A stretch of 64,000 nucleotides of DNA from Massalongia carnosa (lineage: Eukaryota), in contig OZ287083.1 in NCBI GenBank assembly GCA_965645245.1, positions 124,001-188,000 on the forward strand. Reading direction: 5' to 3'. The position numbers were made by a program, and so were the translations under genes. Position 1 is the stretch's first letter; each line of letters starts with the position of its first letter. The notes below the pieces were generated by a model that made no database searches, was not told the origin of the DNA, and saw nothing but the letters and a program-made list of their open reading frames with translations. Below are positions 1 through 64,000 of the stretch, piece by piece.

Positions 1-1352
1 AAGGAAGCATTAAAGGACTTTCCTGGACAAACCGCAACGGATCGACCGGACATTATGGCACGCGTTTTTCAATTGCGACAGAGCAGTTTGTTGAAGGAAT
101 TGAAAATGGACAACAATTTCGGTTGATTTCGCGGATGTATATGGACCATCGAATATCAAAAACGAAGATTACCGCATATGCATTTGCTGTTATTACTATA
201 TCCGCATGATCGTTTTATAGATGCGGATCGTATTGATCAAATAATTTCCGCCGAACTGCCGGATCCTGCTCTTGATACGGATAGAAGTTTAAGACAGATC
301 ATCGTTAAACAAATGGTTCACGGTCCTTGCGGAGCTGCAATGCCTACCGCGTCCTGTATGCAAACCGAATCCGGATCTCCCACCTGTTCCAAGCGTTATC
401 CTCGCCCGTTTCAGGAAACAACTGTTGTTGAAGAGGACGGTTATCCGATATATCGTCGCTGCAATGATGGTCGTACCTGGGAGGCTCTGATGAGTGGTGG
501 TCGGGTTTTTCGTTGCGACAATCGCTGGGTGGTTCCGTATAATCCGTATCTTTCTTGCAAATATGAAGCTCATATTAATGTCGAGGTCTGCGCGACCGTC
601 AAAGCGGTCAAATATATTCATAAATATATTTACAAAGGCATAGATCGAGCTACTGTGTAGATTGACGGATTTGACGACGAAATCGCGAGACATTTAAACG
701 GTCGTTATATCGGTCCCACTCAAGCCGCATGGCAGTTATGGGAGTATCCTTCGCACGAGGAGTTTCCTGCGGTTTATCATCTTCCGATTCATTTGCCGGA
801 TCAACAGTCCGTATATTTCAATGCAGATGCGGATCTTATTGATCTGCATAACACTTTAAACAGATCCGGTTCAAAATGAATGGCATTTTTCGAGTATAAC
901 AGACTTCATGACGACGGTCGCGAGTTGTTGTATCAAGATTTTCCAAATCATTTCGTTTGGGAACCCAAGAAAAAATGTTGGCAATCTCGACAACGTGGGT
1001 TCGCGGTTGGTCGTATTTATGCCTGCAGTCCTATGGCGGGCGAGAAATATTATTTACGGATGCTGTTGACGGTTATGCCGGGACCGCAATCATTTGAGAT
1101 TCTTCACACTGTTGACGGAGTGATTTATTCAAGTTTTCAAGCCGCTTGCAGTGCCCGAGGTTTGTTGGAAGATGATCAGGAATGGTTCAGTTGTTTTGCG
1201 GAAGCTGTGCGATTTTCTTCTGGACATTTATTGCGGGCGTTATTTGGAACAGCTTTAGTTCACGGACGTGTTACGGATCCCACGGCCTTATGGAATCGAT
1301 ACGCAAACGATATATGTGACGATTTGCCGCATCGATTACGATCTATGATTGA

Positions 1353-2629
1353 TGTGGGACAGAATATTGATGATCGAAGACCTTGATTTGCTACAACAGA
1401 ATTTTCGGCTGACTATATACAATGGGTAGGGCTGAGCACGTGAGATCAAGCTCGCTTAGTAGATGTACCAAGTCTGACACACCCCTTCGAGCGTAGAAGC
1501 TCACTGTCGCCCGAGTCTCTAGTCGTAGCACCTCTTAACTGTGTAGATTCTTCTTTTGTTGATGGCATCCTGCTTTGTAGCCTCATTAAACCCACAACCA
1601 CCCCTTTAGCTCGTATGCCTTGCCGATAAATAGGTGGATGGGAAGAGTACTATAGACGCATGCCTACAATATGTAGGGCTTTTTCTGATGGCCTGTACGA
1701 AGGACTTATTGAGATGACTTCTTTGATGAGAAGTTGATTCTTTCTTCGACCGTCGTCACACTATTGCTGATAATCTAGATTAAGAGTCTTTCTTCGACCG
1801 TCATCGCGCATTGCTGTTAGTCTAGATTAAGATCATTCTTTGATCGTCGTCACAATTTTGCTGGTAGTCTAGATTAAGAATTATGTCTGTCTCCTTCGCA
1901 GACTTAAAATACTGCCCCTCAGCGAGCTCGATGTGTAGCTGCTTTGCGGATGCTAAGCCGTGTCTGCCGGCCACGTAGAGGCCGCATGCCTACTCTTCAT
2001 GTAGGGCTTTTCGTAGCTGCTTAATGGATGCTAAGCCATATAATGTTGCTAGCCTGAGCAGGGCTTACGAGCTCTTTGCTGAGTATGTGCACCTTTGGAC
2101 ACTATCTCCCCCGACCGCAATTGTGTTCTCTTTCCTGTTATCGCTTTGTCTCGTTTCTACCCGACCTCAAGCTCGTTTCCATCCCGTTTCCGCTCATCAT
2201 GACTTCGTGTCTGACTTCGTGTCTGCTTGATGTCCCCATTTCGTTGACAATCGACTTCCGCTTGTGTTTCTGCATAGGCGCTTGTGGCACTCGCTCGTGT
2301 CCGCTTATTCCATTCGTATTCACTTCGTGAGTGTATCTGACTGATGCGATGTAATGTGTGTGATTCAAGAAAGGAATGACGTGATGATACGACACGACAG
2401 CAATCGACTGCTCGTGAAGGAAGGCTTCCTCTGTCTATTGAATAAAGAGTAGCGGAATTTGTATGTAATTGACTAAAACACATGCGATTCCGGGCTCATA
2501 ACTGTGGGACAGAATATTGATGATGGAAGACCTTGATTTGCTACAACAGAATTTTCGGCTGACTATATACAATGGGTAGGGCTGAGCACGTGAGATCAAG
2601 CTCGCTTAGTAGATGTACCAAGTCTGACA
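1353..2629 (-). mobile_element. TRIM-like non-autonomous Copia-type LTR element A
   Basis: 127-bp TG...CA LTRs at 1353-1479 and 2503-2629 (one mismatch seen). 5-bp TSD ATTGA. PBS GTTATGAGCCCG (rc of 2491-2502). Purine tract next to the left LTR (rc of CACCCCTT). No gag/pol motifs. Confidence 0.92.
1738..1882. repeat. Three degenerate ~48-bp tandem repeats inside TRIM A
   Basis: Recurring TTCTT(C)GACCGTC...TTGCTG...TCTAGATTAAGA. Confidence 0.75.
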
Positions 2630-3077
2630 ATTGATATCCCTGACGATTTAACGACTCCGTATTTGGATTACGGACTGTATTTATTAAACGAAGTTCTTTC
2701 GGATTTGGGGAAATGGCTGCAGGATTTTAATATGCCTTTGTTTGTACACGATTGGGGTCGGAGTACTGGAAATCCTTTAATTGCGGGTGAAATAACTTAC
2801 GATTTCAATGAAGAAACGACGTTACGAAATGAACGATATACTCAACTGAATGCGGATCAGAAATACTGTTTTCATACTATTGTTGTGGGAGTTAGAAATC
2901 ATTCTAGAACGGCGCATTTTTTTGTTCACGGGCCTGCAGGAACAGGTAAGACTTTTTTATATAAGACTCTTTGCAATCATTTCCGGGCAGAGAATAAAAT
3001 CGTTCTTTGCTTTGCGTCTTCCGGCATTGCGGCTTTACTTCTTCCTGGGGGACAGACTTCACACTCCCGTTTTAAAA

Positions 3078-3968
3078 TGTTAAATAAACAGTTGACGGCA
3101 TAATGTTGAAATTACTACGGAGGTGACTGCTTATAGTAGTCATGGCAGCCTGCAGGGCTGAGCTAGAACTAATGGGGCTAAGCGAGTATTCCAACACTCC
3201 CCTTCGAGTATGGCTCCCCTTTCGCCTCCAAAATTGAAACTATCCAGCTTTTATCATTCCCCTTGCGAAGTGATTCATCCAGCTGTGTCCGATTCGCTTC
3301 CCTTACGGAACGAATCTAGCTCCCTCTGACCCCATTTTCCCTAAGCACGTAGTTCTTTCTTATATCTTTTGTTGTCCTGCTTTGTAGCCTCATTAAACCC
3401 ATAACCATCTCTCGAAACGTAGCTTTTGTGAGTGTATGGGTGGATAGGAAGAGTACTATGGAGGCGTTTTATTGATGGCCTGAGCAGGGCTTTTCTCGAT
3501 GTCTCTGTTAGACATTTTCCCGCAGACCATTGACGTTGGTGGCCTGATCGCAGGGCTTTTATCTCCCCTTGCTGATCAGACCAGTAATGCAAGATATGAA
3601 GTCTTCGAGGCACCGCCCGTTGTAGATATCCTCCTTAGCACGTTTCGTACGTAGACCACTTTCGATGACATTTCCGCTTCGTTTCCGCTTCGTTTCTCAT
3701 CCCTTTCGATATCGTTTCCGCTTCGTTTTCGAGCTTTCCACGTCTGAACTTTCACCTCATTATCTTCTTGATACGACATGATAGTACGTAGTCTATGCAT
3801 GAAGGATGCCGTCGGAGGGGCGCAAAGCACAAACCCGGGACTCATAACCTGTTAAATAAACAGTTGACTGCATAATGTTGAAATTACTACGGAGGTGACT
3901 GCTTATAGTAGTCATGGCAGCCTGCAGGGCTGAGCTAAAACTAATAGGGCTAAGCGAGTATTCCAACA
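3078..3968 (-). mobile_element. TRIM-like non-autonomous Copia-type LTR element B
   Basis: 119-bp TG...CA LTRs at 3078-3196 and 3850-3968. TSD TAAAA. PBS GGTTATGAGTCCC (rc of 3837-3849). PPT is the rc of CTCCCCTT. No coding capacity. Confidence 0.92.
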
Positions 3969-4456
3969 TAAAATTCCTTTGATTTTAAATGAGGACAGCG
4001 TGTGTAATATCATCCGCAACACGTATTTACACGGTCTTTTGCAACGCACAGCATTAATCATTTGGGATAAGGTGTCGATGCAATACAAACAATGCTTCAT
4101 GGCCCTATATCGCACTTTTACGGACCTTTTAGGCAATGACGATCTTATCGGAGGTATTCCGATGGTGTTAGGCTGAGATTTCGCTCAAATCTTGCCCGTT
4201 GTTCCCCGTGGAAATCGGCAAGCCATCGTTGCGGCGAAAATTCAAAACACCTTTCTGTGGCCACGATTTCAAAAACTGTTTTTGCGTCAAAACATGCGAA
4301 TTAGTAACGGAGTCGCCAATGAGGCGTTTGCGGACTGGATCGGGAAAATGTCTTATGATCCTGCTTTTTACGGTCGTGTTCAGCTACCGGAACAAGTCAA
4401 TCAATTGAATAACTTAGAGAGTTTCGTGGACATCGTTTTTCCTTCGGATCGCATGC

Positions 4457-5811
4457 TGTTATAGCGCCGCCGTATAAGGCTGATTATTACTAAGCCTGAT
4501 GATTCAGCGGTGCTGAACACAGTCATACTATAGTCAGGTCGAGTGTAATGGGCTACGAGACCAGTAAGCTTATCACGAGCGACACTGATCTCGAAAGGGG
4601 AAATGCTCAGCGTGAGAGGTGGAAGATAGCTACTACGTGCTAGTCTCCGAGAGTATACGTGATCCAAAGAACTAATGGATGTGGAAGTGCTTAGACCAAG
4701 AGATCTCGTCCGAGACCTAAACGTAGGTTGTTCATAGAATAAAGACTAATTGCTAACGAATACTACAAGATTCGTTCTGATATTTATCCTACTCACCCCA
4801 AGCCTATAGCCTTGGGAGCCTTGGAACCTTAGGAGCCTTGCAAGCCTTGGGAGTCTTGCGAGCATTACAGCCTTGCAATCCACATCCGACTTTATCACAT
4901 TACATCCAACCATCCCTCAGGATCCATCTACGAACTCGGCGTTCGCTGGATCATCTAGTCAGCCTCGAGCAGCCTTCTAGATCTTCCCTTGCAAGGTAGA
5001 ACCATTCTACCCCCGGCTAGATCCCTCACTACATGCCTCAGGCTATGTAGCTTCATTTCGCCGTCACCACTACCTAGTGATGGAAGGTTACCTCCGACTG
5101 AATACCTCGCTATACTGCGGACCTGCCTCTAGACACAAGGTCTAGACAACGAGGTCATGTAGGTTCATTCAGCCGACATCACTACCAACGTAGTAATAAA
5201 GGTTGAAGCTGAATTTTACACCGGGGAGCCTAGCTCAAGCTGCGTCCAGCGAGCCGTGCCTCCTGCTACCTCTCTTGAACCATCAAGAGATCCAGTAGCT
5301 CCGAGTAGGCCAGTAGATTCCATATAGAGTTCCTCGGCGTCTCCACAGGAGTCCGCCTTACACTCCATGGCAATCTACCACCACGGCCTCGACAGGTGTT
5401 TGATCTGTAAGTAGTCAAGAACGTGATAACAATAACTCCGAAGTTTCGGGGCAAGATGGCAGTGTGTCAGCCTCGACGGCTTATGCGACTTCGTACTACG
5501 GCATGGTCCACGCTAGTTAATCCCGCAACCGCCATATGCGATCACGTATCCCTCTAGCGCCATCCGTATTACATCAAGCGATTACTACTAGGACGGGACA
5601 GAAGGTCTGAGCCCACGGAGGAACGTCCGCCCTTAGTTGGCATAGTTGGCAGAGTACTGAAGAAACTCGACCTCGACTATTCCCACTGATCTATATAATA
5701 TGGTGTTAGGCCCACCTAGATAGATAATCTTACAATTTAACTACTCCGTACTGAATTTTTCTACTCTTAACCTACTACACTAACTACTCCTAGTTCAGAG
5801 TCACTCTAACA
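4457..5811. mobile_element. Solo LTR (~320 bp of its own sequence) hosting a second solo LTR
   Basis: Starts TGTTA, ends TAACA, flanked by TSD CATGC (4452-4456, 5812-5816); interrupts the Helitron helicase. Confidence 0.8.
4544..5573 (-). mobile_element. Solo LTR of the Gypsy family found at 7135-13220
   Basis: TGTAAT...ATTACA ends; highly similar to LTRs 7135-8149 and 12231-13220; flanks TCGAG/TCAAG (TSD with one G>A change). Confidence 0.92.
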
Positions 5812-8239
5812 CATGCGGCAAGCTCATCTGGATGCGGATTTTTTCGCAAGTCGAGCAATTTTGACTTTGCGAAACGATATCGTCGCGGAGTTAAACGGTG
5901 CAATACTGATAAAATTGCAGGGCGATTCGCACACCTTGAATTCCGTTGATCAAATAGAGAACGATACGGCGCAGGAACGAGGAGACTTTCTTCCTCCCGA
6001 GTTTTTACGGACCTTGCAAACATCGTCTTTACTACCTTCACAATTGCAACTGAAACTTGAAGCTCCGATTATTTTGTTGCGGAATTTATATCCCAAACTT
6101 GGTCTCTGTAACGGCACCCGATTACGTCTTACTCACATTTCGCGGACCTGTCTAGAGGGAAATATTTTGGGAGGAGAATTCAACGGTGAAACGCGATTAA
6201 TTCCCCGGATTCTTCTTAATACCACGGAAGGCGAGTTGCCCTGGATCATAAGTCGCAAACAATTTCCCATACGATTGTGCTTTGCTATGACTGTCAACAA
6301 GTCGCAAGGTCAATCATTGGACACGGTAGGAGTCGATTTGCGAGCTCCTCCTTTTACTCATGGTCAGTTATATGTAGCATTATCTCGAGTTGCGGATGTG
6401 TCTCGATTGTGTGTGTTGTTTCCGGAACGAAATGACGGAAAAGCGGATAACATTGTATATGCGGAAGTAATTCTGTGATCGCAACATGACATGATAACTC
6501 ATGTTCCTCCGAATCCTGCTTTAAGTTTATGATGATATACGGTATCAAGTCACTTAGAAATTGTATTCAATTGCAAAATAGACAGCAACTTTATTGTGCT
6601 ATCAAAAATTTACCGTCCGGGTAATCAAGTGTGACAGCTGCGAATATTAAATTAAATAGATAATACTGTGGTTTTGACTTTACAACCTTTTACAAATTGT
6701 ATCGATCGTAAAAACTTGAAATCGGTTCCAAAATCTCGGTTCTGAGATGGTACGGTCTCGTCTATATTGTACTGAATTACCTCCCCTGCTACTTTGGGCA
6801 AGACTACCTTATTCGGTTAGATCCAACCTCATGCGGTTAGATTTAACCCGAAAAGGGGAAGGCGTGTTGCGGAACAGTACTGAATTATCAAATAATGCGG
6901 AGAGGACGCCGTACGGAAAAGATCAAAAAGAGGCACCTCATTGCGAGCATGCATTTCATCGTATGATGTCCTAAAACTTTGCAGACCTATGAATCATGTC
7001 AACTATAGTCGATATGTCGAAACTTGCATGCTTTTTCGCCCGTTTGCGATGGGGGGAGGAGGTATCTTCGCGATGCATCAGATTTTCTTTGAAATCGTCC
7101 TTAAGAGGTTTAGCGCGGACTCGATTGGGTTTACTGTAATGAGCTACGAGACCAGTAAGCTAATCACGAGCGACACTGATCTCGAAAGGGGAAATGCTCA
7201 GCGTGAGAGGTGGAAGATAGCTACTACGTGCTAGTCTCCGAGAGTATACGTGATCCAAAGAACTAATGGATGTGAAAGTGCTTAGACCAAGAGATCTCGT
7301 CTGAGACCCAAACGTAGGTTGTTCATAGAATAAAGACTAATTGCTAACGAATACTACAGCATTCGTTCTGCTATTTATCCTACTCACCCCAAGCCTATAG
7401 CCTTGGGAGCCTTGGAACCTTAGGAACCTTGCAACCCAGATCTGACCTTATCGCCTTGCATCCAACCATCCCTCAGGATCCATCTACGAACTCGACGTTC
7501 GCTGGATCATCTAGTCAGCCTCGAGCAGCCTTCTAGACCTTCCCTTGCAAGGTAGAACACTTCTACCTCCGGCTAGATCCCTCGCTACATTGCTAGCCTG
7601 CCTCTAAACATAAAGTCTAGACGCCGAGGCTATGTAGCTTCATTTCGCCGTCACCACTACCAACGTAGCGATGGAAGGTTACCTCCGACTGAATCTCTAT
7701 CTACACTGCGGACCTGCCTCTAGACACAAGGTCATGTAGGTTCATTCAGCCGACATCACTACCAGCGTAGCAATAAAGGTGGAAGCTGAAGTTTACACCG
7801 GGGAGGTCGAGCTCAAGCTGCGTCCAGCTAGCCGTGCCTCCTGCTACAACTCTTGATCCATCAAGAGATCGAGTAGCTCCGAGTAGGCCAGTAGATTCCA
7901 TATAGAGTTCACGGCTAGTCTCCACAGGAGTTCGCCTTACTCCATGGCAATCTACCACCACGGCCTCGACAGGTGTTTGATCTGTAAGCAGTCTAGAACG
8001 TAGTAACAACTAATTCGGAGTTGTGTGGCAAGGTGGTGTCGTGTCAGCCTCGACGGCTGTGCGACTAAGTACTACGGCTTGGCTCATGCTAGTTAATCCT
8101 GCAACCGCCGTAGGCGATCACGTATCCCTCTAGCGCCATCCGCATTACAATTGCCTCCCCTCTAGGACGCGAGCTCCGCCGAGCGTGTAGTGGATAGTAA
8201 CGACACGTTAGGTGGGTGGTATGATGTGTATGGCAGGCG

Positions 8240-8470
8240 GTGAAAAACCTCCTTCCTTGTATGATAGCAAGGAGTAAAACCGGCCTCCGAAGTCAATGAA
8301 AAACCTCCTAACCCAGTGAGAACTGAGGAAGAAAACCGACTTATCGAGATCGATGAAAAACCCTAAAACCCTGATAAGACAACGGGAGAACGTAGGGAAA
8401 ACCGACTTTTCAAGATCGATGAAAAACCCTTAAACCGTGATAAGATAACGGGAAAACGAAGGGAAAACCG
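8240..8470. repeat. Degenerate short repeats in the Gypsy 3' UTR
   Basis: About 4 copies of the (GATC)GATGAAAAACC(C)T / GAAAACCGAC motifs. Confidence 0.6.
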
Positions 8471-8515
8471 ATCCTAGATTCCATAGCATGTGGCAGGAGA
8501 GAAACCCCGAGGCTT

Positions 8516-11048
8516 CTACTTCTTCGCCTTCTTGCTCCGAGTGCTGGTAGCTGGTCGGCCGTGTTTCCGCTTGTTTTTAGGCTCAACGGTCGGCTTAGCC
8601 ATTGGCGGTGCGGTGTCGATAGGAGGAGAGGTTGCTGTCGGCTTGGTGGGGTTACCCTCATGGTAGGCTTTGACGATCTTCCGTAGGTGTTTGATAGCTG
8701 CCGCCGGTTCTCACGTACTTTCATCTTCTGGATAACCTCATGCCACCAATGCTGACTTTGTAAGGACCTTCAGAGGTCAAGTCTTGGCGGAGCGTATCCC
8801 AAAATTGACGTAGTTGAGGGACGACGTGCGTTCCGCAGATGATGACGTGGTGTGGAGGGGTGAGATGCTGAGTACTAGTGATACCAGAGATGCTGGCGCT
8901 GGTCAGCGAGGACTGCAATCGGTGAAGGATTCGAGTATTCTCAGCTCGAAGCACTTCCTCTTCGCCTTGGCTCCTCTGAGGATAGCGAGATAAAGCATCG
9001 GCAGCTCCATTAGCCTTGCCTTGACGATAATCGATGCGGAAATTGTAACGAGAGAGTTCTTGCGCCCGGCGAACCTGGCGGGGCTTAAACTCTTCGCATC
9101 CATAAATCGCTTCAGGTTGTTGTGGTCTGTAAGCACGAGAACTTCATGATTACAACCTTCGAGATAATGCCTCCAATTCTTAAAGGCTTCAACGATGGCC
9201 AGTAGTTCCCCATCGTGAGTTTCGTAACGAGTTTCTGCAGGAATCATTTTCCGAGAAAAATACGCTACTGGGTGCCATTTGCCGGTTTCGATATCCAGCT
9301 GGCTAAGAACGCCACCTATGGCGTAACCCGAGGCGTCCGTCTCAAGTCGGATGTGGCGCTCAGGGTCAAAATGTCGGAGGATCGGTTCTTCAGTGAACGC
9401 CTGCTTTAATTGGGCAAAGGCTAACTTAGCGGCAGGAGTTAGGAAACAACATTCTTCCTCTCCGCACCTTGCCTTTGGGGATGGCCCAGTGTTGGCTACC
9501 AAGTTTGTTTTGAGCATCGAGGTGAGTGGAGCAGCAATCTTGCTGAACCCCTGGATGAACCGCCGGTAGAAGTTGGCGAATCCCATAAACACCTGGACGT
9601 CTCGTACTGACTTGGGTTCTGGCCAGTTCTTGACAGCTTCAATCCTTTCCTCTTCCATACGAATTCCTTGGCTACAGACAACGTAGCCTAGGAAGCGAAC
9701 CTCATCCTGATGAAAACGGCACTTCTTTAGATTGGCAAAAAGTCCGTTTTTTCGGAGGTTCTCCAAGACCCACTTAACAGCCTCAACGTGGCCTTGGCCT
9801 GAGTCCTCGGTATAGATCAGGATGTCATCCAAGTATACGATAACGAAGATGTCGAGTTTCTCTGCTAGAATTTTGTTGATATAGCCCTGAAAACTAGCTG
9901 GGGCATTAGAAAGGCCGAAGGGCATAACCTGATACTCGAAGTGGCCATATCGAGTCCTGAAGGCCGTCTTCCATTCGTCACCTTCTCGAATTCGCATCCG
10001 ATGATACGCATTCGTGAGATCCAGATAGGTAAATCGCTTGGCACGGCCTAGTCGATCAAGCGACTCTCCAATCAAGGGTAACGGGTACCGATTCTTGATC
10101 GTCAGGGTATTGAGTCCTTGATAATCCACACACAGGCAGACTACCGTCCTTCTTGCGGATGAACAGTATCGGAGCACCAGCCGGAGACTGGGAAGGCCTA
10201 ATAAAACCGCTGGCTAGGTTGGTTTCGATATAGGTTTTCAGTGTCTCTAGTTCCACAGGACCTAGGCTGTAGATTGGGCCATAAGGTGGCTGCTTACCAT
10301 CTACTAGGTCAATAGGATGGTCGTTAATGCCGGTGTGCTCCGGTAGCTCTACTGCGGAGCCAGGGGAGAAAACGTTAGAGAAGTCGGAATATTCAACGGG
10401 GATCTTGGCCTCCTCGCTCACTAGCGAGGCTACTTGGGCCTGACGAGAGGCGTGGATCGGCATGGACGATGGCTTGCTTACGGCCATTACATGCACCACA
10501 TATACCTCGTCGTCTCCTCCAAGAACCGCCGCCGCGAATTCTTCCTTATCGATGATCTCCACACGTCTGGTTGTTGGTAAAGCCTCGGCAGCTGTGTAGG
10601 TTCTCCAGGCGAGCTCTCGCTCTGCGAACCGTATATCCACACTGCTGAGTGTAAGAAAAGGCATCCCCAGGACCACCTCCAGGCTAATATTAGCCAACAA
10701 GAAGGTTTCCTGGAAGAATCGAACCTTCCCTAGCTTGTCCTTGACCGCGAACCCTGCGATAACCATACCGAAGGTATCCAGGTGAGATCCATCAATCTTT
10801 TGCGCCCCAACATCTGTTTCCCTAACACGAAGGCCTAGTTTCGCGGCATAAGCGGGGTGCATTGCGTTGAGCTCGCTGCCCGAATCTATCAAAGCCTGTA
10901 TCTCGTCTTGATCCTTCCTCAAATGGACCGGATATCGAATACAAGGAACCCGCTCAAGATTAGCCTCCTTACTAGTTTCAGTCGGAGGCGCGGAGGTTGC
11001 CAAGACCGATACTAGTTTTTTGAGGCGTCCTTCTTGGACTCGCGACAA
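8516..11048 (-). pseudogene. pol: Gypsy pol: protease, RT and RNase H (frameshifted) plus chromodomain tail; no integrase core
   Basis: ALIDSGSELN (aspartic protease), YLDD (RT), ETDASGYAIG (RNase H), then GYPEDEST*EPAAAIKHLRK...KPTATSPPIDTAPP. Confidence 0.9.
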
Positions 11049-12156
11049 GTATTTGAGTAGTGTCCCTTCTTGTTGCAGTTGATGCAGGTGATTTGGGATA
11101 AGTCCTTGCTGGTGCCGCTGGAAGTGTTGGCACCGGTGGCCGGAGTCGACTCCGAGCCTTTCCGATCTCGACCATGATCAAGACGTCGCTGCCTTTTCTT
11201 TTCTCTTCGAGCTTTCTTGTCAGCAATCTCGCTGTTCTCTGGGCGCGAGGAGTTTGATTGCTTCGGACCCGACGGTTTGGGTTTTTCGCTAGGCTCGTCT
11301 CGAGGGTCTCGAGTAGAGGTCTGGGTTTGGCCACAGTGGCATGAGCGGGCCGGTTTCCATGCGGACAACGCTGATCCATCTCACGAAGGATCGATTGCGG
11401 CTGCAGGCTAGCTTTTGCCTCAGCATCGATCGCTTTTTCGACCAGCTCCTCCCAACTGTCTAGTTCCCTTCCTCGTTGTTCCATCTGGGCCTTTATCGAA
11501 GGCTTGAGGCCTTCACGAAAGAACCGGATAAGGTCCGACTCCTCTGGAGCTCCCTCATCGTCAAACTCCAGGAGTATAGATTGCAGATGTTCCAGGTGAG
11601 AAGCCCAATCCTGAGCTTCTTCTTGTTGATACTGGGAGTCCCGCTTGATCCTACTCCAGGTTGCGTCCACAAAAGCCCTGGAGTCTCCAAGATTCTTCCG
11701 AAGGAAAGCCTTGAACTCGGTCCAAGACAAAGGTCCTACCTCTTCGCCTTGGCTTCGACGTTTGTGCTGGTGCCAACGAAAGCTAATCCGGCCACGAAGG
11801 AAAGATGCGGCAAAGGGTGTACGGTTTGACCCCGTTGCGCCGGCGGTGTCAAAGTGGTCTTCGCATTGTTGGCAGAAATGGTAACACTCCATATGGGACT
11901 TTCCATAGTAGAGATCCGGGAACCAAGCTTTCAACTGACCTTCTCGGGGGCCTTCATGTCGACTACCTTGTGCCTGGAGGAACGACTCCATGCAGAGCTT
12001 TGTGATTCTCTGCAGATCTTCCTCTGTGTATTTGGCAGGGCCCGTAGCTTCCCCAGTGCTTGGTGTCGGTGACTCTTCCGCTGAGGAGATCTTGTTGGAC
12101 CTTGCCGAACATTCCGGCGAGGGCGAGAGCTTGATGACATCGTTTGCGGAGTTCAA
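11012..12156 (-). pseudogene. gag: Gypsy gag with a frameshift before the CCHC zinc knuckle
   Basis: Capsid-like ORF 10978-12156; ORF 11012-11368 carries CINCNKKGHYSNTC. Confidence 0.85.
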
Positions 12157-13222
12157 AAACAGATGGCTCCACTAGCTAAGCTTCCTCCAAACGCGCTGGC
12201 TGACCCGTAGGGTATGAGAGCAATTAGAATTGTAATGGGCTACGAGACCAGTAAGCTAATCACGAGCGACACTGACCTCGAAAGGGGAAATGCTCAGCGT
12301 GAGAGGTGGAAGATAGCTACTACGTGCTGGTCTCCGAGAGTATACGTGATCCAAAGAACTAAGGGATGTAAAAGTGTTTGGACCAAGAGATCTCGTCTGA
12401 GACCCAAACGTAGGTTGTTCATAGAATAAAGACTAATTGCTAACGAATACTACAGCATTCGTTCTGGTATTTATCCTACTCACCCCAAGCCTATAGCCTT
12501 GGGAGCCTTGGAACCTTAGGAACCTTGCAACCCACTTCTGACCTTATCGTCTTACATCCAACCATCCCTCAGGATCCATCTACGAACTCGGCGTTCGCTG
12601 GATCATCTAGTCAGCCTCGAGCAGCCTTCTAGACCTTCCCTTGCAAGGTAGAACACTTCTACCTCCGGCTAGATCCCTCGCTACATTGCTAGCCTGCCTC
12701 TAAACATAAAGTCTAGACGCCGAGGCTATGTAGCTTCATTTCGCCGTTACCACTACCAACGTAGCGATGGAAGGTTACCTCCGACTGAATCTCTATCTAC
12801 ACTGCGGACCTGCCTCTAGACACAAGGTCTAGACCACAAGGTCATGTAGGTTCATTCAGCCGATATCACTACCAACGTAGCAATAAAGGTGGAAGCTGAA
12901 GTTTACACCGGGGAGGCCGAGCTCAAGCTGCGTCCAGCTAGCCGTGCTTCCTGCTACAACTCTTGATCCATCAAGAGATCGAGTAGCTCCGAGTAGGCCA
13001 GTAGATTCCATATAGAGTTCACGGCTAGTCTCCACAAGAGTTCGCCTTACTCCATGGCAATCTACCACCACGGCCTCGACAGGTGTTTGGAGTTGTGTGG
13101 CAAGGTGGCGTCGTGTCAGCCTCGACGGCTATGCGACTAAGTACTACGGCCTGGCTCATGCTAGTTAATCCCGCAACCGCCGTAGGCGATCACGTATCCC
13201 TCTAACGCCATCCGTATTACTG

Positions 13223-13478
13223 AAAGGCTACTTAGGAGCTAGATGTGGGGCCTTATAAAAATCAGCGGAGGTTATCTGGGAGACTATTTGGAAGATGCTT
13301 GACAGATGCTTTGGCGGGTGGCCAGGAGGAGATGGCGCAGGGCCGTTGCAGAGCGAAGCGGAGCAGGTCCGGAGCAGAAATCCGAGATATTTTGAGATTC
13401 GCATGAAAAAATAGCAAGCCAAATAGTAAGCAGAAAAGTATTATTCGAAACATCTCAGGTCTGAGATGGCATCGTCTC
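13223..13478. repeat. ~260-bp direct repeat, copy A
   Basis: Aligns by eye at roughly 90% with 15284-15543; both copies end in ATCTCAGGTCTGAGATGGCA(T/C)CGTCTC. Confidence 0.9.
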
Positions 13479-13814
13479 GTATCGTTTTACTTTGTCAAAC
13501 TTCGGAGATTAACTGATCCTGTTGATATCCGTATCGCGAAAACTACATTCTTTTACGCCCGTTGTAGGCCGTGAGAGGTGGTCGTTGTTCGCGTTTTTCA
13601 TGTTTCGATGTTCCCGAAAACCGCGCTAAATCCGTCCGTTCAACGAACTTGCAAAAACCCTCCATTCGGTTTAACGTTGACTCGATGTAATTTAGTGTCG
13701 ATTATGTCAACATTATTTTTGTTTTGTTGACGCGTTGCTACTTCATCATCTGCTTCATCGTCAATTTCATAATTTATTTCAGTTATCGTTAATTACTGAC
13801 TATTCAATGATTTT

Positions 13815-15200
13815 AGTGGTGGACATAAGTTGGCCTGGCAGGTGGACAAAAGGTGATATTAGTGGTGGACAAAAGGTGGTCTGGGCTATACACAAAAGGT
13901 GGTCTTGGTGATGGATAAAAGGTGGTCTGGCAGGTAGTCTGGGTGATGGACAAAATGTGGTCTGCCAGGTGGTCTGGCAGGTGGTCTGGACGATGATTAA
14001 AAGGTGATTTGAGTAATGGACAAAAGGTGGTCTGGCAGGTGGACAAAAGGTGGCCTGACGAGTGGACAAAAGATTATATTAGTGGTGGACAAAAGGTGGG
14101 CTGGGTGATGGACAAAAAGTGGTCTGGGTGATGGACAAAAGGTAGTCTGGCAGGTGGACTAAAGGTGGTCTGGGTGATGGACAAAATGTAGTCTGGCAGG
14201 TGGACAAAAGGTGGTCTGGGTGATGGACTAAAGGTGGTCTGGGTGATGGACAAAAGGTGGTCTAGTAAGTAGACAAAAGGTGGTCTAGGTGATGGACAAA
14301 GGGTGGTCTGGCAGGTGGTCTGGTAGGTGGTCTGGACGATGATTAAAAGGTGATTTGAGTGATGAACAAAAGGTGATCTGGCAGGTGGACAAAAGATGGT
14401 CAAAAGGTGGTCAAAAGATGGTCAAAAGGTGGTCAAAAGATGGTCAAAAGGTGGTCAAAAGGTGGTCTGGACGATGATCAAAAGGTGATATGGATGATGG
14501 ACAAAAGATGATCTGACAGGTGGACAAAAGGTGGTCTGGCAGGTGGACAAAAGGTGGTCAAAAGGTGGTCAAAAGGTGGCCTGGATGATGGACAAAAGGT
14601 GATCTGGGTGATGAACAAAAGGTGGCCTGACAGGTGAACAAAAGGTTATATTAGTGGTGGACAAAAGATGGTCTGGGTGATGATCAGAAGGTTGTCAGGA
14701 CGATGAACAAAAGATGATATGGACGATGGACAAAAGATGATCTGATAGGTGGACAAAAGATAATATGGGAGGTGGACAAAAGGTGATCTGAATAGTGATC
14801 AAAATGTGGTCTGAGTGATGGTCAAAAGGAGGTCTTGCAGGTGGACAAAGATGATATGAGTCTTGCAGGTGGACAAAGATGATATGAACGGTGATCAAAA
14901 GATGATATGAGTGATGGACCAAAGATGATATGAATAGTGGTCAAATGGGGTCTGAATGATGAACAAAAGGTGATTTGGGTGATGATTAAAAGGTGGTCTG
15001 GACGATTATCTGGCAGGTGATCTGGACGATGGACAGAAGATAGTCTGGAGGGTGGACAAAAAGTGATACGGGTGATGATCAAAGTGTGATCAGGCTGGTA
15101 GTCAAATGGTTATCAGGACGATGATCAAGAGATGATTTGGATGATTGACAAAAGGTGGTCTAGATGATAGATGAACGGTGTTCTGGATAGCAGACAAAAA
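13815..15200. repeat. G-rich degenerate minisatellite (core GGTGGACAAAAGGTGGTCTGG; 11-bp AAAAG(G/A)TGGTC run at ~14392-14467)
   Basis: Directly visible tandem motifs; the TTFCPP/PPFVH ORFs on the minus strand are translations of it. Confidence 0.9.
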
Positions 15201-15283
15201 AAGGTCGAGGTGGTAGGGGGGTAAGGGGATGAAATTTTCGGGGAAAAAAGAGAGGCTATTTGAAAAGCGGCGGAGACTATTTC

Positions 15284-15543
15284 AAAGGCTATTTAGTGGC
15301 TAGATGTGGGGCCTTATAAAAATCAGCGGATGCTATCTGGGAGACTATTTGGAAGATGCTTTGACAGATGCTTTGACGGGTGGCAAGGAGGAGATGGCGC
15401 AGGGCCGTTGCGGAGCGAAGCGGAGCAGGTCTGGAGCAGAAATCCGAGATATTTTGAGATTCGCATGAAAAAAAGGCAAGCCAAATAGTAAGCAAATGAA
15501 AAGTAGTAGCAAATTAATCTCAGGTCTGAGATGGCACCGTCTC
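15284..15543. repeat. ~260-bp direct repeat, copy B
   Basis: Same sequence as copy A (13223-13478). Confidence 0.9.
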
Positions 15544-15544
15544 C

Positions 15545-17322
15545 TTTTTACTACCATTTCCGCTACAAATTGGGGACAACAACGGTTAATCAAGATTTCA
15601 TTGATTATGACGCTGGTAAAACAGCTTTGCTTGCCTGGGCATCGATCGAGCGATACGTTTATACCTTTTGTCCAGGGCTATCTGCTTCTTCTCAGCAGCT
15701 AGTTGGGCCCGTTCATAGGCCAGCCTGGTCATTTCCACCTCATTCTGAAAGCGTTTTGAGGTTTTGGCTCGTACGTCCCCCACGGTTATGGCCCTTCCCT
15801 TCTGGACGACCTTTCCATCCAGTTTTTTACGGGCCGCCTTTGCGACGGATTGTTGATGACTGGCCAGAAGGTCCCGTTCAACAATCTGACATGCATGAGC
15901 GCTGGAAATGGAACCCTTCACAAATCGCCCCACATGACGCTCCCATTCGTTGTCCAGCACCTTGTATTTGGCCAGACTCATATGGAGACGCATACCGTAT
16001 TCAACCACCTCTTTAGTCGTACGGGGCGTTCTGGCGAGCAATGGGGCTGACGAAGGTGGGGGCGGGGTAGCAGGTCTTCGGGTCTGAATGGCCTCCAACT
16101 TTCGAATTACCACATCGGGATTGTAAGGCACCAAACCCGTGTTTCTGAATGACGATAATATAGTGGCCGAGGTGAATGTTTGATTTCGCATGCGCTGAAA
16201 AATGGACAAAAAGTCGAGTTTGTCGAAATCTGCCCCTCCGAGTCGTACCATCGTCAATGCCTTCGGAATGATAATGTTTAAATGGCTGAAAACATCCTAC
16301 ATCCAATGGCTGAGTGAGATGTGTTGAATGAGGCGGCAAACGAAACAATTCAATCTGATTTCGTTTGGCATATGTAAAGAACTCGTATGTCATATGAGAT
16401 CCATATCCGTCCATAATCAACATACGCCAGGCACCTACCTGACCCTTTCGACTGTGTTTATCAAAATGTTTCAGCCTTCAGCCGATCAATGGCCAAGTCA
16501 TCATTGGAATAGCCGGTAGGACTAGTAGTCAACAAAACATCGTCATTCAGGTCGTTCTGCTGCGCCCATTTTTCGAGAATCAAAACCCCCGCGATAATCA
16601 CCATTGGGGGAATGTCTCGACCACCAGCACTAATACACTCACAGGAGGTGACGTATTCTCTGTTGTCTGGGTCTGTCAACAACAGAGGCTTTCTGGAATG
16701 ACCTGACACCACCCAATGAGCCCTGCCACAGCCAATTCGAAAGCCCGTTTCATCCATGTTCCAAAAATTCTCGTCCACTATTCCCCGCGCCTCGCGCGCA
16801 GCCCGATATGCCTCGAAATATTCACGTATGTCCTTTGCATTGTGCGCGTGTTTTCGCTCGGCCGCCATAGGTTTTTATTTTCGTTTGAAGAACTGAGGAT
16901 TGCGATTGAGGAAACGTTTGGTCCAAGAATTGCTGACGATGGGGGAGGAGTGAAGGCGTCTAAATGGGCTTCTCGAAGTAGATAATTGGCAGCTCCACGA
17001 ACCATTGGAAATCTGGCTGATTGTTCAGCTTGATCGAGCATTCGAATGTAATCACAAATAGCCAATTCCTGTTCATCAGATAACGCCTTGTTGGGGGGAG
17101 TTCGGCCAATGCGCGAACCTCCTCCAGCAAGTCGTCTTTGAAGAGTACGAACGTCCACGTCAAAATCAATGGCTGCTGCGCGTATACTTCGAAATTCACC
17201 CGTGTCCCACGCGTTTATAGCGTCAAAAATTCGATCCTCCTTATTAGAATATGAATTAGTCATGGTGGTGGTGGATGAACGACGTGGTGGAAATGGTAGT
17301 AAAAATGGGAAAAGTGCATCAG
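15545..17322 (-). mobile_element. pogo/Fot1-like (Tc1-mariner) DNA transposon with frameshifted transposase
   Basis: HTH N-terminus (SIRAAAIDFDVDVRTLQRRL), NMDETGFRIG, LIMDGYGSH, LPPHSTHLTQPLDVGCFQPFK. Partial TIR TTTTTACTACCATTTCC (15545-15561) pairs with GGAAATGGTAGTAAAAA (17289-17305). Right end is followed by TA. Confidence 0.88.
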
Positions 17323-17929
17323 TACGTCAGTAGGGTGATGGGCACTAGACCCTGACTCGGTTGGGGTTTAGTGTTTTGGCACGATTACTAGTTTCTTGAT
17401 ACAATTAGATGGAACTGCCTACGTTTCAAACAACCCTGGAGGGGCGCAGCATGCTGGACCCTACCTTGTGCTCGGCCCGAGCTGCCAGAAAGACGTTCAA
17501 GCCCCTGCCGCTCACCAAAGGCATTTGGTGAGCTTTGATCGCATCACTTCTAGTTGCTCTGCAACTGTCATACAACCATCGATTTCCTCTTGGAGTCTAA
17601 AGGCAGATTCAAAGCAGAGCAAGAACAAATCCAAAAATGACATAGAGAGTCTTGTTCACAGCATCGCTGTGCCGATCCAAGTCCATGGAGCCTTATTGGC
17701 GATCCTCAAAACAACGCAAGCACAAGGGGCGGACAAGCTGGTGGTGATACATCCCACTCAGTAGTAGTTAGTACTACCAGATTCACTGTCGTTCAATCTC
17801 TAAAATTGACTTACAGCCGGATCACCATTTGCGCTAGGGCTTTAAGCTGCACTGTCAGATCAAAACCCACGCCATGTTGCAATCCCTTTCCCTAAAACGG
17901 TGACTCCGATCTTCGTAAAGGTTTAAAAA

Positions 17930-18150
17930 GGGGCGTATCGACTTTCATTCATGGGTGGATACGGATCGCAATATATGTTTGAAATTATTGAGTACTGTCA
18001 TCAGGCCAATATCATCCCCTTTTGTCTTCCACCTCACACGACTCATCTATCGCAACTGTTAGACGTCTTAGTATTCCGGTCGTTAAAACACTCATGCTGA
18101 GGCCGTTAAAGAGGCAATAGCTCAGGGCGATGAGACGTTTACTAAGGTAA
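17930..18150 (+). pseudogene. pogo-type DDE transposase fragment
   Basis: Translates as YRLSFMGGYGSQYMFEIIEYCHQANIIPFCLPPHTTHLSQLLDV. Confidence 0.7.
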
Positions 18151-18326
18151 GATTGTTCAAAGCCGCATGGAATGTTTTGCCTAAATGAACTCCTATTTCT
18201 TGAGTTCAATAAACTAGTAAGTCATTCTGATATAAGAATTTTGGATTTCAGAGTATCAGCTGCCGAGTTCAAATGGACCGTTAGGGCATGTGAAGAGCTC
18301 ACTAGGACCCTGATACAAATCATCCA

Positions 18327-20290
18327 TCAAATCGTGATGCCAGGATGCAAGGAGAACTGTTTGAGATCCTTTTCGAGAGGTGCTAGCACACCTTCATAGA
18401 CTAAGCGTTTAAAGACGTCAAAGTCTAGTTGCTTCTTGCTATCTTGTAACTCAAATTGACATCTCAAACAACGTTGGACCACGAACCCATAATTAGTACC
18501 TGCCTTTTCGAAGACGGCATCGATCTTGTTCACTGCAGTCTGATAATCATCAATAAGATTACCTGTTGTGACTATATCATCATTAGGCTGCGGGGTACGA
18601 AGATCCTCCAAAGGTTTATTAAGGCAAAGCTCGACAAGGACGATGCCGAGAGCAAATAGAGTTTTGTTGATGATCAGGCTATCAAGGATATCATTATTCC
18701 TTAAGTTCGGACTAAGTTGCAAGGTACTTCTGCTTGCCGATGGACTAAAGCTGCGAGAGACATAAGCATGATTGATCAAAGGCTGGTTGTCTTTATCCAA
18801 GCCTTGAAAGAAAAACTTAATATCTTTCTTGCTCCAAATCTCGCTCAGCCAGGGTGATTGGTGCAGTTGCAAAACGCTGGATGCCAATGTGACTGCAATC
18901 TCTAGCCGTTGGCGTCTAGAAAGTTTGCCAAAGTTGATACGTTGTGAGATATGAGGTTGCTTGGACTGAAGCAACGACTCAAGGAGAACAAGCTTCGGAG
19001 GTGGAGTTGGTGCTATTGTTGTCGTGGTGATGCTGATATTTCTTTTTCGGGATGTGTCTGCCAAAACACCAAGACACTTTGGTTCTTTCTGAGCATCTAG
19101 AATGGCTTGACAAAGGCAATCGATCAATGACAGAGAAGTGTGACTTCCTTTGCATGTCGGCTCTGCAAGCAAAATTTCAGTATTTAAACCTAAGAAGACT
19201 CCATACAATAAAATAATTTGAACTTACGATGTGTTGATGAGTTGCTTGCTTGTACAAAATCTGTCTCAGGTGGCTCACAAATACGAACCGATTTTTTAGT
19301 TTTATTCGTACCGGGTAGTGGAGCCAAGTTTGATGAAGTTGAATTCAAGGGATGGGTCATACTAATGATTGGTGCTTGAAGTGATGAAGGTTTGACGGTA
19401 GGGCTGATATCTAACTCCTCGATATCTACTCGAGCCTCTTGCCATATCTCCTGACCGAGACTATGATGAAATGAAAAGTGAACTTGAAATGAGGGGTTTT
19501 TTCTGATAACAACCTGTGGGTCGAGTTGTAGATTCGCGTGATGTGGCTCCAGACATTGACATTTCCAGCACGTCTCGACCACCTCATAGAGACCACAGGC
19601 ATGGTTCCTGACCAGATTGACGTATTTCAAGTAGGACTCGGACTTTTCTATGATTAAAGCTGCAAGAATCTCCTGTTGTTCGACTGAAGCAGCAATATCA
19701 AGGTTGTATCTCTCGAAGTTTCCAATCAGTTCATCCCGTTCCTTTCGCCCGAAACTACGTCTGACTTTCCTCCACTCCCATTCAAGGCGCTTGCGGCTTT
19801 GGACGGATGAAGTCGCAGGGTCAGTCCAACCCGGCTGAAAACAATGAGTTAGCATTTGCCTGCTTCCGGGACATTAGATTAATCTTACCTTGCTTTCAAT
19901 ATCGATATCTAGTTTGAACATGAGCTTCACCATGATAGCCTGCATTTCCGCAACCACGTCCATGAACGTGTCATATCGACTACCCAGCCTCGACCGAAGC
20001 TTATTCTTAATATCAATCGTCCCCCAAAGGGCAACATTCGTCGAAGCCTGCGATATCGGGAAAAGAGCGTTAGCTTCAGGTTCAGATATCTCAGGTAGCA
20101 GAAGGCGCTTTAGAGTGCCTTCATAGAGGTCTTGTTGAATTCTCAGACGGGTCCGCAGCCCCTTCAGAGTGTTGCCATATCTTCGATAATCTTGAATTGG
20201 ATTTAGCCCATCGCGAAAACGTTCAATAGCATTGATGACCAAGGGGAGACCCCCAAGGACAAGACCGACGATTTCAATACCGGTGGCCAT
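18327..20290 (-). CDS. Three-exon gene (~614 aa): N-terminal HeLo-like helical domain plus C-terminal DUF7580-type (kinase-C-lobe-like) domain
   Basis: Exons 20290-19889, 19834-19228 and 19162-18327 join in frame through GT-AG introns (GCTAAC branch site in intron 1). Starts MATGIEIVGLVLGGLPLVINAIE. C-terminal motifs RLEIAVTLASSVLQLHQSPWL, LFALGIVLVELC and YGFVVQRCLRC. Family call is from recall. Confidence 0.82.
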
Positions 20291-20401
20291 GAAGACATTG
20301 GAGCAGGATACACTTTAAGGACTGATGGCGAAGATTGCGGTAGGAGTGCGTGAGGAGAGAGCTCACTGCCCTAAGAGATGTGGATGGGCGTGGTGGGGTT
20401 C

Positions 20402-23400
20402 CGAGTAGATTCGGGACAGACCCCATCTGGCAGACCTCGGAAAGTTCTACTGCTTATTAGGACTAGCTTAAGCCTCACTAAATTAACAGTCCATCTACTA
20501 ATGCAACGTCCCCCCGCAAGCTTCATATACCCAATCACTTGCAACATTACTTATTGCTGTAGCCATTCAAACATCACACGTAGCTAGCCTCGGATTATTT
20601 GATGAGGGGTAATCATCCCATATGCCCAACGTTAATCATCTTTCGATTATATTCTTTCACTCAGTCATGGCCTCCGCCTTATTTTCCCTAGATCAGAAAA
20701 TTGGAAAGGCCAAGGCCCTTCTCCCTCCAGCCCATTGTCTCCCCCCTCAAGAGACAGACCGCCAACGAAAGAGTACGAAAGTTTCGTTCAATAACTGCAA
20801 ATATAGAGTCCGCCTGAGAAAAAAAAAGATGAGATCTGGAGCTTAGCACTCACCAACCCCGTACACAATCATTCCATGGTCAATGACCCTTTCAGTTTCA
20901 AAGAACATCATAATAGGGACCCCGACCGAGCAGAAACCCTAGACCATGCGAAAGGTCTTCGCGATTCATATACTAAATATACCCAAGCCTCAAGAACTTT
21001 GCGTGTTCGGGGACTTCGTCTTTCGAAGAATGATTATTATAACCTAGTTCGATCTGAAGGGAGTCATACACCCGTAGAGGAAATGGATTATACACTTGGA
21101 TACTTGAAAGAGGGAGGGTTTCACGTGCGCTGTTTGGAGAAATATATAGTTGAAAACAACATACGGCAGCGACGTGTTGTGGAGTTATTTTTCTTCTGCA
21201 ATAAAGAGCAAATCAGATTAGCCAGACGTTTCGTCAGTGGGTTTTTGATCGAAACGGATGCAACGTTCAATACTAACAAATTGAACTTGCCTCTGTCCGT
21301 TGTAGTTGGAGTCACTAATACAGGACTTATCTTCCCCGTGGCCTACTGTTATATAACTTCCGAATCGGCGGAATGCTTCACTTTTCTACTTGATTGTATG
21401 AAGGACTTGATCTTTCATGACGAATGCCCTGGTCCTAGAGTCATACTTGGAGACTTTGCAGCTGGGTTATCGGCGGCGATGCAGAGAAAAAGGCTTCAGA
21501 CAGTAGATGCTGACGCTGCATTGGGCATGGCATGGCAAGTCTCTCAATCGATGATCGCGGGGCGGTTATGACTGCGCTTTTGCAGCTTTGCACCTGGCAT
21601 GCAGCCGAAGCCATTAAGAAACGACTCATCAAGGCGGGGACCTATCCAGTAGAGATTCGGAAAGAATTGATGGCGTTGATCTGGGCGTGGATAAAGTCTC
21701 CTACTATCGAACAATTGAATGAAAGAAGGAGGACGTTGTTGAACAAATTGCACGATTCAGAAAAGGTATGTTGTTGTGTAGAAGTTGAGGTTTAACCATG
21801 AGGTTAAACCTGATTGAGTTATAGTTAGGATTAATTTTCGCGAGGACTACGGCTAATAGATATGTTTTTATTTGCAGGATTATCTTATAAAATTTTATAA
21901 ACGCCAGGAAGCTCACTTTGTGCACGCGCATACCAATCAGCTTCCTAATTTAGGTGCGAATAGCACTCAGCCGGTTGAAGGCCTACATCCTATGATCAAA
22001 AGTGTGACCAATAGGCATACTCCCATGAGAAAATCCGTTCAGAAAATCTGTGATGAGGTTAAGGAGAAGCAGATTGAATATGAAACCATGATCAATCAGC
22101 AACGAATCAATAATCCTCGATTGATGGATAGGTTTGCATTCAGACATCTCACGGGAAAAATAACTCATCAAGCTATTGACCTCGTCTCCAGAGAGTTGGA
22201 TGGGGCCAAAAAGCTAGCTGAAGAGTTCAATCAGCGAGTCTATTCAGAATTGACCTCACAAATTGAACTAACAGGCGAGATTTGTGTATATGATTGTCGA
22301 CTGCCTTTGCGATTTGGTCTCCCGTGCAAGTGTTGGTTGTATTCTTGCGTCATTCCCATCCCCATCTCTCTCATTCATCCTCGCTGGTTTTTCGATGGTC
22401 CGCCTGCTGTTTTCTCGTGGCGAATGACTTTTGATTCTGCCTTAAGCTTTGAAGACATGCTTAGAAACGCTGCGGGAGAGGGAGGGGCGGAGCCAGAAGA
22501 GGATAAGGAAGATGATAAGGAGGAGGTATGGGGGGAGGGTGAGGATGAGATGGAAGAGGAGGATGAGGAGGAGATGGAAGAGGAGGATGAGCAGGAGGTG
22601 AGAAGAAGGAAAGGCGAAAGGGGAGAAGTGAAGAAGGACGGTGATAGATATCGCCGCGGTGGAGTTGATATGATGCAATCTGCAGCATTTGAGTCAATGG
22701 ATTTGCACAAATCAATGGAAAATTCACATCGAGATGAGGAGTATGCTCGAGCATACGTAGCAAACAGCGCCAAATTCAATCAACAATGGCTGGAAAGGGA
22801 GTCGGCTAGATCTCTTATCCCAACAACTTTCCCTGATGAAATCCGACCGAAGGAAAACCTCAGGTGGGAAAAGGGAGGAAGTCGTCGCCGTGCTTACACT
22901 GGCCGCGAGGCAGCTGAGGCAGATGAGGCCAATCAGCGACGTGTTAGACGTAAGGACTCGATTGAACAAGGGAGAAGGCGACGGCATGATAAACTGCGTG
23001 AAAGCGATGAAAACGAGAGTGTGATTAGCGATGGTAAAAACCCACGATATAAGCAAATCGACGCAGCGCGGCTAACATATGATGTAGTAGATTTGACTGA
23101 AGATGCGGTCATCGTCTCCGACGACGATGACCTGCATTATGTAGACACTCAGCCGATTCCCGATCCTTCTACGAGTCTCACACTTCCTTCGAATGACAAC
23201 GATGCATCTTCAACCTCTTCCGATTCGTTTGAAGATATTGATGAAGTGCTGGCGAAACATAGTCAAAAAGTCTCATCTCAAACGGCCCCGTCCCTTTATA
23301 GTCTTAGTCAAAACCTCCGCCTCAGTCAGTTGCCTCCTACTTCGTCTGCCACAACGCGAAGGTCTCGGGGTGTAGCCAAAAAATCAAAGGCTCTGTTGGA

Positions 23401-23751
23401 GTTGGAGTCTCAGCAAAGGGCTGAGCAAGCAGATAAACAGGCTAGGGCCGAGGCGAAGAAGCAGGCGGCAGCTATGAAGATTGCTAGGACTATGAAGCCT
23501 AGAAAGGAGGATGTTTCGCAACTGATTGATGAGTTTTCAGAGTTGAGGTCATCGCAATGAGTTGTATATAATAGTAATGAAATAGTAGAGTGTAATAGGT
23601 GTGACTTTTTCATACAGTCAATCTGGATATAACGACTTATCAGCTAGGTATATGTTGCATTAGTAGATGGACTGTTAATTTAGTGTGGAGGTGAGGCTTA
23701 AGCTAGTCCTAATAAGCAGTAGAACTTTGGGGCCTGTCCCGAATCTACTCG
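20402..23751 (+). mobile_element. Mutator-like element (MULE) 1
   Basis: ~100-bp TIRs beginning CGAGTAGATTCGGGACAG; 9-bp TSD GTGGGGTTC (20393-20401, 23752-23760). Transposase motifs ETDATFNTNKLNLPL, VILGDFAAGL, LQLCTWHA, CVYDC...GLPCKC. Frameshifted. Confidence 0.93.
20647..23560 (+). pseudogene. MULE 1 transposase (frameshifted, probable intron ~21766-21877, long acidic/low-complexity tail)
   Basis: ORFs 20622-20846, 20876-21571, 21532-21795 and 21872-23560. Confidence 0.8.
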
Positions 23752-23923
23752 GTGGGGTTCGGTTCGAGACCTTTTGTGCGACTTGGGCCTGCCCGCGCTC
23801 TTTCGCAAGATGGATCTATCAATCGCCGTCTTCGACATCGGCTTGAACCATGACGTCTGCAAACTCAAGAGAAAGAGCATATAGTTTCGAAATCCCTACA
23901 GTTCCACAGTCGGGTATGTAAGG

Positions 23924-26900
23924 ATGCATAACTCTGTCCTTGGCAACGACGAACCCCGTCCATTTCTATCGCTCAATGCCTCATTCTCTGAGTGCCACTC
24001 CTTGTTTCGCGAGCTCTACTTCGTTCTCGCACACGATGATTGCAAGGTGACAAAGCAGGTATCACTTTCGCTTCTCAGTGATGAGTACGGCCGACTTGGT
24101 GTTTGGGGTGAGAATTCAGGTGCCCAGCGTACGGGGCGTGGCTCCTTAGACGATACATTAGGCAGTGAACCCAAAATACAATCTATTGTACTTGACCTTC
24201 TGGAAGATCTTAGTGCTGCTTTGACACAAGGCAAGTCTTGGAGTACGTCTGTCATCTACACAAGTTAAATTCATCACAGCAACGCGCATCGCCAAAGGCG
24301 ACGAGAAGCAAGCCGGCGAGAGAGATTATGATGATGCCTCATCAGACAAAGATTCTTTGAGTAGCGTTAGTACAGCTTCAGGAAAATCTGTCGATGGAGA
24401 TGGTAAACCGCGCCCTAAAAAGAGCGATTTCCAACATCTGGTTTCTTTCATCTTTGAGCAAATCCGCTCTTTGTATAAATTCTCTGTACTCCTGAGACGC
24501 CCTGCTGTGCGGGATAAATACATCCGTTCCATAGCTAAGGACCCTGAGATATCTTATTTCGCGAAATGGGATTACGAACACTTGAGAAACAAGTTTCCAA
24601 ATGCCAAGAAGTTTCTAGTCCGCCGGTTGAGCATAGCTAATACGAGACGGAGGCAGCAACTCAGACATTGGGAGAAACATCCTGATGTAGAGCAACTCGG
24701 CGATCATCTTATAGAGTCCTCACAAACCTTGCCTGACAAGAAAATTGAATTGAAACCTAAAGCCTATGCCGAGTCCCAGCCGCAGGAAGCTCAAGTAAGA
24801 CCCATGGCAGTCGAGAACCATGCTCAAAGTTTAGGTGTACTCTCCAAAACTACCAAACAGAGTTTCTCAACAGTCGCTTGTTCAGTTCTGAACGACAACG
24901 AAACTTTTTCTGGCCGCCCAAGAACAGTATATGAGCCATCAATTCAAAGTAAACACCGCTCCCTACGCGTCCCTGATCTACCCAAGGTCGTGCCTGGTGT
25001 TACTTCCTTTAGGTGTCCTTTTTGCCTAATTAGTCTTGAAGTGAAGACCATGTCTCAGAGACATCTATGGAAGTGAGTTATTCAACTTTTCTTCATGCTC
25101 AAGTGGATTAAAATCTGGCAGAAAGCATGTTTTCAGGGATCTTCGCCCCTACGTATGTACATTTGAAGGATGTCACAATGCCGAGAAACTCTATGTTACT
25201 CGTCATGACTGGCTCTTTCACGAACAGCAGGTTCATCAGCGTCGCTGGATTTGCTCAGGAGGTTGTGACCGGACTTTCAATTTCAAGGATTTGCTAAAAA
25301 CTCACCTCGAGACGGAACATCCACGTAGTTTCTCAGATGCTCAACTTTCTATTGTTCTGGACATGTCTGAAAGATCTGCATCTCTTGAAGAACGTTCCAT
25401 ATGTCCACTTTGCGCAGAAGAATTCAGTCTCCTTACCATAAGAAGTCATATTGCCTCTCATCTCGAGGATATTTCTCTTTTCGTCATGCCTATTGATGTA
25501 AGCGGCCAAGACGAAGACGGTGGATCACACCAGGCTGAAATGCCTAGTCATACTTTTGAAAGGATAGAAGATGAGTGTTTGAGTAGCATTGATTCTTTCT
25601 CTGACGGGGAAGCTGTTGGACAAATAGGGCAGAGTTTAGCCGACCTTTCAAAACATATTAAGATTAGCGAAGAGTTATCAAATGATCAAGTCGACCGTTG
25701 GCTGGAGACTGAAAGTGGAGCAGCCACAAATCCAGCCGGAAGCTTAATTGTCTCAGTTGAGAGATCACCGCCACCTTCCTCTATCTATCCGAGGCCAGAG
25801 AGACACCGACCACGATCCCATTCCTCTTCTGCTGATGAATGGTCAAGACGTTCGGATAGGAGCTCCGATGGACGCCCAGTCCAAACTCTCTCCCGCTCTC
25901 GTCGTGCTTCGTTAGTACGCTCGGATGAGACTCGCAGACGAAGCGATGCTTCTGATATCACGGACGCGTTAGAGCACACATCAATAACTGAGACAGTTAA
26001 CAATCTAGGAATTGTATACTCAGATCAGGGCAAGATGAACGAGGCCGAAGAGATGTATCTGCGGGCATTGACAGGATACGAAAAGGCCTGGGGTCCTGAT
26101 CACACATCAACCCTCAACACAGTCAACAATCTAGGAATACTGTATGCAGATCAAGGCAAGATGAACGAGGCCGAAGAGATGTATCTGCGGGCATTGACAG
26201 GCTACGAAAAGGCCTGGGGTCCTGATCACACATCAACGCTCGACATAGTCAACAATCTAGGAAATCTGTATAGAAATCAAGGCAGGATGAACGAGGCCGA
26301 AGAGATGTATCTGCGAGCATTGACAGGAAAGGAAAAGGCCTGGGGTCCTGATCACACATCAACGGTCGACACAGTCAACAATCTAGGAAATCTGTATGCA
26401 GATCAAGGCAAGATGAACGAGGCCGAAGAGATGTATCTGCGAGCATTGACAGGAAAGGAAAAGGCCTGGGGTCCTGATCACACATCAACGCTCAACACAG
26501 TCAACAATCTAGGAATACTGTATGCAGATCAAGGCAAGATGAACGAGGCCGAAGAGATGTATCTGCGGGCATTGACAGGCTACGAAAAGGCCTGGGGTCC
26601 TGATCACACATCAACGCTCAACACAGTCAACAATCTAGGAAATCTGTATAGAGATCAAGGCAAGTTGATCGAGGCCGAAGAGATGTATCTGCGGGCATTG
26701 ACAGGATACGAAAAGGCCTGGGGTCCTGATCACACATCAACGCTCGACACAGTCAACAATCTAGGAAATCTGTATGCAGATCAAGGCAAGATGAACGAGG
26801 CCGAAGAGATGTATCTGCGGGCATTGACAGGCTACGAAAAGGCCTGGGGTCCTGATCACACATCAACGCTCGACATAGTCAACAATCTAGGAAATCTGTA

Positions 26901-27954
26901 TAGAAATCAAGGCAGGATGAACGAGGCCGAAGAGATGTATCTGCGAGCATTGACAGGAAAGGAAAAGGCCTGGGGTCCTGATCACACATCAACGGTCGAC
27001 ACAGTCAACAATCTAGGAAATCTGTATGCAGATCAAGGCAAGATGAACGAGGCCGAAGAGATGTATCTGCGAGCATTGACAGGAAAGGAAAAGGCCTGGG
27101 GTCCTGATCACACATCAACGCTCAACACAGTCAACAATCTAGGAATACTGTATGCAGATCAAGGCAAGATGAACGAGGCCGAAGAGATGTATCTGCGGGC
27201 ATTGACAGGCTACGAAAAGGCCTGGGGTCCTGATCACACATCAACGCTCAACACAGTCAACAATCTAGGAAATCTGTATAGAGATCAAGGCAAGTTGATC
27301 GAGGCCGAAGAGATGTATCTGCGGGCATTGACAGGATACGAAAAGGCCTGGGGTCCTGATCACACATCAACGCTCGACACAGTCAACAATCTAGGAAATC
27401 TGTATGCAGATCAAGGCAAGATGAACGAGGCCGAAGAGATGTATCTGCGGGCATTGACAGGCTACGAAAAGGCCTGGGGTCCTGATCACACATCAACGCT
27501 CGACATAGTCAACAATCTAGGAAATCTGTATAGAAATCAAGGCAGGATGAACGAGGCCGAAGAGATGTATCTGCGAGCATTGACAGGAAAGGAAAAGGCC
27601 TGGGGTCCTGATCACACATCAACGGTCGACACAGTCAACAATCTAGGAAATCTGTATGCAGATCAAGGCAAGATGAACGAGGCCGAAGAGATGTATCTGC
27701 GAGCATTGACAGGAAAGGAAAAGGCCTGGGGTCCTGATCACACATCAACGCTCAACACAGTCAACAATCTAGGAATACTGTATGCAGATCAAGGCAAGAT
27801 GAACGAGGCCGAAGAGATGTATCTGCGGGCATTGACAGGCTACGAAAAGGCCTGGGGTCCTGATCACACATCAACGCTCGACACAGTTAACAATCTAGGA
27901 AATCTGTATAGAGATCAAGGCAAGATGAACGAGGCCGAAGAGATGTATCTGTGA
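23924..27954 (+). CDS. Three-exon gene: helical N-terminal domain, C2H2 zinc-finger cluster (AcuF-like), Ser/Arg linker and 42-aa TPR array; a stop in repeat 16 truncates an array that continues to 28359
   Basis: Exons 23924-24230, 24280-25072 and 25122-27954 join in frame (GC-AG intron, then GT-AG intron). Motifs RLGVWGENSGA...SLDDTL, LSIANTRRRQQL, CPFC...WKKHVFRDLRPYVCTFEGC, CPLC...HIASHLEDISLF. No Walker A / NACHT / NB-ARC motif seen. Confidence 0.87.
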
Positions 27955-28368
27955 GCATTGACAGGAAAGGAAAAGGCCTGGGGTCCTGATCACACATCAA
28001 CGCTCGACATAGTCAACAATCTAGGAAATATGTATAGAAATCAAGGCAAGATGAACGAGGCCGAAGAGATGTATCTGCGAGTATTGACAGGAAAGGAAAA
28101 GGCCTGGGGTCCTGATCACACATCAACGCTCGACACAGTCAACAATCTAGGAAATCTGTATAGAGATCAAGGCAAGATGAACGAGGCCGAAGAGATGTAT
28201 CTGCGAGCATTGACAGGAAAGGAAAAGGCCTGGGGTCCTGATCACACATCAACGCTCGACATAGTCAAAAATCTAGGAAATATGTATAGAAATCAAGGCA
28301 AGATGAACAAGGCCGAAGAGATGTATCTGTGGGCATTGACAGGAAAGGAAAAGACCTGAGGTCCTGAT
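25975..28368 (+). repeat. 19 x 126-bp coding TPR repeats with very high internal identity
   Basis: Unit TLxxVNNLGxLYxxQGKMNEAEEMYLRALTGxEKAWGPDHTS, counted 19 times across ORFs 25291-27954 and 27958-28359. Confidence 0.97.
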
Positions 28369-29824
28369 TGCTCAAGCGGCTCACCTGTGCCAGGTATGAC
28401 AACTCTAGGCAGGACAAGGCTGGATGACATATTTAAATGTTAAATGAAATCAAATCAATACCCTCTGAAAGCTAGTTGAATCTTGCTGGCAATGATAGAA
28501 TTGAAATTCTATCGTTCCGTTGAAAGGGAACTTGAATGTAAGGGGCGCAGGGGCGCAAGGCGTACGGGGGAAGTTTCAAATTTCTTGGCATCTTGTCTCG
28601 TTGTGCCAAATCGGATCAAGTAGGAATTGAAAGAGAGTAGAGATTAATAGGGAGTAGTGATTGAAAAGGAGTAGGGATTGAAAAGCCCCAGTCATTTCAA
28701 AGCCTTGGGCATTTTTTCTGGCTGAAGATATCATGTTTCAAAGGAGTTTAATATCGTTTATTAATATTGCTACTATTATACATAACGGTCTAGATAGTGA
28801 CCCCGAGGATAATACCATTACCTCTGACTTCATGTGTGTTGCGTCGAGATGCTCTCCATCTATAACGCGGTACATGTATGATTTAGGCAGCCATGTTAGA
28901 TGAATATTAGATGGAGGCAGCTATCCTTCAAAAGAATACAGTGATTGATAGGTGAGGTCAGCATACCCACGATTGCCCCGGAAATGAGCGACCCAAGCCT
29001 GACCTGTCCATGGCCGATGATCTGGTCCGTGATGATGAGTCTTTAGACAGAAGGGACATTATACGTATACTCCTAGGCTATTCCATTTGGTCGCTGTTGC
29101 AAATGGTACGGTAGCCATGATTTTGAAGATGGGATGTTGCGAGGGAGTAGAGGAGCCGAAATTGGGAGCTAGAGCGATACGAGAGTTGATGCTGATGATG
29201 ACGCAGCAGTCATAGGCTACAAGGAGCGAAGAACCCATAAGAACCCGAGATGGTCATGAGACTTACCATTCGACGCATCAAAAACAGTAGAAGGGTATGG
29301 AATCAGTCAAGCTCGATGCCGAACCGAAGCTTTTCTATGGGGAGGCAACTTATTATGGCCGCTCGTAAGGTAGTGACCTCAAAAGGAACTTATATAACCA
29401 ATCTGCACGCAAAGACCAAATGGTAATTCGCGGGCTCCATCGTGTCAGCTGAACATATATATAATTTCTATCTATGTTTGGGCAACTCTCCCCTCGCTGC
29501 TGCCCTGCTGGCGCTCAGTTTTGCTGAGGGCCCCTCCTATAATGGCTTTGTTTTGGCAGCAGTGAGGGGAAAAACTCCATCTACCTATGCGGCTGACTCA
29601 GGGAGTGGGTGGGTGGGCAAAAGACCTTTTGGTGCTGAACTCCGAATTAATGGTGATGATGAGGAGAAGAGTGCCCAAAGGCCACCTATTTATGCCCTTT
29701 CTCTCCCCTCCTTGTCCAACTATTTGGACATCATCCTCCTTCGGCCTTCGGCCTTCGTTGGCTACCCACGGCCTGCCTCCACTCGGTCCCGGCATTACCT
29801 TTCGCCCTAGCCGAATTACTACAG

Positions 29825-32250
29825 TCAAGTGGGCGTCTTGTGAACCAACTCCGCATGGTTCTGCAAGTTCATTTTGCTTGTCAAAACATCTTGACACCTT
29901 GGATGAGGGCATGTGATCAGATGACCGTCTTGATGATGACGAAGGTGTTTACAATGGAAGTGCTTTTTCAGATCGTAGCGGCTGTGGAAAGACTTCAGAC
30001 GTGTCTCGGTGGGTAGCGTTACACAGCCGAGGCAAAAGATACATTGAGTGGGTTCGCATTTAATCGGGATGGAGTCTGAAAGAGAGGCCGGATCGAGGAC
30101 AGATGGTGGTGTCAGATGCCGTTCCTTGATGACCGACGCGGAAAGTTTTGAACGACGTGGACGCTTGCCTTCCTACAAGCGACTAAGGGCTATCAAAGCA
30201 TTGATCGCTTCCACCCGCCGTTTGCACTCTTCCTCTGAGGATGACGTCGCGAAGGTGAGGAGGATATCGATGACCCGGACACGCTTCTCGAAGACGTATC
30301 CTCTGCCTTCGCCGTCTCCAGTTCTTCCGACGGCAGTCCTTTCAGCTTTCGTTGAATGTCGATCACCGGCTGCTCCCTCTTATACCTCGCTTTGATCTCT
30401 TGTAAAAGAGCCTCCTCTGCCGCCGTTTTATGTTGCGATGAGCTTGATACGCCTTTTGATACTTATTCTACACTGATGTCCCCTTCATGCTCGCGATGGG
30501 TCCATGATTGTCTTTGATAAACTGGAACATTTTCTTTTGCCTCCGGCGAAGGAGTCTCACCTCTGGGTGACGATCGACCTGGGCTTTTTGGGCGTCATTG
30601 AGCTTCCGAGGCCGTCGTCGATCAATCGTACGACTCATTCCACTGGCGAGCCGCATCAACGCATTTTGCGGCTTCAAACCATGATAGGCGGCCCCGGTAT
30701 CACTCGTGATATACCTCGAGAGATAGATTTTTAAGAACACGGTGGAGTTGTGGTGTTGCAAAATCAGATTCCGTTGCGATTCGCTGATGAAGCCTGTGCA
30801 AGGGTCAGCGAAAAGCTCAAAAGAAGATTGACAGAGGTCGTGTTACACACTTGCTGTTGTCGAGAGCTTCGCTATTGCCGCGTCGAAAGATGTATGAACC
30901 GGTGGGAAGCTTCATGCCGGTGACGCTTCCAAGGGTTATCATCCGTGAGCGAAGAGTACTGTCAGGCAGAGCTTTGTCATCCGAAATTCGAACTCCGTTC
31001 ACGGTGAATTCGGATCGGCGGAAGAGGAGAACGTGTAGCATCGTTTCCTTAAGGGGAAACGGCAGCTGTTTCTGTCCCGGGGGGATCCGGAGACGGAATA
31101 ATTGTTCGGCAGAAATCAATTCGGGAGCGGCGAAGGCCTGATCGATAAAGATCAAAGTGAGTAGGTTCAGACGAGGACAAAGCAGCAGGCATGGTTCGTC
31201 AGGCTCGTCAGGACTCCTGAACTCGTTTCTATGATACTTGTCAGTCGTTCAGTGAAACAGTCCGTCTCGACGAAGAAAGCACAAAAGGGCAACATGGACG
31301 TTTCTTTATCGCCTAGATAGCCCTTCGTATTCTTGAATGCGATTTCGATCAACCGTCGAGGAAGCTCCCATCCTTCGAGATCCGGAAGCAAGGTGATCTT
31401 AACATCTTTGTAGCACACACCCAAGAGGGCAGCAGGACGGTTGTCTGTGATTCCGGCTAGCTGCATGATCAAGGCTAGTTGTACACGGTGCCGCTCGTGA
31501 TCAAAGACGATCTCGACGGAGAGAAACAATGTCTTCAGGAGCTCGAACTCGTCCTCGGCCCGCATGATGAGCTTCTTCATCTTCTTCTCAGTCCTTAACC
31601 CATGCTTCAGAGCGAGCCGTTGTCTCGCCTAGTACTGGTTAATCAATAGAGTCGTAGAATAGGGCTCTCGTACCCTATGCATCTAGCTTTTGATAAGCAG
31701 GTCGATCTCTAGACAGCCAGTCTCTTTCTTTTGTGTTTGCAGGATACCAGCCGCACTCAGCCGATCTTTTCGAATGGAGAGTAGCCAGTCGAAGAAGACG
31801 TAGAGGATGTCGATAGAGATCTCCTTGAGAGTCATGACGGGGTTCTTCCCAGTGAATTCGCAATATCTGTCAGCCTCGATCAGATTTCGCCAGTCCACGA
31901 TAGTAGTAGTAGCATCTCCTTACCGATACCAAAGGTTCTTAATCCAGCTCTATAGATCCTCGCTGCTATCCTTGTAAACTCGTTCAGGGAAAATTAAAGT
32001 CGACGAGCGTGGACGATAGGTGATCGACGTGAAGGAGGGACGGCGAAAATGGAAGTGGGAGAATAAGAGGGTTGGAAAGGTGAAGATGAAGGGTAGAGGG
32101 ACACGAAGAGAAAGGTCGTCAGAGACGATGGGAACGGAGGGGAAGCTGAGCATAACAGCCGATTCTGGAGGTCGGGGGGAACGATGAAATAAATACCAGG
32201 TGTCGGACAAGGACCATGAGGACCAGCTGAGTGATGATGCTTGAGGCATG
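29825..32250 (-). pseudogene. DUF3435 tyrosine recombinase (Starship captain-type) with C-terminal zinc finger; decayed, start uncertain
   Basis: Fragments FDHERHRVQLALIMQLAGITDNRPAALL, FKNTKGYLG, YIFRRGNSEAL, QHHNSTVFLKIYLSRYITSD, MSRTIDRRRPRKL. Terminal CIFCLG...LKKHF...CPHPRC...LQNHAELVHKTPT* (stop 29825-29827). Internal stops and frameshifts. Confidence 0.8.
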
Positions 32251-32954
32251 AAACGCTCGACGTGGTGAGGTGATGCGCAAGAGCGACCGGGGACGGGTAG
32301 GGCGGCGGAAAAAATCCAGCAATATAGAAGCTGAAACAAATAATGTGAAGAGAGAAGCTGCAATTTATGATTTGAAAGTGGAGGACTGAGCGCCTTGAGG
32401 TCTACTTTCGCGTTGCTGACTATCCGCATCGAGTACTGCAAAAGGATCACAAATACACAAGACAAGTTGGCTCCTTTTTTGAGCGACAACTTGTTGGATA
32501 CCAACCTATGGCGCTAGACATTATTATGGTCACGTGTAACAGTAGACCTATTCCGGTATGCGGCACGCATCCTGGACTAGGAGGATTTCAGACCTTAGAA
32601 GTAGAGTCATAGAATCATTAATATAACAACAATGAATAACCTCATACTTCTACAGGTTATGAGCCCGGCCAGCGCATAAGCTCATTAATCTTCGCTAGCG
32701 ACAGGCCACAAATACCCCACACCCCCCAGAGCAAAGCACCTAGAACGAAGAACTTCCTACCCGAAAAGGAGGAATGGTGTGAGGCGGGAGGGTTAAGACC
32801 ACTTGGCTACCAAAAGGAGCCAATTCTGAAATGGCGGTGTGGAATCAAGCCAATGCGCCTGACCACCTACCACAATAGATAGGAAGAGTGCTACGCCCAC
32901 GTACTGAAAGGATACGAAGTAGAACGCTCATATACCAAAGGCTACGAGGCAAAC

Positions 32955-33425
32955 GCTCACATACCAGACGGCTACGAGGCGAAGACGCTCATACGAAGCA
33001 GAACGCTCACATACCGAAGGCTACGAGGCGGAGAACTTGCTCATATACCAAAGGTTACGAAGCGAAGACGCTCACATACCAGACGGCTACGAGGCGAAGA
33101 CGCTCATACGAAGCAGAACGCTCACATACCGAAGGCTACGAGGCGGAGAACTTGCTCATATACCAAAGGTTACGAAGCGAAGACGCTCACATACCAGACG
33201 GCTACGAGGCGAAGACGCTCATACGAAGCAGAACGCTCACATACCGAAGGCTACGAGGCGGAGAACTTGCTCATATACCAAAGGTTACGAAGCGAAGACG
33301 CTCGTATACCAGACGGCTACGAGGCGAAGACGCTCATACGAAGCAGAACGCTCACATACCGAAGGCTACGAGGCGGAGAACTTGCTCATATACCAAAGGT
33401 TACGAAGCGAAGACGCTCGTATACC
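32955..33425. repeat. About four 115-bp tandem repeats (built from 18-34-bp GCTCA... subunits) in the Copia 1 leader
   Basis: The TTGCTCATATAC motif recurs at 33037, 33152, 33267 and 33382 (115-bp period). Confidence 0.9.
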
Positions 33426-33498
33426 ACAACAGCTACAAGGCAACCCACCTTCCTACAACCCAAAGGCGTTGAGAACTCTTCGCCCAAAAAACCACAAA

Positions 33499-34455
33499 AT
33501 GTCAGACCGACGAGAAGAGCAGGAGAAGGCTCCCCGCATCATTCTCCAAGGCTCCGAGAACTATACATTATGGCGATCCTACATTCTGGGAGAGCTCAAG
33601 CAGAAGAACTGCGCCTGGGCAGTCACCGGAAAGCCAGAGCCAACGAAGGAGTCCGTCAGATCGGACATCATAGCCATGGGCTTCAAACCCACCGAAATGA
33701 CGGCCCAAGCACTCTGGACTGCCCTCTCCACCGAAATTAAAGAGCACCGAGCCTCCCTGAGCAAAGCGGAGGGCATCATCAAAAACTCGGTAGCCTCCAA
33801 ACACCAAGCAGCTATCGAGGGCAAAGAAGCCAAGGAAATGTGGAAAACCCTACAAACGAAATTTCAGCACATCTCTCCAATGAGCATCTCGCGACTCATC
33901 CTGGAGACCACCAAATTACGACTATCGGACTGCACAGACATTCACGAATATTGCAGCAAATACCAAGAGGCCTACGACACTGTGTGCGGCCTCATTCCCA
34001 CAGATTCCGAGATCCCCGCAAAAGGAGCCGAGGTACTCCTGCAGGCAGGACTGCTCACTGGGATGGGAAACGAATACTCGGGGATCGTCTCTATGATGGA
34101 GACAGAGTGGAAAATGGGGAACACAAACATCGCCGAGAGCACTAAAAAGCTTATCCGGTTTGCAGAAATCAGGAAAGAGAACGACCAAACTCCAGGACAA
34201 TCCGGCACACCCAAACAATCGGCACTCTTCACCTCCAAACCACCAAAGCCTAGTAATCGAGCACCCCCGGGGACCTGCACAAACTCAGATTGCATCAAGA
34301 AGGGAAATACACAGCACTACACAGACCGTTGTTTCCTGAGATACCCCGAACTTCGGCCAAAACACTCGCTGCATCAGATGAGAACAAAAGGCTCTAGGCA
34401 AAATCTCCAAAGCCAGACAGAGAGCCCTTCCGAGACCCCGTCCCGCGAAAGTTGA
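33499..34455 (+). CDS. gag: Copia 1 gag
   Basis: ATG of MSDRREEQ; LQGSENYTLW; C-x4-C...H-x4-C knuckle; ends in a TGA that is in frame with pol. Confidence 0.85.
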   Translation: MSDRREEQEKAPRIILQGSENYTLWRSYILGELKQKNCAWAVTGKPEPTKESVRSDIIAMGFKPTEMTAQALWTALSTEIKEHRASLSKAEGIIKNSVASKHQAAIEGKEAKEMWKTLQTKFQHISPMSISRLILETTKLRLSDCTDIHEYCSKYQEAYDTVCGLIPTDSEIPAKGAEVLLQAGLLTGMGNEYSGIVSMMETEWKMGNTNIAESTKKLIRFAEIRKENDQTPGQSGTPKQSALFTSKPPKPSNRAPPGTCTNSDCIKKGNTQHYTDRCFLRYPELRPKHSLHQMRTKGSRQNLQSQTESPSETPSRES

Positions 34456-37400
34456 CAACCAAAGGTGCTAGCGGTCAAAGGGCCGAGAGACGCTTCCTGG
34501 CTGGTTGACAGCGCGGCGGACGTGCACGTGTGCAATGATCGAAGCTTGATGACTGAGTACCACGAAAAGCCTACCCGGATCGGAGGCTCAACTGCAGATG
34601 GGGTTTCACCAGGCCGTGGAAAGGTGCGCCTTCGCCTCAGCCTGAAAGACGGTCGCGAAGGAGTGATCCTGAACCTGAACAACGTGTTTTTCCTTCCCCA
34701 CAGTCCTTCTAATCTTGTCAGCCTCGGCCTTCTTAACATTCATGGAATTTTCTATGATAATGAGAACGAGACACTCTATGATAGAAGAACAAAGGAAACC
34801 CTGGCTTACGCAGAAAGGTGGAGGACCAGCTTCCTTCTTCACCCTCTCAACCTCTCTGTCTCTGCAACTCATCTAAAGCAGATCGACGCCAACACGTACG
34901 AGTGGCCACCACACGCCTACAGGACCACCACCTCATCAAAACTACCTCTCACCACCTGGCACAAACGACTCGGCCACCTCAACTTCCCCTCACTGAAGCA
35001 ACATCTCCACAAACTGGAGATCGACTACGTGGACGACTCAGAAAAGTACGTGTGTGACAGCTGCCAACGTGCGAAAGCCACAAAAATCTACAACCGCCAC
35101 GAGCCTCAGAAACGAGCAAGCGAGTCGTACCAGTTTATACACACAGACCTAGTAGGTCCCATCAACCCTGTTGGTTTTGGAGGGGAGAGATACTTCTTCA
35201 CATTTACGGATGACTTCACGCGATATACCGAAGTGCACACTGGTGCCCGGAAAAGCGATTGGTTCAAATGTCTCAAGACCTTCTACAACCTCTGCAAAAC
35301 CAGGTCACACAAGGAGAGACCAGTCGAACGCCTACGTTCAGATTATGGATCAGAACTGCAGAGCAAAAGGGTAGAGGAATGGTTTGCGAAGAAGGGCATC
35401 ACTTTTGAACCCTCAGCACCGTACTCTCAGGAACAAAACGGCGTGTCAGAACGAATGGGAAGAACCATCATGGATATGACAAGAGCGACAATCCTAGAGG
35501 GAAGCCTTGATGACGAGCTGTGGCCTGAAATTGTTCTTGCGATGACGTACATCAAAAACGTTCGTCCCACGAAGGCTTTAGGTGGAGACAACCCCTACCA
35601 TGCACAGCAGAAAATCCACCCAGATATCTAACACCTCCGAGTGTTAGGCTCGACAGTGTACGTTCTCCTACACGAAGAGGAACGAGCCTTAAAGTCTGAG
35701 AAGTGGAACCCACGAGCCTTACGCGGTATTCTTGTTGGATACGATGGTCATACAATCTACAGAGTCCACATCCGAGAACAGAACAAAGTCATTCGCATCA
35801 AAGATCTCAGAATCTTTGAAGACTACGAGGCCAAGACGTCCACCGAGCTTCCTGAATACAAAAACACTCCCACCTTCTCAGGTTTCTTACTCTCCGATGA
35901 CGATGACGAGGCGACGAGCGACACACAGATGTTGGATGTAGGCCGAAAGTTCAACAATGCAACAGGTGCCAGCGAGTCAACTCCCAGTAAAGTAACCCCT
36001 AGGAAGGGCCGAAAGGTCACTACTAGAGATGAAACTACGGAGACAAGGAAGTCTCGGTCTGGCCGAACGATAAGGCCTACACAAAAGGCTCAAGATCAAG
36101 ATCTGATAGTACATCTCAGCAAGCTGCTAGACCTTGACTTGGAACACAGCTCGGAGGAAAAAGCAAACGCGTTCCTGACAAACATCGAATGCGAGGAGGA
36201 CGGCCATGACGCAGACGACGACCCATACACAATCTTGACTTCGAGGCTCATTCAGGCCAACGCCCAAAGTAAAGGAGACTATGTCCTTGCCACCCAATTA
36301 GATGTCGAAGAACCTGAGTCATACAACAGGGCAATGCAATGCCCCCACGCCTCGCAGTGGGCACAGGCAATGAAAGAAGAAATAGACTCTCTACACGAAA
36401 ACAAGACCTGGGTTCTCATACCAAAGAACGAGATGGAGTCAGGTCATCGACCTCTGGGGGGGAAGTGGGTGTACAAGGTCAAGCGTGATGTCGAAGGCAA
36501 GGTATCTAGATTCAAAGCCAGATGGGTTATCAAAGGGTACCTACAACAGTTTGGTGTTGATTTCGATCAAACCTACGCATCCGTGGTGAAGCCAATGGCC
36601 TTCAGAACCCTGTTCGCCCTTGCCGCCTTCTTCGACCTGGACATCGACCAGATGGACGTAAAAACGGCTTTTCTCTATGGCCTCATTGATCAACTGATAT
36701 ATATGGAGATTCCAAAGGGAACTGAGACAGAAGCCACAAAGAATATGGTTTGCAAACTGTTGAAAGCTATCTACGGCCTCAAACAATCTCCCCGCCTCTG
36801 GTACGAACGCTTTTCAGCCTTCCTCCTCGAGAAACTCGGCTTGAAACGCATCCACGCAGACCACAGTATATTCGTATCGGGTGCAGGGCTGAAAGGTCCC
36901 GTACTCAGCGTCTTCGTAGATGACATCAAGATTGTAGCGCCAAAGGACAGTGGGATAATCAAGCGAGTCAAAGCAGAACTCACAGCTGCATTCTCTATGT
37001 CAGATATGGGTCCCATCAGCTTTTACCTAGGACTGAGAATAGATCGGGATCGAAAGCAACGAACCATCAAACTGTCTCAACCGGCCTACATCGAAAAAGT
37101 GTTGGAGAGATTCCATCTCGACAAAGCCAACCCCGTCAACACCCCGATGAAAGAATCTGTGCCACTCTCCCAACGCGAGGAAGGAGAAGCCTCACCACCA
37201 GAGAAGGAGAGATACCAAGGAATGACGGGGTCCATAATGTTCTCCATGGTAGAGACCAGACCAGATATTGCCTTCGCCACGTCCCTCGTAAGTCGCTTTG
37301 CCAAGAACCCGAGCCATCAGCACACCGAAGCAGTCAAAACCATCCTCAAATACCTCAAGGGCTCGAAACATCGAGGCATAACCTATGGGGGGGATGAAGA

Positions 37401-37965
37401 ACTGAAAATCGAAGGCTATTCGGACTCGGATTGGGCAGGTGACAAGGACAGCCGGAAGTCAACATCCGGTTTCATCTTTATGCTGAACGGGGGACCGATA
37501 AGCTGGTGCTCTAAAAGGCAATTAACAGTTGCTCTCTCTTCCACAGAAGCGGAATACATCGCACTCACGCTGGCCGCCAAAGAAGCCACCTGGCTTCGTC
37601 TACTCCTCACAGAGCTTGGGGTGTTGGAAGCGGACCAACAGCATGCTGAGATCAAGGTCTCCAACAAGAACTCGTGCGTACAAGCGATCGACAGAGACCT
37701 CAACAGCCTCAAGCCCAGCGACGGAGACCCCACTGTTTCACTCAAAGGTGACAACCAAGGATCTCTTGCTCTGGCACACAACCCAGTATTCCATGCCAGG
37801 ACCAAACACATCGATATCCAGCACCATTACATCCGAGACGAGGTGGAGGCAAAGAGAATCGAGTTGACCTACGTGCCAACTGGGGAGATGATCGCCGACG
37901 GCCTGACGAAGGCCCTAACGCACGCAAAGTTCCACACCTTTGTCGAACAGATGCAGATGACCTAG
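34456..37965 (+). pseudogene. pol: Copia 1 pol (PR-IN-RT-RNaseH) with one in-frame TAA at 35629-35631
   Basis: WLVDSAADVH, WHKRLGH...CDSC, HTDLVGP, RSDYGSE, FVDD, YSDSDWAG, RTKHIDIQHH. ORFs 34465-35631 and 35641-37965 share a frame. Confidence 0.93.
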
Positions 37966-38569
37966 AGCCAAATCAGCACAGCCACACTACCTGGAGCCAC
38001 AACCTACCAATGAACCGATGCAACCAACAGCTGCTGATTCTTCCAGAAAAAACGAGATAAAAATCGATTCGTTAGCGTGGGCGATTCTTACGTAACTAGC
38101 GCATAGCTTGTGGGGGGTGTTGGATACCAACCTATGGCGCTAGACATTATTATGGTCACGTGTAACAGTAGACCTATTCCGGTATGCGGCACGCATCCTG
38201 GACTAGGAGGATTTCAGACCTTAGAAGTAGAGTCATAGAATCATTAATATAACAACAATGAATAACCTCATACTTCTACACAACTCCCACTTATCGGCTC
38301 TTTGTCCAGCTCTTACAGCCTCTTGCGGAGTTCCGAAACCATCGCTTCAGATTTTCGCAGTTTCATTTCGTCACATCTTCGATCAAGCTGATGACGTGAC
38401 GGGGATGTCCTTCTGTCGATACCTCAGCTTTACGTTGTCAAAGCGGAGCAATTGCAAATCGATTGGGCTGAGGTCCGCCTCGTCACCAAGTATGAACTCA
38501 ATCGGTGAGGTGCGGGCGATGCGCCCGAGGACTGAAAGGTAATTTCGTTGTTGACCACGTAGGTTGGTA

Positions 38570-38880
38570 TCCAACAGATGCTATACAACCAGCATTTGCA
38601 TGGGAGACCGTACCTTAAATGCAATTCACAATCATAAACACAGCTTCCACCATCAGGGACAATTGAAAGGATTCGTTCAGCTAATGATTTGGCGGCATCG
38701 AGTTCTCTTGAAACGAGGCCAATGGCATGATGCGTAATTTTCCCAATGAGTAGCATAAAAGCATTTCTATCTATCAATCTAGGATTGCGTATTCGCTGTT
38801 GATTGGACAAAATCTCCTGATCTAATTGTTTTTTCCGCACCTCATCACATATTTTCTGCACCGATTGTCTTATAGGCAAG
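38570..38880 (-). pseudogene. MULE transposase fragment related to MULE 1
   Basis: PIRQSVQKICDEV...GKITHHAIGLVSRELD...CVYDCELHLRYGLPCKCWLYS closely matches ORF 21872-23560. Confidence 0.85.
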
Positions 38881-39111
38881 GGCAGGATGAGGGTGAGGGT
38901 ATGCTTTATCAGACCGAGTAGGATAATTATAAGTAGCAATAACACGTCATACGATTTAAACCGAAAAGAGTTTAATGTGCTGTTGGCAGTTGCATTACTA
39001 GCTTGTACGCACCCTGTATGAGCAGTGAAATGGCTGTTTACCAGTAAAGATTTGCCCAGGGGGGGGACAGTCGGGGGAGGACTGTGCCTAAGCATCTCGA
39101 AGAACGAATAC

Positions 39112-40446
39112 TTATTCATAATCTTCATCAACGACCATCTTCTCCACAACCTCTCGAATAGTCACAGCTATTTCGCGTTCTTTAGCTGCTGATAGCTTTT
39201 CCGCCAATGAACTTACACCCGTGTCGTTTTGCACGAGGGGCGCGAGAGGCATGATATCTCCTATCTCAAGCGCAAGTGCCTGAATCACGCCTTTGCGCAT
39301 CCACTGACCCGGAGTACCCCAGATTTTTCCCATTTGGATTTTTTGAGAATCACTTTCCCAGCAATCCACCATAAACCGACGACGGCGAAAAATAGTGATC
39401 AAACAAAGAAAGTAGAGGTTTCGCTTTAGAGGTCGGGCTTCGGTTTTAAACCTCAGACGTTTGTTGTGAAGATCCCGATAGCGTGGACCGTTCGAGTAGA
39501 GCTGCATGGACAACAAGGAATCTTCTAGCACGATCAACTTGAATTCGTCAATCGATTCATCATCCGGCACGAGCACGATTCGGCCATCATCTAAATGTCT
39601 CTCGATCATTGAAAAGAGAACGAGCCCATTCTCGAAACCCCAGATGACGTTCCAGCCTTCGTCCATAGACAATCCGAAAATATAAGAAGCGTTAAACTCT
39701 CCAATGCCATATGGCACAATGTGTGCCACTGTTGTATGATTTGGTTGATGCCAATCCTTGGTAACGGGACACCACATCAACGGCCCCGGCAGATCCGACT
39801 CCGGTGCATCATGTGCGGGTGAACCCACCGTCGGAATGTAGGCATTTCGTACGAGCTTTCGGAACTGCTCGTTGTCGGTATCACTGCGACCTTCCAACTT
39901 CTTAAACCTAGCCCCTGCGGGCTCGGGGAGACGGTCCACCAATGCCGCCAGGTAGGCCTCGCCGATCCGCCCATGTGTAGGATGGGCCATAATTCCATTT
40001 TCGAGTTTCACCCGGTCTCGGGCCAAAGCTGCTCGCTCACGTAGCACGATCTGGTCGATACCATCGACATCGCTGAGAATTCGTTTCATCGTCGACCTGT
40101 CTACGGATTTAGTTTCCTTGAGGTTCCTCAACTCATTGCGACAGGCTTTGTGATGCATGGCCAAATCTTCCAACAGCGGCTCTCGATTCCCGACATACTC
40201 TTTGGCCCGGCTCGGGCTGAATGAATCAAGACGCAACTGCGAAGAAGCGGACGCGGTTCGTATTCTCTCATTCAAACGCTCCCTCTCGTCCGCCAGTTCG
40301 TTGCTGAAACTGCGGTAATCGGGTTCAGTGGACGCTGCGAAGCGCTCCAGGGGGTCTACGAGGGCGTTCGAAAGGCTCTCCCGCTGTTTGCGGCGCTTCT
40401 CAAGTCTACTGAAAGCGGAGCTTCCTTTCGGGGTCGGTGAGTCCAT
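39112..40446 (-). CDS. Intronless HNH-endonuclease-domain protein with a coiled-coil N-terminus (~444 aa)
   Basis: Open frame from ATG 40446; WCPVT...AHIVPY...NGLVL...IERHLD and WGTPG motifs typical of fungal HNH_2-type proteins. Confidence 0.75.
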   Translation of the reverse strand: MDSPTPKGSSAFSRLEKRRKQRESLSNALVDPLERFAASTEPDYRSFSNELADERERLNERIRTASASSQLRLDSFSPSRAKEYVGNREPLLEDLAMHHKACRNELRNLKETKSVDRSTMKRILSDVDGIDQIVLRERAALARDRVKLENGIMAHPTHGRIGEAYLAALVDRLPEPAGARFKKLEGRSDTDNEQFRKLVRNAYIPTVGSPAHDAPESDLPGPLMWCPVTKDWHQPNHTTVAHIVPYGIGEFNASYIFGLSMDEGWNVIWGFENGLVLFSMIERHLDDGRIVLVPDDESIDEFKLIVLEDSLLSMQLYSNGPRYRDLHNKRLRFKTEARPLKRNLYFLCLITIFRRRRFMVDCWESDSQKIQMGKIWGTPGQWMRKGVIQALALEIGDIMPLAPLVQNDTGVSSLAEKLSAAKEREIAVTIREVVEKMVVDEDYE

Positions 40447-42134
40447 CGCTGAATGTTTTAAAAAGGAGCTGAGTGAATACAAGAAGTAGAAGAGAAAGAA
40501 AGGAAGCCGAGAAGTTTATCTGTGGGATCTTCGTATCAGTATGAACAACAACAAGAAGCCGAAGAGATTGTTTGCGGACGAAAAGTTTCTACCTCTACGT
40601 AGAAAATGATCATTCGGGGAAGGAGCGAAGAAAGATCTAGATATCATGACCAACTACTCGTGCCAAAGTCTAATTATGTAACGACCCCGTGTGATGCGCG
40701 CCTCACATGTTTCTGATATGAAAATACAGGAGTTATAGCACATGTTACGCAGAAATCTTGATCTGTGAGTTGTCAAAAAAATTCTGTTGAAACTCGATGA
40801 AGCTTGACACATGTTGAGGATTTCAATCAGCGACTTAAGTTCGCGTAAAGTCAAAGAAGGTCAATTAACTATTCTCTTATCAACAGAAAGTGGTGCCCCT
40901 ACAAAAATCAGCTGGACCCATCAATGTAAATTTGAAGATTTACAGCAATCAAAACAACAACTTGAGTTTTAATCTCTATTAGCATGATTTGACGGTTTTG
41001 TTGATAGAATCTATATGATCCGTATACTGATACGTCAAAGGTTGTCAATTAACTACCTTCTTATCAAAAAGAAGTGATGTCCCTTCGTCCCGACACAATC
41101 GTATCTAACAAGCATCTCAAAGCACATGGAAAGTTATTCGGTGAGCTTCTTCATATCGGCAAACCAATTAATGTGTCCCAAGTACCACAAGTTCCGCGTC
41201 AACGCCGATTTCTGTTCGTTTGGATCCCAGCGGCAAGAATCGCTCCAGAAGCGTCGGTGTGGTATTTGTTGCGCATTATAATCACACGATTTAAAATTTT
41301 CATTCGCGAATCGCAAATTCCATCTCCCCGTCTGAATATTTTCCCATTGTGCTTCAGGTAGGCATCCGATAACGTTCAGATATACGTAAGCTGAAAGAAT
41401 GACATCGAGAATGAAAGCTATATCATGCGGACAATCCTGATCTTTTGTTCCTGCAATCACGAGAAGCTTCCACCGCGACTATACCACATGGGTACTAGCG
41501 CAATAATGGATATAAAGAAGCAGGTTCGGGCTGTCAATTGTCTTTTTCCTTCTTCATCTTTATTGTATTCGTTTCTAGTGTCCCTATTACTTGTCTCTAG
41601 GTAGATCATAACAATAACTATGTGACAAAGATGATGTGTATCAAAAAGTATATATATATATGTGAAAAGATGTGAAGGTGCAGGACAGCAAAAGCCCCTT
41701 TTATCCCGACTCTCGGCTGCACAGGCCTGTCCTGTCACCTGATCATCTAAATAGCACGTGTGACCCCGCCGCACTATAGGCTTGTACGAGGAGGAACAAA
41801 CATAGGAGGTGGTTAATCAATAGATTGATCAGTGGTTGTTGAATAGGTCTATGACTATGGCTATATGACTATGTAAAGATAGGGGCCTGTATGACCATGA
41901 TGTTAAGGATGCAGAGTTGCTACGGAGTGCAGAGCAATCTGTTCCTTTTATCTTGGTCACCTCTGCTAAGCGAGATGATAATAGTTTATCCGAGCCTCTA
42001 TGCGCTTAGATTAGATCTGATATTATCTAATCTATCGGCTAGGCAATGCTGGTAGAAGTTGAACATTCAACACCCTCCCTCAAGTTCTGCCAGTACTTGT
42101 TCTGATGATCAAAACCGCGCTGCGCGGTGTGAAC

Positions 42135-45100
42135 TCAACTAGATGAATTCATGTGAAGTTGTCTGATGAAGGAAAAGAATTTGACGTGGGTAAGCGGTTT
42201 GGTCAGTCCGTCCGCTACCATGTGTTCTGTTGAAACATAGGTAAGGTCTATTCGACCCTCTGTGACCTCATTCCGTATGAAGTGATGCTGAATGTCGATG
42301 TGCTTAGTCCTTGAATGTAAGACGGGATTATTGGCCAGTGCTATAGCACTCTGATTATCACCTTTCAATGCTATAGCGCCTTCCCTTTCAAGTACATTCA
42401 CTGTCGGAGTAGCATCATCCTGCATCAGCCCGAGTTCTGTCATCAATAAGCGTATCCATATGGTCTCCTTAGCAGCTAAGGTGAGTGCCATATATTCGGC
42501 TTCTGTGGATGAGAGGGCAACGGTTTTCTGTCTTTTTGAGGCCCAACTGATTGGTCCATTGTTCAGCATGAAGACGTATCCGGAGGTGGACTTGCGGTCT
42601 TCCTTGTCACCGGCCCAATCAGAATCGGAATAGCCCTGTATAGACAAATCTCCGCCACCAAAGGTAATGTCTCTGTCTCTGGTTGCACTGAGATATCTGA
42701 GAATCTGCTTGGCTGCCTCCATGTGTGATTTGCCAGGATTTTTGGCATGTCGGCTGACCACTGAGGTCGCGTAGGCAATGTCAGGCCTTGTTTCTATCAT
42801 AGCAAACATGATGGAGCCGACGATTGCTTGATACTGTTTAATGTCTGATTCTGAGGCCTGGGATTCATTTCTGAATAGACTGCCTTCTTTCATTGGGGTG
42901 GTGGTAGTTTTCGCGTTCTGCATATGAAACTTCTCCAGGACCTTTTCGATGTAGGTAGATTGAGATAGTTTGATTGTTCTGTTATCGCGATTTCGTTCTA
43001 CCTTTAGGCCTAGATAATGACTGATTGGGCCCATGTCCACCATCTTGAACGCAATGTTCAGTTGTTTCTTGACTTCAGATATCATAGGAGATCCCTTTGG
43101 ACCTATGATGTTCAGATCATCAACGAAGGAGGTAACAATTGGACCTCTTATTCCTGCCGAAGAGGAGAAGATACTATGATCTGCGTGAAGTTTGGACAGA
43201 CCCAGCTTGGTAAGTAGAAATTCGGATAGCCTTTCATACCATAGGCGTGGAGATTGTTTCAGGCCATAGAGAGCCTTGTTCAGTTTGCAGATCATGCCCG
43301 CTTTTTCATATCCTTTGGGCATTTGGACGTAAATCAATTGATCTATTACCCCATACAAGAATGCTGTGACGACATCAAGCTGTTCGATGTCCAAGTCATG
43401 ATGAGCTGCTATGGCAAACAATAATCGGAAGGCCATTGGTTTCACTACGGAGGCATAGGTCTGTTCGAAATCTACTCCGTACTGCTGGAGATAGCCTTTC
43501 ACCACCCATCTGGATTTGTACCGTGTGATATTTCCATTGACGTCTCGTTTCAGTTTGTATACCCATTTTCCACTGAGAGCAGTATGATTGGGCTCCATAT
43601 CCTCGGTTCTGACAAGAGTCCATGTTTCGTTCTCGAGAAGACTGTTGTGTTCATTGTCCATGGAACGACTCCAGCTTTCGGAATGTGGACCTTTCATAGC
43701 TTGATGGTATGTCTGAGGTTCAGCTATGTCGAGTTGAGACAGTGCGTCATAGTCTTCCAATCCTGATGATCCTTCCTTTTCCAAGGTTCTGGCAAGAAGA
43801 ACGAGTGGATCCTCTGTGTCTATGTCATCGTATGTAGGAGTATGATTGGGTTCATCTAAAGCTGTGTCTGATAGAAGAGACAATGCGTGTTCTATCTGAG
43901 CATGCTTCCTGGGTCTGCCACGTCCACGTTTTGGAATCGTTGTGGGGGATGAAATGACTGTTGATTTTGATGGAGTGACTGTATCGGGAGTCATGATGGC
44001 CTCGTATGTAGGAACGTTGGTCTGGTCTTTGGAGATGGCGTCTTCGTGAATGCGCAGATCTTTGACCCTGATGACCCTGTAGTCCTTTTCCAGAAAGACT
44101 CGATAGATTGTGCATCCATCGTACCCACACAAGACTCCGCGTTGGGCCCGAGGTAGAAATTTGGCCGATTTGCTGTTGGCGCCTTTGCGTTCTTCCTCAT
44201 GAATGAGGACATACACGGTTGATCCCAACACTCGCAGATGATTCAGAGGAGGTGACTTTGACTCGTAAATTTCAAATGGGGTCTTTCCGGATAAAGCATT
44301 TGTAGGTCTGACGTTTTTTGTGTGAACCATAGCTAAAACCACCTCTGTCCATAGGTAGTCCGGAATGCCTCCTGCAATGATGGTACATCTAGTCATGTCC
44401 ATGATAGTTCTGCCTGTTCGTTCAGACACACCGTTTTGTTCCTGTGAATACGGTGCGGAGGGTTCAAACGTTATCCCTTCTTTCAGGAACCAATCATCCG
44501 ATTTCAGACTTCGAAGTTCTGTGCCGAAATCAGTTCGAAAGATGTTTATTGGCTTGCTCTTTCCTGTCTTGTTCTGAGCTAGACTGTAGTATGTCAACAG
44601 ATGATCAAACCATTCGCTCTTCTTGATGCCTGTATACACATGAGTGTATCTGCTGGCATCGCAGGTGAAGGTAAAGAAGTACTGTTCTTCAAGAAGTCCT
44701 GCTGGTTTGATGGGTCCTACTAGATCGGAATGAACCTTTTGAAAGATGCCTGTTGCTCTCTCCTGAGGTGTCCGGTTGTATATCTTAGTGGCCTTTCCGA
44801 GTTCACAGGATGAACAGTACCAATCTTTGTTCACGTTGTCTGAGTACGACACATCGAGTCTTTTCAGAAAAGCTCGGCAGGTGATCAGGTTTAAATGACC
44901 AAGACGCGCATGCCATGTTGACAGGTCTGTTATGGCTGACGTGTGGTAGACTGATGTGTTCGGCCACTGAAAGGTGCTCTCATCTGTCTGCATAAGATGT
45001 GTAGCCACGTCTGGGGCGTCCAAGGTCTTTAGTACAAAGTTTGTATTGACTCTTGGCACATAGCCTATGATGTTCTGACTAATCCCGTTGAATAGGGTCC

Positions 45101-45437
45101 AGTTAACATTGTCATAGTAGATGTTGTTTTGGTTGAGTAGTGCCAGACTGACGAGGTTCACTGGACACTGTGGAATGAAAAGAACGTTGTTCAGTATTAA
45201 CACTGACGAGGGTGAGTCGTCCTGTAGTGCCAACGTTTTCCGGATCATTCCCCTCCCTGGAGACGTGCCATCTGATGTAGATCCTGCCAGACCTGTGGAG
45301 CGTGTTATGTAGTTGATGAACGACGGCCTGTGATTGCATACGTGCATGTCCGCTGCGCTGTCTAGTAGCCAGGTGTCTCTGTTGAGATGGTTGATGGTCA
45401 TGACCTTCTGTAGAGTGGTAGTCATGACCACTGTGAG
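42135..45437 (-). CDS. pol: Copia 2 pol (PR-IN-RT-RNaseH), uninterrupted
   Basis: 1098-aa ORF with WLLDSAADMH, WHARLGH, HSDLVGP, FVDD and YSDSDWAG. Confidence 0.95.
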   Translation of the reverse strand, partial: LTVVMTTTLQKVMTINHLNRDTWLLDSAADMHVCNHRPSFINYITRSTGLAGSTSDGTSPGRGMIRKTLALQDDSPSSVLILNNVLFIPQCPVNLVSLALLNQNNIYYDNVNWTLFNGISQNIIGYVPRVNTNFVLKTLDAPDVATHLMQTDESTFQWPNTSVYHTSAITDLSTWHARLGHLNLITCRAFLKRLDVSYSDNVNKDWYCSSCELGKATKIYNRTPQERATGIFQKVHSDLVGPIKPAGLLEEQYFFTFTCDASRYTHVYTGIKKSEWFDHLLTYYSLAQNKTGKSKPINIFRTDFGTELRSLKSDDWFLKEGITFEPSAPYSQEQNGVSERTGRTIMDMTRCTIIAGGIPDYLWTEVVLAMVHTKNVRPTNALSGKTPFEIYESKSPPLNHLRVLGSTVYVLIHEEERKGANSKSAKFLPRAQRGVLCGYDGCTIYRVFLEKDYRVIRVKDLRIHEDAISKDQTNVPTYEAIMTPDTVTPSKSTVISSPTTIPKRGRGRPRKHAQIEHALSLLSDTALDEPNHTPTYDDIDTEDPLVLLARTLEKEGSSGLEDYDALSQLDIAEPQTYHQAMKGPHSESWSRSMDNEHNSLLENETWTLVRTEDMEPNHTALSGKWVYKLKRDVNGNITRYKSRWVVKGYLQQYGVDFEQTYASVVKPMAFRLLFAIAAHHDLDIEQLDVVTAFLYGVIDQLIYVQMPKGYEKAGMICKLNKALYGLKQSPRLWYERLSEFLLTKLGLSKLHADHSIFSSSAGIRGPIVTSFVDDLNIIGPKGSPMISEVKKQLNIAFKMVDMGPISHYLGLKVERNRDNRTIKLSQSTYIEKVLEKFHMQNAKTTTTPMKEGSLFRNESQASESDIKQYQAIVGSIMFAMIETRPDIAYATSVVSRHAKNPGKSHMEAAKQILRYLSATRDRDITFGGGDLSIQGYSDSDWAGDKEDRKSTSGYVFMLNNGPISWASKRQKTVALSSTEAEYMALTLAAKETIWIRLLMTELGLMQDDATPTVNVLEREGAIALKGDNQSAIALANNPVLHSRTKHIDIQHHFIRNEVTEGRIDLTYVSTEHMVADGLTKPLTHVKFFSFIRQLHMNSSS

Positions 45438-46373
45438 TCAACTGCTCACTGTGGGAGTTGTAGTGACTGTGGTGCCTGGAGTTGACGTGGTGACTTCTGG
45501 CTTGGAGTTCTTTTGTCTCTTGACCCTCCCTGATTCAGCCGTGTCTCCTCTCGCCCGTTTTAGATGGGGGAATTTCTGGAAACACTCATCTGGCCAATGT
45601 CGTGTTCTGTTCCTATTTACACACTCTGGAACGGTGCAACTTCCGATAGGTGCTCTACCTCTGTTGGAAGCGCCAGTGTGAAAAGCCTTGACAGTTAGGT
45701 TTCGTGCATAGGCTATGAGGATTTTTGTTGTTTCCGAAAGGTTTGTGGTGTCGTGCGTCCAGTCCCTGCGGAGTTGTGCAATGAGCGGGTCATACTTGTC
45801 TGTGCAGTTACCAAGCAGCATTCCCTGAAGTACAAACTCTATGGAGTCGACGTTCACCTTGACCTCTTCGATCAACATGCCCTTGATCTGATTGAAGGCA
45901 CCGTCATACTCTGAACAGTATTGACTGACTGTGTCGAAGTCTCTCATCTTTTTCGTACTAACCCTCAAGATGACATCCGTGATGCTCATTGGTGCCACGT
46001 CCTGGAATCTATTCTTCAGAATGGCCCACATCTCGGCAGCGGTCTTGTTATTGATGAGGTTGTAGTGACATGGTGCAACCAGTCCATGGATGATTCCAAT
46101 AGCCTTGGTCATCTCGGTTTTCTGTCTGTTCTTATCATCCCGAAGTTCTTTGACGAGGATGCTGGTAGTAAGACTGGCCGGAGTAAACCCTGATACGATG
46201 AGGCTCTCTCTGATGGAGTCCAATGAGATCTCTGGTTGGATTTCCAGAATGGCTGTGTCACAGTTATTCTTCAGCAGAATACCTCTGGTGTAACTAGCCC
46301 ATGCTGAGTAGTGTTCCGAGTTCTCTAGAAGGTGAGGCTTCTCTGTAGAACTGTTGATGTCAGGAAGAGACAT
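45438..46373 (-). CDS. gag: Copia 2 gag
   Basis: 311-aa ORF with LENSEHYSAW and a CTVPEC...HWPDEC knuckle; ends in a TGA in frame with pol. Confidence 0.88.
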   Translation of the reverse strand: MSLPDINSSTEKPHLLENSEHYSAWASYTRGILLKNNCDTAILEIQPEISLDSIRESLIVSGFTPASLTTSILVKELRDDKNRQKTEMTKAIGIIHGLVAPCHYNLINNKTAAEMWAILKNRFQDVAPMSITDVILRVSTKKMRDFDTVSQYCSEYDGAFNQIKGMLIEEVKVNVDSIEFVLQGMLLGNCTDKYDPLIAQLRRDWTHDTTNLSETTKILIAYARNLTVKAFHTGASNRGRAPIGSCTVPECVNRNRTRHWPDECFQKFPHLKRARGDTAESGRVKRQKNSKPEVTTSTPGTTVTTTPTVSS

Positions 46374-46799
46374 GATGAAGTCAGATGAAGAGAGTCAGAT
46401 GAAGATGAAGAAGAGGTCTCTAGTAAACTTCTGTAGATTGAAAGGTATCTAAGTTTCTGAGATTGGTGCAGGAGTAGGATGTGCACTGGAATGAATGGAG
46501 GAGATTGGGAATATGTAATCTAGTTATAGACAAAACATTTCCTTTCCTTTGTCATCAAACTGTGATGTTCCTTTCTTTGCCACAACGCTTGTACCCGCAT
46601 GAAAGAACTCTCTTCAGATGGTGAAACTTTCACTTGGTGGTGTGGAGATAGGCTGTCGGAACCACGGTCCGACCGTTCCATTTAATAGGCCGGGCCTGTT
46701 AAATGGAATAAGGTTTTTTCCGGATTCCGAATTTCCCGATTGAGGCGTTCTGCTTAATTGAAGTCTGATTACTCCATCTGTATACGCGTAGACTAGTCA

Positions 46800-47520
46800 G
46801 AAAGTCTGTTGATGAATGATGCAGCAAGGATCAAACCTTGGAACTGAATTTCCGAAGTCTGTCTCTGGATCAAAGTATGTTGAGTGGTGATGCAGCAAAA
46901 GTCAGAATGAAGTCTGCCCTTGGGTCAACGTCAGTCATTTGATGATTCAGCAGAAATCGGACCCTGAAAGATAGTTTAGATGGTCGGTCTCTGGGTCAAA
47001 GTAAGTTGAGTGGTGATGCAGCAAAAGTCAGAATGAAGTCTGCCCTTGGGTCAACGTCAGTCAATTGATGATTCAGCAGAAATCAGAGTTTCATGAGTGG
47101 TCAAGGCCGCGCTGCGCGGTTTTTGAACAAAACTCAGTGAAAAGGTCTGTTCCTGGGTCAAAGTCAAATGAATGATGATGCAGCAGAGGTCAATCGTTGG
47201 AACTGGTCCACTGGAGTTCTGTCTCTGGGTCAAAGTCAAATGAATGATGATGCAGCAGAGGTCACTCATTGGAACTGGTCCACTGGAGTTCTGTCTCTGG
47301 GTCAAAGTCAAATGAATAATGATGCAGCAGAGGTCACTCATTGGAACTGGTCCACTGGAGTCTGTCTCTGGGTCAATGTCAAATGAGTGATGATGCAGCA
47401 GAGGTCAAACCTTGGAGCTAGTCCACTGGAGTCTGCCTCTGGGTCAAAAGTCAAATGGATGGTGATGCAGCAGAGGTCAAACAATGGAATTGGTCCACTG
47501 GAGTCTGCCTCTGGGTCAAC
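46800..47520. repeat. Tandem array in the Copia 2 leader (72-bp units plus a ~126-bp duplication)
   Basis: Repeated CTCTGGGTCAAAGTCAAATGAATGATGATGCAGCAGAGGTC...GGAACTGGTCCACTGGAGT; 24-aa periodicity in the overlapping ORFs. Confidence 0.88.
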
Positions 47521-48322
47521 GTCATCCTCCGGAGTGCCTCTCAGATATTCGGGCATGAGAGCATTCTGATGGTCTGATATGAAGAGAATGTCTTCTGATG
47601 CTTGTAGTCTGGCAAAGAGCCTCTCTGCTTATAATGTAGATGATTTCCATGCTCTTTCTGATAACCCTTTGTAGGTAGGGAACGCTGGATCAGGTGGCGT
47701 TGTTGTTAAACGTCTCTATCTGATTGAGAGGTTGTCATGATGTGCTTTCACGAAGCTGTTCAACTAGCTAGACTTGCGGGTGCGAATCCCGCCTGATTCA
47801 GGTCTGTAAACAAGTAGAGATTTAGTCTTTGCATTGTCCATCTAGTTCTTTTCGAGAAAGGATAATGATGCTCAGCTAATGATTTTGCATCGTGATGCTG
47901 CGGATAAGAATTGCTTCGATTCCTGTATGATCGATAGCGCCCTTCCGGGCTCATAACCTGTTGAATAGGTCTATGACTATGGCTATATGACTATGTAAAG
48001 ATAGGGGCCTGTATGACCATGATGTTAAGGATGCAGAGTTGCTACGGAGTGCAGAGCAATCTGTTCCTTTTATCTTGGTCACCTCTGCTAAGCGAGATGA
48101 TAATAGTTTATCCGAGCCTCTATGCGCTTAGATTAGATCTGATATTATCTAATCTATCGGCTAGGCAATGCTGGTAGAAGTTGAACATTCAACAGTGGTT
48201 CGTCCGAAGAAGTAGGCAAAAGTCCTGATAATACGCTAATGTAAAGCTAATACTAGTGTCTTGGCAGATTATAGTGCCGAATTCTGGAATTTCTAGTCAT
48301 CTGTAACACCGAAAGTCCTGAT

Positions 48323-49313
48323 TGATTTGATTTGATTATTCTTACGCCGTTGTGTCACCGGCCGAAGGCCGGCCCATGCGGGAGATGCTATATAAGCTAT
48401 GTACTAAGTAGAAAACCCAAAGGTGAAAAACTACTGCTGCGTATCCGCTTCATCGGGGTTCGCCGCTCCCGCGGATTGATTCCTGTATCTCGAAAATCTG
48501 CGATACCTGTTTTTCAAACTGAAGAGAGACTGCCCGGCTGCTGTTCAAGCAGTTGCGTGGCAATTGAATACTGTGTTAAAATACCTGTGCGCATGAGCCA
48601 CGCGGTTACTACTTTGAGAGCTTTGGGTTCGGTGATTAGCTTGCGGTAGTCTGACGAGCCTGCCGTTCGTAGCATGTGCGTTCTGTGTTCGTGCAGTCTG
48701 CAGAACATGATTACATGTTTGGCTGTTTGTAAGAGGCTTCCGCAGGGACATGCCGCCGAGTTCACACCTGGGACCTTGCGCCGATATAGAAAGTTGGCCA
48801 GTCCGATTTTTTCCGTTCTTATCTGTGTTGCTAGTGAGCTTTGCGCTTTGTCTAGTAACTTGTGTGCGTTAAGCCTTTTCCTGTGTATAGGCGCCTGTTG
48901 TGCGATCGTGGGATATAACGTGTGTTTTGCTTGATATGCTTTCCACTTGTTGATCCACTGATTCTCAAAGTGCTTCTTTATTATCCCGTCTCGTTGGTTC
49001 TGCGTCGTTACTTGCGCTGTGCGTTGTCTCTTCTGTGCCTCGTTGTCTCTTCTGTGCCTCGTTGTCTCTTCTGTGCCTCGTCGATCGTTGTCCAGGGAGG
49101 GGGAGAGGGTTGATCCAGTTTAACTGTTTTCTGTGCGTCTTTCGTCATCTTTGTTACCCATTCTCGTTTACGAGTTCCCGGTGTTTTCTCTGCGACTCGC
49201 GATTGACCTCTTTTACCTCTGAGTTTCACTTGAATTCTATTGCATGCCTGCTTTATTATTTTTCCTGTTCGCTGTTCGAGATTCTGGATCTTGTTTTTGC
49301 TTGTAAGCGGTCT
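48323..49313 (-). mobile_element. 5'-truncated LINE (Tad1/I-like) 3' end
   Basis: 15-bp TSD ACCGAAAGTCCTGAT (48308-48322, 49314-49328); short (AAATC)n tail; ORF2 C-terminus QIRTEKIGLANFL...CPCG...QTAKHVIMFC; a 19-bp internal triplication breaks the frame. Confidence 0.85.
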
Positions 49314-49473
49314 ACCGAAAGTCCTGATAATAAACCGCTATTAAATCAAAAATTTTCTACAAAGAAGAAACTCCATCGAGTGTCGCGCTAACCCACGCTA
49401 GCCTCGCGTACAAGGTACAAGGTACTCCCTTGATCCCTCTTTCGATCTTAGCTGGCGCTAAGCCTAATCGGAT

Positions 49474-52223
49474 GGGTGCGGATAAGGGCACACCCTATTA
49501 GCTACCTTAACACCCTACTTTGCTACCTTCACACCCTACTTGGATACATTCACACCCCCGAAAAAGTAACCGCAAAAGGGAAAGTTTCCGCCTCCTTCCT
49601 TTCCCAATTAGGGTAAGCGGCGCGAAATTTTGCCGCACCTGAAATTTCGCTGCATCTTTCGCAAAATTTCGTCGCATCTTGGAATTTCGCCGCAACCTTC
49701 TTCTTACTCCTGAATGTCATCTTCCGATGACACGTTCAATGGTTTTGATACCGAATCCAATTATTCCGCTCCCAATCTCATCATCCTCGAAAGAGTCGCA
49801 TCTGCCTCCCCTCCGCCAGCTTCTCCCCCTCCGCCAGCTTCTCCCCCTTCGTCAGCTTCAGCACCTCTTGCTGCTCCGGAAGAAGGACAATCCTTTGAGT
49901 CTTTGGAAGACTTGATTCAACGAGTCAATGAGCATGCTGGCCCGCGCGGTTATGCAATTGTTCTCGGTCGTACGAAGAAGAATAAGGATGGAAATACGCG
50001 CAAAGCTTGGTTGATTTGCGATCGAGGAGGCAGAGTGAGAGAACCTCGCGGACAAAGTCGTCGTCATACTGCCAGCAGAGCCATTGCTTGTCTCTTTTCA
50101 ATGATTGCGATTCGGGAAAAAGAGTCTGATATCTGGTTTTTGGAAGTGGTCAAATCGGAACATAATCATGCCTCGAGTTTGGCAGGGGCTCATCCAGTGC
50201 ATCGAAAGATGGCTATCACCGCCGAGGTAAAAGATGAGCTATCGCGTCAGCTAACTGTTCAGACTGCTCCATCGAAAGTGATTTCGAGTCTGCGCATACC
50301 TGATCTTACCACCGGAATCGATTGGGACGATCCGGCCAATCCTCGAGTCGTCAATCCCATGATCAAACCTCGAGACATCTACAATCTCAAGGCTCAACTT
50401 CGTCGCGAGGCTTTGGGACCGTTGACTCCCATACAGGCATTGATTCGAGAGCTTGATCAGAGCGACGATTGGTTGTATCAAATGCAAAAGAATGAGGAGA
50501 ATCGCAATCAGATAACTCATTTATTCTTTGTAAAAGGAAGTTCCCGAACTTTTTTAAAGTCCAACTATGAGGTTCTGATCATGAATTGCACTTATAAAAC
50601 CAATCGCTACAAAATGCCTCTTCTGATCATCAGCGGTCAAACCGCATTGCATACCAATTTCTATGTGGCTTTTTGCTCCATGGCCAGTGAGACAAAATTT
50701 GACTACACCTGGGTTTTGAGGCAAGTCAAAGCTCTATATTTGCAAATGGAGCTTCCAGATCCGACCGTCATTGTCACCGACATGGAAAGAAGTCTGATGC
50801 TTGCTCTTCGTGCCCAATTTCCTCGTACCAATCATCTGCTTTGCATTTGGCATATCAATAAGAATGTCGTCGCCAATTGCAAAAGACAATTCAGCAAGGA
50901 AGAATGGGACACCTTCTTTGCGGAATGGAAAGCGATAACTTACGCCTCATCGGAAGTCATACTATGGGAGCTCTAGGGTCAGTTTTCGATCAAATATAAG
51001 GACTATGAGGTAGTGGAATATCTGGCTACCACCTACATTACTCATGTTCAGCATTTCGTAAGATGCTTTACCAATCGAGTACTGCATTTTACACCACCAC
51101 TACTTCTCGAGGTGAGGGAGGGCATGCAGTGATCAAACGTCAATTAGGAACGTCGACCGGAGATCTGAAAACGGTGGTGGACGGAATCAGTCTTTTATTG
51201 ATGAACGAGTATCATAACTATTGGATCGAATTGAATGAGGACAAAACGCGATATCCGCTAGATCTTCGGAAATCAATTTTTCAGCAAATATCTCCATTCA
51301 TCAGTACTAAGGCAATCAGAAGAATTAATTCTCAGTACGGTTTACTGACTGGGAGACCGACGGCTCTGCCAGCATGTACGAATTCTTTTACAACCAGCAC
51401 CGGACTGCCTTGCAGTCATAGAATTCAGGAAAGATTGTATGGCGAAGGAGGTTTATTGCTGGAAGACGTTCATCCACATTGGAGATTTGAAAGAAACGCT
51501 CCCGCCAATGATTTCAATCTGCTGATAGTGGAAGAACCAGACATTATTCGACCTCGTGGACGACCTTCGGGAGCGGAAAACAGAAGAACTCAATCTTTCA
51601 ATGCCTCTACGGGTCGACAACCTTCTCAATTCGAGCGAGTTATTATGGAGACGGCAGAAGATGAAGAGGTGCCAGCGGATGTGGAACGGGCGGATCCAGC
51701 CCCGACAAGGGCGCGAGGCAGAAGAGCTCGAGCTGATCGAGCTGATCGAGGTGGTGGAGATGCGCGGGGGACGCGGGGGACGCAGGATGCGCAGGAGACT
51801 CGAGGGACTCGAGGTGCGCGAGGGATTCGAAGAAGTGCTCGGAATGCGCGAGAGATTCAGGGAGGTGAGGGAGATGTCAGAGATGGAGACGGCGAAAATG
51901 AGGGTTGAATGAAGCAGCGATAGATCAGGCAGGAAATGACGTAGCTAGTCTGCTTTAAGTTTAGTAGCTTGAAATCAAGGTGCGAATGGCCAACATGGTG
52001 CTAATCGACTCCGATTCCTGAGGTTCGAAAACATGGAATTTCTTCCTTCCCCATCTCAGGCGACAGAATTTCGCACCGCTTACCCTACTCGGGAAAGGGG
52101 GGGGGGCGGAAACTTTTCCTTTTGCGGTTACTTTTTTGGGGGTGTGAATGTATCCAAGTAGGGTGTGAAGGTAGCAAAGTAGGGTGTTAAGGTAGCTAAT
52201 AGGGTGTGCCCGTATCCCGACCC
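49474..52223 (+). mobile_element. Mutator-like element (MULE) 2
   Basis: Long TIRs (GGGTGCGGATAAGGGCACACCCTATTAGCTACC... and its rc at ~52060-52223); TSD AATCGGAT. FAR1-like N-terminus, NCTYKTNRYKMPL, VIVTDMERSL, LLCIWHINKN, TGLPCSH. Stop at 50974-50976 and a frameshift. Confidence 0.93.
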
Positions 52224-52266
52224 AATCGGATACTCGAAATATTATTAGCGGTGCATGAACCTTCTA

Positions 52267-52315
52267 ACGTAATATTTACCTATTCGGGCCAGCCACCTAT
52301 TCGGGCCGGCCACCC
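52267..52315 (+). repeat. Orphan Fot1/Pot2-like terminal repeat
   Basis: TA followed by ACGTAAT... with duplicated ACCTATTCGGGCC sub-repeats; no partner TIR found. Confidence 0.5.
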
Positions 52316-53008
52316 GCAAATTCCACCATCATCAAATAGAGAAACACCGGCCTGCTGGGTCAGAAACCTCTACGTGGTGCAGGCTATCAACACCTCCTCG
52401 GAGGTGGCCAATATCTGATCATTGCCAACGCGGAAGTCCACCTCGGTGGCCATTTGAACGATCAACGTCTCTACTGATCATTCGTCACCTCGAAGGCACA
52501 CATACAAAGCCCATTCATTCGGAATGGCCACACCCCTCAGGCGGAAGCCTTTCACCACATCGAAAAAGCCCATTCATTTAGAATGACCACACTTACACAC
52601 CTTCATTTATACGACACCACGATCTGCCCTCGATCACGGCCAGTCTTTCCTCCATTGAATCAAAACGTTTAAAGAGAGAGAACGTTCGTCGAACGTGTGG
52701 AAATACACTGTCTAGTTCATCGAGTCTATAGGATTCCTAGCGCTTGAAGATCTGGGTGTATGCACCGCGTGGTAGAAGGACGGTCTCGTTGCGTTCAACA
52801 TGGAACAAGGGAGTGGTTTTTACCCTGGGGGCCAGGTTTCCACTTCCTGGCTGTTGTTTATGTACATAAATAGCAGTCACAGCGTCATATCCTTAGGATG
52901 CATACGCTTAATGAATTAATAATAAAAAAATAGAGAAACACCATCAGCGCATTATCTCTATCAACATCAAAACTAGCTAAAAACATCACTATCCATGGCC
53001 AATTCCTT

Positions 53009-54192
53009 TCAGGCAATCTTCGCGAACTTCACTTTCCTATTTAAAGCATGATATCGTGCCTTTTTGTTGGCCAATGCTTCATCCTTTTGCCTCTTCTCCT
53101 CTACCAACTCCCGTTCTTTACCCACCGTCAGCACTTTTGCTTTTCCATGCCCTTTTCTAGACGTCTTTTGACGTCGTTGATCCTGTTTGGCAATCAATTC
53201 CTGATTGGTATGCTGTAAAATAATTCTATCAGCAACAGCATTCAAAGCTGTTGTTTTTAGAACATAACGTGCGCGCGGAGAGACGGAATTATACGAGTCA
53301 ACAAAACGTCGCTGGCCTCTTGAATCCGTTTGGTCGTTTTGGGAGTGTCATTATTGACGTCGAGACAAGATGTAGGAGTGACTGGTCTAGGTAATTTGTC
53401 TATTACATGCTGAGGATTTTACGGAACCAGACCTGTTTCTCGCCAGGCACTCAAGATGTTGGTGGTGGACATGGCCTGTTTTCTTGCGACCTGAATTAGA
53501 TTTAGAAATTCCACCTTCGAGACGTTTACGGCCCCGTAACGAGATCTGCTAGAAACTAATTGCTTGTAGGCCTTACTCAATGGTCCAAAAACACCCACGT
53601 CCAATGGTTGCAATAGATGAGTGGAATGAGAAGGTAGACACAAGGGTACAATCTTGTTTTGATCGCAGAACTCCATGAATTCCATTGTGATGTGACTGTC
53701 ATGCACATCGACAATCAACAGTCTATAAACCCCTTGAGTGCGACTTGTTTGCGGATGAAAAACTTCTTTTAACCAATGCAAAGCTATTTCCCGGTCCGTC
53801 CATCCATTGAGACTGACCCGAATAGTGGTTTTCTCGTCCGCAATGGCTGCATACCAGGCTTGCTGAATCTGAGCACCTTGAAAAATGATATAAGCAGGAA
53901 AAATACTCCCGCGAGAGAATATACACTCAATTAAAGTGACCCAATCCCTGTTTCCTAGATGCACATTGAAAGGTGCTGTATTACCTCTTATTATGACCTT
54001 AGAACTGTCCGCAATGCCCAGGGCAAATCTTTTTTCATCCATGTTGTATATATCTGCATCTGCGACACCGTATTTCTCGCGAGTGGTCATGTACAAATCA
54101 AACCAATCCTTCATGATAACAGGGTCGAGATGTTTGACCCATGATTCCAATAACCGTGTTGACCTGAATTCCTGCCCACATCTTATGAACAA
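53009..54192 (-). pseudogene. pogo/Fot1-type DDE transposase relic
   Basis: IYNMDEKRF, WVTLIECI, GWTDREIALHWL, RLLIVDVHDSH, LPSHSTHLLQPLDVGVFGPL. Confidence 0.88.
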
Positions 54193-54808
54193 TGTTGAAC
54201 AGTATCGTCAAGCTTCAAGCAGTGTATCTCTTGACATTGTTTTGTTTTCGATTGGGAGCTTCGTAAAATCCTTCACTGCAATCATGCGTTTGACGCGGTT
54301 ATATTGACGACTTTGATCGCAAGAACTCCTTTTATCGCAAAGGTATTCTCTATCGTTTCCGCTCGCGAGTGTTCCAATACTGTAGTGTGATCCAAACGTG
54401 ATGAATCTTGTAGAGGTAATCGTTGATCAAGCGCACTGGATGCATCATAATCTCAAATTCTCGACCCATCGTCAGTTAAAAGGTTACACTATAGTTCCAA
54501 CGCAAATCGCAGATTGATTTATGCAGATTCTGTTCAACAGCCGTCAACAGCTTTCACTCAGATGAGCTTTACTGCAGTGTAGTCCTTTTCGTGCGCTAGT
54601 ATATTGAGGTCGCCATGGTGTTACTCCCAAAGAAAAATCACAAAAAACTGACGAGTCGTTTACCCGTGCTAATTATTACGAACGTTCTTCTGCTATTCAT
54701 TGCCCGATCGGAGACAGGAGCGTGTTATTTCGGCGTTTTAAAAAGAAAAAGAAAAAAAGACATGAGAAAGCGTCTCAACTATGCGTCTGAAATCTCGATT
54801 ATCATTTC

Positions 54809-55875
54809 TCACGCTGGTGCTTCATGAAGGATTCGGTTTGGAGTCGAGTCCGCTTCGTATCTCGGATCAGAATCTGCTGCTTCACAGATCTTGTGATGGG
54901 TCTGGCCGTCGGGAAATGGGCCTGACGGGAATGCTGAATACTCGATTAGCATCTGGACAGTTCTCCGGTGCAGAAAGCCTATCATACAGGATTGATGCCC
55001 GGCGCTCAAACGTTTCCTCAGACGTCTTTCCCGCGAGAGTAGAAATAGAGCAGCTGCGAGACTTGTGGCTAACGGAATGCCAATACCGGCCCCAATGCCA
55101 GATTTTATGTTATTTTGCGATGGACATGAACGAATGCTCCCTGCCGTAACGCAGCTGGAGCTTAAGTTTGTATTACTCAGAGCAGTCAACGTGCTAGATG
55201 CCTTGGTTGCACTGGGAGCGTTGTTGGTTCCTCTACTTGCATCACCGGCGCTGGATGTCTCGGGCGACTTGCTAGACTGCCCAGTGGCGGTGATCTCGGT
55301 TGTCGCTTGGGCGGAGCATTTGGTTGAGTTTCTGTAATCTGCAAACCATCCAGCGGCGATGCTAAACGTTTTCTGATTTGGCCCCGGATTGCAGCGATCT
55401 TGATTGCCATAACCGCAGTACCACGCTGGAGGCGATGAGCCTGGACACTCCATGACGTCCGTGTATCCAAGAGGTGCTAGCTAGTTTTAGCAAGTGCAGC
55501 CTCTAAGTTGAATATCTGGATTGATGAGCCTACCATCGTCAAGACTCTTGCAGATGTCGGTGCAAGAGCTTGCATTCCATGAGGAATCCGTACAGCTCTA
55601 TCGGCCAAGTCGTCAGATCAATCGAACACTGTGAGGGAATGGGGTTGACAAACGCCTCGATGATAGTGGTTGATATTAGGAACAAAACAGAGATTGTTGG
55701 ACAAACAAATATCGCCACGGGCGCAGCACATGCTGTGATTGGGAGCTTCGGGATCGCAAGGCGTGTCAGCTTCAATCAACCTTCCATCCGGGTAATAACA
55801 CGACTCTAGAGCCCAAATCACGTTGATAAGGGCAAGGTTGAGCAGAACCGATGTCGATAATGATGCAAGCATCAT
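54809..55875 (-). CDS. Single-pass cell-surface protein: signal peptide, Cys-rich domain, Ser/Thr-rich stalk, TM helix (Mid2/SKG6-like topology); multi-exon
   Basis: MLASLSTSVLLNLALINVIWA; CYYPDG...PC...CCARGDICLSNNLC; spliced SCTDSSW...C; GIGAGIGIPLATSLAAALFLL followed by RERRLRKR. Confidence 0.78.
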
Positions 55876-56489
55876 TTGAAGTTATAGCAGTGGGCATTTG
55901 AGGAGAGCTGTTCATCAAGAAATGCTGACTTATCGCAAAGGAGAGCAGCATTTTGTATATAGGTATCTTTAAGAATATTAGATGATTCCACATCGGATTA
56001 ACCGCTGCTGAATCTATAAATATTGTAGCTGAGCTGTCCAGGTATCATTATTCCTAGGTACTACCTCCTTAACTGTTGATCATTGGTCCATCAGCAAATT
56101 CTGCTCTGCATTGATCAGAGGGACAAGGTTTTGCCAGCATGTAATACGCTCACCCGTAGCATTAAGATGAAAGATGAAACGTGTATGTCCTAGAATAGCA
56201 TGGCAGTTCGCTTTCCTACAATGACGAAACGATCGCTTGACCGTTCGACTCATCAACATGCGACAACCAACAACAACCAGGATGGTCTCCTCCCTGCATT
56301 TAGGCCACAAACTCGTCGGTCGAACTGGAATCCCTTATCTTCAAAGGGTTCCTTACGAAAGAAGCGGCAAGAACTACAAGGATAATGGAGTTCCCAATAG
56401 ACTATGGCTCGCTGTATATGGATTCCTTACCATTTCTGTGTTTCCTGATCCTTGATCAGTTACGCTGGTGTAAAATATATCGTATCTCT

Positions 56490-57510
56490 GGCAATAGAAG
56501 CTATGTGGTGAAGAATGTTACGTCATAGTTGTACGATCAGGCGTTCAGGCTCCAGGAGGACCTGGCACATTGTCCTTTCGTTCGCCTACTTGTTGATGGC
56601 AACGATAGTCTCAAGGCTCTCGTTTTTCAGCATTACACCGAGGACTTCCCGAGTTTCCTACAGAGTGAACCGGTCTCGCGCGCGCAGGTCAAGCGGATAC
56701 TCCTAAATGTTCTGAAGGGCATAGCTGCTTTTCATGGCGAAGCCTGGGTACATGATGATACGATTTCTCGTCACACTATGCGCTGCCCCAGACAATCGAA
56801 GAATTCAGTAATGACGGATTACGGGGAAAATTACAGATGTAAAGCCGAATAATATGTTGATCTCCTATTCGCATAAACCCAACTGCGTTCGGGAGATTAG
56901 CGGAGGTACTTTGGCCGACATAGAGGACGCCACGAGGGTGAAGAAAGGGAACGCCATCTTCGCCCAGGTCTGCAATGTCCTCTGGCGCAGCCCAGAAGCC
57001 TAGATAGGAACTCGTGTGGTAAAGAATCCGACAATTGGTCATTTGGAGTTACGGCAAGTCTCTTTTTTCCCTACGCGTGAGTTTGACTGCTTGCGCTTGC
57101 TACTAGCCAAGCGTCAGCGTTTTTGTTAATTTATTAACTTATATCGTAATTAGGCCGTGTATGGTATCACCAAAATGGTGATTTTTGCATACGATAAGCT
57201 GGAGGATGGCGTCTTGCCGGATGGCGTCTTGCCGGAGGTCGTGCTTTCCAGCGTGCTCTCCTATTACGGACCCCTTCCCCCAGCACTAATCGAGCATATC
57301 AAAGACAGTCCCTGATATTCAATTCTCATCGGGCTTGATCAGAGCTTTGATAGGAATATTCCCAGGAAACCATTATCCATTTGAAGAGATATCGAGGGAC
57401 TCGAACCTGGAAATAATGAGTTTTTTGAACGACTCTTGAATCTTATTCTCGGCCTCAGACTGATGGCAGACGAACTCTTGAACGATTCGTGATTTTCTTC
57501 TCCTTGATGT
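56490..57510 (+). pseudogene. Ser/Thr protein kinase pseudogene
   Basis: VKRILLNVLKGIAAFH...WVH, then DVKPNNMLI, NVLWRSPEA and WSFGVT spread over different frames with stops. Confidence 0.65.
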
Positions 57511-60500
57511 ATAATCCATTGCGCCGTTGAACCCATATTCTCTTCTTCTTATATCAAGAGTGAGATTTTTCTTTTCATTGAACTTCACAGTCTGTAGAAA
57601 GCTTACATTAGTACTTCTAGTCTAGAAATCGGGTCTACTACATACTAAAGTTAACCGGTCTTGAACAAACTTCAAAACATAACACGCTATGGAACGTATA
57701 TTTTAGACATTCAATCTAGCGTTCAGGCACCTCAATCTTTCGCAAACATATAACATTATTAATACATTTGTCATCTGAGTCTAGGACAAGACCCTTCTAT
57801 AACTTTCAATGATTTTCTAAATATTTCCCGCATCGACAATTCCTGTCATGGAATTACCTCGCACCCTCCACGTTTCCTGATCGGGTTAGTATTTAACAGG
57901 CTCTCTTGCCGTGAAACCTGCCCTGCATGTTGAATAGAACCGTGGCCCGTTATTCCGAACTATCCTGAAACCTCACCCCATGTGTTCAGACGTTCTTCCG
58001 CTGCCTTCAGTGCACTCCCAAACTCCTATATCCCGAATCAAATCTCAACGTCTCCACTATCCAAGCCTACGACTGGGATTGCCCAGCAGAGAGAGATTGC
58101 TTCGGCATGGAGAAAGGCGGAACAGGTCAAAGCGATCATGGTTAGGAAATTAGAACAGGAACAGAGATGAGGGCAAGTCAAGAATAGGGGAGTTGGAAGC
58201 CATGGCTATAAAACCTATGTGGTTTCTCAGGTGTTTGGAGCTCTTTGTCGGACGTCTTGTATACTATCCCTAGACCTAGCTTTCTAATAGTAACTCTTGC
58301 ATATCTCCCTATCTTGACCTTGTCCGTGACAATTCCTCACATTTAATTTCTATTCGTAGAACTTGATGACTTCATAAATAGATTCTAATATCAATATCAA
58401 ATACTGTCATGTTTATGACCTCAAACTCACTAGTAAAATTATCGAGTGTGTCCTTATATAAAAATAATTGATTAGTGATGCAAAAGCCCGTTACAAAATC
58501 ATATCCTAGAAAATAATACGTTATTGAGACTTTTAAGAGACTTTTTATTCTTTTTATAATGACGGTTGAAGGTGAGCGAAGCGTTATGAATATGTTGATT
58601 CACGTGAAGGTATAATAACATATATTTGTGATGCATGTATATCAGTTTGTTGGGGACTTGCTCCTTGCTGTTAAAGGCGCGCTTTCATGACGAAAGCGTC
58701 GTTCGCAGTCGTTCGTGTTCATTTATAACAGTGTCTGCAAGCGGTGGAAGATTGTGGTTTATGCAAATGAGATTGTAAGTGAGCATCAAGCAACAACACG
58801 CAGTAACTGGCTTTATTTCATGTGCTCCGTCATGCCTCAATGACAGACAAATCAAGAATGTGCCGAACATGCCAGCGGTCTTTTCAGAGCTGCTTGCCTT
58901 GTCGACTATGCTTATTACGTTAGATTTTCCAAACCGTACTCTTTATGAGGTCTAAACATGGCGCCATCCCGCTCCAGGAGCAATTTGTAGATCTCTGCCT
59001 TTATTCCAGCAGGGCTCTCTGGCATACCGAGTCGTTGTCCAAGCTTTCCAATTTTGGATTCAACGTATTGCTACCATGCAGGGTTGCGTAGTTCAAACTC
59101 GGTCGAGTAGAGCTCAGGGTCTTTCTGAATCAAGTATCAACGTTCTTTTATTGAAAGGTGTCTAATGGCATGATCTATTTATTGCTTCGGCATCTTCAAG
59201 CGACATAGGAAGATCAATATTTCCTACCCTAGCAACATATAACCCAGAGTTAACATTTTCTTAACGAGACTATGCGCACATGAAGGATCTGACATGTATC
59301 ACGCTCTTAAGTTAGTAGCGAAGCTACGGTTTAACTCTAAGTCTGTGATGCGACTCATTCTCCTCATCTTCCGAGAGCCGGTCTGGTATCTGAGATTCAG
59401 AAGGAGCGGTTTTTTGTGAAGTCTCCAGATTCTTGTTATCATCTAAGTCTATTGCACTAATACTAGTAATAGCTTGCATGTCTGAGGTGTACGGTTGTGA
59501 CTCCAATGGCTTCAATCTTTGAATCCACAGAACTCAACGCTATATCCTCTGACGCTGTGTAGCCTTCGGGAGACTGGTTTAGATTTTTTTATTTAGATCT
59601 TTACGAGGAACAGCTCTACCTTCATCTGGAGGTTCTAGCCCTCGAGGTGAAACCACTCTGGGATCTCCGATGTCCAGAAGGCACTTTTTCACTGAGATGC
59701 CTGATTCCTTCGGCCCGTCAATCCCTGCTCCTGAAGCGGTACGTTTTGATGAAAGCATAAGCTAGTGTCGCTCCTGCAGTTGATGATGGGTTTAGTAAAG
59801 ATGGAGAAGCGGCGGTTCTTAAGATAAGTGCTGTGGGTTCTCGTGACGCGTGGAATACCTGGAGTAAAACGCTCCATCACATCATCTTGATAGTATCGTT
59901 CAATAGTTTCAAGGTCCTGTATTTTACAACACATTTCTCTTCATAAGGAGCACTCGTGTTACCTAGAAGTGCTGGGTTTCTTTGGTTTGGGTTAGTGTAC
60001 AAAAAAAGAGCACTTCTGGGCGACACGAGTGAAAACTTGAAGAGTCAAATCTTTGTTTGTTGTTTCAACTTTTCGAGTGTTCCCTCAACTTATGCCATTT
60101 CATCGGCAAGTGAAATAATCCGTTTACGAAGAGAATTGCATAGTCTATTTTGAATATTGCAAAAGAAGAGGAACAGAGCATAGCTGCAGGAAAATTAATA
60201 CATATCACTGATTCAGACGAGAGCTGCGACTCGAAGAGAGTAAAGGACCACGGCGGGAAGAGACTCAATTTTCCATGCATCTAGCCCATGAAGATGTCCA
60301 CGTGAATAGGATTTTAGAGACTGTTTCAATTTGATTCAGATCGTATGACATTCATGGTAACGGACCTCCTTCCGCAGCATCCACACAAATAGTTCCACGA
60401 TCCCAATCCATCAACGCGCTAAGCCAACCCCAGTCCAACCATCGCTCCCAGCGTTCCTACGGATTATCGTTGGATACAATGGCGTTTCAGGTTGAAATCG

Positions 60501-61565
60501 GTTTTCAGGATCTGAGTTACCGCTGGGGCAGAAACCCTTTGGGTCCTTTGGCTGCCGTTGAAAATTGAATTGGTCGTCCAGCTCGTCGTCTTCATGCACG
60601 CGTGGGAAATGCGGGTAAGTCGGAATGCTGGGCTCGCAGTCGGAGCCGACAGTAGCGCTGACTCCACTACAACACTAATCCGGACCCTAAAATATTGTGC
60701 ACATCCTGAAATTTTTCATGAAGCAGCAGTTTCCCGGGCGAACAATCTGGAAAACCGAAAGGTGGCAAACTGTCATCAAACGCCAATTTGAGGGCTTTAG
60801 TCGATGGGGTAGAGTCTTGAACACAAGCGGGCGCAAGGCTAATTGACTCGGAGGCGATTCTGTCAAGAGAGTTTTCAACGAAAGATGGATTGGTACGGTC
60901 CGGGGTCGAGCTAGAAGGGATCGTTTATATTCTGCGGTAAAGATTTGACGAGGTAACCGACATAAAGGAAAAAGAACAACATGCTAGGGAGAACTAAGTG
61001 CATCGGTCATTCACAACTCTGGGCTGGATAGTCAGATCCAAGTGGGGGTTTTAATAGAACTTGGGGAAGAAGCATCGAAGCAACGAAAACGGTACCTTCT
61101 TACTGCAAATGAAGAGTCCAAGCGCGACCGAGGAGACTGTGCGGGACGAAGGGCTTGCTTTCCCTATCCCGTCCCGCGTTGAGGGGTTGCGCACGGCGTA
61201 CTCTCGTGATACTTGAGAACCTCTTGAAATGATTAGGATAGTGATACCTTAACGAGGAAGTTTGGTTAAAGCATATAGAGCTCATGATTACATTCAGAAG
61301 CGAAATCTGCAGCAGGTGGATAGTGGCGTAATGGATGGGGAAAGCTCCAAGCGATGCCATCCGCCTGGCATGTTTAAAGCCAAATCTGTCAAATAGCAGC
61401 TACAACCATACAGCGCAAAGCCCGGCTTTGCGATTTGTTTCATCTACCTATGTGGCTGCATTGTTTCCTTTCCTGAGCCTAGCCAACCAATAAGTTATGA
61501 ACAATCAGCAGCTAAGCCATGCATGTCCGCTGATGATTTACCTTGCCTAATACGGGGAATTATAT

Positions 61566-64000
61566 TCAGAGCTGCGCAAGATTTACTTTCTCCCCCGACA
61601 CCTTCTGTATCGATCGCTCGGTTTCGGCAATCTTGGTCATAATCCAAGTCGAGGCGTACATGTTGACTCTTCTCGGTGTTAATCACCCATCACCTGGGGG
61701 CCGGAATGAGAGCACTTACCTGTCGATGCAAGTTCCAGGCAGCCGTAATGCAACGCGTTGAGTCGAGAATCCTGATGTTCCAAATACAGAGACGTACCAA
61801 GGTCTCATCCCCGCTGAGCGAAGCAGTACTCGACCCTTCAGCTTCAAAGCATGGTTGAGAGCTTCTATCTGGATTGCAGCTTCGTTACTGCTGGGATCGA
61901 ACCAGTCCATTGAGTCCATTATCTACTAACCTGTCAGATTTCGTGGAGCAAGTAGAAAATATCGACAACTAATTCCAAAGACTCACAATCGCGATCGTCA
62001 ATGTCGCGGGCTTGATCCTAGCCACAACCTCGTTGATCTCATCGGTGTGTATGCGCAAACCCGCAAAAGCATCGGGTCGTGATAGGCGTACGTGAGCCTT
62101 GGCGCTCAAATACAACGGGTGACATCTAACAAAACCCTGTCAATAACTTCTATTTGGTACGAGGAAGCCTTCTCACCTTTTTGAGTAACTCCCTTTCAAC
62201 GTCAATAAGTAGTGATAATTGTCTTCAGAAATAAGCGTATCTCGGGCGACAGGGTCGAATGTATTGACAATATACTCCCACATTGCTTGCCCAGAGGCAT
62301 CTAATAAATGTCTTTCCAAAGGGTTCAGGCCAGGGTCATCGAGGTGGTCTGCAAGAATCATTTGCCGCTGAGCAGGCGGCACTCCAGCAGCTTTCCAAAC
62401 CCACCATTCTGTGCCAATGACTGCCCAATGCAAAACTCGGCTTAAGAGAATTCGACGTATCCTGGGCCAGGTCTCTCGTTGTTCATTTAGCGTTTTAGAC
62501 TCAGATATGGCTCTAAGCTCCGGACTGATCCCTGATAACCAGGAGAGCCAACGAACTAGTCTTATCGCGTGTCCTGAGCCACCAGATTCGTAGAATCCTC
62601 GGGAGGAGGCAAATCTATCCGTACGCTTGAGCCAGAATTGGAAGGCTTGCGAGCTCATGTACGGACTAAGCCTAGTGATAAGTATATGTCGAAGATTCGC
62701 ATACTTCCCTTCTCCAAACATCTTCCAAACGTCCTTGTATGGAAGGCACTGAAACGCTGCAATTTTGAGCTCAAGGAGATGGTTTTGATTTGGGTTCAGG
62801 TCAACAGCGTGGATCCGTCTCGGATTCGCGGATACGAGGTAATCGAGCAGATTATCCCCGGCACTTGTCAGACACAGCACGACATCCTCATTCTTGATTT
62901 TCAACAGCCGCTGATCCGCTCGCGGATCTTCCCAAGTAAAGGCATAGAGATAGTCGTCATGGAACTGTGTATGTTTTCTGAGCTGATCATTGTAGTATAT
63001 GCGCCTTTGGTGGTTTTGGTAGAAAGTACTTGGAAGGGGAAGATTTGAATTCAAGTTGACAATTGCGGATTGATATGCCTTTGATCTGACTTCAATAGTT
63101 ACGGACATCTCCGTGGCCATGGACAATTCAGCACGATGTTGCTTTGGCGAAAGGTAGGAGGACTCGGTGCAGGAAGCATCCACCCGTTCCAGCAAATCGG
63201 ATGTTGAGAAAGGCAGCTCACGGCAGGAGCCCAGAAAGATATAGTAAGGAATTCCTCCCAACAGATAGTTTCTCTCATCGAGGGACTTCTTGGTTCCGAA
63301 CCGATATTCCAGATAGTCCTGTTCATGAAATCTAGTGCAGTCCGCAACGCAAGGACATGGATATGAACACTTACCCTTCGTGCCCCCTCCAGACCCACAC
63401 GATCGCAATCAAACCATGATCGCCATATGACTCGAGAAAGCCAGTTGACATGGCGATTGAAAGAGCCTCCTATATAGTTCCGTCCAGCCGTCTCGACGAT
63501 GCTCTGAACATAAAAGTCAACGACTCCGATGAGCCCAGAGGGAGCGAGCAACTCGGTCAGTGAGTCAACCACGCTGTAATAGTCTGGTATCATGCTCAGA
63601 CTGTATGACATCGTAATCAGGTCGGCTTGGTATGCAATTCCGATACCACTCCGCGAATACCGAGCGATACCAGCAACGGTGGCTTTTGGACCATTGAGAC
63701 TCTTCACGTGCTCTTCCAGCCGAAAACTACGAGCGTCTTGACACACTACCTGAACATCCCATCCAAGACGCTCGAATCGTTTTCTCGCTACTTCGCAGAG
63801 CGAAGGGGACAAATCTACTAGATAGATGCTGGAAAAAAATGTCGCCACGTTCAGGTAGGCTCCCATTGCCTCTATGTTGTAGCCTGTTCCACCACCTATC
63901 TATTTTAGTCGCTTAGTATACTTGATATCCTTTCCAACCCAGACAAGGCTTGGTAGGTTCTAGAATCTTACATCTACCCAGATTGGTTTTGATTGCGTAC
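61566..64000 (-). CDS. BTA1: Betaine lipid (DGTS) synthase, BtaB methyltransferase + BtaA/DUF3419 fusion; 5' end outside the window; multi-exon
   Basis: WVD|GGGTGYNIEAM, VDLSPSLCEVA, MSYSLSMIPD, YAFTWEDP, LTSAGDN, VDLNPNQNHLLELK, MDSMDWF, DRVNMYAS. Last exon ends in TGA at 61566-61568. Confidence 0.9.

Follow-up and report, generated by a model that had tools for sequence, protein, structure and literature searches.

The two divergently oriented genes analysed here lie in a 64,000-nucleotide stretch of Massalongia carnosa DNA (contig OZ287083.1, hereafter the window). On a reading that we judge evenly balanced between right and wrong, they represent one instance of a two-gene module that is ancient and widespread among filamentous ascomycetes and in which the right gene (R) works as a sensor or regulator and the left gene (L) as an MLKL-like executor. 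The two genes probably form one functional unit not described before; a search of freely accessible article texts found no paper on this gene pair, and no paper on DUF7580, the Pfam family of L, was found. In the proposed mechanism, the C-terminal repeats of R would bind a cue, and the conserved bundle and zinc-finger core of R would then act, by putative physical contact, on the pseudokinase of L. The N-terminal bundle of L would thereby be released and attack membranes, and this signalling from R to L could end in a regulated cell death like necroptosis, without a RIPK3-type kinase or NOD. A more far-reaching proposal, which we hold tentatively and consider somewhat less probable, assigns such pairs an immune or allorecognition role as a second, NOD-independent group of immune receptors inside the cells of filamentous ascomycetes. 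Each receptor would combine a four-helix bundle with a C2H2 centre and a rapidly evolving array of TPR, ANK or WD40 repeats, and would stand head-to-head with its own MLKL-like pseudokinase executor, giving a necroptosis-like pathway switched by a zinc-finger sensor and not by a RIPK3-type kinase or an NLR.

In agreement with the original prediction, the locus contains two intact, spliceable, divergent genes arranged head-to-head, with only a Mutator-like element (MULE) and its 9-bp target site duplications (TSDs) between them (Table 1). On the minus strand, L reads from an ATG at 20290 to a stop at 18329-18327 and is interrupted by introns of 54 nt (GTAAGA...CAG) and 65 nt (GTAAGT...CAG), as judged from the splice sites. 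Its product of ~614 aa begins with MATGIEIVGLVLGGLPLVINAIERF and is colinear with a 611-aa homologue (P0001). R starts on the plus strand at ATG 23924, and its exons 2 and 3, the latter spanning 25122-27954, are separated by an intron at 25073-25121 (GTGAGT...CAG). The first intron of R is most likely, if tentatively, a GC-AG intron at 24231-24279, favoured because the resulting junction (...ALTQ-A-TRIAKG) agrees with the family alignment. A GT-AG alternative of 37 nt is too short and agrees less well with that alignment.

Table 1. Features of the two-gene locus, with positions counted from the first nucleotide of the window.
Feature	Position	Strand	Content and basis
L exon 3, including stop 18327-18329	18327..19162	-	C-terminal part of the DUF7580 kinase-like domain; acceptor CAG
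L exon 2	19228..19834	-	brace-like helices and part of the N-lobe of the kinase-like domain; 'mid' HMM match, E 9.4e-37
L exon 1 (134 aa)	19889..20290	-	N-terminal helical-bundle domain, opening with a hydrophobic, Gly-rich helix; from translation
Split shared promoter (putative), left half	20291..20401	.	includes TSD copy 1 (20393-20401); sequence reading
MULE DNA transposon in the shared promoter	20402..23751	+	terminal inverted repeats (TIRs) of ~100 nt; transposase ORFs 20807-21571 and 21860-23560
Split shared promoter (putative), right half	23752..23923	.	includes TSD copy 2 (23752-23760); a short ATG-TAA lies upstream at 23916
R exon 1	23924..24230	+	starts at ATG 23924
R exon 2	24280..25072	+	fourth bundle helix, helical 'mid' region (LLRRP...ANTRRRQQL), conserved linear motif FSTVA...SGRPRTVY, first CPFC knuckle
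R exon 3, first part	25122..25983	+	C2H2 zinc-finger module (KHVFRDLRPYVCTF...; HMM match 25120-25491), then a disordered Ser/Arg-rich linker
R exon 3, in-frame TPR_10/TPR_12 array, units 1 to 15.6	25984..27954	+	ends at TGA 27952-27954; Pfam, TRF, unit table, nucleotide difference matrix
Rest of TPR unit 16 and units 17-19, after the stop	27955..28368	+	same frame; additional changes R>W, W>stop, A>V, E>K

The intervening element carries TIR arms of ~100 nt at 20401-20507 and 23654-23752 (inverted repeats I1-I3), is flanked by two copies of the 9-bp TSD GTGGGGTTC and encodes a MULE transposase domain (Pfam, E 2e-13); on these three characters it is classified as Mutator-like. With the element and one TSD taken out, the two ATGs lie 274 nt apart, as had been calculated. 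Both gene-MULE junctions are bridged by contigs of three sequencing runs, which may themselves be the source data, and no empty site across the element was found in the contigs of four runs. The summed contig depth over the MULE is several- to ~80-fold that of the flanks, a sum that is no copy number, and many contigs match the element and break inside it.

At the 3' end of R, TRF run on the window reports a period of 126 with 18.9 copies and 93% matches (25993-28368), corresponding to 19 units of 42 aa each, and the array scores above the Pfam gathering score for TPR_12 (655 bits, E 4e-202) and TPR_10 (522 bits, E 5e-162). The 19 near-identical TPRs that had been predicted to end the protein do exist as units, but a TGA in unit 16 leaves ~15.6 of them in frame. 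Units 3-7, 8-12 and 13-15 show zero nucleotide differences in the difference matrix, which would reflect a very recent duplication or else an artefact of assembly; the contig comparison of the locus extended to 26100, at the start of the array and short of the TGA and the three identical blocks. With a MULE in its promoter and a stop trimming its TPR array, the activity of the window's copy is uncertain.

The arrangement recurs in other fungal loci. From metagenomes, 80 loci with the zinc-finger module of R were retrieved, and an opposite-strand left-type gene is present in 49 of the 53 that have at least 2.5 kb of upstream flank; since sampling proceeded from the right-gene side only, this is a rate per right gene and not per DUF7580 gene. 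Counted by gene, 51 of 56 right-type genes with enough flank face a left-type gene head-to-head, as had been anticipated for the two families. Of these, 49 pass the strict criterion, and two more have a degraded N-terminus with the 'mid' and DUF7580 matches kept. Clustering of 50 pairs at 90% identity gives 30 non-redundant ones. The two HMM starts lie 207-834 nt apart (median 377; 326 nt in the window without the MULE); the divergent promoter that both genes would have in common measures ~200-800 bp. Furthermore, the tree of the left genes agrees with that of the right genes (Mantel r 0.778, reached by 0 of 2000 permutations), and at least nine clades occur in both. One protein (P0166) is a fusion of both units, in which residues 324-815, directly after a zinc-finger module, match the left-family profile over its whole length (probability 99.6, E 5.5e-24, 449 columns). 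In one locus (L036) both genes lie in tandem on the same strand, and another (L044) has two pairs back-to-back on one contig. No third conserved gene was found around the pair in the flanks of the fetched loci. The sole recurrent flanking 'family' consists of ankyrin-repeat genes, one of them a NACHT-ANK NLR.

The assignment of L to DUF7580 was borne out by its third exon, which belongs to that family with 103 bits against a cut-off of 27 (PF24476, E 3.2e-29); the domain is also matched by 12 of 13 scanned left-type relatives. All of the best 50 Foldseek matches of the left model are kinase domains (E 8e-3 to 4e-2, probability 0.91-1.00), with no match at E<=1e-3 for either the left or the right model, and the left-family profile matches B-Raf at E 0.0045. 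The columns equivalent to HRD (445-447 of P0001) and DFG (P[FY][VI]S) are not conserved, the motifs being mapped by eye and not by structural alignment. From these models, DUF7580 is predicted to fold as a kinase without HRD or DFG motifs, a newly recognised pseudokinase, and L thus has an MLKL-like build with helical bundle, brace helices and pseudokinase in one chain. The model of P0001 (pLDDT 80.9) places N-terminal helices at residues 3-28, 32-66 and 91-125 and the brace-equivalent helices at 147-223.

The N-terminal domain of L is matched at E<=1e-3 by 966 representatives (50% identity), nearly all at their own residue 1-3, and its motif is strongly conserved (E5 100%, G8 97%, P15 98%, G3 96%). 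The hydrophobic helix noted at the very N-terminus (MATGIEIVGLVLGGLPLVI) is a family feature conserved at residue 1-3. The expectation of a HeLo-type bundle held for the helical bundle, which is visible in the model, but not for HeLo membership by sequence. A Pfam scan of exon 1 of the window detects no family at E<=0.1, leaving HeLo (PF14479) and the HeLo-like PigL_N (PF17111) unmatched, and 110 relatives yield a single HeLo match (E 0.045) and a single PigL_N match (E 0.046). Comparison of the left-family profile with the PigL_N domain of a right-type homologue (P0007) by hhalign gives a probability of 0.1, no membership in the SesA family was found by sequence, and the HET-s HeLo domain is absent from the best 50 VIA matches of either protein and from the PDB profile searches. 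By Atlas features, residues 1-200 of L adjoin HeLo clusters (score 0.94, 8 of 30 matches).

The right protein is predicted with pLDDT 84-97 across residues 305-465, and its exon 2 region is matched by P0007 at E 2.4e-25. As had been proposed, a helical and C2H2 module stands where NACHT or NB-ARC would be expected: the model consists of helices and zinc fingers only, and neither domain was found in the window exons or in 38 aligned family members. One of 36 zinc-finger homologues, outside that alignment, has a NACHT-type domain (P0192, a NACHT-ANK protein). In 31 of these 36 the module carries a precomputed PF26082 (zf-C2H2_AcuF) annotation, and its Cys and His columns are invariant; a direct scan gives no PF26082 match even in proteins precomputed as such, so that the model is probably missing from the Pfam copy scanned. 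In the PDB the module profile matches classical C2H2 fingers, among them ZBTB17, TFIIIA and Zif268 (E 9e-5 to 1e-3). A new observation is that the N-terminus of R itself is modelled as a four-helix bundle. Judged from its sequence, R has an NLR-like tripartite build without a nucleotide-binding switch, with a highly self-similar TPR array as the C-terminal domain in the window.

Swapping of this C-terminal domain, likewise anticipated, is evident both among the paired loci (TPR, ANK, WD40, DUF7104, Cyt-b5, RhoGEF, SH3) and among database homologues (HeLo-like, DUF7580, BAG, ULD, kinase), and a tree of 26 labelled tips requires at least 13 changes of state. Nucleotide self-identity within the repeat arrays is 78-97%, and their copy number varies inside clusters of at least 90% identity (TPR 7.8 vs 12.8, ANK 3.6 vs 25.4, WD40 5 vs 6). 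The array of the window and its relatives thus combine high internal conservation with variation in repeat number, properties described as enriched in fungal NLRs (Dyrka 2014, PMC4986451). The idea of sensor repeats stands insofar as such arrays are present, but they occur in just about a third of the non-redundant pairs: 10 of 30 end in TPR, ANK, WD40 or DUF7104, in 17 no C-terminal domain can be recognised, and the other 3 have Cyt-b5, RhoGEF or SH3. Such a distribution, with 20 pairs lacking repeats, fits a general adaptor as much as an immune sensor.

These pairs bear on the strongest competing explanation, which we regard as rather unlikely yet the most serious of its kind, namely that L and R are a coupled signalling or transcription pair and not a death module. 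R would then be a C2H2 regulator whose activity, location or processing is under the control of L as a pseudokinase scaffold, with the variable C-terminus recruiting inputs. Since its fingers are spaced as in classical C2H2 proteins, R could act as a regulator that binds DNA; several C-termini are general interaction domains (SH3, RhoGEF, BAG, ULD, Cyt-b5), a shared promoter would suit autoregulation, and the SltA/SltB system offers a precedent for a zinc-finger protein with a pseudokinase (PMC4557415). However, such a pair leaves unexplained the invariant hydrophobic N-terminal helix and MLKL-like build of L, and self-similar TPR, ANK and WD40 arrays differing in copy number are typical of fungal NLR-type sensors (PMC4986451). 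In addition, R relatives carry C-terminal HeLo-like (P0007, PigL_N E 2.6e-71) or L-like units, and the zinc-finger family also occurs within the NACHT-ANK protein.

Less probable still, and in our estimate unlikely, is a reversed or shared division of roles, in which R would be an all-in-one receptor executing through its own four-helix bundle, with L as helper, guard, decoy or inhibitor (antidote), or in which both bundles would assemble into a mixed oligomer. The executor may be either partner, since the bundle of R has weak Pfam HeLo matches (2 of 38 relatives); the best of them (E 1e-5) is the only one below 1e-4, on either protein. The R bundle also has the richer matches to immune death domains (including two MLKL N-terminal entries, AtMLKL3, the MLA13 CC and the NRG1 CC-R), and its order of effector, centre and repeats is that of NLRs. 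On the other hand, neither in the window nor in the family alignment does R open with a hydrophobic, Gly-rich helix like that of L, which keeps its invariant helix at residue 1 and has the build of a known executor, and profile comparison of left and right finds no similarity, so that homotypic pairing of the bundles is not favoured.

Divergent gene pairs generally break up slowly. That the adjacency is merely inherited gene order, with both genes acting independently, is very improbable: the resistance of divergent pairs to rearrangement and the near-duplicates from metagenomes of related habitats speak for it, and since the loci are metagenome contigs without taxon assignment part of the pairing may be inherited synteny, but the pairing persists to 85% divergence in the N-terminus of L and 67% in the zinc-finger module, across GC contents of 0.42-0.57 and through the C-terminal domain changes, and the back-to-back pairs, the same-strand variant, the true fusion and the lack of a third conserved gene all speak against it.

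Current explanations of regulated cell death and non-self recognition in fungi invoke NLRs, executors of the HeLo/HELL or gasdermin type, and signalling by amyloids or proteases. Read as sensor or regulator and executor, the module adds to these a candidate executor family, DUF7580, an MLKL look-alike by fold, and a candidate sensor family with NLR-type repeat arrays and zinc fingers in the place of the NOD. The genes are small enough to clone, which makes the question directly testable. Should the pair prove to be a death module, it would inform how killing of the necroptosis type can be licensed when neither a kinase nor a STAND ATPase takes part; otherwise, the result is still a fold and an obligate partner for a large domain of unknown function.

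Compared with MLKL, the executor of animal necroptosis, and with plant MLKLs, the candidate executor L has no significant sequence similarity (MLKL pseudokinase E 0.55 in the profile search). Its domain arrangement differs (rmsd of 18), a disordered insert of ~60-170 aa lies inside its kinase fold, and in place of a RIPK3-type kinase partner it has a dedicated zinc-finger neighbour. With HET-S/NWD2 and HELLP/PNT1 the module shares the adjacency of two genes, of which one encodes a membrane-type helical bundle at the N-terminus and the other TPR, ANK or WD40 repeats, but R lacks NACHT or NB-ARC, L ends in a kinase fold without a C-terminal domain like the prion-forming domain of HET-S, and the genes stand head-to-head with a putative shared promoter. 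According to a 2025 review (PMC12881547), a kinase or pseudokinase domain accompanies some HELL domains within one protein, an arrangement like that of MLKL; the N-terminus of L, by contrast, fails the Pfam HeLo and PigL_N models, and DUF7580 is not a kinase by Pfam.

The adjacent two-gene logic is also that of gasdermin and protease pairs of the het-Q1/het-Q2 type, for which that review describes effector-controlling proteins able to carry WD40, TPR or ANK repeats in direct fusion, without a NOD (PMC12881547). The present pair has neither protease nor gasdermin, its candidate executor being MLKL-like and its controller a zinc-finger protein. In Aspergillus nidulans, the C2H2 factor SltA and the pseudokinase-protease SltB act in a Pezizomycotina-specific cation-stress pathway and are not reported as neighbours in the covered part of the source (PMC4557415). 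The likeness to L and R, a C2H2 protein paired with a pseudokinase-containing partner, is one of description; SltB also has a protease, and helical-bundle N-termini and repeat arrays are absent. Finally, the module has in common with fungal NLRs all three types of repeat, with TPR_10 units of 42 aa among them, high internal repeat conservation and repeat-number differences (PMC4986451), combinatorial domain swapping, and transposon-rich DNA around the window locus. It differs in that many family members lack any repeats and in that a helical region with a C2H2 module takes the place of the central switch; the C2H2 fingers reported in PMC12258605 are confined to additional C-terminal domains in some Sordariales NLRs.

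The head-to-head arrangement of the left gene (L, DUF7580 family, PF24476) and the right gene (R, zinc fingers and TPRs) recurs on metagenome contigs. JGI contigs were scanned with the finger module of R, yielding 306 pattern-matching stretches, 128 of which encode a relative of the query; 80 loci were kept, and HMMs derived from the alignments of both families were run on their six-frame ORFs. The sample was drawn from the right-gene side only, from contigs without taxon assignment. A left-type gene lies directly upstream on the opposite strand in 49 of the 53 loci with at least 2.5 kb of upstream sequence, in agreement with the predicted co-occurrence elsewhere. Counted by gene, the strict criterion pairs 49 of the 56 right genes that have 1 kb or more of upstream sequence, and two more (L008 and the second gene of L044), whose left-type partners have degraded N-terminal matches and intact matches to DUF7580 and to the 'mid' HMM of L, bring the total to 51. 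The remaining five are L075, L077 (-), L080 and both L036 genes; three further loci (L056, L059 and L068) have the fingers and neither a right N-terminus nor a left gene. The HMM starts of L and R lie 207-834 nt apart (median 377), with the window at 326 nt after removal of the Mutator-like transposon (MULE) and one target duplication (TSD).

The 50 strict pairs form 30 clusters at 90% identity, diverge by up to 85% in the L N-terminus and 67% in the fingers, and occupy loci with a GC content of 0.42-0.57. Left and right distance matrices are correlated (Mantel r 0.778, a value reached in 0 of 2000 permutations), and separate maximum-likelihood trees of L and R have at least nine clades in common. 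The closest locus relatives of the window pair (L004 and L001) show 58-61% identity. At L044, two complete head-to-head pairs stand back-to-back on one contig (1899-8486 and 8662-11983), which shows that local duplication can copy the pair as a whole. At L036 (7344-13547) a right gene precedes a left gene on one strand, and a DUF7580-like gene with another N-terminus lies upstream; the database homologue P0166 fuses the finger module and a complete left-type unit in a single ORF of 816 aa (hhalign probability 99.6, E 5.5e-24, 449 columns). These comparisons provide strong evidence that L and R form one functional unit. In Morchella conica, a left-type protein (P0005) and a right-type protein (P0172) are assigned to a contig of 951,959 nt; they may be cognate partners from a Pezizomycotina lineage that diverged early. 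No third conserved gene was found in the flanks of the pair; of the 33 loci examined, 5 have ankyrin-repeat genes nearby. L062 carries a NACHT(NPHP3_N)-ankyrin NLR gene (884-4354, minus strand) about 4 kb from its pair.

The product of L, of about 614 aa, starts with MATGIEIVGLVLGGLPLVINAIERF, and its third exon encodes a clear DUF7580 domain (Pfam, 103 bits), which is present in 12 of the 13 left-type relatives scanned. For the first 134 residues Pfam has no matching family; they nevertheless define a large family, with 966 representatives at E<=1e-3, nearly all aligned from their own residue 1-3; none of the best 150 matches is of NLR length. The N-terminal consensus M-S-G-x-E-x-A-G-L-V-L-G-x-x-P-L-x-I-S-A-L-E-H-Y is strongly conserved, with E5 in 100% of sequences. 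The fold was taken from the AlphaFold model of P0001, the closest full-length homologue (pLDDT 80.9, pTM 0.70), which consists of a helical bundle (3-125), three more helices (147-223) and an alpha/beta domain with a disordered insert (232-611). Because the family columns matched by eye to HRD and DFG lack conservation, we read DUF7580 as most likely a pseudokinase and the full protein as MLKL-like in build, with bundle, brace and pseudokinase. The original prediction called the gene HeLo-like/DUF7580-type; the second half of this label stands, but HeLo or HeLo-like membership is not borne out by sequence. Pfam finds neither family in exon 1 and each in only 1 of 110 relatives (E ~0.045), and the family profile is without a match to a PigL_N domain, that of P0007. 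Language-model features place the L N-terminus beside HeLo clusters (score 0.94), a proximity that is only a lead.

Homologues of R correspond to zf-C2H2_AcuF (PF26082) of Pfam 38, the annotation on 31 of 36 matches. Their conserved core comprises an N-terminal region bearing the motif E-Y-G-R-F/L-x-x-W-G, a helical middle (LLRRP...ANTRRR-QL-YW), a linear motif (FSTVA...SGRPRT-Y) and three to four C2H2 fingers whose Cys and His are invariant, in a region similar to classical C2H2 fingers. Neither NACHT nor NB-ARC was detected by Pfam in the R exons of the window or in 38 relatives, and the proposal of a protein with C2H2 fingers at its centre in place of this switch thus holds. Intron 1 of R is tentatively assigned as GC-AG because this reading fits the family alignment; a GT alternative is too short.

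Beyond this core, R varies. Besides the repeats listed in the table, Cyt-b5, RhoGEF, SH3 and extra fingers occur among the loci, many of which have a C-terminus without a recognisable domain, and database homologues add HeLo-like/PigL_N (P0007, E 2.6e-71), ULD, BAG, DUF6590, kinase, Myb and a NACHT-ANK protein. Repeat arrays are found in 10 of 30 non-redundant pairs, other domains in 3 and none or unknown ones in 17. At least 13 changes of C-terminal state are required on the tree, and the anticipated swapping of the sensor's end is seen among TPR, ANK, WD40 and others. In the nearest relatives of the window, R has Cyt-b5 or lacks a C-terminal domain, which places the gain of the TPR array in the window's own lineage. 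Nucleotide self-identity of the arrays is 78-97%, and copy number differs within the same 90% cluster (TPR 7.8 vs 12.8, ANK 3.6 vs 25.4, WD40 5 vs 6). According to passages of Dyrka et al. (2014, PMC4986451), high internal conservation together with repeat-number polymorphism is generally rare, marking ~1% of such repeats in Dikarya, yet is enriched in fungal NLRs.

Features of the window and repeat-type C-termini of R among the metagenome loci
Feature	Position or loci	Strand	Remarks
L	ATG 20290; exons 20290-19889, 19834-19228, 19162-18330	-	two canonical introns
R	ATG 23924	+	
R intron 1	24231-24279	+	49 nt, tentatively GC-AG
R intron 2	25073-25121	+	canonical
TPR array	3' end of R	+	19 units of 42 aa; period 126 nt, 93% matches
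MULE	20402-23751	 	3350 bp, between L and R; TIRs ~100 nt, MULE transposase domain, 9-bp TSD GTGGGGTTC
Pif1-type helicase fragment	5810-6478	+	
Gypsy-type element	8903-12171	-	RT/RNase H, aspartyl protease
Copia-type element	32923-37965	+	
Copia-type element	42135-46394	-	
Second MULE	49714-51908	+	FAR1 domain
DDE_1 transposase	53419-54207	-	pogo-like
WD40 C-terminus	L006, L011, L012, L015, L028, L029, L037		L037 also TPR
TPR_10/12 C-terminus	L033, L046, L047, L054, L044		L044 weakly
ANK C-terminus	L034, L058, L060, L062, L066, L067, L075		
DUF7104 + ANK C-terminus	L049, L050		

In the window copy, the MULE splits the common promoter and a stop codon trims the TPR array. The anatomy had been read correctly as two divergent, spliceable genes, their start codons 274 nt apart once the MULE is removed. 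No empty MULE site was found among contigs spanning both junctions in three public runs, which may be the source data. Summed contig depth is several- to ~80-fold above the flanking genes over the MULE and, at the first TPR units (25859-26100), ~400x that of the single-copy part of R, a sum being no copy number. The sequenced organism seems to carry multiple copies of this MULE family, and the many variant positions and internal-deletion joints in its contigs (e.g. 20623 to 22467) suggest that deleted derivatives exist. The depth over the TPR units likewise suggests near-identical units at many other sites of the same genome, possibly in repeat-exchanging NLR-like genes. Nineteen near-identical TPRs had been described as ending R; the 19 units are there, but the reading frame ends at a TGA within unit 16 (27952-27954), which leaves units 17-19 as a remnant outside the ORF. 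The blocks of units 3-7, 8-12 and 13-15 have identical nucleotide sequences, which points either to a very recent duplication of blocks or to an effect of the assembly. The surrounding DNA is fungal and transposon-rich, with gypsy and copia retroelements, two MULEs and a DDE_1 element, and its nearest protein relatives are from Pezizomycotina (e.g. Flavoplaca, Endocarpon, Glonium, Pseudogymnoascus). An ORF with C2H2-like motifs (CIFCLG...HFHCKHL...CPHPRC...) and no Pfam match lies 1.5 kb past the TPR array (29825-30172, minus strand), the 1-kb block 14001-15000 shows very strong local skews of GC (0.58) and AT (0.20), and ORFs with DUF3419 and SAM-methyltransferase domains, probably one ordinary gene, occupy the edge of the transposon-rich stretch (62173-63899, minus strand).

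The analysis shows the parts, folds and linkage of the pair. The best-supported reading, in which we place evenly balanced confidence, is that R (four-helix bundle, zinc fingers, variable end) is the sensor or regulator and L, with its MLKL-like build, the executor. The variable end of R would bind a cue, and the conserved core of R would act on the pseudokinase of L; this engagement would free the N-terminal bundle of L, which would then attack membranes. We infer the binding of L to R, this direction of signalling, the membrane attack and a role in immunity. It is somewhat unlikely that the pair acts in signalling or transcription without killing the cell, a reading for which the SltA/SltB pathway offers a precedent (PMC4557415). 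An exchange or sharing of roles, in which the executor is the bundle of R itself, is less probable still. The N-terminus of R is matched by Pfam HeLo in 2 of 38 relatives, with a best E of 1e-5. That the two genes are adjacent through mere inherited gene order is very improbable.

Elements of the sensor-executor reading have counterparts in known systems. A 2025 review (PMC12881547) describes some fungal HELL domains in proteins that, like MLKL, have a kinase or pseudokinase domain; it also notes that the proteases controlling gasdermins can be joined to repeats with no NOD between. In a Sordariales study (PMC12258605), C2H2 fingers are listed as extra domains of some NLRs and head-to-head NLR pairs are found to be rare. 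Within the literature covered, to which subscription journals and supplements did not belong, nothing was found on DUF7580 as a kinase fold, on the zinc-finger family as an NLR-like scaffold or on a conserved pairing of the two families. Since R combines a bundle, zinc fingers and repeats, it follows the three-part order of NLRs (bundle, centre, repeats), but differs from them in having zinc fingers at the centre instead of NACHT or NB-ARC.
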